Shown here piece after piece: positions 1 through 41,780 of a stretch of 41,780 bases of DNA. The translations under genes and the position numbers were made by a program. How positions within the stretch are numbered: the stretch's first letter is position 1; every line of letters begins with the position of its first letter. The stretch comes from an uncultured Rhodobacterales bacterium (GTDB taxonomy: Bacteria; Pseudomonadota; Alphaproteobacteria; Puniceispirillales; GCA-002684695). The stretch lies in NCBI GenBank assembly GCA_964571065.1, contig CAZNBI010000001.1, forward strand, positions 1-41,780. Direction: 5' to 3'. The notes beneath the pieces were generated by a model. It saw nothing but the letters and a program-made list of their open reading frames with translations, was not told the DNA's origin and did no database searches.

Positions 1-385
1 TTTCATTATCGACATCTATTGCTTGGTAAACATTTGCTAAGGTTTGGGCCTCCACTCCTTGAGTGGAATCAACTACTAAAATTGATCCTTCACAAGCGGC
101 TAATGATCTAGAAACCTCATATCCAAAATCCACATGGCCAGGCGTATCCATTAAGTTTAATATGTAATTTTGACCGTCAGATGATTTATAGTTAAGCCTG
201 ACAGTTTGTGCTTTAATAGTTATTCCTCTTTCTCTTTCAAGCTCCATATTATCTAATACTTGCTCTTTCATCTCCCTATCAGATAGTCCACCACAGAACT
301 GAATAATTCTATCAGCAAGGGTTGATTTACCATGGTCAATATGAGCTATTATGGAGAAATTTCTTATCTTAGTATTATCAATCAT
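1..385 (-). CDS. lepA: Elongation factor 4 (LepA), N-terminal fragment; the gene continues past the left edge
   Basis: Absent from the ORF track because it is truncated by the window edge. The reverse complement from ATG (383-385) reads [30 protein letters not shown]...[18 protein letters not shown]. This contains the GTPase G1 box (AHIDHGKST) and G3 box (DTPGH) in the typical LepA N-terminal context. Confidence 0.9.
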
Positions 386-489
386 TTATTTAATTAAAAT
401 TTAGCTTTATATGTAAATAATATTTAACTAAAAAGTAATCAATGTTTTCTTAGATAGTATAAAGCTTTAAAATAATATAATATTTAAAA

Positions 490-2160
490 ATGTCTGAATT
501 TGATCCAAAAAACAAATATACTCCTTTTCAAAGAATTAATTTAAAGGACAGAAAGTGGCCAAACCAAATTATTAATAATGCACCAACTTGGTGTAGCGTT
601 GATTTGCGAGATGGAAATCAGTCATTAATTGAGCCAATGGATACTCCAAAAAAATTAAAGCTTTTTAAAACTTTAGTATCTATGGGCTTTAAGGAAATAG
701 AGATTGGTTTTCCTGCTGCCTCAGAAACAGATTATAACTTTTGTCGATATTTAATTGAAAATAAACTGATCCCTAATGACGTTACAATTCAAGTTTTAAC
801 TCAAGCTAGAGAGCACCTTATAGATAATACTTTTGAGGCCTTGATAGGTTGCAATTCAGCTATTGTTCACCTCTATAACTCAGTTTCAACGCTTCAACGA
901 AGGGTAGTATTTAAACAAGACAGAATAGGCGTAAAAAATATAGCATTAGATGGTGCAAAATATATTTTAAATAAACTTGATAGATTTGATGAAGGTGTAA
1001 TAAAGTTGCAATATTCACCTGAGAGTTTTACTGGAACTGAGCTCGACTATGCTTTAGAAGTTTGTGAGGAAGTATTAGATTGCTGGAAGGCAAATCAAAA
1101 AAATCCAGTTATTATTAACCTTCCTGCTACTGTTGAAATGTCGACTCCAAATATTTATGCAGACCAAATAGAGTGGATGAGTAACAACTTCTCTAATAGA
1201 GATAGAGTAATTCTATCACTGCATCCTCACAATGATAGAGGTACAGGAGTTGCTGCAACTGAATTAGCTCTTATGGCTGGAGCTGATAGAGTTGAAGGGA
1301 CATTATTTGGAAACGGAGAGAGAACAGGAAACGTAGACATTGTTACACTTGGACTAAATATGTTTACTCAGGGTGTCGATCCTAAACTAGATTTTAAAGA
1401 CTTAAACAAATTAATTGAAACCGCAGAATTTTGTACACAATTACCAGTGCATCAAAGACACCCTTATGCTGGATCTTTAGTTCATACAGCTTTTTCTGGT
1501 AGTCACCAAGATGCAATCAGAAAAGGTATGGAAGCTATCTCAAAATCAAATCAAGAAAAGTGGGAAGTTCCATACTTACCAATCGACCCAAGTGACATTG
1601 GAAAGACCTATGAAGCAATCATCCGAGTAAATTCACAATCAGGGAAAGCTGGCTCAGCTTGGTTACTTGAACAAGATCATAATATTTTTCTACCTAGAGG
1701 AGCTCAAATTCAGTTTAGTCAATCAGTACAAAAGTTAGCAGATAGCTCTGGTAAAGAAATAACTTCTCAAATTATTTGGGATATTTTTGAAAAAGAGTAT
1801 TTATTTGAAGGTAAGTATAAATTAATTAATTTCAGTAGTAAAAAGCTCTCAAGAAATAATAATAAAGAGCTAGTTGAAGCTACCATTTCTTATAATAATA
1901 AAAATATAGACATCTCAGCCTCTGGAAATGGTCCAATTAGTGCATTCGTAACTGCCATGAGAGAAAATTTCAATTTAATATTTAGACTTAGTGATTTTAG
2001 CCAAAATACAAGAAGTTCAGGTTCAACTGCAGAAGCTGCTGCATATGTCGAAATCAGAGTTCCAGATGAAAATGGCAGAAGTGTATTTGGTGTTGGAATT
2101 GATACATCAATTACGCTTGCACCAATAAAAGCTGTTATAAGTGCTATTAATCGTATTTAA
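490..2160 (+). CDS. leuA: 2-isopropylmalate synthase, long form
   Basis: 556-aa ORF. Has the HMGL-like barrel motifs SVDLRDGNQS and HPHNDRGTGVA, the N-terminal KYTPFQRINLKDRKWP typical of long-form LeuA, and a C-terminal LeuA dimerisation/regulatory region. Confidence 0.9.
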   Translation: MSEFDPKNKYTPFQRINLKDRKWPNQIINNAPTWCSVDLRDGNQSLIEPMDTPKKLKLFKTLVSMGFKEIEIGFPAASETDYNFCRYLIENKLIPNDVTIQVLTQAREHLIDNTFEALIGCNSAIVHLYNSVSTLQRRVVFKQDRIGVKNIALDGAKYILNKLDRFDEGVIKLQYSPESFTGTELDYALEVCEEVLDCWKANQKNPVIINLPATVEMSTPNIYADQIEWMSNNFSNRDRVILSLHPHNDRGTGVAATELALMAGADRVEGTLFGNGERTGNVDIVTLGLNMFTQGVDPKLDFKDLNKLIETAEFCTQLPVHQRHPYAGSLVHTAFSGSHQDAIRKGMEAISKSNQEKWEVPYLPIDPSDIGKTYEAIIRVNSQSGKAGSAWLLEQDHNIFLPRGAQIQFSQSVQKLADSSGKEITSQIIWDIFEKEYLFEGKYKLINFSSKKLSRNNNKELVEATISYNNKNIDISASGNGPISAFVTAMRENFNLIFRLSDFSQNTRSSGSTAEAAAYVEIRVPDENGRSVFGVGIDTSITLAPIKAVISAINRI

Positions 2161-4565
2161 TCTCTTAAATAGCCACCTAGTTTGCTGGAAACATTTTCAA
2201 TAATTCTTTTAGAATATCCCTCTAAGTCTTCCTCAGAGAAAGTATTTAATTTAGGCTGAAGAAACACAGTTACTCCTAAAGACTTTTTATCGGCTTCTAT
2301 TTTTTCACCTTCATATAAATCAAAAACTCTTACTTCTTTGATTATATCTTTATCAATAGACGATATACATCTTGTTATCTCACCGGAGGAAACAGTTTTA
2401 TCTATGATAAAAGAAAAGTCCCTCTTAACTTCTTGTAAATTATCTAATTTCAAAAGTTTTTTAACAGAAGTTACTTTCTTAGGAAATGGAACATTTTCAA
2501 TATTTACTTCAAACCCTACTACATTTACTGAAAGATTAAATTTTTTAAGAATAAGAGGATGTATTTCTCCGAATGTTGCAATAATAGTTTTACCAAGTGA
2601 AAAAATACCACTCCTACCTGGATGATAAATATTTGTATCAAAAGTTTTTAGTTGTGTTTTTGTAGGATCTAATCCACAAAGTCTTATGACTGCCTCAGCA
2701 TCAGCTTTGGCGTCTAACCAATCATAGTCACGATTACTATTAGTCCAATCTTTAAAACCAGTTGTACCATATCTCAAACCACAAATTTGGTTTATCTGAT
2801 CTTCTGGTTGTTGATCAATAAAAATTGGACCAACTTCAAAAAAAGAACCGCTCTCTTCACCTCTTTTATAATTTTTAGAACTACTAGATAACAAATTAGG
2901 AAATAGCGAAGGTCTCATGCAATCCAAATCACTGCTAATGGGGTTTGAAATAATTAATTGATCAATGTCATCAATAGAAAATAATTTTGCTTTATCAAAA
3001 GATATAAATGAATACGTTATACACTCCATCATACCCCTTCCAGCCAATAAAGACTTAACAGAAAAAAGGCGTTTATTTTCTCTTGTTATTGCCGGTTTTG
3101 GTATAACATCATTGCTAAATAATTTTGCTTCAGGAATGTTTTCATAACCGTAAATTCTGATTATTTCTTCAACCAGATCTGCTGAGCCATCAATATCATT
3201 TCTCCACGGTGGAGGTAAAACAGACCATTTTCCTTTATTTTTATTTATTTTAAAACCTAAATCAGAAAGAATTTTTTCAATTGTTATTTCATTAACATTA
3301 ACTCCTGTTAAGTTAAAAACCTGTTGTGTTTCAAATGTAATTTCTCGAGACCAGTTAGGGCCACTTCCAGTTTTTTCTAAAAAACTAACTTCCCCTCCAC
3401 AAATATCAATCACAAGATCTGAAATATAATTATGGACCCATTCTGGACAATCTTGATCTAAACCTCTTTCAAATCTATATCTTGCATCAGAATTTAGATT
3501 TATTTTTCTTCCAGTTTTAGAAACACTTATTGGGTCAAACACAGCAATTTCTAGAAACATTTCAGTTGTTTCGTCAGATACACCAGTTCTCATACCTCCC
3601 ATAATGCCCGCTAAATCATCAGCACCTTTTGCATCAGAAATTATAATATCCTCGTTTGACAAAAAGTAATCCTTCTCATTAAGAGTGCTTATTTTTTCAT
3701 TGTTTTTAGCAAATCTAATCTCAAGTTTATCGCCTTCTATTTTAGATCCGTCATAAGCATGCAGAGGCCTGTTTAAATCAAACATAATATAATTAGTTAT
3801 ATCAACTAATGCTGATATGGATCTTTGGCCAATAGCTTCTAGCCTTTGTTGCATCCATTTTGGACTTTTAGAGTTATTTAAATTTTTAAAGTATCTACTA
3901 GTAACAACAGGTACTAATTTTTTTTCTAGAAGCTCATCCGAAATTACAAATTTTTTCGGACTTTTAAAAGTTCCCTTAACGTTTTTAATATTTAATGGCT
4001 TTAATTCACCAAATCCTGCGGAGGCCAGATCTCTTGCTATACCTCTTACACCAAGACAGTCTGCCCTATTTGGAGTTATACCAATTGTTATTACAGGATC
4101 ATTAAGTCCAGACCACTCTAAAAAACTAGTTCCAATTTCTGCATTTTGATCTAATTCGATAATTCCATCATGCTCATCTGAAATTTCTAGCTCTCTCTCT
4201 GAACACATCATGCCAAAAGATTTTTCTCCCCTAATGTCACCAACTTCTAATTTTAGATCTATCCCTGGGATATACATTCCAGGTTTAGCAAAAACACCAA
4301 TCAAATCTTTTTTTGCATTAGGAGCTCCACATATTACTTGATGAGTATCACCTGATTTATCATCGACAGAAAGAATTTTCAGTCTGTCTGCGTTGGGGTG
4401 TGGCTTGCAATCAATTACTTTTGCTATAATAAAATCTTTTAATTTTTCTGATTTGTCTGAAATATTTTCAACTTCCAAACCTATCATCGAAAGCTTATCA
4501 ACTATTTCATCTAATGATTTGTCAGTATCTAAGTGATCTAATAACCAGTTTAAAGTAAACTTCAT
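2157..4565 (-). CDS. pheT: Phenylalanine--tRNA ligase beta subunit
   Basis: 802 aa with an MKFTLNWL N-terminus. The N-terminal tRNA-binding OB region (KVIDCKPHPNADRLKI) is followed by B3/4, B5 and C-terminal FDX-ACB-like regions. It sits 6 nt downstream of pheS. Confidence 0.95.
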   Translation of the reverse strand: MKFTLNWLLDHLDTDKSLDEIVDKLSMIGLEVENISDKSEKLKDFIIAKVIDCKPHPNADRLKILSVDDKSGDTHQVICGAPNAKKDLIGVFAKPGMYIPGIDLKLEVGDIRGEKSFGMMCSERELEISDEHDGIIELDQNAEIGTSFLEWSGLNDPVITIGITPNRADCLGVRGIARDLASAGFGELKPLNIKNVKGTFKSPKKFVISDELLEKKLVPVVTSRYFKNLNNSKSPKWMQQRLEAIGQRSISALVDITNYIMFDLNRPLHAYDGSKIEGDKLEIRFAKNNEKISTLNEKDYFLSNEDIIISDAKGADDLAGIMGGMRTGVSDETTEMFLEIAVFDPISVSKTGRKINLNSDARYRFERGLDQDCPEWVHNYISDLVIDICGGEVSFLEKTGSGPNWSREITFETQQVFNLTGVNVNEITIEKILSDLGFKINKNKGKWSVLPPPWRNDIDGSADLVEEIIRIYGYENIPEAKLFSNDVIPKPAITRENKRLFSVKSLLAGRGMMECITYSFISFDKAKLFSIDDIDQLIISNPISSDLDCMRPSLFPNLLSSSSKNYKRGEESGSFFEVGPIFIDQQPEDQINQICGLRYGTTGFKDWTNSNRDYDWLDAKADAEAVIRLCGLDPTKTQLKTFDTNIYHPGRSGIFSLGKTIIATFGEIHPLILKKFNLSVNVVGFEVNIENVPFPKKVTSVKKLLKLDNLQEVKRDFSFIIDKTVSSGEITRCISSIDKDIIKEVRVFDLYEGEKIEADKKSLGVTVFLQPKLNTFSEEDLEGYSKRIIENVSSKLGGYLRD

Positions 4566-4571
4566 TGTTTT

Positions 4572-5639
4572 CTAACCTTGGTGAATTGAAGTTTGCTCAA
4601 AAGGGAAAAATCCATAGTGCTTCATCCATCTCAGATCAGAGTCGAAAAATGGTCTTAAATCTGGTATTCCATACTTTAACATTGCAACCCTTTCAAGTCC
4701 CATCCCAAAAGCAAATCCTTGGTGCTCATTTGGATCAAGTCCACAGTTTTGTAAAACCCTAGGATTAACCATTCCACTACCTAAAATTTCAAGCCATTCA
4801 TCTCCCTCTCCAATTATCAGTTCTCCACTTTTTCTTGAGCAGCCAATATCAACCTCAGCAGACGGCTCAGTAAAAGGAAAGTAACTGGGTCTAAACCTTA
4901 CTGGCAAATCATCAACCCCAAAAAAAATTCTACAAAAATCTATTAAGCAACCTTTCAAATGACTCATATTTAATTTATCACCTATAACTAATCCTTCACA
5001 TTGATGGAACATAGGACTGTGAGTAGCATCATGATCACTTCTGTAAGTCCTACCAGGCACTATTACTCTCAGAGGTGGCTTTAATTTTTCCATTGTTCTT
5101 ATCTGAACAGGACTAGTATGAGTTCTTAAAACTTTTCTCTCACCATTTTCATCTTCATTAAAATAAAAGGTATCATGTTCTTGCCTTGCAGGATGTTCTT
5201 GAGGAATATTTAATGCAGTAAAATTATAGAAATCACTCTCAATATCTGGCCCTTCTGCAACAGTGAAGCCCATCTGAGCAAATATAGAAATAACCTCATC
5301 CATAGTTTTAGACAATGGGTGTATTCTGCCAATATTTTCAGGTCTTGTAGGAAGTGTAATATCTAAAGACTCGTTTTTAAGCTTTTCATTTAAATAAGTT
5401 TCTTCAAGAGAGGATTTTTTATTATCTATGGATTCTATTATATTCTTTTGAAGACTGTTGAGTATCTGCCCAGCTTCTCTTCTTTTATCAGGTTCCAATG
5501 AACCAAGTTGTTTCATAAGAGAAGTTATAGATCCCTTTTTCCCTAAAACTTGAACACGAAGATTTTCTAGATCATCTAAACTATTAGCTTCTTTAATTTT
5601 AATCAGAACTTCATTTTTAAGCTTATCGTAATCTTGCAT
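4572..5639 (-). CDS. pheS: Phenylalanine--tRNA ligase alpha subunit
   Basis: 355 aa. Class II aaRS motifs are present (RPSYFPFTEPSAEVD and GFAFGMGLERVAMLKYG), along with the N-terminal coiled-coil typical of PheS. Confidence 0.95.
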   Translation of the reverse strand: MQDYDKLKNEVLIKIKEANSLDDLENLRVQVLGKKGSITSLMKQLGSLEPDKRREAGQILNSLQKNIIESIDNKKSSLEETYLNEKLKNESLDITLPTRPENIGRIHPLSKTMDEVISIFAQMGFTVAEGPDIESDFYNFTALNIPQEHPARQEHDTFYFNEDENGERKVLRTHTSPVQIRTMEKLKPPLRVIVPGRTYRSDHDATHSPMFHQCEGLVIGDKLNMSHLKGCLIDFCRIFFGVDDLPVRFRPSYFPFTEPSAEVDIGCSRKSGELIIGEGDEWLEILGSGMVNPRVLQNCGLDPNEHQGFAFGMGLERVAMLKYGIPDLRPFFDSDLRWMKHYGFFPFEQTSIHQG

Positions 5640-5653
5640 AAAAATAAAATTCC

Positions 5654-6007
5654 TTACAATTTAGATTTGACCGTTTCCACAATGTTTTTAAACGTATCAG
5701 GATCTGCAATAGCAATTTCTGACAACATTTTTCTATCTAATTCAATCTCTGTTTTTGAAAAGCCATGAATAAATTGACTATAAGTTAAGCCATGTAGTCT
5801 TACAGCAGCATTAATTCTTTGTATCCAAAGAGATCTAAAGTCTCTTTTGCGAACTCGCCTATCCCTGTAAGCATACTGCCTTGCTTTATCAACAGCTTGT
5901 TTTGCTACTCTAAAAACATTTTTTCTGCGACCATAATAACCTTTAGCAGCATCTATAATTTTTTTGTGGCGTGCATGTGTTATAACGCCTCTTTTAACTT
6001 TTGCCAT
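5654..6007 (-). CDS. rplT: 50S ribosomal protein L20
   Basis: 117 aa. [39 protein letters not shown] is a near-canonical L20 N-terminus. It occupies the conserved infC-rpmI-rplT position. Confidence 0.95.
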
Positions 6008-6019
6008 AAATACTCCTGT

Positions 6020-6217
6020 TTATGCGTAAGGTAAAAAACGTCTTACAATGCGTGCATCACACTCATTTAAGATCATTGTACCACGAGCTTGTCTTTTCAT
6101 TTTTTGTGATCGTCTTCTTAAATTATGAGAGAGAAAAGCTGCTGGTGCTTTAACTTTTCCAGATGATGTTAGCCGGAACCTTTTCTTGGCTCCGCTTTTT
6201 GTTTTCATTTTGGGCAT
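6020..6217 (-). CDS. rpmI: 50S ribosomal protein L35
   Basis: The ORF track starts at 6226 (MCEMPKMKT). The canonical L35 N-terminus is MPKMKTKSGAKKRF, which begins at the ATG at 6215-6217. The purine-rich AAGAAAG lies about 9 nt upstream of that ATG but directly abuts the 6226 ATG. Confidence 0.85.
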   Translation of the reverse strand: MPKMKTKSGAKKRFRLTSSGKVKAPAAFLSHNLRRRSQKMKRQARGTMILNECDARIVRRFLPYA

Positions 6218-6336
6218 TTCGCACATCTTTCTTGAAGTGGTTAAAATAATATTTGTTCTGTTGGCAGCCCTTTTACAGCCAAAAAAACATTCAAGGTTAA
6301 ATACTATATAAAAACAAAATAATCAATATTAAATTA

Positions 6337-6876
6337 TTATTTTCCTGGTGCCAAAACCATAATCATTTGTCTGCCTTCTAGTTTTGGCTCTAATTCAATC
6401 TTAGACTTTTCTTCAGTATCCGTTTTTACTCTTCCTAAAACATCTATTCCAATTTGTTGATGAGCCATCTCTCTCCCACGGTATCTCATTGTTACTTTCA
6501 CTTTGTCACCAGAGTCTAAAAATTCAAAAATTTTTCTAAGCTTAACCTGGTAATCATGTTCATCAATGTTAGGTCTTAATTTAATCTCTTTAACATCAAT
6601 CGTTTTTTGTTTTTTCTTAGCTTCATTTTTTCTTTTCTGAGCTTCATACTTATATTTACCATAATCTAGTATTTTGCATACTGGAGGATCAGTATTTGGG
6701 GATATTTCTACAAGATCAAGGCCCTCCTCTACAGCTAATTCTAATCCTTTGCCAATGTTCATAATTCCTAATTGTTCGCCATTTTTTCCAATACATCTAA
6801 TTTTATCAGCAAAAATTTCACTATTAATTCTAGGACCCTCTTTTGATGGTGTTCCACCTTGATTATTTAATGCTAT
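6337..6876 (-). CDS. infC: Translation initiation factor IF-3, with a non-canonical AUA start
   Basis: The ORF track begins at an internal Met (6762). The frame stays open upstream to 6897 and encodes conserved IF-3 N-domain sequence ([25 protein letters not shown]). AAGGAG (6885-6890 on the minus strand) lies 8 nt upstream of ATA (6874-6876). No in-frame ATG, GTG or TTG is available there. Confidence 0.8.
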
Positions 6877-6918
6877 TTTTATTTCTCCTTTTTTTATTTA
6901 AATCAAATTAACTTATAA

Positions 6919-8850
6919 TTATTTAACATCTCTTGCAAGATCTGGCGGTAAAGCTTGTAATTTGTATTTATCTAAAGCCTCAATAAGATCTAAATTGATT
7001 TGTTCCTTAGACCCTAATCTTCTTACAGAAACCTGTTTACTCTCAATTTCTTTATTACCTACAATAAATAATATTGGTATTTTATTTTCTGAATGTTCTC
7101 GAATTTTATAACCAATTTTTTCATTTCTATTATCTAATAAAACCCTTAGGCCTCTTTCTTCTGTTTGTGTTTTAACTTCATGTGCATAATTATCAGCATC
7201 TTGAGTTATTGTACATATTACTATTTGGCAAGGTGCCAGCCATAAAGGCCATTTCCCAGCATATTGCTCAATAAGAATACCAAACCATCTTTCCATTGAG
7301 CCAAGAATAGCTCTATGTAACATCACAGGTCTTTTTTTGGAACCATCCGTTGCAATATAATCTGCTTTGAGTCTTTCAGGTAATACAAAATCAACCTGCA
7401 AAGTACCACACTGCCAATCTCTTCCGATTGCATCTCTTAATACAAACTCCAGCTTTGGACCATAAAATGCACCTTCACCTGGGTTCATGACAATTTCTAA
7501 TCCAGCTGCTTTACTTGCATCCATTAAAGCTTTTTCTGCTTGATCCCATGTTTCATTACTTCCCGCTCTAATTTCGGGCCTATCTGAAAATTTAATTGTA
7601 ATATTTTCAAAGCCAAAGTCATTGTAAATACTCATTAACAACTCACAAAATGAAATTGACTCTTGATTAATTTGATCTTCAGTACAAAAAATATGTGCGT
7701 CATCTTGTGTAAATGCTCTTACTCTCATTATGCCATGCAAAGCACCACTTGGTTCGTTTCTGTGGCAAGCACCAAACTCTGCAAGTCTTAGCGGCAGATC
7801 TCTGAATGATTTGAGACTTTGTTTAAATATTTGTACATGACCAGGACAATTCATCGGCTTTAATGCAAGTGTTTGTTTTTCATCGGCTTCGGTTGTAAAC
7901 ATATGTTCACGAAATTTATCCCAATGGCCAGAATTCTCCCATAATTTTCTATCAATTAATTGTGGTGTTTTAACCTCTTGATAACTTGCTTTTTTTAGCC
8001 TTCTTCTAACATAAGCTTCGATCTCTTGATATATTGACCATCCAGAAGGATGCCAAAAAATAGAACCTGTTGCCTCTTCTTGAATATGAAATAATTTTTG
8101 CGCTTTTCCTATTTTCCTATGGTCTCTTTTTTCTGCCTCTTCTATCATCAAAAGGTACTGATTTAACTCTTTATCAGTAGTCCAAGCAGTTCCATAAATC
8201 CTTTGAAGCATGGGGTTTTTAGAATCACCTCTCCAATAAGCACCAGCGACACTCATAAGTTTAAATGCATGACCTGTATCAAGAGTTGACCTAAGATGGG
8301 GTCCCCTACACAAGTCAATGAAATCTCCTTGAGTGTAAAATGTTAATTCTTCATTTTTAGGTATGTTATTGACTAATTCAACTTTAAATGGCTCATTTTT
8401 ATCTTCGTAAAATTTAATTGCATCACTTCGAGACCAAACTTCACGATCTATTCTCTCATTTCTATCTACGATTTCGTGCATTCTTTTTTCAATAATAATT
8501 AAATCTTCCTTAGAAAATGGTTCTTCTCTGTAAAAGTCATAGTAAAAACCATTCTCAATAACAGGTCCAATTGTTACTTGAGTCTCTGGATAAATTTCTA
8601 AAACCGCTTCTGCTAAGATATGGGCGCAGTCATGTCTTAAAATTTCTAGTGTTTCCTTATCCCCTTTTCTCAGAATAGAAACATCTGAATCTTCTAAGAT
8701 TTCTCTATTTAAATCCCAAAACTCTCCATTAACTTTAGCTATAACAGCGTTTTTCTTTAGAGAATTTGATATTTCTTCAGCAATGCTTAATGGAGAAACA
8801 CTGCTCTTAAATATTTTTTTTGAGCCATCAGGAAAAGAAATTGTGGGCAA
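6919..8850 (-). CDS. thrS: Threonine--tRNA ligase (TTG start)
   Basis: 643 aa with an N-terminal TGS region ([11 protein letters not shown]), an editing-domain H-x3-H ([11 protein letters not shown]) and a class II core plus anticodon-binding domain. The start codon at 8848-8850 is TTG, with AGAGGA about 10 nt upstream. Confidence 0.95.
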
Positions 8851-8899
8851 ACTATTTAATTCCTCTAATTTTCAAAATAACAATAATAAAAGCACACAT

Positions 8900-10042
8900 T
8901 TATTTAATTTTTAAAACTTCACTGTAAAGTTTAATAGTTTCTCTATTCATTTTATCTAATGAAAATTTATTCACAATATGTTTCCTTGATGAATTTGCCA
9001 TATTATTTCTTTGTATTTCAGTCATGTTTATAAGCTTTTCTATAGCATTGCCAAGCTCTTTTTCATTTTTTGGTTCAACTAAAAGACCTGTTATATTGTT
9101 TTTAATACTTTCAGATGCTCCACCATGGTCAAAAGAAATAACTGGTCTGCCCATAGCTTGTGCTTCAATTATAACCCTTCCAAAAGGTTCTGGCTTTAGA
9201 CTAGGCGCGACGACGACATCTGCTAACATATACGCAGCAGGCAAATCATCCAAAAAGGGAAGAAAAACCATTTTTCCTAAAACATTATATTTTTTTGCTA
9301 GATTTCTTAAGTTAGTAACGTAATGTCCATTGTCATCTGCACCAGGCATAATGCAGATAATATTCTCATTATTGATACTACTAAATGATTTAATTAAAAT
9401 TTCATGCCCTTTCCAACTTGAAGGTCTTGCTGGAAGCATTATTATTTTAGCTTCATCAGGAAGTTGCAACATTTCTGAAATTTGAATAATACGACTTGTT
9501 GGTATATTTTCTGGATTAAACATTTCGATGTCTGCACCCCGATGTATAACTTTAATAATATCTTTCTTTTCAGGATTATTTTTCAGTATGTTATTTTTTA
9601 CGTAATCAGAAATTGCTATAATTTTATCCGCATTAACAGAAGCGCTGTTATAATATTTTTTGAGTAAAGAACTGGCCAAATGACTCCCATGAATTGTTGA
9701 AATCAAAGGAATATTCATTTTTTTTGCTACTTTTCCAGCTGTCCAAGCTGGAACTCTTGACCTTACATGAATAATATCTGGTTTTTCATCTTCAAAAACA
9801 TTCTTTAGTTTTTTTCTCAAATTGTTCCATTTTAGTGGGTTCTTTGTATTTGTTTGAAGATTTATATGTTTTGTTCCATTCCTTGTGAGCCTATTAACCA
9901 ATTTTCCACCAGAAGAAATAACAACTGACCTCCAACCTTTTTTTACAAGATATTCAGAAATCTCCAGAGTACCTCGTTCTACTCCACCACTGTTTAATGC
10001 TGGCAGTACTTGGATCACACATTTTTGTTGGTGTTTTTGCAT
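8900..10042 (-). CDS. Glycosyltransferase, GT-B fold (family 4/group 1-like)
   Basis: 380 aa. Has an N-terminal GGVERG motif (LNSGGVERGT) and the C-terminal E-x7-E signature region (EPFGRVIIEAQAMGRPVI). The acceptor substrate cannot be assigned from sequence. Confidence 0.7.
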   Translation of the reverse strand: MQKHQQKCVIQVLPALNSGGVERGTLEISEYLVKKGWRSVVISSGGKLVNRLTRNGTKHINLQTNTKNPLKWNNLRKKLKNVFEDEKPDIIHVRSRVPAWTAGKVAKKMNIPLISTIHGSHLASSLLKKYYNSASVNADKIIAISDYVKNNILKNNPEKKDIIKVIHRGADIEMFNPENIPTSRIIQISEMLQLPDEAKIIMLPARPSSWKGHEILIKSFSSINNENIICIMPGADDNGHYVTNLRNLAKKYNVLGKMVFLPFLDDLPAAYMLADVVVAPSLKPEPFGRVIIEAQAMGRPVISFDHGGASESIKNNITGLLVEPKNEKELGNAIEKLINMTEIQRNNMANSSRKHIVNKFSLDKMNRETIKLYSEVLKIK

Positions 10043-10092
10043 TTATTAATTAATAATAAAATTTAAAAAAACTAAACCAAAATCATAAATTT

Positions 10093-10827
10093 ATGAAAAA
10101 AATTTACCATAATTCAGGTATGTATATTACATATTCGATACAATCGGGCAAGTCACCATATGTAATTTTTCTTCATGGGCTAATGTCAGATATGCATGGC
10201 ACAAAAGCAATCGCCATTGGAAAACATCTTTCAGAAAATGGGATAGGATACATACGTTTTGATTGTAGAGGACATGGTCAATCAGAGGGAAATTTTCCTG
10301 AATTTGGAATTGGTGATTGGGCTGATGATGCAAGCTTAATAATCAATGAATTAACAAAAGAACCAGTTATCTTAGTTGGTTCATCGATGGGTGGATGGTC
10401 TATGCTTTTAAATGCAATAAGATATCCAAAAAAAGTACATGGATTAATAGGTATTGCCCCTGCACCAGATTTCACAGAAAATATTTTAAATAATTTTAAT
10501 GATGAAGAAATATTACAACTATCCACTAAAGGTTATGTAGAAATTCCAAGTGATTATGGTGATAGTCCATATATTATATCAAAAAAGTTAATTAATTCAG
10601 GCAAAGAGAACCTATTATTAAATTCGAAAATAAAAATAAATTGCCCAGTCCACCTTTTGCATGGCGGCCAAGATGCAGATGTTCCTATAGAAACAAGTTT
10701 GAAAATAATGGAACAAATCGAAAGTGGTGATGTAAAACTCACTATAGTAAAATCTGCTAATCATCAGTTTTCGGAGCAAAAAAATTTAAAACTTATTTTC
10801 AATTCTATTAATGAAATGATCAATTAG
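10093..10827 (+). CDS. Alpha/beta-fold hydrolase
   Basis: 244 aa. Contains an HG oxyanion motif (FLHGLMSD), the nucleophile elbow GSSMGG and a C-terminal His (SANHQF). Confidence 0.7.
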   Translation: MKKIYHNSGMYITYSIQSGKSPYVIFLHGLMSDMHGTKAIAIGKHLSENGIGYIRFDCRGHGQSEGNFPEFGIGDWADDASLIINELTKEPVILVGSSMGGWSMLLNAIRYPKKVHGLIGIAPAPDFTENILNNFNDEEILQLSTKGYVEIPSDYGDSPYIISKKLINSGKENLLLNSKIKINCPVHLLHGGQDADVPIETSLKIMEQIESGDVKLTIVKSANHQFSEQKNLKLIFNSINEMIN

Positions 10828-10831
10828 AATT

Positions 10832-11722
10832 CTATTGATCTTGGCCTTCCTCAATAATACTTCTTCTAATTTCTCGTGTTTTTGTAAACAAATCTACCAA
10901 CTTATCAGATTCTGACCACCTAATGGCTCTCTGTAAATAAGTGAGGTCCTCACTAAACCTCTGAAGCATCTCTAAAACTGCATCTTTGTTATTTAAGAAA
11001 ACATCCCTCCACATAATTGGATCTGAAGAAGCTATCCTTGTAAAATCTCTAAAACCTGTAGCAGAAAATCTTACTACATCATGTTTAGTCTGATCTTCTA
11101 AATCAGTTGCAGTACCAACAATAGTATAAGCAATTAAATGTGGTAGGTGAGATGTAATTGCCAAAATCTTATCATGATACTCTGGCTTCATAGTTTCTAT
11201 AATTGCACCAGTTCCAGATAAAAAGTTTTTAAAATGTTCCAATGTTTCATCAGGTATTGAGCAATAAGGGACAACAACCCAATATTTACCCTTAAATAAT
11301 TCAGGAAAACCAGCACCTGGACCCGAATTCTCTGTGCCGGCTAGTGGATGTGAAGGAATAAACCATACATCCTCTTTTATAAATGGTTTAATATCTTTAA
11401 TGACAGAATTTTTTGTGGATCCAGTATCAGTTAAAATACAACCCTTTTTTAGTAAATTTGAAATTTTTTTTGCTACATCCCTCATTGAACCTACAGGAAC
11501 ACATAGAAAAACTAAATCTGCTTCAGTAACTGTTTCATTCAAATTTTCATAAATCTCTTGTGAACTAAAAATTTCTTTTAGTTTTTTTCGAACATCAGTT
11601 TTAGAATCAAAAATTCTTAGATTATCACATAAGTGGTTTTCTCTGATTGAGTGAGCTAATGAAGAGCCAATTAACCCACCACCAATGATTGCAACAGTTT
11701 TAAATTTTTTTTCAGTAAACAC
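10832..11722 (-). CDS. tyrC: Prephenate/arogenate (cyclohexadienyl) dehydrogenase (GTG start)
   Basis: 296 aa. Has a Rossmann motif (VAIIGGGLIGSSLA) and the TyrA-family catalytic region (SHPLAGTENSG). The start codon at 11720-11722 is GTG and directly abuts the hisC stop (TAAGTG). The hisC-tyrC pairing is common in Alphaproteobacteria. Confidence 0.8.
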   Translation of the reverse strand: MFTEKKFKTVAIIGGGLIGSSLAHSIRENHLCDNLRIFDSKTDVRKKLKEIFSSQEIYENLNETVTEADLVFLCVPVGSMRDVAKKISNLLKKGCILTDTGSTKNSVIKDIKPFIKEDVWFIPSHPLAGTENSGPGAGFPELFKGKYWVVVPYCSIPDETLEHFKNFLSGTGAIIETMKPEYHDKILAITSHLPHLIAYTIVGTATDLEDQTKHDVVRFSATGFRDFTRIASSDPIMWRDVFLNNKDAVLEMLQRFSEDLTYLQRAIRWSESDKLVDLFTKTREIRRSIIEEGQDQ

Positions 11723-12817
11723 TTATTTATCCTTTAAGAAACTAAGAATACATTCTAAGAAGATTTTCATTTCATTTTTAGTACCGATAGTTACTCTTAA
11801 ATAATTACTGAGATTATAGGGTTGCATTCCTCTTACAAAAATATTTTTCTCTTCTAAGAACCTCAAAGCATCAATAGCTATTTCTTTGGTGTGAAAATTT
11901 AAAAGAAAAAAGTTTGTTTCACTAGGAATAAAACTAATATTGTGATCTTTAAGTTCTTTGAAAACCCATTTTTTAGTTTTGAGATTGTGAGAAAATGATA
12001 ATTTCTGGAATTCAACATCCTCTACAGCTGCAGCACCAGCAAAACTAGCTAATGAATTAACAGAAAATGCAGGTCTCACAGATTTCAAAATATTTGCAAT
12101 TTTTTCTGGACAGTAAGCCCATCCTAATCTCAAAGAAGCGAGAGCATGAAGTTTAGAAAAAGTTCTTAGCATGATAACATTATTCAATTTTTCTACAAAT
12201 TCTAAACCATTACTATATTCAATTTTATCAACATATTCAGCGTAAGCTGCATCCAAAATAATTAGTATATTTGACCTGACTTTTTTTATAAAATTAGAAA
12301 TTTCGTTTCTTCCTACCATTGTTCCTGTAGGATTATTTGGATTAGCCAGAAAAATAATTTTTGTTTTTTTTGAAATTTTAGACAAAATATTATCTAAACT
12401 CGCTGTGTAATTGACATCTTTAGCCATTATTGGCTTGCCACCAGCAATTCTAATACTTTGCGGAAAAACTAAAAATCCGTATTCTGTATAAATTGCTTCA
12501 TCACCAGGATCTAAGTAAGTGTTACATATTAATTGAATTAAATCATCAGACCCATTGCCCAAAACAATTTTTTCTTTATTCAAACCGTATCTACTTGCAA
12601 TTGCTTTGATGAGATTTTGATCAATTTGGTCAGGATATCTATGAAATAAATGTTTTTGTTTTGACCAGTTTTTAATTGCCAAACATGCTTTTGGACTAGG
12701 TCCTAAAGCCCCTTCATTAACAGACAACCTTATAATTTCAGAACTCTTACTTTCTGCTACAGCAGGTCTGTAAGATTGTAAATTTAGTAATGATTTTTTG
12801 GTCTTGACCTCTTTCAA
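11723..12817 (-). CDS. hisC: Histidinol-phosphate aminotransferase (TTG start)
   Basis: 364 aa. Shows the class II aminotransferase pattern: LSVNEGALGPSP, NPNNPTG, and the PLP-lysine context RTFSKLHALASLRLGW. TTG at 12815-12817 is preceded by AAGGGG. Confidence 0.85.
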   Translation of the reverse strand: MKEVKTKKSLLNLQSYRPAVAESKSSEIIRLSVNEGALGPSPKACLAIKNWSKQKHLFHRYPDQIDQNLIKAIASRYGLNKEKIVLGNGSDDLIQLICNTYLDPGDEAIYTEYGFLVFPQSIRIAGGKPIMAKDVNYTASLDNILSKISKKTKIIFLANPNNPTGTMVGRNEISNFIKKVRSNILIILDAAYAEYVDKIEYSNGLEFVEKLNNVIMLRTFSKLHALASLRLGWAYCPEKIANILKSVRPAFSVNSLASFAGAAAVEDVEFQKLSFSHNLKTKKWVFKELKDHNISFIPSETNFFLLNFHTKEIAIDALRFLEEKNIFVRGMQPYNLSNYLRVTIGTKNEMKIFLECILSFLKDK

Positions 12818-12828
12818 TTTTACACCCC

Positions 12829-13362
12829 TTAAAATTCACTTTTTTTAAAGATGACTATTTTGGCTAATTTATCTTGATCTGTAATTGGAGAACTGGCAAA
12901 TTTCTTAATAATTTTACCATCAATAAAGTATTCATCTTTTAATTCACTAGTTTTCAAAACAACAGCAGCGTCATAATTTTCAGCAATAATTTTTTTAAAA
13001 GCTTCTTCGTTGTTTTTTTCAATTAGAATTTTTGCAGATCTTCCAAAATGCCAACATGCAGACTTATATGCATCCATAGATGAACCAACAGAAATTTTAA
13101 GTCCTCCTTGCAAAAATAAATTCTCAGATATTAGTAGTCGCCAAACTCTTTCAATGAATTCTGGATTTGAAGAATTGGATTGCTTAATAATATCCTTTAT
13201 AAGAGCTTCTTCTCTTTCAGGTTTAAATATATCCTCACCTGATTTAGCTTTAATTATTTCTTTGGCCAAATTTGATCTATCTTCAATCAATTCGACAAGT
13301 TTAGTGTCAATAATATCAATTTTTTGTCTTAATTTTAGTAGTTTTTGATTATTTTCATCCAT
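12829..13362 (-). CDS. Chorismate mutase (AroQ type) with an extra C-terminal domain
   Basis: 177 aa. The N-terminal ~90 aa match the AroQ helical CM_2 pattern (LRQKIDIIDTKLVELIEDRSNLAKEI...KPEREEALI). The C-terminal ~85 aa resemble only the first part of a prephenate dehydratase domain (see findings). Confidence 0.7.
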   Translation of the reverse strand: MDENNQKLLKLRQKIDIIDTKLVELIEDRSNLAKEIIKAKSGEDIFKPEREEALIKDIIKQSNSSNPEFIERVWRLLISENLFLQGGLKISVGSSMDAYKSACWHFGRSAKILIEKNNEEAFKKIIAENYDAAVVLKTSELKDEYFIDGKIIKKFASSPITDQDKLAKIVIFKKSEF

Positions 13363-13403
13363 GTGACATTATTTATTATTTTCTTTTTGTTAATTGCAAA
13401 GGA

Positions 13404-14120
13404 CTATTGTTGAAGAGATACCTTTGGAAATATATATCTATAAGCTTTTAACTGTTTTTTTGGAATAGCATAATTAAATTTAGTAGCTTCGATAACCATA
13501 ACCCCACCCATATTTCTAAACAATGCTCTTCCAATATTCTCTATAAGTTTATGATTTTTAACTAAAAGTTTATAATTATAAGGTGGAAAATATAAACAAA
13601 ATTCTACTTTTATTTCCTCAAAACCATGCAAATTAAGTAATTTTTTTATTTGGCTTTTAGAAAAAGGTCTGCACTTTCCAAAAGGATTATTCTCAATATT
13701 AGACCACAGACTAAATGAGTTTGGTATAATGAAAATTATCTTACCTTGCCCTTTTAACACTCTCCATAATTCTGAAATAACCAAATCCAACCTGTCAGAC
13801 ACCTCTAACCAATGAGACACAAATACTTTGTCAAATTCCAGATCGTTAAATGGAAGATTTGTTTCGTCAACTTCCAAAGAGGCATTTAATTCATTCCTGT
13901 AATATTTGATTTTATTATTAGTTGATGGAATTGATAAAAAATTAATTTTTGAAGCAATATCTTTTTTTCTTAAGTATGGAAGAATGTACCCAAAACCTAA
14001 GACATTCTGTTTCAACTTAGTATCTAAAAACTTATGCAATTTTTCTTGAATTGAAATTACTGAAATCTTTCCCAATTCAGAATCATAAAATTCAATTAAA
14101 TCCTTAAGATTAAAGTTCAT
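13404..14120 (-). CDS. Class I SAM-dependent methyltransferase (putative)
   Basis: 238 aa. The Methyltransf_11-like post-I/II region is recognisable (FDKVFVSHWLEVSDRLDLVISELWRVLKGQGKIIFIIPN), but motif I is degenerate. The gene is divergent from gloB, as in many Alphaproteobacteria. Confidence 0.5.
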   Translation of the reverse strand: MNFNLKDLIEFYDSELGKISVISIQEKLHKFLDTKLKQNVLGFGYILPYLRKKDIASKINFLSIPSTNNKIKYYRNELNASLEVDETNLPFNDLEFDKVFVSHWLEVSDRLDLVISELWRVLKGQGKIIFIIPNSFSLWSNIENNPFGKCRPFSKSQIKKLLNLHGFEEIKVEFCLYFPPYNYKLLVKNHKLIENIGRALFRNMGGVMVIEATKFNYAIPKKQLKAYRYIFPKVSLQQ

Positions 14121-14183
14121 TGTTAACCCAAAATATTCAACCTAATGCTTTTACGGTCTCGTTTAATATATTATACATAAAAA

Positions 14184-14957
14184 ATGGAAAATATATTTGA
14201 AATTGTTACAATTAAGTCTTTGAGTGATAACTATATTTGGCTTTTAAGAAACAATGTAAAAAATTTAACAGCTGTGATTGATCCTTCAGATGATAAAGAT
14301 GTGAATGAAGTTCTTTTACTTAAAAATTGGCATCTCAATCAAATAGTTAACACGCACCATCATTTTGATCATACAAATGGTAATCTTGAACTAAAAAACA
14401 AATGGAAAGCTGAATTAATTGGACCTGAAAAAGAAAAAGATAAAATAAAAAATATTGACCGTTATGTTTCAGATGGTGACAAGACCGAGATCGCAGGTTT
14501 AGATGCTTTGGTAATCCATACTCCTGGTCACACATTAGGACATGTAATGTATTATCTAAAAAATGAGAAAATTTTATTTGCAGGGGATACTATTTTTTCA
14601 CTTGGCTGTGGAAGGGTTTTTGAAGGAACTATGAATGACATGTTTTCTTCTTTAGTCAAAATAAAAGAATTAGATCCTAAAACCTTAATTTATTGTGGTC
14701 ATGAGTATACAGAAAACAATTTGAAATTCGCTCTTGAGGTTAATCCAAATAACAAGAATTTAAAGACTTTTTCAAAAAAAGTTTATAAACTTATTGATGC
14801 AGGGAAACCAACTGTTCCTTCACTCTTAGAAGATGAACTTAAATGCAACCCTTTCCTTCAAACTGAAAATGATGAAATTTCAAATTATTTCGATGAAAAT
14901 AAATTAGTAGGATTAGAGTTATTTTCAAAATTGAGAGAATTGAAAGATAAATTCTAA
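14184..14957 (+). CDS. gloB: Hydroxyacylglutathione hydrolase (glyoxalase II)
   Basis: 257 aa. Has the metallo-beta-lactamase motif THHHFDHTNG, then TPGHTLGH and CGHEYT, plus the C-terminal HAGH_C-like region (NPFL). Confidence 0.85.
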   Translation: MENIFEIVTIKSLSDNYIWLLRNNVKNLTAVIDPSDDKDVNEVLLLKNWHLNQIVNTHHHFDHTNGNLELKNKWKAELIGPEKEKDKIKNIDRYVSDGDKTEIAGLDALVIHTPGHTLGHVMYYLKNEKILFAGDTIFSLGCGRVFEGTMNDMFSSLVKIKELDPKTLIYCGHEYTENNLKFALEVNPNNKNLKTFSKKVYKLIDAGKPTVPSLLEDELKCNPFLQTENDEISNYFDENKLVGLELFSKLRELKDKF

Positions 14958-14981
14958 CTTAATACAGTAATTATTAAAATA

Positions 14982-15407
14982 ATGAAAAAAGATAAAACTC
15001 AAAATGAATTTATTTTAATAAAAAAATACTCTAACAGAAGATTATATAATTCTTCAAAAAGTAAATATATAAATTTTAAAGAGTTATTTGAGTTAATTAA
15101 AAATAATATAGATTTTAAGATTGAAGATCATAAAACTGGGGAAGATTTAACCCAAGAGATTTTACTTCAAACAATATTTGAATTCAAGAACACAAGTAAA
15201 AATGTATTTACAGTAAGCTTTATAAAGAAACTTTTTTTAATTTTAAACGAAAACAACTCTGATGAAATATCTATATATTTAGAGGAGTGTTTAAAAAAAT
15301 ATAATGACTTTAAGAAGACAAAAAAATTAGATTTTGAAAAGATTAATATTTTAGATTTACAGCTTCAAATTTTAGAATTGAAAAAACAAATTGCTAAAAT
15401 AAATTAA
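14982..15407 (+). CDS. phaR: PhaR-family (PHB/PHA accumulation regulator) DNA-binding protein, short form
   Basis: 141 aa. IKKYSNRRLYNSSKSKYINFKELFELIKNNIDFKIEDHKTGEDLTQEILLQTIFE closely follows the PHB_acc_N signature (KKYxNRRLYDT..S.Y..L.DL). A C-terminal coiled-coil-like segment follows. Confidence 0.7.
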   Translation: MKKDKTQNEFILIKKYSNRRLYNSSKSKYINFKELFELIKNNIDFKIEDHKTGEDLTQEILLQTIFEFKNTSKNVFTVSFIKKLFLILNENNSDEISIYLEECLKKYNDFKKTKKLDFEKINILDLQLQILELKKQIAKIN

Positions 15408-15408
15408 A

Positions 15409-15783
15409 CTAATTTTCACTAGAAGATATTTTGTATCCAACTTCTTCACAATCTCCATATATATCAGGTTTTGAAATACTAACAGACAAGTGAGTTATTT
15501 TATCAAAAGAAATTACATATTTAAAAATTTGATTTGCTAAAGTTTCAACCAAATTAAAATGTTGGCTTTTAGCAATTTCTTTAATCTTTGTATAAACTAA
15601 ATTGTAATTTAAAGTTTCATTTATTTTGTCATTTTTAGGATTTACTGTATCAGAAAGAAGAATTTTTATATTTACAATGACCCTTTGAGGTTTTTCCTTT
15701 TCGTGTTTATAAACACCGATATTACACATAAGTTCTATATTTTTAAAATAAATTTCCTGTTTTTTATTTTCAGATAATCCCAT
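15409..15783 (-). CDS. folB: Dihydroneopterin aldolase
   Basis: The ORF-track start (15846) would overlap the upstream SDR gene by 50 nt. The ATG at 15781-15783 has AGAGGA 4 nt upstream and gives a ~124-aa protein. The FolB pattern is IGVYKHEKEKPQRVIVNIKI (G..xxE....Q). Confidence 0.75.
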   Translation of the reverse strand: MGLSENKKQEIYFKNIELMCNIGVYKHEKEKPQRVIVNIKILLSDTVNPKNDKINETLNYNLVYTKIKEIAKSQHFNLVETLANQIFKYVISFDKITHLSVSISKPDIYGDCEEVGYKISSSEN

Positions 15784-15796
15784 ACTATCCTCTTCT

Positions 15797-16558
15797 CTAT
15801 AAAAAAGTTGCATCTCTTTTTTGAGGTGATAAATGAGCACCACCATCTATTAAAATATTCTCACCTGTAATACTAAGTGTCTTAATCAAGAACTTTACTG
15901 CATTAATTACATCACTTGGATTTGGTCCTTTAAGTAAAGGATTTAATTTTTGGATTCTTTTAAAGTCTTTAGCTCCATGTTCAGGATTAGGTAAAGTAAA
16001 ACCTGGTGCAATCCCATTAACTCTTAGTTTGGGAGCATATGAAAGTGAGGCAACCTTAGTTAATCCCAGCAAAGCAAATTTTGACAATGTATAAGTGTAA
16101 TGATCTGGATTTAAGCCAAATAGTTTTGCATCCAACATATTTATAACATTTCCATTAAACTTTTCATTTAGTTGTTTATTTAAACTTTTCACCAAAAGCG
16201 TAGGAATTTTAAAGTTTGCATGGATATGCTCATCTAAAATATTTTCAGTGAAATCATGGCCTTGGTCATATTTAAAGGCTGAAGCATTATTAATGAGTGT
16301 GAATTGCTGATTTTCAATATCTTCCAAAAAGTTAATAGACTCACCGATTAGATCCATGGCATCATTTTCAGAAGTAATTTCTTTTCTTATGAGATCAATC
16401 TTACCACCATTCTTAATAATCTCATCTTTTGTCTCCAAAGCTTGTTTTTCTGATTTGTTATAATGAAGAACAATATGAAATGACTCTTTTGATAACTCTT
16501 TAGCAATTAAACTACCAAGCCTCTTTCCGCCACCAGTAATTAATACAATATTTTTCAT
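15797..16558 (-). CDS. Short-chain dehydrogenase/reductase, FolM/pteridine-reductase-like
   Basis: 253 aa. The cofactor motif is ITGGGKRLG (TGxxxRxG, the FolM/PTR1 variant rather than TGxxxGxG). The catalytic YTLSK (YxxxK) is present. The gene lies immediately upstream of folB in the same operon. Confidence 0.65.
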   Translation of the reverse strand: MKNIVLITGGGKRLGSLIAKELSKESFHIVLHYNKSEKQALETKDEIIKNGGKIDLIRKEITSENDAMDLIGESINFLEDIENQQFTLINNASAFKYDQGHDFTENILDEHIHANFKIPTLLVKSLNKQLNEKFNGNVINMLDAKLFGLNPDHYTYTLSKFALLGLTKVASLSYAPKLRVNGIAPGFTLPNPEHGAKDFKRIQKLNPLLKGPNPSDVINAVKFLIKTLSITGENILIDGGAHLSPQKRDATFL

Positions 16559-16597
16559 GTTAAATTATTTCTTTACCTAATAAGTTATAAATCCATA

Positions 16598-17539
16598 CTA
16601 AATGCTAGGTATAATCCAGTCTGGGTAAATTTGGGTTCTTAAAATTTCTTTCTGATAATCATGATTTTTAAACAAACCATGATTTGTAACTAAAACTGTA
16701 GAAATTCCAGAAGCTAAACCACCTAAAACATCTGTATGTAAACTATCTCCAATCATAGCAATTCTATCAAGATTTAATTTTCGTTGACTTATTTTAAAAA
16801 TATTTTGTATTGCTTTTTCAAATATATCTAAATGAGGTTTTCCAAAATATTTAATATCAAAGTTTTTAGATTTATGAAAATTAAGACTCCAAAAACCTGG
16901 TTCAATAGAAAAGGATGACTTTTGTGGAGCTACAATGTCTGGATTCCCCACAAGTATCTTCATTGATGTATTTTGCAACTTATGCTCTAATTTAACTTGT
17001 TTATTTTGATCCCAATATTCACAACCTAAGTAAATTATTCCTTCACATTCATTTAACTTAGAAATACTTTCACCTAAAATATGTCCATTAACACCTAATT
17101 CGTTTAAATCTGATCTAGGTGAACCTATAACTCCCCATTTAATTTGATCTTGGTTTTTTAAATAATCTTTCAATAAATCCCTACTAGAAATTACTTCTTC
17201 ATTTTCAAAGGGCAAACACCAGCTGTTAAAAAGTGAAACTTTATTAGATGTTGGATATGATGCTCCATTAGTTAAAACGATTATTATTTTACCCTTTTTT
17301 TTGAGTTCTATCAAAGCATCTTTGACATTCTTAATTAATAGGCTCCCAGTATTTAAAACTCCATATGAATCAAAGATAAACGCATCAAATTTTTCTGATA
17401 TCTCAGAAATAGAATTTGCAACTTTTAATTTTCCCATTCTTGATGGCTTTGGAAAAATTGATCTATTACTTTCATAGAGATCAATAACTTCATTTATAGA
17501 TAATTTATTTTGGCTAAAATAATTGTGATAAGTTGACAT
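16598..17539 (-). CDS. HAD-superfamily hydrolase, subfamily IIA
   Basis: 313 aa. Motif I is FIFDSYGVLN (DxYGV variant typical of HAD-IIA), followed by TNGAS and a C-terminal GDSLHTDVLGG. Confidence 0.7.
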   Translation of the reverse strand: MSTYHNYFSQNKLSINEVIDLYESNRSIFPKPSRMGKLKVANSISEISEKFDAFIFDSYGVLNTGSLLIKNVKDALIELKKKGKIIIVLTNGASYPTSNKVSLFNSWCLPFENEEVISSRDLLKDYLKNQDQIKWGVIGSPRSDLNELGVNGHILGESISKLNECEGIIYLGCEYWDQNKQVKLEHKLQNTSMKILVGNPDIVAPQKSSFSIEPGFWSLNFHKSKNFDIKYFGKPHLDIFEKAIQNIFKISQRKLNLDRIAMIGDSLHTDVLGGLASGISTVLVTNHGLFKNHDYQKEILRTQIYPDWIIPSI

Positions 17540-17662
17540 TATATTTCTTGATAAAAAAATAATAAATTTTATGTTTATAATTGAAGGTTTATAAACTATT
17601 TAAAGTATTAATAATACAACAAGTATTTTTAAAATACCTAAATTGGCAAGGAGGGTTGAGAA

Positions 17663-19438
17663 ATGACAAAGATGACTACTGAAGAAGCTTTTGTAAAAGT
17701 CCTACAAATGAATGGTATAAACCAAGCTTTTGGAATAATCGGTTCAGCTTTCATGCCAATTTCTGATCTTTTTCCAAAAGCAGGTATTACATTTTGGGAC
17801 GTGGCACATGAATGCAACGGCGGATATATTTGCGATGGATATACTAGATCATCTGGCAAAATTGCCATGTGTATAGCACAAAATGGGCCTGGAATTACAA
17901 ACTTTGTTACTGCTATAAAAACCGCATACTGGAATCATACTCCAATGTTACTTGTTACACCTCAGGCTGCAAATAAAACAATTGGTCAAGGCGGTTTTCA
18001 AGAGGTAGAGCAAATGGCTTTATTTAAAGATATGGTTTGCTACCAAGAAGAAGTAAGAGACCCATCACGTATTGCTGAAGTTCTTAATAGAGTAATAGAG
18101 AAATCAATACGTGGATCAGCTCCTGCTCAGATTAATGTCCCTAGAGATTATTTTTGTAAAATTGTAGATATTGAAATGCCTAAAGTTGTAAGATTTGCGA
18201 AACCAACTCCAAATCATGATGATATTAGCAAAGCTGTAAGTCTTGTTTCTAGTGCTAAATTCCCAGTTATTTTGTCAGGCGCTGGTGTTGTCTTATCTGA
18301 TGCAATTCCAGAATGTGTAGAATTAGCTGAAAGACTTGATGCTCCTGTTTGTTGCGGATATCAACACAATGACAGTTTTCCTGGAAGTCACCCATTGGCA
18401 GCAGGTCCACTTGGTTACAATGGTTCAAAAGCTGCTATGAATTTAATTTCTAAAGCTGATGTTGTACTTGCATTAGGCACAAGGCTAAATCCATTTTCAA
18501 CTTTACCGTGCTACGGTATAGACTATTGGCCAAACTCAGCGAAAGTTATTCAAGTGGATATTAATCCTGACAGATTAGGTCTGTCTAAAAAAATCACTCT
18601 TGGTATAAGCGCTGACGCCAAGACTACGGTTAAAGAAATCTTAGACAGGTTAGAACCTAATGCTGGAAACACCGATAGGCAAGCTAGAAAGAAAACCATT
18701 GCTGAAACAAAATCTAAGTGGTTACAAGAATTATCTAGTATGGACAATGAAGAAGATGATCCAGGTACAACCTGGAATATTGATGCAAGAACTAGGGAGC
18801 CTGAAAGAATGAGCCCAAGAATGGCTTGGAGGGCAATACAGTCTGCATTACCGCAAAATGCGATTATATCATCCGATATTGGAAATAATTGTGCTATTGG
18901 GAATGCTTATCCATCTTTTGAAGAAGGAAGGAAGTATTTGGCACCAGGTTTATTTGGCCCCTGTGGGTATGGTTTTCCTGCAATTATTGGCGCAAAAATA
19001 GCTTGTCCAAATGTTCCTGTTGTAGGTTTTGCTGGTGATGGTGCTTTTGGTATTTCAATGAATGAAATGACTTCCTGTGGCAGGGATGACTGGCCAGGAA
19101 TTACTATGGTTATTTTTAGAAATTACCAATGGGGTGCCGAAAAAAGAAATACAACACTCTGGTATCAAAATAATTTTGTTGGCACAGAATTAAATCAAGA
19201 TTTTAGTTATGCTAAAATTGCTGAAGGGTGCGGTTTAAAAGGGGTTCAAGTATGGTCTATGGAAGAACTTACAAATGAGTTAAGGTTATCTTGTGATGAG
19301 CAAAAAAAAGGTATTACTACATTTATTGAAGTTATCCTTAATCAGGAACTTGGTGAGCCTTTTAGAAGGGACGCAATGAAAGCACCTGAAATTGTTGCGG
19401 GCATAAATAAAACAGATATGGCAGAACAAACTTTTTAA
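17663..19438 (+). CDS. xsc: Sulfoacetaldehyde acetyltransferase (ThDP-dependent)
   Basis: 591 aa. The N-terminus TTEEAFVKVLQMNGINQAFGIIGSAFMPISDLFPKAGITFWDVAHE...TAYWNHTPMLLVTPQAANKTIGQGGFQEVEQMALFKDMVCYQEEVRDPSRI follows my recollection of characterised Xsc proteins almost residue for residue. The ThDP motif is GDGAFGISMNE...N. A strong SD (AAGGAGG) is present, and pta is adjacent. Confidence 0.9.
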   Translation: MTKMTTEEAFVKVLQMNGINQAFGIIGSAFMPISDLFPKAGITFWDVAHECNGGYICDGYTRSSGKIAMCIAQNGPGITNFVTAIKTAYWNHTPMLLVTPQAANKTIGQGGFQEVEQMALFKDMVCYQEEVRDPSRIAEVLNRVIEKSIRGSAPAQINVPRDYFCKIVDIEMPKVVRFAKPTPNHDDISKAVSLVSSAKFPVILSGAGVVLSDAIPECVELAERLDAPVCCGYQHNDSFPGSHPLAAGPLGYNGSKAAMNLISKADVVLALGTRLNPFSTLPCYGIDYWPNSAKVIQVDINPDRLGLSKKITLGISADAKTTVKEILDRLEPNAGNTDRQARKKTIAETKSKWLQELSSMDNEEDDPGTTWNIDARTREPERMSPRMAWRAIQSALPQNAIISSDIGNNCAIGNAYPSFEEGRKYLAPGLFGPCGYGFPAIIGAKIACPNVPVVGFAGDGAFGISMNEMTSCGRDDWPGITMVIFRNYQWGAEKRNTTLWYQNNFVGTELNQDFSYAKIAEGCGLKGVQVWSMEELTNELRLSCDEQKKGITTFIEVILNQELGEPFRRDAMKAPEIVAGINKTDMAEQTF

Positions 19439-19440
19439 GA

Positions 19441-20319
19441 TCAAATTGAAGCTATTGTCAGAACAGAAGATGAGATAATATCTTCTGTTGTTGCGCCTCG
19501 TGATAAATCACAAACTGGTTTTTTAAAACCCTGTAAAAATGGACCAATTGATCTAAATTTCCCTAAACTTTGACACAATTTATAAGCAATATTTCCAGCA
19601 TCTAATGATGGGAAAATCATAACATTAATTCTATCATCATAATGAATACCTTTTCTTTGAGCTATCTCTTTATTGATTGCTGCATCACCCTGAATGGGTC
19701 CGTACAAGTCAAATCCATCTGACTTTAAAGTATTATATACATTTCTTATCATCTTTACACTCTCACCATCCCCAGATTCTAAAGTTGAGAATGAAAGCAG
19801 AGCTATTTTTGAAAATCCAAGTAATTTATTAGCCATTTCTGAAGCACTAACTGTAATATCTTTAAGTATTTCTTCATTTACATTTATGTTTACAGCACAA
19901 TCTGAAAAAATATATTCTAAGCCTTCTGGTGAAATCATAAGAAAAAAGCTTGAAATATTATTTACCTTGGATGAAATTCCTACTGTTAAAGTTGCTGCTT
20001 CTATAACTCTTTTTGTTGGGTTTATAGCTCCCGCAACCATTACATCAGCTTGACCAAGTGCTAGAATTGACCCAGCAAAATACAAGGGTTTTTTTATTAA
20101 CTTCTCAGCAATGCTTCGTTTAATATGAGGCCTTTGAACTAAAATTGTAGATACATGTTCTGGCGTTATTTGTTTTTCGTCTAACCATACAATTTGTGCA
20201 AGCTTTTCAGTAGATAAATAACTAGCAGCCTCAAAAATTCTTTTGTCATCTTTCTCAGGGAAAACAATTTTATAGTTTTTCTTCCTTGCGATATCAAACG
20301 CCTTATCTAATACTTGCAT
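19441..20319 (-). CDS. pta: Phosphate acetyltransferase (short form)
   Basis: 292 aa and PTA_PTB family (VMVAGAINPT, LLSFST, DAAI, IGPFLQGFKKPVCDLSRG). It is convergent with xsc with a 2-nt gap. The Xsc/Pta pairing is the classical sulfoacetaldehyde route. Confidence 0.8.
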   Translation of the reverse strand: MQVLDKAFDIARKKNYKIVFPEKDDKRIFEAASYLSTEKLAQIVWLDEKQITPEHVSTILVQRPHIKRSIAEKLIKKPLYFAGSILALGQADVMVAGAINPTKRVIEAATLTVGISSKVNNISSFFLMISPEGLEYIFSDCAVNINVNEEILKDITVSASEMANKLLGFSKIALLSFSTLESGDGESVKMIRNVYNTLKSDGFDLYGPIQGDAAINKEIAQRKGIHYDDRINVMIFPSLDAGNIAYKLCQSLGKFRSIGPFLQGFKKPVCDLSRGATTEDIISSSVLTIASI

Positions 20320-20357
20320 ATATTTTCATTAACTTTATTTATTTTTAGGATAACATA

Positions 20358-21491
20358 ATGAGTTCAGATATTAAAATAAACCGTGGATTAAAAGGTATAT
20401 ATTTTGAACGATCTGGCATTTCTGATATTGATGGTGCGAATGGTAGATTAACCTATAGAGGATATCAAATCAGTGATTTGGCAAAAAATTCAACTTTTGA
20501 AGAAGTTTGTTATCTTTTAATTTATGGAAATTTACCCAATCACAAAGAATTAAATAGTTTCCAAAAAAAATTAATATTATATAGAACCCTTCCAAAGGAA
20601 ATCTATAAAATTATTGAATTAATAAAGAATGGGCATCCTATGGATGTTTTAAGAAGTTGTATTTCAGCATTGCCGTCCCTCATAAAATTGCAATCCAAAT
20701 ATAATAAAGATTTTTTAATAGAGGATGGAATAAAATTAATTAGCCAAATCCCAGTAATTGTCGCAGCACACGAAAGAATTAGAAATAATCTAGAGGCTAT
20801 AACACCAGATCAAAGTTTAAATCATTCAGCAAATTGGCTTTATATGCTTAATGGCGAAAAACCTTCGAAAGAAAATGAAAAATTAACTGATTTAGATTTC
20901 ATGCTTCATGCTGAACATGGCTCAAACGCGTCATCATTTGCAGCAAGAGTTACAATAGGAACAAAGGCAGGATTATACGACGCGTTTGTTACAGCAATCT
21001 CAACACTATCTGGACCAGCACATGGCGGAGCAGCAGAAGATGTTATGAAAATGATTGAGGAAATTGGTGAACCTGAAAATGTTAGAAATTATATAAAATC
21101 AAAAAGGTTAAACAAAGAACCTGTAACTGGTTTTGGTCACAGAGTTTATAGAAAAGAGGATCCTAGAGCAGTTTTTTTAAAAGAAGGGCTCAAAAAATTG
21201 TCCATTGAGAAGAATGAACCAAAATGGTTCAAAATTTTAGAAAATGTTGTATTGGAAATGAAGCCTTATGCTAGACACGGTTTAAATGTGAATGTAGATT
21301 TCTATTCAGGAGCGATCTACAATCTACAAAAAATACCTAAAGATTTATATGTTCCTATTTTTTCAATTGGTAGAGCACCAGGGTGGGTTGCCCAATGTAT
21401 TGAACAATTTGAAACAAATATATTGATACGACCACTAACTGAATATAATGGACCCAAAAATAGGCAGTTTAAAGATATTTCAGAGCGTTAA
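20358..21491 (+). CDS. Citrate synthase family protein, small (type I/PrpC-like) form
   Basis: 377 aa. Catalytic signatures are intact: [24 protein letters not shown] and NVDFYSG. It is too short for the ~430-aa proteobacterial type II GltA. Citrate versus 2-methylcitrate specificity cannot be decided from sequence. Confidence 0.8.
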
Positions 21492-22939
21492 TTCGTCCAA
21501 GGCAATGAAAAAGTTTTAACATTAGTAAAGCATTTCATTGCTTCCTGAACACCTTCTTTAATACCATTTCCAGAATCTTTAATACCCCCAAAAGGAGACA
21601 TTTCAATTCTGTATCCAGGAACCTCCCAGATATTTACTGTACCAACATCTAAACCAGAAATATATTTTTGAATTCTAAAAAAATTATTTGAACAAACACC
21701 TGCAGATAAACCGTAATTAGTAGAGTTGGAAATTTTTATAGTTTCATCATCATTATCAGGCACTCTAACAATTGGAATAATGGGCCCAAAAGTTTCTTCT
21801 ACAACGAGTTCAGATTTATAGTTAACATTATCAACAACTATGGGTGGAAGTAGAGCACCCTTCCTCTCAGGATGATATAAGATATTAGCTCCGTCTTCGG
21901 CAGATTTTATAACACGATTTTCAAATATCTCTGCAGCATTACTACTAATGACTGTTCCTAAATCAGTTTTATTATTCATGGGATCGCCAAATTTTATTTG
22001 TTTTGCCTTTTCAAGAATAATAGGCACTAATTTGTCAGCAACCTTATTTTGCACCAAAATTCTTTTAACGGCAGTGCATCTTTGTCCAGAATTCTTTGTA
22101 GCTCCACTTACAGCTAACTCAGCTGCTTTATCAAGATCATCTTCAGTTAAGTCATTTAAAACTATCAAGGGATCATTCCCACCAAGTTCTAAAACTTGGC
22201 GCTTATAGCCGGCTTTATTTGCAATAATTTTTCCAACAGGAATCCCACCTGTAAAAGTAATTAGTTCTATATTTGGATTTGTAATAATTTCATTACCTAT
22301 TTCTTCTGGAAGCCCAGTTACTACAGAAAGCATTTCTGGTGGAAGTCCAGCCTCGTAAATTATATCCGCAAGATAAATTGCAGTTAAGGGTGTCAGCTCT
22401 GTTGGTTTAGCTACTATACAATTATTTGTTGCGATTGCAGGTGCTATTTTGTGAGAAATCATATTCAAAGGATGATTAAATGGTGTAATAGCTGAAATAG
22501 ATCGAAGCGGTTCTCTAATTGTAAAAATTTTTCTTGCTTTTCCATGCGGTGTTAAATCACAACTAAATATCTCTCCGTCATCTTGTATGCATAGTTGACC
22601 TGCAAGAGTATAAACATCATAGGCACGTCCTATTTCATACAAAGAGTCATTAATCGAAATACCAAGTTCAGAAGTAATGATTGGAGCTAACTCATCTTTT
22701 CGTTTTTTGATGATTTCTGCAATTTTAAAGAGAATTTGCTGGCGTTCATATCTTGATAGTTTTGATTTATAATTAGCTGCAATTGAAAAAGCTTTTTGAA
22801 CGTTTTCTACTGTTGCAGCTGGAACACTTCCAACAATTTCTTCTGTAAAAGGATACAAGACACTAATTTCGTTTTCAGAGAAAACTGTCTTCCCTGCTAT
22901 TCGCATTCCTTCATTTTTAATAGTAAATTGTTTTTTCAT
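21488..22939 (-). CDS. phnY: Phosphonoacetaldehyde dehydrogenase (aldehyde dehydrogenase family)
   Basis: 483 aa. ALDH motifs ELGGNDP and catalytic Cys (GQRCTAVKR) are present. [10 protein letters not shown] and YEIGRAYDV match my recollection of the PhnY-type subfamily. It is the last gene of a phnW-phnA-phnY operon. Confidence 0.75.
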
Positions 22940-22954
22940 AAAATTTTCACTTCT

Positions 22955-24196
22955 CTAATTAAAGGACGCTTCACATGCATAAAAGAATGCATCATAATTT
23001 TTCAAATCCTTAACCGAACTTAAATTAATTGGTTTATTAACTATAAACGGTACTTTTTGCTCGCTAAGACCCCCATGCGATCTCAAGGGTTCTTTAAGTG
23101 ATTTAAGATCATGATAACTTTTGGTTTTACCTAATGTTATTTTCTCACTTGATGTGATAACAATATCACCTATTCTATCTGACGGTAGGTCAAACCTCTT
23201 TACTGCCTCATCTTTAGAACATATCTGATCAATTCCTTTTAAAGACTTTAATTTTGAAAAAGCTTCGTTATATATTCTTTTCTCATTAAAATAAATAGTA
23301 GCATAGGAACCTAATGCACCATGATGTACAACGTATGGATCTGTTATCGGAAGAATTACATTTGTGCTATTAGTGCCAAATTCTTCATCTAAAAAGTCTT
23401 GAATAAAAACAATTTGTGGATCTCCATTTTTATTGTGCTTTGCGCTCATACCATGATCTGCAGTAATAACCATAGTTACATCAAATTTACTTATTTCTGA
23501 TAAATAATTATCAATCATAGTTAAAAATTTTATAGCCTCTTTATCTTCTGGAGCATATTTGTGTTGTATATAATCAGTAGTTGAAAGATACATTACATCA
23601 GGAAACCATTCTTCTAATAATTTAAGGCCACTAGCAAATACAAATTCAGAGAGTTCTGAGGAATAGACATCTGGAATTGACATATTTAACCATCTTTCTA
23701 CATTATCGATACCATTAGTTTCAAGTGTGGCACTATTAGCTTTTTCTGATGAAAAACACTTTGTATTTAATTCATTAATTGTAAGACCCGCCCCAAGTAA
23801 AGCTCTTAATTTGTCTTTTGCTGTGATAATTCCAATTTTTTTATTTATTTCTTGAAAACTTTTAAATATTGTCGGCGCTCTCAAAAACTTTACGTCATTC
23901 ATCATAACCTCTTGCCCACTGTCTGGATCTAGAAGATAATTGCCGCAAATACCGTGTACAGAAGGAGGGCAACCAGTTACAATTGACATGTTATTAGGAT
24001 TTGTAAATGAAGGAATAACGGAATCAGCAATATTATAAGAACCAATTTCCATAAAATTTTCAATTGTAGGTATGCAATTTTTTTGAAGAGCAATATCTAA
24101 ATATTCAGGATCACAACCATCAATACATATTACAACTATAGGTTTTAGCGGAACCTTATACTGTCTTTTATTTATATTTATATATGTATTTTTCAT
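22955..24196 (-). CDS. phnA: Phosphonoacetate hydrolase (alkaline phosphatase superfamily)
   Basis: 413 aa. Metal-site motifs VVICIDGCDPEYL and TADHGMS are present, with NPP-type architecture. It lies between phnW and phnY. This is not the unrelated small E. coli PhnA. Confidence 0.8.
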   Translation of the reverse strand: MKNTYININKRQYKVPLKPIVVICIDGCDPEYLDIALQKNCIPTIENFMEIGSYNIADSVIPSFTNPNNMSIVTGCPPSVHGICGNYLLDPDSGQEVMMNDVKFLRAPTIFKSFQEINKKIGIITAKDKLRALLGAGLTINELNTKCFSSEKANSATLETNGIDNVERWLNMSIPDVYSSELSEFVFASGLKLLEEWFPDVMYLSTTDYIQHKYAPEDKEAIKFLTMIDNYLSEISKFDVTMVITADHGMSAKHNKNGDPQIVFIQDFLDEEFGTNSTNVILPITDPYVVHHGALGSYATIYFNEKRIYNEAFSKLKSLKGIDQICSKDEAVKRFDLPSDRIGDIVITSSEKITLGKTKSYHDLKSLKEPLRSHGGLSEQKVPFIVNKPINLSSVKDLKNYDAFFYACEASFN

Positions 24197-24218
24197 AGAT
24201 TTATTAAAATAATTATTT

Positions 24219-25406
24219 TTAAAAACTATTTAATTTTTCCCTTTCAGCAATTATTGCATTTTTAGGAATAGCTGATTTTACATTCATCTCTGAAAGTGAA
24301 ACTTTAACAGCTTTTAAAACCTTTCTCATTATGTTGTTATCAATTTGGCCAATACAACCTATCCTAAAAGTATCAGCAACAGTAAGTTTACCAGGATATA
24401 TTATAAAATTTTGATTTTTCATTAAATTATAAAAGATTTCAAAATTAAAATTTTCATCAGCTGGATATAAAAAAGATACAATTATAGGAGAAATCCATTT
24501 GTCAGATAACAATGTTTCAAAGCCTAAATCTCTCATTCCTTCAACAAGAATATTTTTATTTGCCTCGTAGCGATTTAATCTTCCTATAACACCGCCTTCA
24601 GATGCGTGTTGATTCAAAGCAGATAAAAAACCTAAAATAGTATGTGTTGGCGGAGTAAATCTCCACTGGCCTTTTTCCTCCATATATTTCCATTGGTCAT
24701 ATAGATCAAGAGATAAAGAATGACTATTATTTTTTGATTTTTCTAAAACTGATTTTTTAGTTAAAACAAAACCAAAACCAGGAACACCTTCAATACATTT
24801 ATTTGCAGAAGAAACAAGAGCATCAAATTCAATTTCAGCACAATCTATTGGAATTGCTCCAAAAGCTGACATACTGTCAATAAGTAATGACCTATTAAAA
24901 GATTTTACTATTTTTGATATTGTTTTTATTGGATTCAAAATACCTGAACTAGTTTCACAATGAATTACAATAACGTGGCTAATATATGGGTCTTGCCCTA
25001 ATTTTTTTTCAAGTAGCTCAGGGTCAGGTGGTAAAAAATCCCCCATATCAATAATATCATTCTCTCTTCCTAAATAATTCAAAATTGTTGAGCATCTTTT
25101 TCCATAAGAACCATTACTTAAAACCAAAGCTTTATTTTTTTTTGGCACAAAAGTACCTAACATTGCCTCTACAGAAAAAGTTCCACTTCCTTGCATTGGT
25201 ATTGAAATATATGAGTCTGAATTTTTGATCTTATTTATATTTGAAGTTTGCATTAATATATTGACTAATTTTTCTCTTATTTCGGAAGTAATTTTCTTAA
25301 AATCACTATCCCAAGATCCAATATCCTTTAACATTGCTTCTTTTGTAAGTTTTGAGGTAGTTAATGGACCAGGTGTAAGAAGATATTTATCTAAGTTTTT
25401 AGTCAT
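24219..25406 (-). CDS. phnW: 2-aminoethylphosphonate--pyruvate transaminase
   Basis: 395 aa. Has the N-terminal LLTPGPLTTS and the PLP-lysine context SSANKCIEGVPGFGF, both hallmark PhnW strings. Confidence 0.9.
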   Translation of the reverse strand: MTKNLDKYLLTPGPLTTSKLTKEAMLKDIGSWDSDFKKITSEIREKLVNILMQTSNINKIKNSDSYISIPMQGSGTFSVEAMLGTFVPKKNKALVLSNGSYGKRCSTILNYLGRENDIIDMGDFLPPDPELLEKKLGQDPYISHVIVIHCETSSGILNPIKTISKIVKSFNRSLLIDSMSAFGAIPIDCAEIEFDALVSSANKCIEGVPGFGFVLTKKSVLEKSKNNSHSLSLDLYDQWKYMEEKGQWRFTPPTHTILGFLSALNQHASEGGVIGRLNRYEANKNILVEGMRDLGFETLLSDKWISPIIVSFLYPADENFNFEIFYNLMKNQNFIIYPGKLTVADTFRIGCIGQIDNNIMRKVLKAVKVSLSEMNVKSAIPKNAIIAEREKLNSF

Positions 25407-25589
25407 AAAATTTCAGTTAAAAACAATATTTGCATTAAAAATTTTCAAAAGATAACATAAATTTATTACAAAATTTAGATTTTTTCTATTACCATATCAA
25501 AAATCATAATTTAAAATTTTGTAAGTTTTTTATTGTAATTTAATGCAGTTATGTTCACACTTAAATAAATTATGAATGGGAGGAAACTA
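25407..25589. promoter_or_regulatory. Divergent control region between phnW and the ABC importer (largest intergenic spacer in the window)
   Basis: A 183-nt AT-rich spacer between divergently transcribed operons, so both promoters must lie here. GGAGG sits 5 nt before the ATG at 25590. I could not confidently assign a -35/-10 pair or an operator. Confidence 0.35.
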
Positions 25590-26759
25590 ATGAGTAAAAT
25601 TAAAAACTCTTCACACCAAACACTTAAGGCTGTGAAGACCTTTAACCGAAGAACACTCCTTAAAAGAGGCGCAGCACTTACAGCTTTTGCAAGTGTAGCA
25701 CCTTTATACGTTAAAAATGCTTTCGCTGCTACCAGTGGGCAGGTTAACGTTTTAATGTGGGGTGAATATTTACCTGATTCTGTTATTGCTGATTTTAAAG
25801 CAAAAACAGGTATCACCGTCAACCATACAAAAATTGGTGATAATGGTGAAATTATAGCAAAAATGAAAGCTGGCGGCGGAGCTGGATACGATCTTGCTAG
25901 TCCAACAAACATGAGAGCACTTCAATGGGAAAATCTAGGTGTTTTAGCGCCATTTGATATGAACAAAATCTCAAATCTAGGAAATGTTAATCCTGGAATG
26001 GTTGCTGTTGGAGAAAGAGACTGGAACTTTGGAGGAAAAGGTTCTCATTGGGTACCACAACTTTGGGGTACTGAATCTATTTCTTGGAGAACTGATAAGT
26101 GGACACCTGATGGTCTTCCAAGCTTTGGGGACATTTGGGAACCAAATCCTGGTATTGACGGAGCTTTCATGATGGGAAGAACATATTCCATGATGACTGG
26201 ATGTGGTATTTGGATGCATCACCAAGGAAAAATGGATTTTTGGTCATCTTACAAAGACGAAGATACAATGAGGAAGAATTGGCAAACAATAACTGATTAT
26301 TGTATCTCTAAGAAAGCAAATCTTGTTAAGTTTTGGTCAGGTGCAGACCCACAAAAACAAGGTTTCACTTCAGATGGTGTGGTTGTTGGACAAACTTGGG
26401 ATGGCCCAATTGTATCAATGATGAAAGCTGGGGAACCAGTTGCATATCAAACAACAGATGAAGGAGCACTGGCATGGGTTGATGGTATTACATTATCAGC
26501 TAAAGCTGAAAATATTGATGAGGCTTATGAATTAATCAACTATAGTTTCACTCCTGAAGTTGGAGGGATGACTATTAATGAAATTGGTTATAATTCTGCT
26601 GTTATTGGTGCTTCGGATTTTTATTCAGATGCAACCAAGGCAATTTCACAAGCTGTTTACCCAGGCGATACAGCATCTAAGTTAAACCCATGGCCACCAG
26701 AACCACCATGGTATGCAGACGCTAGAGCTGAATATGCTAATAAGTTTGAAACAGCATAG
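25590..26759 (+). CDS. ABC transporter periplasmic substrate-binding protein, PotD/PotF/PhnS family (probable 2-aminoethylphosphonate or similar small amine)
   Basis: The ORF-track start is 25572. The ATG at 25590 has GGAGG at optimal spacing. The N-terminus has a twin-arginine-like signal (FNRRTLLKRGAALTAFASVAPLYVKNAFA|A). The mature part is a Trp/Gly-rich SBP_bac_1/PotD-like fold. Gene order SBP-ATPase-permease-permease matches phnSTUV. Confidence 0.8.
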   Translation: MSKIKNSSHQTLKAVKTFNRRTLLKRGAALTAFASVAPLYVKNAFAATSGQVNVLMWGEYLPDSVIADFKAKTGITVNHTKIGDNGEIIAKMKAGGGAGYDLASPTNMRALQWENLGVLAPFDMNKISNLGNVNPGMVAVGERDWNFGGKGSHWVPQLWGTESISWRTDKWTPDGLPSFGDIWEPNPGIDGAFMMGRTYSMMTGCGIWMHHQGKMDFWSSYKDEDTMRKNWQTITDYCISKKANLVKFWSGADPQKQGFTSDGVVVGQTWDGPIVSMMKAGEPVAYQTTDEGALAWVDGITLSAKAENIDEAYELINYSFTPEVGGMTINEIGYNSAVIGASDFYSDATKAISQAVYPGDTASKLNPWPPEPPWYADARAEYANKFETA

Positions 26760-26779
26760 ATAGTTTGAAAATTTTAATT

Positions 26780-26808
26780 AAAAGCGCTCATTTTGGGCGC
26801 TTTTTTTT
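26780..26808 (+). terminator. Rho-independent terminator/attenuator between the SBP and ATPase genes
   Basis: AAAAGCGC (26780-26787), a 9-nt loop TCATTTTGG, then GCGCTTTT followed by more T (T8 run at 26801-26808). It starts 21 nt after the SBP stop codon. Confidence 0.7.
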
Positions 26809-26854
26809 ATAGTTTTTGAAATTATATTTGGTAAAGTAATTTTGGGGGAAAATT

Positions 26855-27964
26855 ATGAGTGCTGACGTCGAACTTCAAAATATTTCTGTTACTTTTGGAA
26901 ATTTTTATGCCGCAAAAAATGTGAATGTGAAGATTAACGAAGGTGAATTTTTTAGTTTTTTAGGTCCCTCAGGATGTGGAAAAACCACAATACTTCGAGC
27001 CATATCGGGTTTTCTTGATCCTTCAGAAGGAAAAGTTTTAATTGGCGGCAAAGATATGGGAGGTATAGGCCCTAATAAAAGACCAACCTCACTAATTTTT
27101 CAAAACCTTGCTTTATTTCCGTTAATGTCAGTGGCAGAAAATATAGCATTTTCACTTGAAGTAAGAGGTGTTGATAAAATTGAAAGAAGAAAAAGGGCAG
27201 ACGAATTATTAGAACTTATAGCATTATCTGGCCAAGGTGATAAAAAAGTTCATGAGTTATCAGGAGGACAAAAACAAAGAGTAGCAATAGCTAGAGCATT
27301 AGCTATAGAGCCACAAGTTTTACTTTTAGATGAGCCACTATCTGCTTTAGATTTAAAATTACGTCAAAAAATGAGAACTGAGCTAAGGGCTATTCAAAAA
27401 AGTGTTGGGATCACTTTTATTTATATAACTCATGATCAAGGTGAGGCTCTAACAATGTCTGATAGAGTAGCTGTTATGAACGAGGGAGAATTAGAACAAG
27501 TTGGACAAAGTAATGATGTCTATAATTTTCCTCAAACACCATTTGTAGCTACTTTTGTAGGGGAAAATAATGCTTTTCACTGCAAAGTTATTTCAACTGA
27601 AAAAGATTTTGTGAAAGTAGATTTTGATGGCGTACATTTTTTTGCAAAAGCAGGTAGTGATAATAAAAAAAACCATAACTTCAAAAAGGGTCAAGAAGTA
27701 ATTTTATTTATAAGACCAGAATCAATTTTTATTAGAGATAAGTCGAATAAATTTGAAAATAATTTTTCAGCAAAACTAAAAACAATAGAGTTTGAGGGCA
27801 ATTTAAAAAATATATACTTAAATCTTAACTCAAAAATGGATGTCAGATTTAGCGTTCCAAATGCAGTTGATACGAGTAATCTTTCTTTAAATAAAGAAGT
27901 TGATTTAACTTTCTCTTCTAGTAAAGCAGTTGTTCTTCCAAGTGGTCCATTAGCAGTCGATTAA
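26855..27964 (+). CDS. ABC transporter ATP-binding protein (PotA/PhnT type)
   Basis: 369 aa. Has Walker A GPSGCGKTT, the Q-loop, the signature LSGGQKQRVAIARAL, Walker B LLLDEPLSALD and the H-loop ITHDQ. The C-terminal ~120 aa form a TOBE-like regulatory domain. Confidence 0.9.
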   Translation: MSADVELQNISVTFGNFYAAKNVNVKINEGEFFSFLGPSGCGKTTILRAISGFLDPSEGKVLIGGKDMGGIGPNKRPTSLIFQNLALFPLMSVAENIAFSLEVRGVDKIERRKRADELLELIALSGQGDKKVHELSGGQKQRVAIARALAIEPQVLLLDEPLSALDLKLRQKMRTELRAIQKSVGITFIYITHDQGEALTMSDRVAVMNEGELEQVGQSNDVYNFPQTPFVATFVGENNAFHCKVISTEKDFVKVDFDGVHFFAKAGSDNKKNHNFKKGQEVILFIRPESIFIRDKSNKFENNFSAKLKTIEFEGNLKNIYLNLNSKMDVRFSVPNAVDTSNLSLNKEVDLTFSSSKAVVLPSGPLAVD

Positions 27965-27973
27965 AGTAAAAGA

Positions 27974-28885
27974 ATGAAATATTTTTTTGATAAAAACGGC
28001 CCTCTTATTTCAACTTATTTTTTGATTTCAATATTATTTTGGATAGTTTTTTTAATTATAATTCCCCAATTATATATGTTGGATTTGTCCTTCAGGCCGA
28101 ATTTACCGCCATTGCTAAGAGGTGGTCCTGATGATGTGCATACTTTAGTACATTATAAACATTTTATTTTTGGTTCTGAAACGAGCCAGGATAAATTTAA
28201 TTATGTTGATATTGGAGTATTCTTTAATACCATATTTACAGCTATTTTGGTAACAGTAATTAATCTGTGTTTCTGTTATCCTATAGCATTTTATATGGCA
28301 AAAGTAGCCAACCCAAGTACTTCTCGCTTACTAATTATATCCCTTATAATTCCATTTTGGATCAATGAGCTGTTACGCTCATTTGCATTAAGGATTTTAT
28401 TTGCAGGAGAAGGAGTAATAAATAATGTCCTATTAGGTACAGGCCTAATAGATACAGGTATTAACTTTATTGCTCAAGATGTTGCATTATATACAGGTCT
28501 TACCTATGCATATATCCTACTAATGATATTCCCTCTATATAATGCAATTGAAAGTTTAGATTCTAATCAACTTGAAGCTGCAAAAGATTTAGGATCATCT
28601 ACAATTAGGACACATTGGAGAATTGTTATCCCCCACGCAAAAGCTGGAATTGCATCTGGTTGTACGATGGTTTTTATGCTTACGGCAGGGGCATTAGCCA
28701 CTCCAGTAGTCTTAAGTAGTCCTAATACTTACTGGTTTACTCAGCTTATTTATCAATGGTTTAATATGAATGATAATTGGTCTAGAGGCTCAGCATACTC
28801 AATTTTATTACTAACAATTTCGGTAACATTTGTATTGCTAATGATGAGAATATTCAAAGTTAAAATAGGTGAGATAATCAGATGA
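27974..28885 (+). CDS. ABC transporter permease (PotB/PhnU type)
   Basis: 303 aa, multi-span, with the EAA loop (LEAAKDLGSSTIRTHWRIVIPHAK). Its stop overlaps the next start (ATGA at 28882-28885). Confidence 0.85.
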   Translation: MKYFFDKNGPLISTYFLISILFWIVFLIIIPQLYMLDLSFRPNLPPLLRGGPDDVHTLVHYKHFIFGSETSQDKFNYVDIGVFFNTIFTAILVTVINLCFCYPIAFYMAKVANPSTSRLLIISLIIPFWINELLRSFALRILFAGEGVINNVLLGTGLIDTGINFIAQDVALYTGLTYAYILLMIFPLYNAIESLDSNQLEAAKDLGSSTIRTHWRIVIPHAKAGIASGCTMVFMLTAGALATPVVLSSPNTYWFTQLIYQWFNMNDNWSRGSAYSILLLTISVTFVLLMMRIFKVKIGEIIR

Positions 28886-30111
28886 AGTCTGGTCATTTAA
28901 TGAATGCCTTACTAGGAATATATATTTTTATATTTTTTACATATTTATTTGGCCCACTTCTAATAATGAGTGTAACAGCTTTTAACTCTGCTGAGTTTCC
29001 TTCAATTACTCCTTGGGAATGTTTTAGCTGGAGATGGTTTAATGAAGGCAAAATTGCTTACGATGGACAAAAGCTTGCTGGTCTTGCGACCGACTGGAGG
29101 CTTCATGATGGTTTTATTTCAAGTCTCATTATTGGCATTGGTGTTGTCATTTTGTCAGTACCTATTGGACTTGCTGCATCAATAGTTTTAACTCAAGTAC
29201 ACAGTAGATTAAGAACAATTTTTTACTCTATATCGATTATGCCTGTTCTATTTCCTGGAGTTATTATAGGTATTTCTACCGTTGTGCTTTGGGATAGAAT
29301 AGCGACGATCGGTGGAGAGGGTTTTATATCTGATTTGGGGCGTAATGGAATTTTTCTAACAATTCTTGGTCAAACATGTTTTATTTCAACATACTGCTTT
29401 CTTATATTTGTTGCAAGATTACAAAGATTTGATCAAACCCAAGAGGAGGCAGCACTTGATCTGGGTGCAACACAAACACAAGTATTTTTTAAAATACTAA
29501 TTCCTTACTTAATGCCAGCTATTGCTTCTTCAGCAGTTATTGCATTCTTAGCTTCTTTTGAGAATTATAATACTACTGTTTTTAGTATTCTATCAGATCA
29601 AACATTGACTACTGTTATAGCTTCAAAGGTTCGACTTGGAATCAGTCCGGCTATTAGTGCTTTAGCGCTTGTAATTATTTTATTAACTCTAATGTTGGCA
29701 ATTGCCTATGAAGTCATAAGAAGAAGAGAAGATAAAAAGAAAGAAGAAAGACAAAATAGATTATTGTTTGAGGAAACTAAAGATAGCAGACTAAAAAAAC
29801 ATAATAAAAAAACTTTTAAATTACCTCGGTCAATATTTTTATTTTTATTGATAATTGTTTTAGGAGGCTTTGGATTGAACGAATTAGCTAAAAATGGTTT
29901 GTATGGAAATGAATGTGTAAAAGCAGCTGAAACAGCTAAAAAATCAAAATTTTCAGACCAATTAAAATTACTTCAGCAAAACGTTAATACTGTTGATGAA
30001 AATACACTTAAAGGAGGCACTTTGGGTGGAACCAATGATTATAATAATATTTTTGCTGATCCTAATCTATTCAAAAACTTTGGAGGTTTTGATAACAAAA
30101 CTGAAAAGTAA
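28882..30111 (+). CDS. ABC transporter permease (PotC/PhnV type) with a ~130-aa C-terminal extension
   Basis: 409 aa. The core is about residues 1-275 with the EAA loop EEAALDLGATQTQVFFKILIPY. A charged linker follows (RRREDKKKEERQNR), then one extra predicted TM helix (SIFLFLLIIVLGGFGL) and a ~75-aa hydrophilic tail. Confidence 0.85.
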   Translation: MKSGHLMNALLGIYIFIFFTYLFGPLLIMSVTAFNSAEFPSITPWECFSWRWFNEGKIAYDGQKLAGLATDWRLHDGFISSLIIGIGVVILSVPIGLAASIVLTQVHSRLRTIFYSISIMPVLFPGVIIGISTVVLWDRIATIGGEGFISDLGRNGIFLTILGQTCFISTYCFLIFVARLQRFDQTQEEAALDLGATQTQVFFKILIPYLMPAIASSAVIAFLASFENYNTTVFSILSDQTLTTVIASKVRLGISPAISALALVIILLTLMLAIAYEVIRRREDKKKEERQNRLLFEETKDSRLKKHNKKTFKLPRSIFLFLLIIVLGGFGLNELAKNGLYGNECVKAAETAKKSKFSDQLKLLQQNVNTVDENTLKGGTLGGTNDYNNIFADPNLFKNFGGFDNKTEK

Positions 30112-30124
30112 AAAGATATAATAA

Positions 30125-31291
30125 TTAATCATCATCTAATTCTTTTAATATCTCATCTGAATGCTCACCCAATGTAGGCACACCTCTAGAATAATTTAAC
30201 TTTGCATCTGAAAATATTATTGGAGTACGAACACTTTCTGTGTAACTTGTTTTTGCATTTTTATGCTTCATGTTAATTTTTAAATTTCTGGCAATCACAT
30301 GTGGATCGCTGAAAACTTCTTCTAAATTATTTACTGTTCCAACTGGAACTTTTGATAATTCAAGTAAATTTTTTAAATCTTTTTTTGAATATTTTTTAGT
30401 TTGAGAACTTATAATATCAACTAACTCTTGTCTATTTTGGACTCTTTTTTGATTGTCACTATACTTACTTAAAATATATAAATCATTTAACTCTAAAGCC
30501 TTGCAAAGTCTTTCAAATTGATCATTGTTACCAACTGCGATGATTAGATACCCATCTTTTGTTGGAAATACTTGATAAGGTACAATATTTGGGTGTTTAT
30601 TACCCATTCTTTTTGGAGGTGATCCAGAGACGAAATAGTTGGATGCTTGATTTGCTAAAACTGCAACCATGCTATCCATAAGCGAAAGGTCGATATGTTG
30701 TCCTTTATTATTTTTCTCCCTCATTGTCAGAGCAGATTGTATTGCAATAACTCCATAAAGACCTGTAAAAATATCAGCAAATGCAACACCCATTTTCTGG
30801 GGTTCTTTATTAGGTTCGCCAGTTAAATCCATAATGCCTGATAAAGCCTGAATAATAAAATCATATCCTAACCTATCAGCATATGGCCCTGTTTGCCCAA
30901 AACCTGTAATTGAACAATAGATTAATTTTGGATTTAATTTTGAAACAGATGCATAATCAAGTTTATATTTTTTTAGTCCACCAACTTTAAAATTTTCGAT
31001 TAGAACATCACTTTTCTTTATAAGCTTGTTAGCTACATTTAGATCTTCTTCATCTTTAAAGTCTAAAACAATTGATCTCTTCCCACGATTACAAGATTGA
31101 AAATAAGCAGAATCTAAATCTCCATTTTCTCCTTGAACAAAAGGTGGACCCCATTTTCTCGTTTCGTCACCTTCTGGGCTTTCAATTTTAATGACATCTG
31201 CACCTAAATCAGATAAAACTTGTCCTACCCAAGGTCCAGCTAACACTCTTGCAAGTTCGACAACTTTTATCCCTTCCAAAGGATATTTCAT
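30125..31291 (-). CDS. Family III CoA-transferase (CaiB/BaiF family; probable glutarate/dicarboxylate CoA-transferase)
   Basis: 388 aa. The N-terminus LEGIKVVELARVLAGPWVGQVLSDLGADVIKIESPEGDETRKWGPPF is the family III signature. The start overlaps the gcdH stop by 1 nt (TAATG). Confidence 0.85.
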   Translation of the reverse strand: MKYPLEGIKVVELARVLAGPWVGQVLSDLGADVIKIESPEGDETRKWGPPFVQGENGDLDSAYFQSCNRGKRSIVLDFKDEEDLNVANKLIKKSDVLIENFKVGGLKKYKLDYASVSKLNPKLIYCSITGFGQTGPYADRLGYDFIIQALSGIMDLTGEPNKEPQKMGVAFADIFTGLYGVIAIQSALTMREKNNKGQHIDLSLMDSMVAVLANQASNYFVSGSPPKRMGNKHPNIVPYQVFPTKDGYLIIAVGNNDQFERLCKALELNDLYILSKYSDNQKRVQNRQELVDIISSQTKKYSKKDLKNLLELSKVPVGTVNNLEEVFSDPHVIARNLKINMKHKNAKTSYTESVRTPIIFSDAKLNYSRGVPTLGEHSDEILKELDDD

Positions 31292-32481
31292 TAGAAAAAA
31301 GCTTGTAAGCCAGTCTGGGCCCTACCTAAAATTAAGGCATGAACATCGTGAGTTCCCTCATATGTATTAACAGTCTCCAAATTACACATATGTCTCATTA
31401 CATGGTAATCCTCCATAATTCCGTTTCCACCATGAAGGTCACGAGCCTGCCTTGATATTTCTAGTGCTTTACCACAATTATTTCTTTTAACTATGGAGAT
31501 CATCTCAGGAGCAATTTGATCCTCATCAAAAATCCTACCAACTCTCAAACTTGCCTGAAGTCCTAGAGCAATTTCAGTTTGCATATCCACTAATTTTTTC
31601 TGCCATAATTGAGTTTGGGCTAATGGCCTACCGAATTGCTTCCTATTTAACCCGTAATCTAAACTAGCTTTCCAACAAAACTCTGCAGCACCCATTACTC
31701 CCCAACTTATTCCATATCTGGCTCTATTCAAGCATTCAAAAGGTCCTTTTAAACCCGAAACTCCATCTAATAATTGTTCCTTTGGAACGAACACATTTTC
31801 TAAGATTATCTCACCAGTTACTGATGCCCTAAGGCTCATTTTGCCATTAATCTTGGGAGCGCTTAAACCCTTAACTCCTTTTTCTAGGATAAAACCCTTT
31901 ATTTTATTCTCGTGTTCTTCTGATTTTGCCCAAACAATAAATACATCTGCGATTGGACTATTTGAAATCCACATTTTAGAACCATTCAAAATGTATCCAT
32001 CACCTTCTTTCTTTGCAAAAGTTGTCATTGAGCCTGGATCTGAACCTGCATTAGCTTCTGTTAGGCCAAAACAACCGATATAATCTCCAGTTGCTAATTT
32101 AGGAAGGTATTTTCTTTTTTGTTCATTGCTTCCAAATGCAAAAATTGGGTGCATTACCAAACTAGACTGGACAGACATCATTGATCTATAACTAGAGTCA
32201 ATTCTTTCAATTTCCCTTGCTATTAATCCATAAGAAACATAATTGGCACCTATACCTCCATATTCTTCTGAAATTGTAGAACCTAATAAACCTAATTCTC
32301 CCATTTCCTTAAAAATTGATGGGTCTGTATTTTCATTTTTCCAAGCTTCTTTTATCCTTGGTAATAACTTTTCCTCAGAATATTTCCTAGCAGTCTCCAT
32401 TATCATCTTTTCTTCTGAAGAAAGCTGCTTATCAATAAGAAATGGGTCTGCCCAATTAAATAATGCCATAGATTTTTGCAT
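31291..32481 (-). CDS. gcdH: Glutaryl-CoA dehydrogenase
   Basis: 396 aa acyl-CoA dehydrogenase. The GCDH-type N-terminus is [36 protein letters not shown]. Also has [17 protein letters not shown] and the C-terminal [14 protein letters not shown]. Confidence 0.85.
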
Positions 32482-32590
32482 CCTTTGATGTTTAAATGGT
32501 AAATTTAAATTATTAATAATTTAATTTATATTTAATTATTATCAAATTTTATTAAATTTATACTTAATAAATATATAATGAGTTGAGTGA

Positions 32591-33712
32591 TTGACAACAA
32601 TCAAAAATATTGAGAGCTTTGTTTACCGCTACCCATTATCCAAACCAGTAATTACTTCGTTTGGTGTAATGGACAATAGGCCAATGTTAATTTTAAAAAT
32701 AACAGATAACAATGGCATGTATGGATGGGGAGAAGTATGGTGTAACTTCCCATTGACTGGAGCCGAGCATAGGGCAAAATTAATCGATAATGTATTTAAA
32801 CCTTTACTCGCAAATTTTAGCATTATTACTCCTGAGAAAACATACGAATATTTAGTATCGAAAACAAAAATTTTATCAATTCAGTCTGGAGAGCCTGGAC
32901 CAATTGCTCAATGTATTGCAGGAATTGATATTGCCATTCATGACTTGATTGGGAAAATTGAAAATATTTCTTTATGGAAGAAGTTTGGCGGAAATAAAAA
33001 TATAATTCCTTGTTATGCAAGTGGCATAAACCCAACTGAACCTGAAGTAACTGTTAAAGATGCAATAAAAAAAGGCTATTCATCATTTAAACTTAAAATT
33101 GGGTTTGGACTAAAAAAGGATTTAGGAAATATAAAAGAAATAAAGAATATATTACCTGAAAACTCATTTTTAATGGTAGATGCAAACCAAGCTTGGAATT
33201 TATATGAAGCTATTGAAGCTTGTAAAATATTAGAGGATTTAAATTTATTTTGGCTAGAGGAACCAATACCAGCAAATTCTGAAATAAAGGAATGGATCCA
33301 ATTAAAAGATAGTACAAAAATTACCCTAGCAGCAGGTGAAAATTTTAATAGCCAAAGAGAATTCTCATCTTTTTTTCAAAATAAAGTCTTTGGTTACCTC
33401 CAACCAGATATTGCTAAATGGGGTGGCTTTACTGAATGTTCAAAACTTATAAAAAATATAATTCAAAATAAAATTACTTATTGTCCACATTATTTAGGAG
33501 GTGGGATAGGATTAGTTGCATCTGCACATTTATTATCTGCTTCAAATGGCAAAGGTATTTTAGAAGTCGATATTAATGATAACCCACTCAGATCTGATAT
33601 AGTTGGAGATATCTTCGAAAAGAATAGTGGCTTTGCAACTTTAAGTGATATTCCAGGCTTAGGTTTTGAGCCTAATTTAAAAGCCATTAGTAAATATTTA
33701 GTTGCACATTAA
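32591..33712 (+). CDS. Enolase-superfamily enzyme (mandelate racemase subgroup-like; probable acid-sugar dehydratase or related) (TTG start)
   Basis: 373 aa. Has KxK (FKLKIG), metal ligands MVDANQAW / LEEP / AAGEN, and LQPDIAKWGG plus CPHY (Asp/His dyad-like). An in-frame TGA at 32588-32590 immediately precedes the TTG at 32591. The next Met would delete conserved N-terminal capping-domain strands. Confidence 0.8.
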   Translation: MTTIKNIESFVYRYPLSKPVITSFGVMDNRPMLILKITDNNGMYGWGEVWCNFPLTGAEHRAKLIDNVFKPLLANFSIITPEKTYEYLVSKTKILSIQSGEPGPIAQCIAGIDIAIHDLIGKIENISLWKKFGGNKNIIPCYASGINPTEPEVTVKDAIKKGYSSFKLKIGFGLKKDLGNIKEIKNILPENSFLMVDANQAWNLYEAIEACKILEDLNLFWLEEPIPANSEIKEWIQLKDSTKITLAAGENFNSQREFSSFFQNKVFGYLQPDIAKWGGFTECSKLIKNIIQNKITYCPHYLGGGIGLVASAHLLSASNGKGILEVDINDNPLRSDIVGDIFEKNSGFATLSDIPGLGFEPNLKAISKYLVAH

Positions 33713-33752
33713 TATTTTTATATATTAGATAAATTAATTTACTGGAGCTCTT

Positions 33753-35276
33753 ATGAAAACTGTTTTTGTTCTTTTTGACTCAATTAATCGTTTAATGCTA
33801 GAGCCATACGGTAGCAAAATTTTAAAAACTCCAAATTTTCAAAGACTATCAGAAAAGGCTGTTACATTTGACTCACATTATATAGGATCCATGCCTTGTA
33901 TGCCGGCAAGAAGAGATATGCAAACAGGTAGACATTCATTCTTGCATAGATCGTGGGGGCCAATGGAGCCTTTTGATAATTCTTTCCCGGAACTTCTGAA
34001 GAAGAAAAAAGTTCACTCTCACTTAATTTCTGACCATTATCACTATTGGGAAGATGGAGGAGCAACATACCATACAAGATATAGTTCACATGAGTTTATA
34101 AGAGGACAAGAATCAGATCCTTGGAAAGTTTTACTTGATTCACCAATTGATAGAATAAGAGAAAAGTATCACCCAAGTCAGAATGATATTGAGTCAATGC
34201 AAAACCCATATAATTATATGATAAATAGAGAATTCATTAATAATGAAGATGAATTCCCATCTGTCCAGTGTTTTAAAAGCGCTATTGATTTTTTAGACTT
34301 AAACAAAAATGCTGATAATTGGTTTTTACAGATAGAAACATTTGACCCTCATGAACCATTTTTTGCACCCAAAAGATTAAAGGAAAAATTTAAAACAAAT
34401 TATAAAGGCCCAATTTTAGACTGGCCAAGATATAACAGAGTTTCAGAAGATCAAGAGCACATTGATGAAATTAGAGCAAATTATATGGCCTTATTATCTC
34501 TTTGTGATGAGTTGCTTGGAAAGCTTTTAGACTACTTTGATAAAAATAATTTGTGGAAAGATACAGCACTTATAGTTGGAACTGATCATGGCTTTCTCTT
34601 GGGAGAACACGATTGGTGGGCAAAAAATAGGATGCCTTTATATGAAGAAATTTCTCACATACCATTATTCTTTTTTCATCCTGATCATAAACACACTTCT
34701 GGACAAAGAAGAACAAGCTTAACACAAACAATCGACTTAATGCCAACTATTTTAGACTTGTATGGAGTCAAAAAACCGCCTGAAGTACAAGGATATTCAT
34801 TAATCAAAATTTTAAATGATGATAAACCTGTTCGAAGTGCTGGAATGTTTGGTTATTGGGGAGGTGGAATTAATATAGTTGATGGCAAGTATACTTATTT
34901 TTGTTATCCAAAAGATATGCTCAACCAAGACTTATATCAATATACTTTGATGCCAACCCACATGACAAAATTATTTACTGTTGAAGAACTAAAAAGCGCA
35001 AGCCTTGCTGGACCTTTTGATTTCACAAAAGAGTTGCCTGTTTTAAGAGTGGCTCATAAATCAAAAGCTGGTACAAAAACACATTCATTTCATTTTCCAG
35101 AAAAAATGGAAGATACACAAAGTGTTATTTATGATGTTTTATCTGATCCTGGACAAACAAAACCAATAACAGATCGATCTATTTTTGATAGATTAAATAA
35201 AGAAATGATGAGGCTTATCAATGAAAATGATGCACCCATGGAAACAATTCTAAGAATGGAAGAAAGCATAAGGTAG
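33753..35276 (+). CDS. Sulfatase-family hydrolase, Cys-type (CxPxR), no signal peptide
   Basis: 507 aa. The formylglycine motif is PCMPARRDMQTGR (C-M-P-A-R). The N-terminal metal-site strand is VFVLFDS and a later motif is GTDHGFLLGEH. The N-terminus MKTVFVLFDSINRL has no hydrophobic leader, so the protein is predicted cytoplasmic. Confidence 0.85.
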   Translation: MKTVFVLFDSINRLMLEPYGSKILKTPNFQRLSEKAVTFDSHYIGSMPCMPARRDMQTGRHSFLHRSWGPMEPFDNSFPELLKKKKVHSHLISDHYHYWEDGGATYHTRYSSHEFIRGQESDPWKVLLDSPIDRIREKYHPSQNDIESMQNPYNYMINREFINNEDEFPSVQCFKSAIDFLDLNKNADNWFLQIETFDPHEPFFAPKRLKEKFKTNYKGPILDWPRYNRVSEDQEHIDEIRANYMALLSLCDELLGKLLDYFDKNNLWKDTALIVGTDHGFLLGEHDWWAKNRMPLYEEISHIPLFFFHPDHKHTSGQRRTSLTQTIDLMPTILDLYGVKKPPEVQGYSLIKILNDDKPVRSAGMFGYWGGGINIVDGKYTYFCYPKDMLNQDLYQYTLMPTHMTKLFTVEELKSASLAGPFDFTKELPVLRVAHKSKAGTKTHSFHFPEKMEDTQSVIYDVLSDPGQTKPITDRSIFDRLNKEMMRLINENDAPMETILRMEESIR

Positions 35277-35292
35277 CCTCTTTAACTGATAT

Positions 35293-36489
35293 CTAATTTT
35301 GGACTTTTTGAAGCTCTTCAATAATTATTTTGGAAATAATATTACAGTCTTGAACAGTGAATGTAAGTGGTATCCTCATATCAAAGGTTTTAGCTAAAAT
35401 TCTAAGTGTGTTTGCTAGTCTCGGAATATTATCTAAATATTTCCAACTATCATAACGGCTTGTATAAGCTACGGGCTTTTCATCACCAAACCATTTTAAA
35501 TCAACACCACGAGCTTTACAATTATTTATAAAAGACTTTATTTGTTCATTATTTAGACTATCAATTCTAAATTGAATTGATGAACCAACGAAATATTCAT
35601 CACTATCTCTATTAGGGAAAAAAATACCATTTTGTTTTTTTAGATTGTCGTTTAATACGTTATATAATTTATTCCATTGTGTAACTTTTTTATCTAATTC
35701 TTCTAATTGTGGAATAAGAATAGAAGATCTGAGGTTATCCATCCTGCCAGAAAAATTTGCTGTTTCTAGTTTAACTTGATCAAAAATATTTTCACTAGGA
35801 GAAGAAGCGTGCCTTCCATATAGCATGTATGATCCAGAATGAATTATTGCTTTTGCAATAATTTCATCATTATCAGTTGTAAGAAACCCCCCCTCACCAG
35901 AATTTATATGTTTATATGTTTGAGTAGAAAAAGCTGAGACCACCCCAAAGTTTCCTGATCTTTTGCCAGCCCACTTTGCTCCCATAGTATGAGCGCAGTC
36001 TTCAATTATTTTAATATTGAGTGAATTACAAAGGTTTACAAGTTTACTCATATTAGTCATATGACCTCGCATATGAGACAGAAGTAGAAACTTTGACCCT
36101 GAAGACTTGGCTTTTAATTCTAAATCATTAAGGTCTATATGAAAATTATCATTAATATCTATCAGTACAGCTTTAGCTCCAACATTTTCAATAGCTCCAG
36201 GTACAGGCGCAAGTGTAAAAGCATTTGCAAGAACTTTATCACCCGGCTTCACACCCGATGAACGCAAAGCAAGTTGTATTGCAACTCCTCCAGAAGTGCA
36301 TGCTAGGCAATATTTAGCCCCCTGCCATTTAGAGAACAAAACCTCAAGTTGACTTGTAATTGAAATTTCACCTTCATCTGTATTGTACCTATGCAATTTT
36401 CCTGAATTCATTACAGAAATTGCATTTTCAATACCCATAATTGGTATTGCCTCTTGTTGAGTAAACGATTTTTTAAATTTCAATTCCAA
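35293..36489 (-). CDS. DegT/DnrJ/EryC1/StrS-family PLP-dependent aminotransferase
   Basis: 398 aa. The PLP-lysine context is AFSTQTYKHINSGEGGFL. The upstream CTSGGVAIQLAL and EDCAHTMGA motifs are typical of the family. Confidence 0.8.
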   Translation of the reverse strand: MELKFKKSFTQQEAIPIMGIENAISVMNSGKLHRYNTDEGEISITSQLEVLFSKWQGAKYCLACTSGGVAIQLALRSSGVKPGDKVLANAFTLAPVPGAIENVGAKAVLIDINDNFHIDLNDLELKAKSSGSKFLLLSHMRGHMTNMSKLVNLCNSLNIKIIEDCAHTMGAKWAGKRSGNFGVVSAFSTQTYKHINSGEGGFLTTDNDEIIAKAIIHSGSYMLYGRHASSPSENIFDQVKLETANFSGRMDNLRSSILIPQLEELDKKVTQWNKLYNVLNDNLKKQNGIFFPNRDSDEYFVGSSIQFRIDSLNNEQIKSFINNCKARGVDLKWFGDEKPVAYTSRYDSWKYLDNIPRLANTLRILAKTFDMRIPLTFTVQDCNIISKIIIEELQKVQN

Positions 36490-36494
36490 TTTAA

Positions 36495-37688
36495 CTAATT
36501 ATTCTTCTTTAATTCATTAATTTGATCATCAAGATGTTTTTTAATCATATTTTTTAGATCATTTTCAAACCATTTGTTCAATGTGGGAAGCAATAGTTTT
36601 TCTATTTCAACTTTTATATTCTCTTTTATCTGGTTTTCCTTAATTAAATCAATTTTGATATCTTGTTTTAATAATTTACTATCTAAATCGGTTAAGTTTT
36701 CATTTGTAGAATTATTGTCAGTCATTTTTGTTGTTTCATGTGTGTTTTCATTCCAACCTATTTCCTTGATAATATTATTAAGTTTCTTTCTTTTCCACAA
36801 CTCATAAAATGTAAGCATTGCAATAGCAGACATCACAATCCCACCACCGTATAATGTATTTATTGCAGGCACCTCTCCAACAAAGTACCAAACCCAAAGT
36901 GGGCCTAGCGTAAATTCAAGCAACATAAATAAAGTAATTTCTGCAGCCAGCAAGTGGCGCGTTGCAATAATAAAAATTGCATGTGCAAAACCATTTAACA
37001 CTCCACCCCAAATAAAAGATAAAATAATATCATTATCAGATATGTTTATATCATTTCCTTTTATGATAATTCCTACTAGACCAATTATTAATGCTGGTAC
37101 AATTAATGTAGGCAACATATCGATATGCCTATTTTTTCTCAAAATTACAGGAAAACAAGAAAAGCAAAGCAAAGTAAGAATTGCCATTAAATTTCCAAAT
37201 GCGCTGCCACTGCTGATACCTTCGTAAACCATGATGACTATCCCAATAGCAGCAAATGCCATCATAATAATAGTTGGTAATTTTATAGTTTCTTTGATAA
37301 ATAAATAAGCTATTAAAGCGGTCACAAATGGAACTGAACTTAGTATAAACAGAACATTTGCTACAGTAGTGTTATCTAGTGCATGCATATAAAAAATTTG
37401 CGCGCTACCCAAAAATACTCCTGCTATAATTCCCCATCTTCCGATAGCAAAAATTTGTTTGAAAATTTTCGTTCTATATTTAAAAAAAAGAATTAGAATT
37501 AAGGCAGAAATCCATGAAACTGATCTATAAATATTAATCTGCCAAATGTCAGCACTTTCCATGTTTCTAAAAAGTAGAGGGCCTATACTTATGGTAATGC
37601 AACATATTATCATTAGGAACATTCCCAATCCTCTTCTGGGAGTTTGTTGCAGATTTTTATCTATTATTTTTTGAGTTTTACTATTCAA
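36495..37688 (-). CDS. EamA/DMT-superfamily transporter with a ~100-aa hydrophilic C-terminal tail
   Basis: 397 aa. About 10 predicted TM helices lie in residues ~20-295 (two EamA-like halves). A K/N/E/D-rich tail follows with heptad-like repeats (KQDIKIDLIKENQIKENIKVEIEKLL). Confidence 0.75.
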   Translation of the reverse strand: MNSKTQKIIDKNLQQTPRRGLGMFLMIICCITISIGPLLFRNMESADIWQINIYRSVSWISALILILFFKYRTKIFKQIFAIGRWGIIAGVFLGSAQIFYMHALDNTTVANVLFILSSVPFVTALIAYLFIKETIKLPTIIMMAFAAIGIVIMVYEGISSGSAFGNLMAILTLLCFSCFPVILRKNRHIDMLPTLIVPALIIGLVGIIIKGNDINISDNDIILSFIWGGVLNGFAHAIFIIATRHLLAAEITLFMLLEFTLGPLWVWYFVGEVPAINTLYGGGIVMSAIAMLTFYELWKRKKLNNIIKEIGWNENTHETTKMTDNNSTNENLTDLDSKLLKQDIKIDLIKENQIKENIKVEIEKLLLPTLNKWFENDLKNMIKKHLDDQINELKKNN

Positions 37689-37706
37689 TTAAAACGCCTT
37701 AAATAA

Positions 37707-38468
37707 TCAAAACTTTGATATCGCAGTTATTGCCAGCCTTATACCAGTAATCAAAAATAGAAACCATATTATCTTATAAAAATTTTGCGGTGATAAAAAA
37801 TTCCTTAAAAAAGAACCTAAATAAAAACCAAGAAAAGCGCTTAAAGTTCCAAACAATGCAGGCAAAAGCATGTAGGATTGTAGCACTCCAGATAGTAAAA
37901 AACCAGTTCCAACAGATATACAACCAATAAAGATAAATAATCCATTTCCTGCAACAAATTGGTTTGGTTTTAAATTTTTCATAGAAAGATAGAGAACTCC
38001 CACAACCCCTAAAATAGATGTCAATCCTCCTACAATACCAGACAAAATACCAAAAAATAGTTGCCATTGTTTGTCGAAAATTTCTGAAATTATAAGCCTT
38101 TTGCTGAATATATTATTTAAGCTAAATAAAATAACTACCGTGGCTAAAATTGTCATTAAAGCTCGATCACCCAGTAAAACAACAAGAAAAGAAATTAGGA
38201 AGCCCACAATTATTGAAGAGATAACAAAAATTCTATATTTATTGATTATTGGAATTGGATTACCAGTTTGAAAAACCTGAAAAAAACTTACCAAAAAAAT
38301 TGGTATTATATTAAGACCTATTGCTTCTAATGGAGGGATAAAAACTGATAATAAAGCAATGCCAATGGCAGGCAAACCCATGCCAAATAATCCTTGAATT
38401 ATGCCAGCTACAAAAAATACAGCCGCCATTAAAACATATAATTGATGATCTAAAGAAATTATTTCCAT
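37707..38468 (-). CDS. TauE/SafE (TSUP) family anion permease, putative sulfite/organosulfonate exporter
   Basis: 253 aa with 7-8 hydrophobic spans. Gly-rich TSUP-like repeats (GLFGMGLPAIG and GIVGGLTSILG) occur in the two halves. Confidence 0.7.
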   Translation of the reverse strand: MEIISLDHQLYVLMAAVFFVAGIIQGLFGMGLPAIGIALLSVFIPPLEAIGLNIIPIFLVSFFQVFQTGNPIPIINKYRIFVISSIIVGFLISFLVVLLGDRALMTILATVVILFSLNNIFSKRLIISEIFDKQWQLFFGILSGIVGGLTSILGVVGVLYLSMKNLKPNQFVAGNGLFIFIGCISVGTGFLLSGVLQSYMLLPALFGTLSAFLGFYLGSFLRNFLSPQNFYKIIWFLFLITGIRLAITAISKF

Positions 38469-38575
38469 TTTCCTATTATAGATTATAGTAAATATTATGT
38501 GAGATAATTCATAATAATTGATCTCAACGGATTAACAATTATAGCATTTTTAATTTTATAGATAGGATATAGTTT
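38469..38575. promoter_or_regulatory. Divergent control region between the TauE-family permease operon and the tauD operon, with repeated TTATAG hexamers and an imperfect palindrome
   Basis: TTATAG occurs at 38476, 38483, 38539 and 38556. GAGATAATT-N6-AATTGATCTC spans 38501-38525. AGGA lies 8 nt upstream of the tauD ATG. Confidence 0.35.
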
Positions 38576-39412
38576 ATGATTGAAAGACCTTCCGGTATTA
38601 AAATTGAGAAATTTTCTCCTACACTTGGAGCAATAATTACTGGTGTAGATTTGTCTCAAAAAATTAGTGATGCACAATTTAATGATATAAATCAAGCATT
38701 TCTAGATTACCAAGTATTATTTTTCAAAGATCAAAAAGAAATACCACCTGAATTGCATATTGAATTTGGTAAGAAGTTTGGAGAACTTCATAGTCATCCT
38801 GCTGCACCAACCATGGAAGGTTATCCAGAAATTTTTGAAATTCACGCACATAAAGATAGCAAAATAGCAAATGGGGAATTTTGGCACTCTGATGTATCTT
38901 GTGACAAAGAACCTCCTCTTGGAACCATGTTACAATTGCATATATTACCTGAAACAGGTGGCGATACTATGTTTTCAAATATGTATGCTGCTTATGATGA
39001 ATTAAGTAATAAATATAAAGAAATACTAGACGGACTAATAGCCATTCATGAATCTGAACATATATACAAAGGAAGATATAGCGATAGAGGTGTAAGTGAG
39101 GATAAAATTGAAACTCCTACTGCAAAGCATCCTTTAATCAGAACACATCCCGAAACAGGTAAAAAGGCTATATACGTAAATAGAACTTTTACAACAGGCA
39201 TTGATGGAATGAGCAAAGAAGAGAGTTCTTCTATTTTAAATTTTTTATTCAACCACTGTGAGCATGTTAACTATCAAATAAGATACCGATGGTCTTTAAA
39301 TGATATGGCCTTTTGGGATAATAGATGCGCGATGCATAGAGCAATTTGGGACTATTGGCCAAATGAAAGGAAAGGAAGAAGAGTTACCATTAAAGGCGAT
39401 ATTCCAAAATAA
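38576..39412 (+). CDS. tauD: Taurine/sulfonate dioxygenase, alpha-ketoglutarate-dependent (TauD/TfdA family)
   Basis: 278 aa. The H-x-D iron motif is in FWHSDVSCDKEPPLGTML, followed by TGGDTMFSNMYAAYDEL. HPLIRTHPETGKKAIYVN, FLFNH...YRWSLNDMAFWDNRCAMHRA and the C-terminal RV-TI track E. coli TauD closely, as far as I recall its sequence. Confidence 0.85.
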   Translation: MIERPSGIKIEKFSPTLGAIITGVDLSQKISDAQFNDINQAFLDYQVLFFKDQKEIPPELHIEFGKKFGELHSHPAAPTMEGYPEIFEIHAHKDSKIANGEFWHSDVSCDKEPPLGTMLQLHILPETGGDTMFSNMYAAYDELSNKYKEILDGLIAIHESEHIYKGRYSDRGVSEDKIETPTAKHPLIRTHPETGKKAIYVNRTFTTGIDGMSKEESSSILNFLFNHCEHVNYQIRYRWSLNDMAFWDNRCAMHRAIWDYWPNERKGRRVTIKGDIPK

Positions 39413-39423
39413 GCAAACAATTA

Positions 39424-41016
39424 ATGAAAACATCACACCTTATTGTTAATACACTTTTAAAAGCTGGAATAGATAAAATTTTCTCTCTTTCAGGCAACCA
39501 AATTATGCCAGTCTATGATGCTGTGATTGATAAAAAAATAGACATCATTCATTGCAGGCATGAAGCTGCTGCGGTCTTTATGGCTGATGGTTATGCTCAA
39601 ACTTCTGGAAAAATAGGGATAGCATTAGTTACTGCAGCTCCTGGTTTTACGAATGCGCTTGGTCCACTATATGCAATAAAAGCAAATCAATCGCCAATTT
39701 TACTTTTATCTGGTGATAGTCCGTTATCTCAAGATGGACTAATGGCATTTCAAGAGTTGAACCAGTATGAAATAATTAGAGAACTTGTAAAGAAAAGTAA
39801 GAAAATTAATCAATTAAATGAAATAGAAAATAATATTTATGAAGCAATTGATTTAGCAAGATCGGGTAGACCTGGGCCTGTTCATTTGTCTTTACCATTT
39901 GATATCTTAAATGAAACAATTTCTAAGAATAACACTTCTATTTCTACTAAAGATAAAAAAACTGATCCTCAATTAGCTTCATCAACTTTAAAAAAAATTA
40001 ATGATATAATTAATGCAAGTGAAACTCCTTTGGTTATCACAGGCCCATCTCTATCTGAAGCAAGGAATAAAATTTTGTACCAAAAACTTAATAAATTTAT
40101 TAAGGTACCAATAATAAATATGAGCAGCCCAAGGGGAAGTAATGACCCATCATTAGGAAATTTAAAGACAATCCTTACAGAGGCTGATCTTATTATAACC
40201 ATAAATAAAGACATAGACTTCACACTTGGATATGGTTCAAAAGAGAGAGTTTCATCAGATAAATTTATTTTTGTTGATTATGAGAACGGTCCAATCAATC
40301 ACGCAAAAAAAATTTTAAAAGAGAGATTGTTACTTGAGGTAAGAGCTAATCCCTCACAAATTTTATCAAAGCTAGCAGATATGAATTTTTTAAATGATTA
40401 CACAACATGGATCAATCGGATTAAATTTTTATCAACGCAAAGACCTGAAAAACCCAAATCTATAAATAAAATTACCCCTTATGAGTTATGCAATTCTGTT
40501 GTATCGGAAGCAGAAAATTTTTCAAATGTAATATATATTTCAGATGGTGGTGAATTTGGTCAGTGGGCACAATCAATTATTCCAAAGTCAAAAGCCATTA
40601 CAAATGGACCTTCAGGGGCAATAGGTGGCTCAATACCCCAAGCAATAGGTGCATCCTTTGCAAACCCAGATGCAATTGTGGTTTGTTTTCTTGGTGACGG
40701 GACTGCAGGTTTCCAAATAGCAGACTGGGAGACCGCACGAAGGTATAAACTTCCTATTATATATATAATTGGTAATGATCATAGATGGGGAGCCGAAGTA
40801 GAAATACAAATTAAAGATTATGGGGAAGATAGAGCAAAGTATTGCATGCTAGATGAGGAAACTAATTATGCCAATGTAGCATCTGGTTTAGGATGCAAGG
40901 GATTTAAAGTGAGTTCAATAAAAGAACTAAAAAAAATAATTAAAGCAGTTTTTTCATCAAAAGAAACTACAATTATTGATGTGAATATTGAAGGTCTTCC
41001 TGGACCAACTTTATAA
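39424..41016 (+). CDS. Thiamine-diphosphate enzyme, three-domain ALS / oxalyl-CoA decarboxylase / Xsc superfamily; substrate unknown
   Basis: 530 aa. The Pyr domain contains HCRHEAAAVFMADGYAQTSGKIGIALVTAAPGFTN (catalytic Glu context). A central domain follows, then a PP domain with the ThDP motif GDGTAGFQIADWETARRYKLPIIYIIGNDHRWG. Confidence 0.8.
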   Translation: MKTSHLIVNTLLKAGIDKIFSLSGNQIMPVYDAVIDKKIDIIHCRHEAAAVFMADGYAQTSGKIGIALVTAAPGFTNALGPLYAIKANQSPILLLSGDSPLSQDGLMAFQELNQYEIIRELVKKSKKINQLNEIENNIYEAIDLARSGRPGPVHLSLPFDILNETISKNNTSISTKDKKTDPQLASSTLKKINDIINASETPLVITGPSLSEARNKILYQKLNKFIKVPIINMSSPRGSNDPSLGNLKTILTEADLIITINKDIDFTLGYGSKERVSSDKFIFVDYENGPINHAKKILKERLLLEVRANPSQILSKLADMNFLNDYTTWINRIKFLSTQRPEKPKSINKITPYELCNSVVSEAENFSNVIYISDGGEFGQWAQSIIPKSKAITNGPSGAIGGSIPQAIGASFANPDAIVVCFLGDGTAGFQIADWETARRYKLPIIYIIGNDHRWGAEVEIQIKDYGEDRAKYCMLDEETNYANVASGLGCKGFKVSSIKELKKIIKAVFSSKETTIIDVNIEGLPGPTL

Positions 41017-41035
41017 TTTTATCTGAGGCAATCAA

Positions 41036-41780
41036 TTGACTGAAGAAAATAAAAATATACCCTTAGTTGGATATGCAAACAGATTATCTGTTAGGCCGAA
41101 AGAGACAATAAGTTTCAAAGTATCATCAGAACTAAAATCTAATTATTCGGTAGATTTATATAGGTCTATTTCAGCAGATCCAAATCCAGAAGGCATTGGA
41201 ATAAAAGAAGAAAAAGTAGATAACTATTTTTCTTCAAGATTAATAAAATCAAGAGTACAAAAACATTTTCCTGGTTCATATGCACGTTCCCAGAAACAAT
41301 TAAACCTTGATGTAGAAAATGGATTAAAAATCAGTATAAATTTTTTCAGCACACTTAAAAATAACAAATCACAGACACTAATTTCAATTGGACATTTATC
41401 TATATATATAAATGAAAATTATCAACTTTCTTGCAGTTATTTAGATAAGAAAATTTCTATCTCAAAACCAATTAAAACAAGGAAATGGATTAAAGCTGAA
41501 TTAGAGTTAGACTACCTTGAAAACACTTTGAAACTTCTTCAAAATTACATTGATGAGAGCAATGCCGAGCTTTCCAGAAAAATTGATATTGAAGTGCCTA
41601 TTAAAAAAAATATAGTTAGTAATTTAGTCATATCGGCGAAAGAAAAAGACAACAAGATTGAAAACTTTTTTAATGGCAAAATAGAAGACCCAGAAATTTC
41701 CACTTTATTTACAGAGAGGAAATACGAAAAATTTCTAGAATGGGATTTTTCAGATCAAATACCATCTTCTTGGGTTAGAG
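41036..41780 (+). CDS. N,N-dimethylformamidase large-subunit-like (DmfA2-like) protein, N-terminal 248 codons; runs off the right edge (TTG start)
   Basis: Absent from the ORF track. The frame is open from 41027 to the window end with no in-frame ATG. TTG at 41036 has GAGG 7 nt upstream. The translation IPLVGYANRLSVRPKETISFKVSS...LYRSISADPNPEGIGIKEEKV...FPGSYA...FFNGKIEDPEI...EWDFSDQI parallels the N-terminus of DMFase large subunits as I recall it (I.GY.DR.SV..GETI.F.VS; GDSNP.GPGYKEE; YNGK.D.P.I; HWDFS). Confidence 0.55.
   Translation, partial: MTEENKNIPLVGYANRLSVRPKETISFKVSSELKSNYSVDLYRSISADPNPEGIGIKEEKVDNYFSSRLIKSRVQKHFPGSYARSQKQLNLDVENGLKISINFFSTLKNNKSQTLISIGHLSIYINENYQLSCSYLDKKISISKPIKTRKWIKAELELDYLENTLKLLQNYIDESNAELSRKIDIEVPIKKNIVSNLVISAKEKDNKIENFFNGKIEDPEISTLFTERKYEKFLEWDFSDQIPSSWVR

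What the first reader, a model, noticed from the sequence alone, without database searches (positions are those of the whole stretch)
17663..25406. Side-by-side C2 sulfonate and C2 phosphonate catabolic modules with only one aminotransferase
xsc and pta process sulfoacetaldehyde (to acetyl phosphate plus sulfite, then acetyl-CoA). They lie within 2 kb of phnY-phnA-phnW, which takes 2-aminoethylphosphonate (2-AEP) through phosphonoacetaldehyde and phosphonoacetate to acetate plus Pi.

Taurine and 2-AEP are isosteric (H2N-CH2-CH2-X). Both routes begin with a pyruvate-dependent transamination to the X-acetaldehyde. In the whole 41.8-kb window the only class V aminotransferase of that type is phnW. 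No taurine:pyruvate aminotransferase (tpa) or taurine dehydrogenase gene accompanies xsc.

This raises two possibilities:
- PhnW, and perhaps the adjacent ABC importer, serves both substrates.
- Sulfoacetaldehyde arrives from another precursor, such as isethionate or sulfoacetate.

The arrangement looks like a C2-onate hub feeding acetyl units to the neighbouring citrate synthase paralog.
Basis: inference. Interest (0 to 1): 0.6.

Follow-up and report, generated by a model that had tools for sequence, protein, structure and literature searches.

The report
Sulfonate and phosphonate modules, swappable importer
The genes are real, but the sulfonate module (xsc-pta-citrate synthase) does not depend on the phosphonate aminotransferase PhnW; the more interesting part is the neighbouring importer, an uncharacterised and abundant marine transporter type that probably carries small amino-acid-like molecules such as 2-AEP and perhaps taurine.

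Summary
All gene calls hold: xsc, pta, a small citrate synthase, phnY-phnA-phnW and a divergent ABC importer. The "only one aminotransferase" puzzle largely dissolves.

- **Wrong class.** Tpa is a class III enzyme, not class V. The 70%-complete genome has nine class III aminotransferases, six of ω-transaminase type. One (contig C41) is 65% identical to the aminotransferase inside complete Tpa-Ald-importer-MocR regulator-Xsc clusters elsewhere.
- **Natural experiment.** Three congeners keep the whole layout. A fourth (86% complete) keeps xsc-pta-CS but has no phnW anywhere, and carries a TauABC-like importer in the same slot. So Xsc does not need PhnW.
- **Importer.** It is neither AepX nor a true polyamine binder. 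It keeps PotD's aromatic box and one amine site, lacks the distal acidic pair, and has two family-conserved arginines. Of 18 relatives across Alphaproteobacteria, none lies near phn genes, nine lie near ω-amino-acid:pyruvate aminotransferases and three near xsc. An 87%-identical copy, seen on hundreds of SAR11 contigs, sits 3 kb from Tpa-Xsc-Ald.

Verdict: two independent modules side by side. PhnW dual use is not supported. A shared importer is plausible but untested.

The parts
17663..19438 (+). xsc, sulfoacetaldehyde acetyltransferase (ThDP enzyme): sulfoacetaldehyde + Pi -> acetyl phosphate + sulfite
   Evidence: TIGR03457 913 bits > 676 cut-off; NF005713 1003 bits. It is the only copy above cut-off in the genome. 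87-99% identical in five congeners.
19441..20319 (-). pta-like phosphate acetyltransferase (short, 292 aa), convergent with xsc and divergent from CS
   Evidence: PF01515 228 bits. Best NCBIfam hits are Pta models, all below cut-off (240 < 310; 210 < 311). Single copy in the genome. Conserved next to xsc in the genus.
20358..21491 (+). accessory small (type II-like) citrate synthase / 2-methylcitrate synthase family protein
   Evidence: PF00285 375 bits. TIGR01800 407 < 421. Two other paralogs in the genome at 37% and 34% identity. The pta/CS pair also lies near xsc in L030 and L063, and CS alone in L031.
21488..22939 (-). phnY, phosphonoacetaldehyde dehydrogenase; first gene of the swappable cassette. 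Its stop codon overlaps the CS stop codon.
   Evidence: TIGR03250 763 bits > 636; SafD model only 350 < 700. Absent from the same slot in G001.
22955..24196 (-). phnA, phosphonoacetate hydrolase
   Evidence: TIGR02335 483 bits > 408.
24219..25406 (-). phnW, 2-aminoethylphosphonate:pyruvate aminotransferase (class V)
   Evidence: NF010006 529 > 296; TIGR02326 473 > 401. 363 bits to PDB 7E7G and 341 bits to 1M32. Present in only 4 of 8 congeners.
25572..26759 (+). Tat-exported PotD/PotF-family solute-binding protein of an uncharacterised clade (two conserved arginines; predicted ligand has one cationic and one anionic group)
   Evidence: PF13416 only; PotD 97 bits < 582 cut-off. Twin-arginine signal FNRRTLLKRG...AFA/A. 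Pocket mapping and family conservation. 1125 homolog clusters at E <= 1e-40, many in Pelagibacteraceae.
26780..26804 (+). strong hairpin plus T-run between the SBP and ATPase genes (probable attenuating terminator giving excess SBP transcript)
   Evidence: 11-bp stem, 5 GC pairs, T-run; the best terminator-like site in the region.
26855..27964 (+). ABC importer ATPase with TOBE domain
   Evidence: PF00005 and PF08402. Best NCBIfam hits PhnT2 343 < 458 and PotA 339 < 482, which do not discriminate.
27974..30111 (+). two ABC importer permeases (27974-28885 and 28882-30111)
   Evidence: PotB/PotH-like and PotI/PotC-like, below cut-offs. Syntenic with the SBP in every family locus that carries the importer genes.

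Best explanation
Two separate catabolic modules lie side by side.

Module 1 (xsc, pta, accessory citrate synthase; 17663-21491) converts sulfoacetaldehyde to acetyl phosphate plus sulfite, then to acetyl-CoA, then to citrate. It is the unit conserved in this genus.

Module 2 (phnY-phnA-phnW plus a divergently transcribed, Tat-exported ABC importer; 21488-30111) converts imported 2-AEP to phosphonoacetaldehyde, phosphonoacetate, and then acetate plus phosphate. It is a swappable cassette sitting in a variable slot between CS and a CoA-transferase gene. One congener has a TauABC-like importer in that slot and no phnW at all.

Sulfoacetaldehyde for Xsc is therefore made by unlinked enzymes, not by PhnW. 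The most likely source is a class III omega-amino-acid:pyruvate aminotransferase acting as Tpa; the best candidate is on contig C41. A ComDE-like decarboxylase acting on sulfopyruvate is a second possibility.

The importer is not AepX and not a true polyamine binder. It belongs to an uncharacterised PotD-family clade whose pocket looks built for H3N+-(CH2)n-X- type ligands. In this locus it most plausibly imports 2-AEP for PhnW, and it may also bring in taurine or a related amino- or guanidino-sulfonate.

Shown: gene identities, synteny, the cassette swap, the family contexts and residue conservation. Inferred: every substrate assignment for the importer, the Tpa role of C41 and the role of ComDE.
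For: - **Gene identities.**
- **Synteny in the genus.** G006, G002 and G007 keep xsc-pta-CS-phnYAW-importer. G001 keeps the same flanks and xsc-pta-CS, but has a three-gene NitT/TauT-type transporter in the slot; its best hits are TauA, TauB and TauC.
- **phnW distribution.** phnW occurs in G000, G002, G006 and G007 only. G001 (86% complete) and G004 have xsc without it.
- **Aminotransferase repertoire.** Nine PF00202 genes, six of omega-TA type. C41 scores 757 bits on the AptA model. It is 65-66% identical to the aminotransferase in AT3-Ald...SBP-ABC-MocR-Xsc clusters (L015, L017, L168, L172, L174). Its nearest solved relatives are beta-alanine:pyruvate and omega-amino-acid:pyruvate transaminases.
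- **Importer family.** PF13416, not PF13343; AepX is PF13343 according to PMC8316502.
- **Importer pocket.** PotD's W34, E36, Y37, W229, W255, D257 and Y293 equivalents are kept. D168 and E171 are replaced by T204 and G212. R203 is invariant (27/27) and R115 is present in 26/27 family members, and PotD has neither.
- **Importer contexts.** 0/18 relatives have phn neighbours; 9/18 have omega-TA neighbours; 3/18 have xsc plus ald; MocR regulators sit next to the importer. Nine of nine long SAR11 contigs show Aminotran_3-(DAO/GCV_T)-Xsc-MTase-AlaDH-MetE-like-SBP(87%)-ABC-arginase family.
- **Mutual exclusion.** The TauA-like and PotD-type SBPs never occur in the same genome of the genus.
- **ComDE-like pair.** Core to the genus.
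Against: - No substrate was measured; all transporter and aminotransferase specificities are inferred.
- The C41 ortholog is a core gene. It is present even in two assemblies without xsc, so it does not co-vary with xsc.
- No alanine dehydrogenase and no MocR/TauR regulator were found in this 70%-complete genome.
- In a second SAR116 genus the 89-91%-identical importer has neither xsc nor phn genes within 10 kb. It sits with an M24 hydrolase and a GS-like ligase plus an ALDH.
- The SAR11 operon ends in an agmatinase-family gene. That points to a guanidino or polyamine-type substrate rather than taurine or 2-AEP.
- The cassette swap rests on one genome (G001), whose sequence has many ambiguous bases. 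Its transporter scores are below the Tau equivalog cut-offs.
- The ComDE-like scores are below cut-off and the neighbourhood is uninformative.
Confidence: 0.6

Rival explanations
1. Shared entry point at the aminotransferase. PhnW transaminates both 2-AEP and taurine, so a single class V enzyme feeds PhnY/PhnA and Xsc.
For: Taurine and 2-AEP are isosteric, and xsc lies 4.8 kb from phnW. No class III aminotransferase lies on contig C1. No Ald or TauR was found in the assembly.
Against: G001 and G004 have xsc but no phnW; in G001 the xsc-pta-CS locus is fully resolved. Six omega-TAs are available elsewhere in the genome. PhnW here is a canonical AEP transaminase. Published work describes PhnW's scope as very narrow: N-methyl-AEP and R-HAEP are poorly processed or not processed (PMC10590968, PMC8154272). 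Outside this genus, xsc clusters use class III AptA/Tpa-type enzymes, not PhnW.
Confidence: 0.07
2. The adjacency is incidental. The importer is dedicated to 2-AEP. Xsc is fed only from other sulfonates, for example sulfopyruvate via ComDE, or isethionate or sulfoacetate. The two modules merely share a variable catabolic region of the chromosome.
For: The phnYAW-importer block comes and goes as one unit. Its divergent promoter region lies between phnW and the SBP gene. A ComDE-like pair is core to the genus. SAR116 MAGs are reported to carry several comDE copies (bioRxiv 10.1101/2024.12.10.627767). The window holds many unrelated catabolic genes, including a sulfatase, tauD, a CoA-transferase and an ACAD.
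Against: None of 18 importer relatives, nor the 86-91% identical copies in SAR11 and a second SAR116 genus, is next to phn genes. A 2-AEP-only specificity would then have to be peculiar to this genus, even though all mapped pocket positions are identical. The slot holds a taurine-type importer in G001.
Confidence: 0.2
3. The importer serves neither module. It takes up a polyamine or guanidino compound such as agmatine, 4-guanidinobutyrate or 3-guanidinopropionate, as its PotD-family membership and the SAR11 agmatinase-family neighbour suggest.
For: Best family hits are PotD and PotF. The SAR11 operon ends in an arginase-family gene that passes the NCBIfam agmatinase cut-offs. The second SAR116 genus has an M24 creatinase/ectoine-hydrolase-like gene and a GS-like ligase (PuuA family among its hits) plus an ALDH nearby. 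GbtABCD/PuuLMNO offer a precedent, found together with speB (PMC5320631).
Against: The acidic pair that binds the distal amine in PotD is lost and two arginines are conserved, which argues against a dication. No amidinohydrolase lies in the window's cassette. A guanidino-acid substrate would still fit the cation-plus-anion ligand class of the main explanation.
Confidence: 0.13

Closest known systems
Classical taurine dissimilation cluster (TauR; TauABC or TauKLM; Tpa-Ald or TauXY; Xsc; Pta; TauE), as described for Rhodobacter, Paracoccus and Ruegeria and summarised in PMC5320631
   Same: Xsc and a Pta-like enzyme are adjacent. A TauE-family exporter lies in the same window (37707-38468; PF01925, 74.5 bits). 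Acetyl phosphate is converted to acetyl-CoA.
   Different: No Tpa, Ald, TauXY, TauR or TauABC is linked to xsc here. pta is short and convergent with xsc. An accessory citrate synthase is part of the conserved unit. In one congener a TauABC-like importer fills the neighbouring slot.
aepXVW-phnWAY operons for 2-AEP mineralisation (Murphy et al. 2021, PMC8316502)
   Same: A complete PhnW-PhnY-PhnA route next to a dedicated ABC importer, and a marine heterotroph.
   Different: The SBP is PF13416 (PotD/PotF-like), not PF13343. There are two separate permease genes. There is no LysR-type AepR. Relatives of the importer are never found next to phn genes outside this genus.
PotABCD/PotFGHI polyamine importers (PotD 1POT, PotF 1A99)
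   Same: Four-component architecture, an SBP fold-family match at about 25% identity, and a conserved aromatic box with an Asp257-equivalent amine site.
   Different: The PotD D168/E171 acidic pair is lost. Two arginines are conserved across the clade. The SBP has a Tat signal. Neighbours are omega-amino-acid aminotransferases and MocR regulators rather than polyamine genes.
Predicted GbtABCD GABA ABC transporter of MocR (GabR) regulons (Suvorova & Rodionov 2016, PMC5320631)
   Same: An ABC system homologous to a putative putrescine transporter and predicted to carry an omega-amino acid. It is linked to MocR regulators and class III aminotransferases, and sometimes to speB.
   Different: No orthology test was possible because no sequence was available here. 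GbtABCD was predicted for GABA in beta- and gammaproteobacteria. It was not linked to xsc or phn genes and has not been tested biochemically.
SAR11_1336 ('PotD'), the SAR11 glycine betaine/DMSP-binding protein (Clifton et al. 2024, PMC11485210)
   Same: A marine PotD-annotated SBP whose real ligands are not polyamines.
   Different: Not an ortholog. Four ordinary Pelagibacter genomes have no match to the window's SBP. The SAG that has the 87% copy also has a separate PotD-like protein at 27% identity.

Membership tests
Xsc (sulfoacetaldehyde acetyltransferase, TIGR03457) | Full-length match above the curated equivalog cut-off, with three ThDP-enzyme domains | tested here: met
   913 bits > 676.4; PF02776, PF00205 and PF02775 all present.
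Pta (phosphate acetyltransferase, TIGR00651 / PF01515) | PTA_PTB domain and a score above the Pta equivalog cut-off | tested here: inconclusive
   PF01515 228 bits > 24, but TIGR00651 210 < 311 and PRK09653 240 < 310. The protein is 292 aa and its N-terminal part is divergent.
PhnW-PhnY-PhnA phosphonoacetate route | All three enzymes above their equivalog cut-offs and clustered | tested here: met
   PhnW 473 > 401, PhnY 763 > 636, PhnA 483 > 408. The genes are contiguous on the minus strand. PhnW scores 363 bits to PDB 7E7G.
AepXVW 2-AEP importer | SBP in pfam13343, distinct from PhnS (PMC8316502) | tested here: not met
   Only PF13416 (66.9 bits) and a weak PF01547 hit. No PF13343 hit at E <= 0.001.
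AepXVW 2-AEP importer | Located adjacent to phnWAY or phnWX | tested here: met
   The SBP gene starts 165 bp from the phnW start and is divergent from it.
AepXVW 2-AEP importer | LysR-type AepR regulator upstream (typical in Alphaproteobacteria) | tested here: not met
   No regulator gene lies between 15.4 and 32.5 kb.
PotD/PotF polyamine-binding proteins | Score above the PotD or PotF equivalog cut-off | tested here: not met
   PotD 97 < 582; PotF 74 < 636.
PotD/PotF polyamine-binding proteins | Acidic residues binding the distal amine (PotD Asp168 and Glu171), in addition to the aromatic box | tested here: not met
   D168 -> T204 and E171 -> G212. The aromatic box and the D257 equivalent are kept. 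The PotD residue list comes from memory of the PotD structure papers; each position was verified as the stated letter in the 1POT alignment.
Tpa (taurine:pyruvate aminotransferase), candidate on contig C41 | Class III (PF00202) omega-amino-acid:pyruvate aminotransferase | tested here: met
   PF00202 313 bits; AptA model 757 > 500; nearest PDB entries 4B98 and 3A8U.
Tpa (taurine:pyruvate aminotransferase), candidate on contig C41 | Genomic linkage or co-occurrence with xsc, ald or tauR | tested here: not met
   Its neighbours are an Ldh_2-family dehydrogenase and F420-related genes. Its orthologs occur in 7 of 8 congeners, including two without xsc.
Tpa (taurine:pyruvate aminotransferase), candidate on contig C41 | Taurine:pyruvate activity | not testable with these tools
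   Needs an enzyme assay. The only support is 65-66% identity to aminotransferases inside AT3-Ald-importer-MocR-Xsc clusters.
TauABC (NitT/TauT) taurine importer, cassette in congener G001 | TauA, TauB and TauC above their equivalog cut-offs | tested here: inconclusive
   These are the best hits, but all are below cut-off: TauA 91 < 304, TauB 272 < 357, TauC 177 < 342. The sequence contains ambiguous bases.
ComDE sulfopyruvate decarboxylase (contig C168) | Split alpha and beta subunits above the TIGR03845 and TIGR03846 cut-offs | tested here: inconclusive
   The split layout is present. In the congener, alpha scores 107 < 148 and beta 137 < 221.5. The phosphonopyruvate decarboxylase model scores only slightly lower. 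The context is uninformative.

The most novel reading that the evidence does not exclude
The Tat-exported PotD-family importer at 25572-30111 represents an uncharacterised transporter family that is abundant in the ocean. It is present in a SAR11 subclade on hundreds of contigs and in two SAR116 genera. Its binding protein recognises small zwitterions of the H3N+/guanidinium-CH2-CH2-X- type: taurine, 2-AEP, and possibly beta-alanine, hypotaurine or taurocyamine. On this reading it is both a third kind of taurine importer and a new kind of 2-AEP importer, and in this genus it replaces TauABC beside xsc while also feeding PhnW.
Probability: 0.3. Interest if true: 0.7.

Novelty: new variant of a known kind. 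Interest (0 to 1): 0.42.

Why it matters
Taurine and 2-AEP are major dissolved organic sulfur, phosphorus and nitrogen currencies in the surface ocean. Budgets inferred from metagenomes depend on recognising the right transporters. If this PotD-annotated importer carries amino-sulfonates or amino-phosphonates, "polyamine uptake" would be over-counted in meta-omic surveys, and taurine or 2-AEP uptake by SAR11 and SAR116 under-counted. Published work already showed one such misassignment for SAR11_1336 (PMC11485210). The locus also shows how streamlined genomes swap importer cassettes next to a fixed catabolic core.

Tried and rejected
- **SAR11_1336 orthology.** Rejected. Four ordinary Pelagibacter genomes have no match to the SBP, and the SAG with the 87% copy has a separate 27% PotD-like gene.
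- **AepX or PhnS2 identity.** Rejected on family grounds.
- **Phyletic profile of C41 against xsc.** Uninformative, because C41 is a core gene.
- **Using G003 and G005 (no xsc) as negative controls.** Abandoned. The HAD flank gene is also missing from those assemblies, so the whole locus is unassembled or absent.
- **Context of the ComDE-like pair.** Only a thiolase, an MttB-family protein and Sdh genes; no sulfonate genes.
- **Context of C41.** The neighbouring Ldh_2 enzyme's best hit is L-sulfolactate dehydrogenase, but at 198 bits against a 500-bit cut-off; the F420-related genes gave no taurine link.
- **Riboswitches and other Rfam families.** None in the window or in three related loci.
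- **Repeats or mobility marks at the cassette boundaries.** Only AT-rich chance matches. Promoter-like sites were no more frequent than in shuffled sequence.
- **PDB search for a solved zwitterion-binding relative.** Nothing closer than PotD or PotF.
- **Supplement of PMC11485210.** Not held as text.
- **Literature on PhnW activity with taurine.** No direct measurement found in the library.
- **Not tested.** tauXY, iseJ and sauST, because no models or reference sequences were at hand.

Full report
**Observation**

The window is contig C1 of a low-GC (about 31%) assembly of 1.87 Mb in 445 contigs. The assembly is 70.5% complete with 1.9% contamination. An earlier scan note calls it SAR116; I did not verify that.

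All genes in the finding are real:

| Gene | Coordinates | Evidence |
|---|---|---|
| xsc | 17663-19438 (+) | TIGR03457 913 bits, cut-off 676 |
| pta-like | 19441-20319 (-) | 292 aa; PF01515 positive; below the Pta equivalog cut-off |
| citrate synthase | 20358-21491 (+) | 377 aa; PF00285 positive; TIGR01800 407 < 421 |
| phnY | 21488-22939 (-) | TIGR03250 763, cut-off 636 |
| phnA | 22955-24196 (-) | TIGR02335 483, cut-off 408 |
| phnW | 24219-25406 (-) | TIGR02326 473, cut-off 401 |
| ABC importer | 25572-30111 (+) | SBP, ATPase and two permeases, divergent from phnW |

PhnW is closest to the solved AEP:pyruvate transaminases 7E7G and 1M32. No class III aminotransferase lies on this contig.

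Its framing needs one correction. Tpa, the classical taurine:pyruvate aminotransferase, is a class III (PF00202) ω-transaminase, not a class V enzyme like PhnW. PMC5320631 groups Tpa with GabT, OapT and DoeD.

**Is there really only one aminotransferase?**

Within the window, yes. Within the genome, no.

- The assembly carries nine PF00202 genes. Six are ω-transaminase types of 441-466 aa.
- To find which resembles a real Tpa, I fetched 80 xsc loci from named genomes and scored their neighbours.
- Where an aminotransferase sits next to xsc (Dongia, Sneathiellales, Thalassospiraceae, some Pelagibacteraceae), it is most like the enzyme on contig C41.
- C41 scores 757 bits on the AptA ω-aminotransferase model, against a cut-off of 500. 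Its nearest solved relatives are β-alanine:pyruvate and ω-amino-acid:pyruvate transaminases.
- C41 is 65-66% identical to the aminotransferase inside clusters that read as complete taurine regulons: AT3-Ald...SBP-ATPase-permease-permease-MocR regulator-Xsc. TauR is a MocR-type regulator (PMC5320631).

C41 is a core gene of the genus, found in 7 of 8 genomes at 93-100% identity, including two assemblies without xsc. So it is a candidate Tpa, not a demonstrated one.

**A natural experiment in the genus**

The family holds eight genomes, all in one genus. Six have xsc.

- G006, G002 and G007 keep the whole order HAD-xsc-pta-CS-phnY-phnA-phnW-SBP-ATPase-permeases-CoA transferase-ACAD.
- G001 (86% complete) keeps the same flanks and xsc-pta-CS, but lacks phnYAW and this importer.
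- In the slot between CS and the CoA-transferase gene, G001 has three co-directional genes. Their best hits are TauA, TauB and TauC (91, 272 and 177 bits). All are below the equivalog cut-offs, and the sequence contains ambiguous bases.
- phnW is absent from the whole of G001 and from G004, which also has xsc-pta.
- The TauA-like SBP occurs only in G001. The PotD-type SBP occurs only in G000, G002, G006 and G007.

So xsc-pta-CS is the conserved unit, phnYAW plus importer is a swappable cassette, and Xsc persists without PhnW. This is the main evidence against PhnW as a shared aminotransferase. Published work also describes PhnW's substrate scope as narrow (PMC10590968, PMC8154272). I found no direct measurement with taurine.

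G003 and G005 lack xsc, but they also lack the HAD flank gene, so they say nothing.

**The citrate synthase belongs to the sulfonate side**

- The genome has two other CS paralogs at 37% and 34% identity, so this is an accessory copy.
- The divergent pta/CS pair recurs near xsc in two unrelated alphaproteobacterial loci (L030, L063), and CS alone in L031.
- In G001 the CS gene is co-directional with the TauABC-like genes.

PhnA's acetate could join the same pool, but I did not test for AckA or Acs.

**What is the importer?**

- **Not AepX.** AepX is PF13343 (PMC8316502). This SBP hits only PF13416 and, weakly, PotD and PotF.
- **Export and expression.** The SBP has a twin-arginine signal. A strong hairpin follows its gene (26780-26804).
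- **Pocket.** Mapped onto PotD (1POT), it keeps the aromatic box and one amine site: W63, E65, Y66, W276, W302, D304 and Y340. It loses the acidic pair that holds the distal amine (D168→T204, E171→G212).
- **Conserved arginines.** R203 is invariant (27/27) and R115 is present in 26/27 family members spanning 39-100% identity. PotD has neither.
- **Inference.** This fits a ligand with one cationic and one anionic group. It is an inference; no structure places these arginines in the pocket.

**Distribution and context of the importer**

| Lineage | SBP identity | Neighbours |
|---|---|---|
| This genus (4 of 8 genomes) | 95-100% | phnYAW, with xsc 6 kb away |
| Second SAR116 genus | 89-91% | M24 hydrolase; GS-like ligase plus ALDH 3 kb away; no xsc or phn within 10 kb |
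| SAR11 subclade (9 of 9 long contigs) | 87% | Aminotran_3-(optional DAO/FAO_M/GCV_T)-Xsc-methyltransferase-AlaDH-MetE-like-SBP-ABC-arginase-family |
| Class sample, 18 loci | 39-52% | 0 with phnW/A/Y; 9 with a class III ω-TA (8 AptA/Tpa-like); 3 with true xsc plus ald |

- In the order, the SBP occurs in 7 of 192 genomes and 2 of 23 genera.
- In public data it is abundant: 1125 clusters at E ≤ 1e-40, and one 87%-identical Pelagibacteraceae form is seen on 737 contigs.
- It is not the canonical SAR11 PotD (SAR11_1336, a glycine betaine/DMSP binder, PMC11485210). Four ordinary Pelagibacter genomes have no match.
- The three class-sample loci with true xsc all come from one genus. Two of the 18 loci sit on contigs too short to judge.
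- MocR regulators sit beside the importer in both locus types that I annotated.

The family therefore travels with ω-amino-acid:pyruvate aminotransferases, and in three lineages with xsc. It is found with phn genes only in this genus. A predicted but untested precedent is GbtABCD, a putative GABA ABC transporter homologous to a putative putrescine transporter in MocR regulons, sometimes found with speB (PMC5320631).

**Other sources of sulfoacetaldehyde**

A split ComD/ComE-like ThDP decarboxylase is present on C168 and in all eight congeners. It is always below the sulfopyruvate decarboxylase cut-offs, and only slightly above the phosphonopyruvate decarboxylase score. Its neighbourhood in a congener has no sulfonate genes. 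A preprint reports several comDE copies in SAR116 MAGs (10.1101/2024.12.10.627767). This route remains possible but unproven. Genes for tauXY, isethionate and sulfoacetate were not testable here.

**Model**

- **Shown.** Two modules lie side by side. The first is fixed and the second is swappable. The importer family is linked to class III aminotransferases and xsc elsewhere.
- **Inferred.**
  - 2-AEP enters through the importer and is converted by PhnW, PhnY and PhnA to acetate and phosphate.
  - Sulfoacetaldehyde is made by an unlinked class III enzyme from taurine, or by the ComDE-like enzyme from sulfopyruvate.
[quoted passage not shown] Pta then makes acetyl-CoA, which the accessory CS condenses to citrate.
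  - A TauE-family protein in the window (37707-38468) could export sulfite.
  - The importer may bring in taurine-type substrates as well. That would explain why it alternates with a TauABC-like system in the same slot.

**Limits**

- No activity or binding was measured.
- The genome is incomplete: no Ald or MocR gene was found.
- The swap rests on one congener.
- The arginase-family and M24 neighbours in other lineages point to guanidino substrates.

**Verdict**

The juxtaposition is real and is conserved in four genomes. The apparent single aminotransferase comes from the window's limits and from searching the wrong enzyme class. PhnW dual use is unlikely (about 7%). The importer is the part worth an experiment.

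Noticed in passing
L122, L125, L175-L178 (SAR11 contigs), about 1600-4100 in locus coordinates: An 817-aa DAO/FAO_M/GCV_T enzyme (dimethylglycine- or sarcosine-dehydrogenase-like) is inserted between the class III aminotransferase and xsc in some SAR11 contigs and absent from others. This may mean that N-methylated taurines are demethylated before transamination.
   Followed up: no
own genome contig C41, 1-10505: The AptA-type aminotransferase sits beside an Ldh_2-family dehydrogenase (best hit L-sulfolactate dehydrogenase, 198 bits, below cut-off) and a TIGR03842 F420-dependent LLM oxidoreductase (499 bits). Next comes a run of genes that look by eye like F420/FO biosynthesis genes. F420 metabolism in a streamlined marine alphaproteobacterium would deserve a look.
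   Followed up: partly
window 25572-26759 compared with congeners and SAR11: The SBP is more conserved than its neighbours. It is 95% identical between congeners whose PhnW is 71-79% and whose Xsc is 88% identical, and 86-87% identical to the SAR11 copy. The ATPase and permeases are only 68-77% identical to the SAR11 copies. This suggests recent horizontal exchange or very strong constraint on the binding protein.
   Followed up: partly
window 26780-26804 (+): An 11-bp-stem hairpin with a T-run lies between the SBP and ATPase genes.
   Followed up: no
L183 9885-11438 (congener G002), next to the ComDE-like pair: A non-Pyl MttB-superfamily methyltransferase (TIGR02369, 391 bits, below the 525-bit cut-off) lies divergent from the ComDE-like decarboxylase genes. 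Its substrate is unknown.
   Followed up: no
genome.fa contig C1 beyond 41780: Contig C1 continues past the end of the window: a tblastn hit lies at C1:45125-46495. Gene clusters at the right edge of the window are therefore cut by the window, not by the assembly.
   Followed up: no
L105 (congener G001) 9600-16000: This stretch of the G001 assembly contains many ambiguous bases, which appear as X in the translations. This lowers the family scores of its TauABC-like genes.
   Followed up: no
L021 13566-14612, L122-L126, L160, L179: A 348-aa MetE-like (Meth_synt_2) gene lies directly beside the importer in SAR11. A 52%-identical homolog lies beside the importer in one distant alphaproteobacterium (L160). 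This hints at a methyl-transfer step linked to the imported substrate.
   Followed up: no

Follow-up and report, generated by a model that had tools for sequence, protein, structure and literature searches.

Do six tightly packed genes at the right-hand end of the window (the whole 41,780-nt stretch analysed here), arranged as two divergent operons, encode one pathway, and if so, for which compound? The first-pass annotation had read them as a complete set for using an N-acyl or N-alkyl taurine. Its observation is confirmed and its interpretation partly supported. Pfam and structure-match searches returned the six reading frames at the positions and in the families it had named (Table 1), and its gaps of 18, 5, 107, 11 and 19 nt hold when the longest reading frames are taken. 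The unit, however, was drawn too small: the six-gene set is the truncated left end of a longer cluster in low-GC marine SAR116 bacteria. On longer contigs the rightward operon, cut here by the window end, runs TauD–ThDP enzyme–amidase (713 aa)–SDR–second TauE permease (TauE2)–aldehyde dehydrogenase, all on the same strand, and upstream an MR_MLE protein and a sulfatase, possible members, had also been left out. We tentatively read the whole, with slightly less than even confidence, as a composite, clade-restricted SAR116 locus for the catabolism of an anionic N-acyl amine that may be a sulfonate, in which a fixed core is accompanied by an optional TauE1/TauD pair and an optional SDR. No protein of the cluster, DegT included, reaches an NCBIfam equivalog cut-off, the ThDP enzyme reaches no NCBIfam cut-off, and the literature searched yielded no characterised pathway combining this gene set, as had been supposed.

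Table 1. Features of the divergent locus and its upstream surroundings, in window coordinates
Feature	Position	Strand	Assignment or remark
Xsc–Pta pair	17663-20319		about 20 kb upstream of the cluster
Xsc	17663-19438		
MR_MLE enolase-superfamily protein, 373 aa	32591-33712	+	PF13378 + PF02746; possible member
Sulfatase, 507 aa	33753-35276	+	PF00884 + PF16347; possible member
DegT	35293-36489	-	PF01041, E = 5e-53
EamA	36495-37688	-	PF00892, two stretches, E = 2e-16
TauE (TauE1)	37707-38468	-	PF01925, E = 1e-20
Divergent intergenic spacer, 107 nt	38469-38575	.	between TauE1 and TauD
TauD	38576-39412	+	PF02668, E = 3.5e-65
ThDP enzyme	39424-41016	+	PF02776 + PF02775
Amidase, N-terminal 248 codons, cut by window end	41036-41780	+	TTG start; DMFA2 family

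The linkage itself is real: seven versions of the locus, divergent in sequence and all with a GC content of 31–33%, retain the neighbours; the one in the window matches a SAR116 single-cell genome at 98% identity. All seven keep EamA and, on the other strand, ThDP–DMFA2–TauE2(–aldehyde dehydrogenase), with DegT present wherever the contig reaches it. The fixed core is DegT–EamA on one strand and ThDP–DMFA2-type iron amidohydrolase–TauE2–SSADH/KGSADH-like aldehyde dehydrogenase on the other. TauD immediately precedes the ThDP gene in six of the seven variants, but TauD and TauE1 are dispensable, facultative members within the clade, since both are absent from variant L013, where the rest of the operon is intact and EamA lies directly upstream of the ThDP gene. 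The SDR is likewise optional, lacking in L095 and L097 and split in L013. Conservation of the six genes as a unit, which the first-pass annotation had itself proposed to test by synteny in other genomes, fails outside this one narrow low-GC clade: the cluster was not found as a unit elsewhere, and among 154 other loci with a ThDP homolog of 35–44% identity a DMFA2 gene is a neighbour once and DegT never. Because the variants are rather closely related (80–91% identity in flanking enzymes) and CaiB–ACAD, probably unrelated neighbours, are equally syntenic across them, the shared gene order is partly mere common descent. Spacing alone is uninformative on co-function, gaps of 5–19 nt being the norm in a window that is 94% coding, with median gaps of 18 nt between same-strand, 2 nt between convergent and 107 nt between divergent genes. 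For DegT and EamA the gene caller picks shorter starts in this lineage, turning the two gaps into 56 and 84 nt; the long forms are backed by other variants.

The sixth gene is, to judge from its sequence, a DMFA2-family Fe-dependent amidohydrolase and a core member. The partial frame in the window has no Pfam match; over roughly its first 100 residues it aligns with N-acetyl-(R)-beta-Phe acylase (E = 5e-9) and with the large subunit of DMFase (E = 1e-5). The full gene (L001:11613-13754), with PF20254 on record, is of the same family and architecture as the acylase (8i5a/8huy; E = 5e-155 to 8i5a) and DmfA2 (6lvb; E = 4e-109), with a match spanning residues ~230–712 plus the N-terminal domain. 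All four DMFase catalytic residues are kept: Y399, Y440 and E521, which bind Fe(III), and H519, which is catalytic. Like the acylase, from which about half of its residues differ, the enzyme is a single chain: no small-subunit gene accompanies it, and the ThDP gene lies 19 nt away. The acylase and DMFase act on an aromatic beta-amino acid derivative and a synthetic solvent, respectively, neither of which we would expect in the open ocean. Orthologs with 53–55% identity form the last gene of DctPQM–DMFA2 operons in Pelagibacter and in locus L011 (DctP proteins 65–84% identical to one another); in SAR11 they have no ThDP, DegT or aldehyde dehydrogenase partner, whereas the cluster amidase shares its operon with the ThDP enzyme. 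Since these orthologs end TRAP-transporter operons, the substrate is probably an imported anionic amide. The N-acyl substrate suggested earlier is plausible in an anionic form, as a beta-acetamido acid is the substrate of the closest characterised enzyme and the SAR11 orthologs are coupled to TRAP importers. Downstream of the SAR116 cluster lies a further TRAP system, which is not orthologous to the amidase-linked ones.

The ThDP enzyme (530 aa) belongs to the core, and its gene evolves faster than any other in the cluster (53–63% identity between variants). Sequence comparison assigns it to a distinct "SGNQIMP" subfamily of the ALS/HACL/benzaldehyde-lyase branch, with conserved CRHE and GDG-X24-ND motifs and a central domain that scores 20 bits for PF00205 against a cut-off of 30.4. 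Its equal distance from HACL (E = 1e-47), ALS (3e-47) and benzaldehyde lyase (1e-45) leaves the reaction without a name; oxalyl-CoA decarboxylase (3e-35) and glyoxylate carboligase (9e-29) are more distant. The earlier likening to Xsc was not borne out, and an identity as Xsc is rejected. The genuine Xsc of the same window, paired with Pta, is 22% identical to it; the cluster enzyme shares the superfamily and the proximity to PF01925 permeases, but is 60 residues shorter, with a degenerate central domain and no adjacent Pta. Elsewhere its homologs occur with TauE at 34 loci and with sulfatases and TauD-family genes at three each. In L130, L131 and L133 the homolog adjoins a 57% homolog of the cluster aldehyde dehydrogenase, and in L130, the locus whose flanking gene was scanned, that gene encodes a PF01425 amidase, from another family, so that the predicted ThDP–amidase–aldehyde dehydrogenase trio recurs in an unrelated lineage with a non-homologous amidase.

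DegT, a DegT/DnrJ/EryC1-family PLP aminotransferase of 398 aa with 66–75% identity to its counterparts, keeps the PLP-lysine motif KHINSGEGG in all six variants checked. Among solved structures it comes nearest to Gln:2-deoxy-scyllo-inosose aminotransferase (2c7t, E = 5e-31), and the substrates of its closest relatives are keto-sugars and inososes rather than small amino acids. EamA, a DMT permease of 397 aa present in all variants including L013, carries a charged C-terminal tail of ~100 aa whose end is conserved. The aldehyde dehydrogenase is closest to alpha-ketoglutaric semialdehyde dehydrogenase 5x5t of Azospirillum (1e-174) and to succinic semialdehyde dehydrogenases.

TauD, a 278-aa Fe(II)/2-oxoglutarate dioxygenase family member of a very abundant marine clade, had been described as a bona fide-looking TauD sulfonate dioxygenase, but an assignment as true taurine dioxygenase is not supported. 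It shares with E. coli TauD (1gqw, E = 5e-62) and the alkylsulfatase AtsK the fold, the 2-His-1-Asp iron site (H99/D101/H255), the 2-oxoglutarate arginine (R266) and the sulfonate/sulfate ligands H70, V102 and R270; N95 and F206 are conserved too. However, the taurine-amine ligand Y73 is replaced by Ala, S158 aligns to Ile beside a 3-aa deletion in an altered, shortened S158/F159 loop, and the NF007104 score (270.5 bits) falls below the equivalog cut-off of 313. These features are common to the whole marine clade, whose members also adjoin a PhyH dioxygenase, a HAD hydrolase and SDRs; orthologs with 79–81% identity in SAR11-like genomes stand in the order HAD, TauD–PhyH, SDR, SDR, without TauE, ThDP or DMFA2 genes. 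The literature counts SAR11 tauD among the genes for organic-sulfur assimilation. TauE1, which forms the divergent pair with TauD, is barely alignable with TauE2 (35% over 49 aa), and PF01925 is a broad permease family for which sulfite export by either protein is an annotation only. The pair could be a self-contained optional module, inserted between EamA and the ThDP gene, that would release sulfite oxygenolytically from a sulfonate other than taurine and export it.

Sulfur compounds also figure in the surroundings. Besides its two PF01925 permeases, the cluster holds one sulfatase, convergent with DegT and 84–91% identical across variants; it is of the cytoplasmic formylglycine type, with a CMPAR motif and no signal peptide. 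A 47% homolog flanks ThDP homologs at the unrelated loci L105 and L106 (the L107 sulfatase is just 22% identical). The MR_MLE protein upstream of it is closest to the uncharacterised structure 3ddm (E = 7e-100). The Xsc–Pta pair in the same window and a sulfolactaldehyde-reductase-like gene downstream belong to this sulfur context, and SAR116 MAGs have been reported with tauD, xsc, comDE and 9–10 tauE genes.

From gene content, catalytic residues and linkage we infer a possible course of catabolism. One or more of the permeases would import an anionic N-acyl amine, probably a beta- or omega-acetamido sulfonate or carboxylate of the N-acetyltaurine or N-acetyl-beta-alanine type. The amidase would take off the acyl group and DegT would convert the freed amine to a carbonyl compound, which the ThDP enzyme might decarboxylate or cleave to an aldehyde. 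The aldehyde dehydrogenase would oxidise this aldehyde, with its distal anionic group, to an acid, and a PF01925 permease may remove sulfite or a sulfo-acid. The Tpa–Xsc–Pta route has this theme: an amine gives rise to a carbonyl compound, and a ThDP enzyme cleaves it. Amide hydrolysis, transamination and aldehyde oxidation follow one another in ectoine degradation (DoeB–DoeD–DoeC) and in the conversion of 4-acetamidobutanoate via GABA to succinate, which employ a deacetylase, an aminotransferase and a semialdehyde dehydrogenase. By analogy the cluster may follow the same logic with its SSADH-like dehydrogenase, but its enzymes are all of other families (DMFA2 amidase, DegT) and a ThDP enzyme is always added.

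Descent without shared chemistry might account for the same arrangement: independent small units (TauE1/TauD for sulfur scavenging, DegT–EamA, ThDP–amidase–TauE2–aldehyde dehydrogenase, MR_MLE–sulfatase and CaiB–ACAD) would have been packed into a streamlined genome and inherited together. Short gaps even between unrelated or convergent genes, a modular region with indels of TauD/TauE1, SDR and a PhnWAY-ABC block, the equal synteny of CaiB–ACAD, probably a glutarate route, and the separation of the partner genes outside the clade are all consistent with it. We consider this unlikely, if still a serious contender, as the trio recurs with a non-homologous amidase, ThDP genes occur with MR_MLE and TauE in dozens of genomes, a sulfatase homolog flanks the ThDP homolog in L105 and L106, and EamA still adjoins the ThDP gene after loss of TauD/TauE1. 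Doubtful to a greater degree is the pathway first proposed, an obligatory, TauD-centred six-gene set in which the DMFase-like enzyme deacylates an imported N-acyl or N-alkyl taurine, TauD desulfonates the resulting taurine, TauE exports the sulfite, and the remaining C2 compound goes to the ThDP enzyme and the aminotransferase. The adjacency of TauD and the ThDP gene speaks for it, as does N-acetyltaurine, a reported phytoplankton exometabolite that may be regarded as the sulfonate analogue of the beta-acetamido acid cleaved by the amidase's closest relative. Yet the operon persists in L013 without TauD and TauE1, the dioxygenase lacks the taurine-amine ligands Y73 and S158, scores below the equivalog cut-off and occurs at ~80% identity without any partner, the genome already holds Xsc–Pta for taurine carbon, and the downstream SDR, TauE2 and aldehyde dehydrogenase are given no role.

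The sugar-like affinities of several proteins could instead point to a Weimberg-type route for a sulfated or N-acetylated sugar acid, in which sulfatase and amidase strip the substituents, SDR, MR_MLE dehydratase and DegT act on the skeleton, and the KGSADH-like dehydrogenase yields 2-oxoglutarate. This would suit the Azospirillum-like dehydrogenase, the SGSH_C domain of the sulfatase, the derivation of DegT and the extended SDR from sugar-modifying families, and the best NCBIfam matches of MR_MLE, which are sugar-acid dehydratases far below their cut-offs. It is nevertheless highly improbable: kinase, aldolase, lactonase and glycosidase are all missing, the SDR can be dispensed with, the ThDP enzyme has no part to play, the closest MR_MLE structure is uncharacterised, and the SAR11 amidase orthologs occur only with a TRAP importer. 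Least probable is a cluster that would make and export a small metabolite or surface component bearing an amino group and possibly a sulfonate, by means of DegT, SDR and ThDP synthases and EamA and TauE exporters. Biosynthetic loci typically carry DegT, extended SDRs and EamA exporters, but this one has no glycosyltransferase, nucleotidyltransferase, ligase or sulfotransferase, the amidase, sulfatase and aldehyde dehydrogenase are degradative enzymes, and the neighbours (Xsc–Pta, PhnWAY, CaiB–ACAD) are catabolic.

A related arrangement, LysR–TauE–MR_MLE / TctCBA–ThDP, is widespread in alphaproteobacteria (e.g., Pelagibius, L034), and no description of it was found in the literature searched, partly aimed at it. 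It shares with the SAR116 locus a SGNQIMP-type ThDP enzyme (40–44%), an MR_MLE protein (38–42%) and a PF01925 permease; MR_MLE homologs in this same identity range accompany ThDP homologs and a TauE at 27 other loci. Amidase, DegT, EamA and TauD are absent from it, and a TTT importer and a pair made up of an FrdA-like flavoprotein and an Fe-S hydro-lyase are found instead.

The spacer between TauE1 and TauD equals the window's median divergent gap in length. No Rfam family matches it, and promoter-like and terminator-like sites are no commoner than in shuffled sequence; conservation among the variants is confined to a -10-like box and the region of the RBS and start.

The locus may be a catabolic cluster for small organic anions, and the six-gene, TauD-centred unit that the first-pass annotation proposed for it does not hold in that form. 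The six reading frames themselves lie at the coordinates and on the strands that the annotation assigned to them within 35293-41780, and Pfam backs five of the families (DegT, EamA, TauE, TauD and the ThDP enzyme). The sixth frame, from a TTG at 41036 to the window end (248 codons), gave no match in a Pfam scan of those codons; its residues 1 to ~100 match N-acetyl-(R)-beta-phenylalanine acylase (E = 5e-9) and the dimethylformamidase (DMFase) large subunit (E = 1e-5), and the "DMFase-like" label was therefore right. Gaps of 18, 5, 107, 11 and 19 nt are likewise correct for the longest ORFs. Tight spacing was rejected as operon evidence, because the cluster gaps equal the medians of a window that is 94% coding (same-strand 18 nt, convergent 2 nt, divergent 107 nt). 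Promoter and terminator scans of the window performed no better than on shuffled sequence, and the 107-nt spacer contains no conserved operator or riboswitch in a six-variant alignment or in Rfam. GC content is ~31% across the whole window.

The operon is cut by the window end, and on L001, a 102-kb contig carrying the same locus, the rightward run continues past the amidase. Beyond its aldehyde dehydrogenase (Aldedh) lies a convergent pair, a PanB-like gene and a beta-hydroxyacid dehydrogenase, followed by genes for a TRAP transporter. The PanB-family protein is divergent (114 bits versus a cut-off of 272), and the dehydrogenase scores barely above the NCBIfam sulfolactaldehyde 3-reductase (YihU) equivalog cut-off (351.5 versus 348 bits). 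Within the window, 5' of DegT, are genes for a cytoplasmic sulfatase, an enolase-superfamily protein (MR_MLE) and a CaiB-type CoA-transferase with an acyl-CoA dehydrogenase (ACAD). The assembly collection lists the identical ThDP protein in 71 blocks; of the contigs that carry it, the longest 23 were read, and all are marine or TARA metagenome contigs.

Features of the window, of its continuation and of related loci (window positions unless a contig is named; identity is the mean of the variants to the window type)
Feature	Location	Content or match	Mean identity
Xsc	17663-19438	591-aa ThDP enzyme; TIGR03457 913 bits vs cut-off 676.4	
Citrate-synthase-family gene	20358-21491	between pta and phnY	
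PhnY, PhnA, PhnW	21488-25406	all above NCBIfam cut-offs	
PotD-like ABC importer	25572-30111	after the Phn genes	
Sulfatase			88%
MR_MLE			66%
CaiB			68%
ACAD			82%
DegT		PF01041, E = 5e-53	72%
EamA		PF00892	67%
EamA C-terminal tail	36495-36820	~100 residues, charged, low-complexity	
TauE1		PF01925, E = 1e-20	70%
TauD		PF02668, E = 3.5e-65	86%
ThDP enzyme		PF02776, E = 1e-34; PF02775, E = 5e-27; central PF00205 20.3 bits vs cut-off 30.4	57%
Amidase (DMFA2)			66%
SDR			78%
TauE2			65%
Aldedh			86%
PanB-like			71%
HIBADH (YihU-like dehydrogenase)			73%
Rightward operon	L001	TauD – ThDP – PF20254 protein (713 aa) – extended SDR (293 aa) – second PF01925 permease (251 aa) – aldehyde dehydrogenase (481 aa)	
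PanB-family protein and beta-hydroxyacid dehydrogenase	L001:16940-18723	just past window end; convergent with operon; kept in four variants	
HAD hydrolase / TauD-PhyH / SDR / SDR unit	L174:7224-15718, also L175, L177	~80% TauD ortholog	
DctP-DctQ-DctM-amidase operon	L180:6143-11118, L181:6127-11118, L182, L183, L011:297-6513	Pelagibacter, 26-29% GC, and one other lineage	
LysR-TauE-MR_MLE divergent from TctC-TctB-TctA-ThDP	L034:503-11614	Pelagibius sp. Alg239-R121	
Aldedh (57%) - LysR / ThDP / PF01425 amidase	L130:7376-13027, also L131, L133		
GntR - sulfatase (47%) / TctC - ThDP / sulfatase - TctC / LysR	L105:6131-15282, also L106, L107		

The cluster lies at the edge of an organosulfur and organophosphorus catabolic region, since the window also holds Xsc-Pta and PhnYAW with an importer. 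A PTA_PTB-family gene (TIGR00651 210 bits, below the cut-off of 311) follows Xsc after 2 nt on the opposite, convergent strand, and the predicted products of 17663-20319 make it a canonical xsc-pta pair. The genes at 21488-30111 form a predicted 2-aminoethylphosphonate route. That block is missing from one variant, L184, and because Pta there adjoins CaiB it too is an indel between close lineages.

The cluster's ThDP enzyme, being 22% identical to the window's Xsc, is by this comparison not the cell's Xsc. Its placement in the superfamily of Xsc and oxalyl-CoA decarboxylase was sound: the protein has Pyr and PP domains, the activating Glu and the GDG-X(24-27)-N(N/D) motif of POX/ALS-like enzymes, with CRHE at residue 44 (the cofactor-activating Glu) and GDG-X24-ND at residue 424 in 7/7 variants. 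Identity with either enzyme is contradicted by the curated scores. No NCBIfam curated cut-off is reached, and the enzyme is equidistant from 2-hydroxyacyl-CoA lyase (HACL), acetolactate synthase (ALS) and benzaldehyde lyase (E ~ 1e-47 to 1e-45). As an Xsc it was rejected given its distance from the true, Pta-adjoining one; NF005713 gives 184 bits in two stretches against a cut-off of 620, and the TIGR03457 cut-off of 676.4 is likewise out of reach. 2-Hydroxyacyl-CoA lyase/oxalyl-CoA decarboxylase (NF058623 218.7 versus 600; NF006721 179 versus 557) and the acetolactate synthase large subunit (TIGR00118 248.6 versus 538, with the FAD-binding central domain PF00205 below its cut-off) were discarded as well. 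The alignment to HACL 7pt1 stops at residue 561/612, where the ThDP enzyme ends and the C-terminal region of HACL starts; in HACL and oxalyl-CoA decarboxylase a C-terminal lid closes over the CoA substrate. The signature SGNQIMP is common to the enzyme and a large group of 36-44% homologs.

The full amidase gene is annotated as PF20254, and its product aligns with N-acetyl-(R)-beta-Phe acylase (E = 5e-155) and with DMFase (E = 4e-109). The three Fe(III) ligands of DMFase (Y399, Y440, E521) and the catalytic His, H519 (PMC7686228), are all conserved in the alignment as Y, Y, E and H. An HPEY motif is present in 8/8 amidase homologs checked and GLSTY in 7/8, L181 not fitting the pattern. No ORF for the 15-kDa DMFase small subunit is present between ThDP and amidase (19 nt) or directly after the amidase, and a gene with these predicted features should not be called dimethylformamidase. 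The named N-acetyltaurine amidohydrolase is NaaS, Ruegeria SPO0658. Sequences related to the cluster amidase are common: its 90%-identity cluster holds 623 sequences, and relatives with 52-57% identity are found widely. In Pelagibacter and in L011, a locus of another lineage, the amidase closes a DctP–DctQ–DctM–amidase operon in which stop and start codons overlap, and the DctPs linked to it are 65-84% identical to each other. Since the amidase stands last in TRAP operons with related DctPs, the substrate of the DMFA2 family is presumably an organic anion that the cell imports. The TRAP transporter downstream of the SAR116 cluster was rejected as the amidase's importer, its DctP being 34-35% identical to the amidase-linked ones and not an ortholog. 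The L011 operon carries a LysR regulator as well.

TauD had been described as bona fide-looking; it falls below the NCBIfam TauD equivalog cut-off (NF007104, 270.5 bits versus 313) and lacks two taurine-amine contacts, with the Fe, 2-oxoglutarate and sulfonate sites intact. Against E. coli TauD (E = 5e-62), the Fe ligands H99, D101 and H255 and the 2-oxoglutarate Arg R266 are conserved, and the sulfonate-binding H70, V102 (backbone) and R270 are all present. AtsK uses the same triad to bind sulfate esters, so the triad does not separate sulfonates from sulfate esters. At the positions that we take from TauD structures to bind the taurine amine (Y73, N95, S158), N95 is kept, Y73 is Ala, and S158 is replaced by Ile beside a 3-residue deletion, the S158/F159 region being an altered, shortened loop. 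These changes are common to the whole marine TauD clade.

Conservation was followed at two depths. When each GTDB species was represented by one genome, only a SAR116 single-cell genome matched closely (98% identity), and the next-best ThDP homolog is 44% identical. In metagenome scans and look-ups the locus appears in seven versions with divergent sequences, each with 31-33% GC. EamA together with ThDP–amidase–TauE2(–Aldedh) is retained in every variant, and DegT is found in each whose contig extends to its position. Other genes come and go: in L013 EamA stands immediately upstream of ThDP and both TauE1 and TauD are missing, and SDR is missing from L095 and L097 and split in L013. In 154 other loci that carry a ThDP homolog of 35-44% identity, the neighbours include DMFA2 once (24% identity), DegT never, EamA twice and a TauD-family gene three times; the full gene set was not found as a unit in these loci outside the low-GC SAR116 clade. 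Judged by synteny, the proposed six-gene unit thus fails outside the clade, and a smaller core survives within one clade only. Flanking enzymes are 80-91% identical between variants, which makes these lineages fairly close relatives and the shared order partly a matter of descent. Mean identities run continuously from 57% to 88% and do not fall into two classes, and rate covariation is only suggestive of a co-evolving module. The short DMFA2 genes called on two independent TARA scaffolds are artefacts and not natural disruptions, each reflecting a 100-N scaffold gap (L003:11659-11758 and L008:12190-12289) in the N-terminal region of the amidase gene; such breaks may reflect population microdiversity there. 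In the EamA tail, the last ~35 residues (…EVEKLLxPSLNxWxDxNLKK…) are kept in 6/6 variants and the linker is not.

Relatives of the ThDP enzyme recur in other company. About 50 SGNQIMP homologs sit in the LysR–TauE–MR_MLE / TctCBA–ThDP arrangement (L034 and e.g. L029, L038, L055, L090, L126, L147), which adds a soluble FrdA/TfrA-like flavoprotein and a two-subunit Fe-S hydro-lyase of the TtdAB/fumarase type; no description of it was found in the literature on this gene set and on sulfonate topics. Its substrate might be a C4-dicarboxylate-like sulfonate or an acid of the tartrate type. In L130, L131 and L133 the ThDP homolog is paired with a 57% homolog of the cluster Aldedh; the gene on its opposite flank was scanned in L130 and encodes an amidase from another family, PF01425. 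In L105 and L106 the ThDP homolog lies between two sulfatases, one with 47% identity to the sulfatase of the window, and L107 has only the 22% sulfatase. Such non-orthologous repeats are the best evidence that ThDP enzyme, amide hydrolysis and aldehyde dehydrogenase act together, and they hint that sulfatase and MR_MLE might be members as well. The sulfatase is predicted to be FGly-type (CMPAR motif) and cytoplasmic, with no signal peptide; the closest solved structure to MR_MLE, 3ddm, is an uncharacterised entry.

Starting from the observed gene content, catalytic residues and linkage, we infer a substrate and a series of chemical steps. The locus is tentatively read as composite and catabolic, with a core that quite possibly acts on an anionic N-acyl amine. 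This compound would be imported and deacylated by the amidase, and the freed amine would be transaminated by DegT, whose Lys193 in KHINSGEGG, conserved in six variants, is presumably the PLP Schiff-base site of a true aminotransferase and not of a His-type dehydratase. The ThDP enzyme would cleave or decarboxylate the resulting carbonyl compound, and Aldedh would oxidise the aldehyde; its nearest relatives are alpha-ketoglutaric semialdehyde dehydrogenase 5x5t (E = 1e-174) and also succinic semialdehyde dehydrogenases, enzymes that oxidise aldehydes with a distal anion. A PF01925 permease would finally export sulfite or a sulfo-acid. Both TauE1, by profile, and TauE2, by annotation, belong to PF01925, with no NCBIfam match for either; this family spans a broad range of permeases, and putative sulfite or sulfonate transport by either copy is family annotation only. 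TauE1/TauD could add oxygenolytic desulfonation. The pair is an optional, self-contained module and not the pathway centre, because it is absent from L013 and its orthologs stand in unrelated contexts; the TauD-centred N-acyl-taurine route of the first-pass annotation is quite improbable.

That independent units were packed together by descent is doubtful yet deserves some weight: the close kinship of the variants and the ordinary gap lengths sit on one side, the repeated ThDP partnerships outside the clade on the other. The DegT protein is closest to glutamine:2-deoxy-scyllo-inosose aminotransferases, with none of the NCBIfam equivalog cut-offs for DegT reached, and SDR has weak GalE-type matches only; a sulfated or N-acetylated sugar-acid route nevertheless seems very unlikely, and biosynthesis, in a catabolic neighbourhood, hardly credible. 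Returning to the N-acyl amine reading, a wider and rather unlikely proposition is that SGNQIMP ThDP enzymes form an unrecognised class of organosulfur-processing lyases, one of which, in low-GC SAR116, would work with a DMFA2 iron amidase, DegT and an SSADH-like dehydrogenase in a new route degrading an abundant marine N-acyl aminosulfonate (e.g., N-acetyltaurine or an N-acyl cysteinolic acid/homotaurine derivative), the SAR11 TRAP-DMFA2 operon being a minimal version of that uptake-and-deacylation step. As the first-pass annotation had supposed, no known pathway with this gene set was found in the literature on sulfonates, SAR116, N-acetyltaurine, beta-phenylalanine acylase, SAR11 tauD, and sulfopropanoate/homotaurine with thiamine. 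The proteins are all new members of families already known; what is not in the literature searched is their combination, and nothing in the data points to a new mechanism.

SAR116 and SAR11 are among the most abundant surface-ocean bacteria, and phytoplankton organosulfonates and N-acyl amines make up a large, poorly mapped share of the carbon, nitrogen and sulfur that they consume. Two by-products of the analysis are the SAR11 TRAP-amidase operon and a probably mis-named marine TauD clade. The operon resembles an uptake-and-deacylation unit that is widespread in the sea and labelled only 'N,N-dimethylformamidase'. Should the family hydrolyse a natural marine amide, the TRAP-coupled SAR11 orthologs of the amidase would be a quantitatively important uptake route that the current annotation hides.

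The TauD proteins at 79-81% identity number thousands in marine metagenomes, and on SAR11-like contigs (28-30% GC) the orthologs stand in the HAD, TauD–PhyH, SDR, SDR unit, without TauE, ThDP or amidase. With two taurine-amine contacts missing and gene contexts unrelated, taurine may not be the substrate of this clade, which corrects an over-reading in surveys that count this marine "tauD" as taurine dioxygenase. In the literature, SAR11 tauD is regarded as an organic-sulfur assimilation gene, and SAR116 is reported to carry tauD plus many tauE copies. In L174 and L177 the HAD-type unit is doubled in tandem, the second copy being partly decayed.
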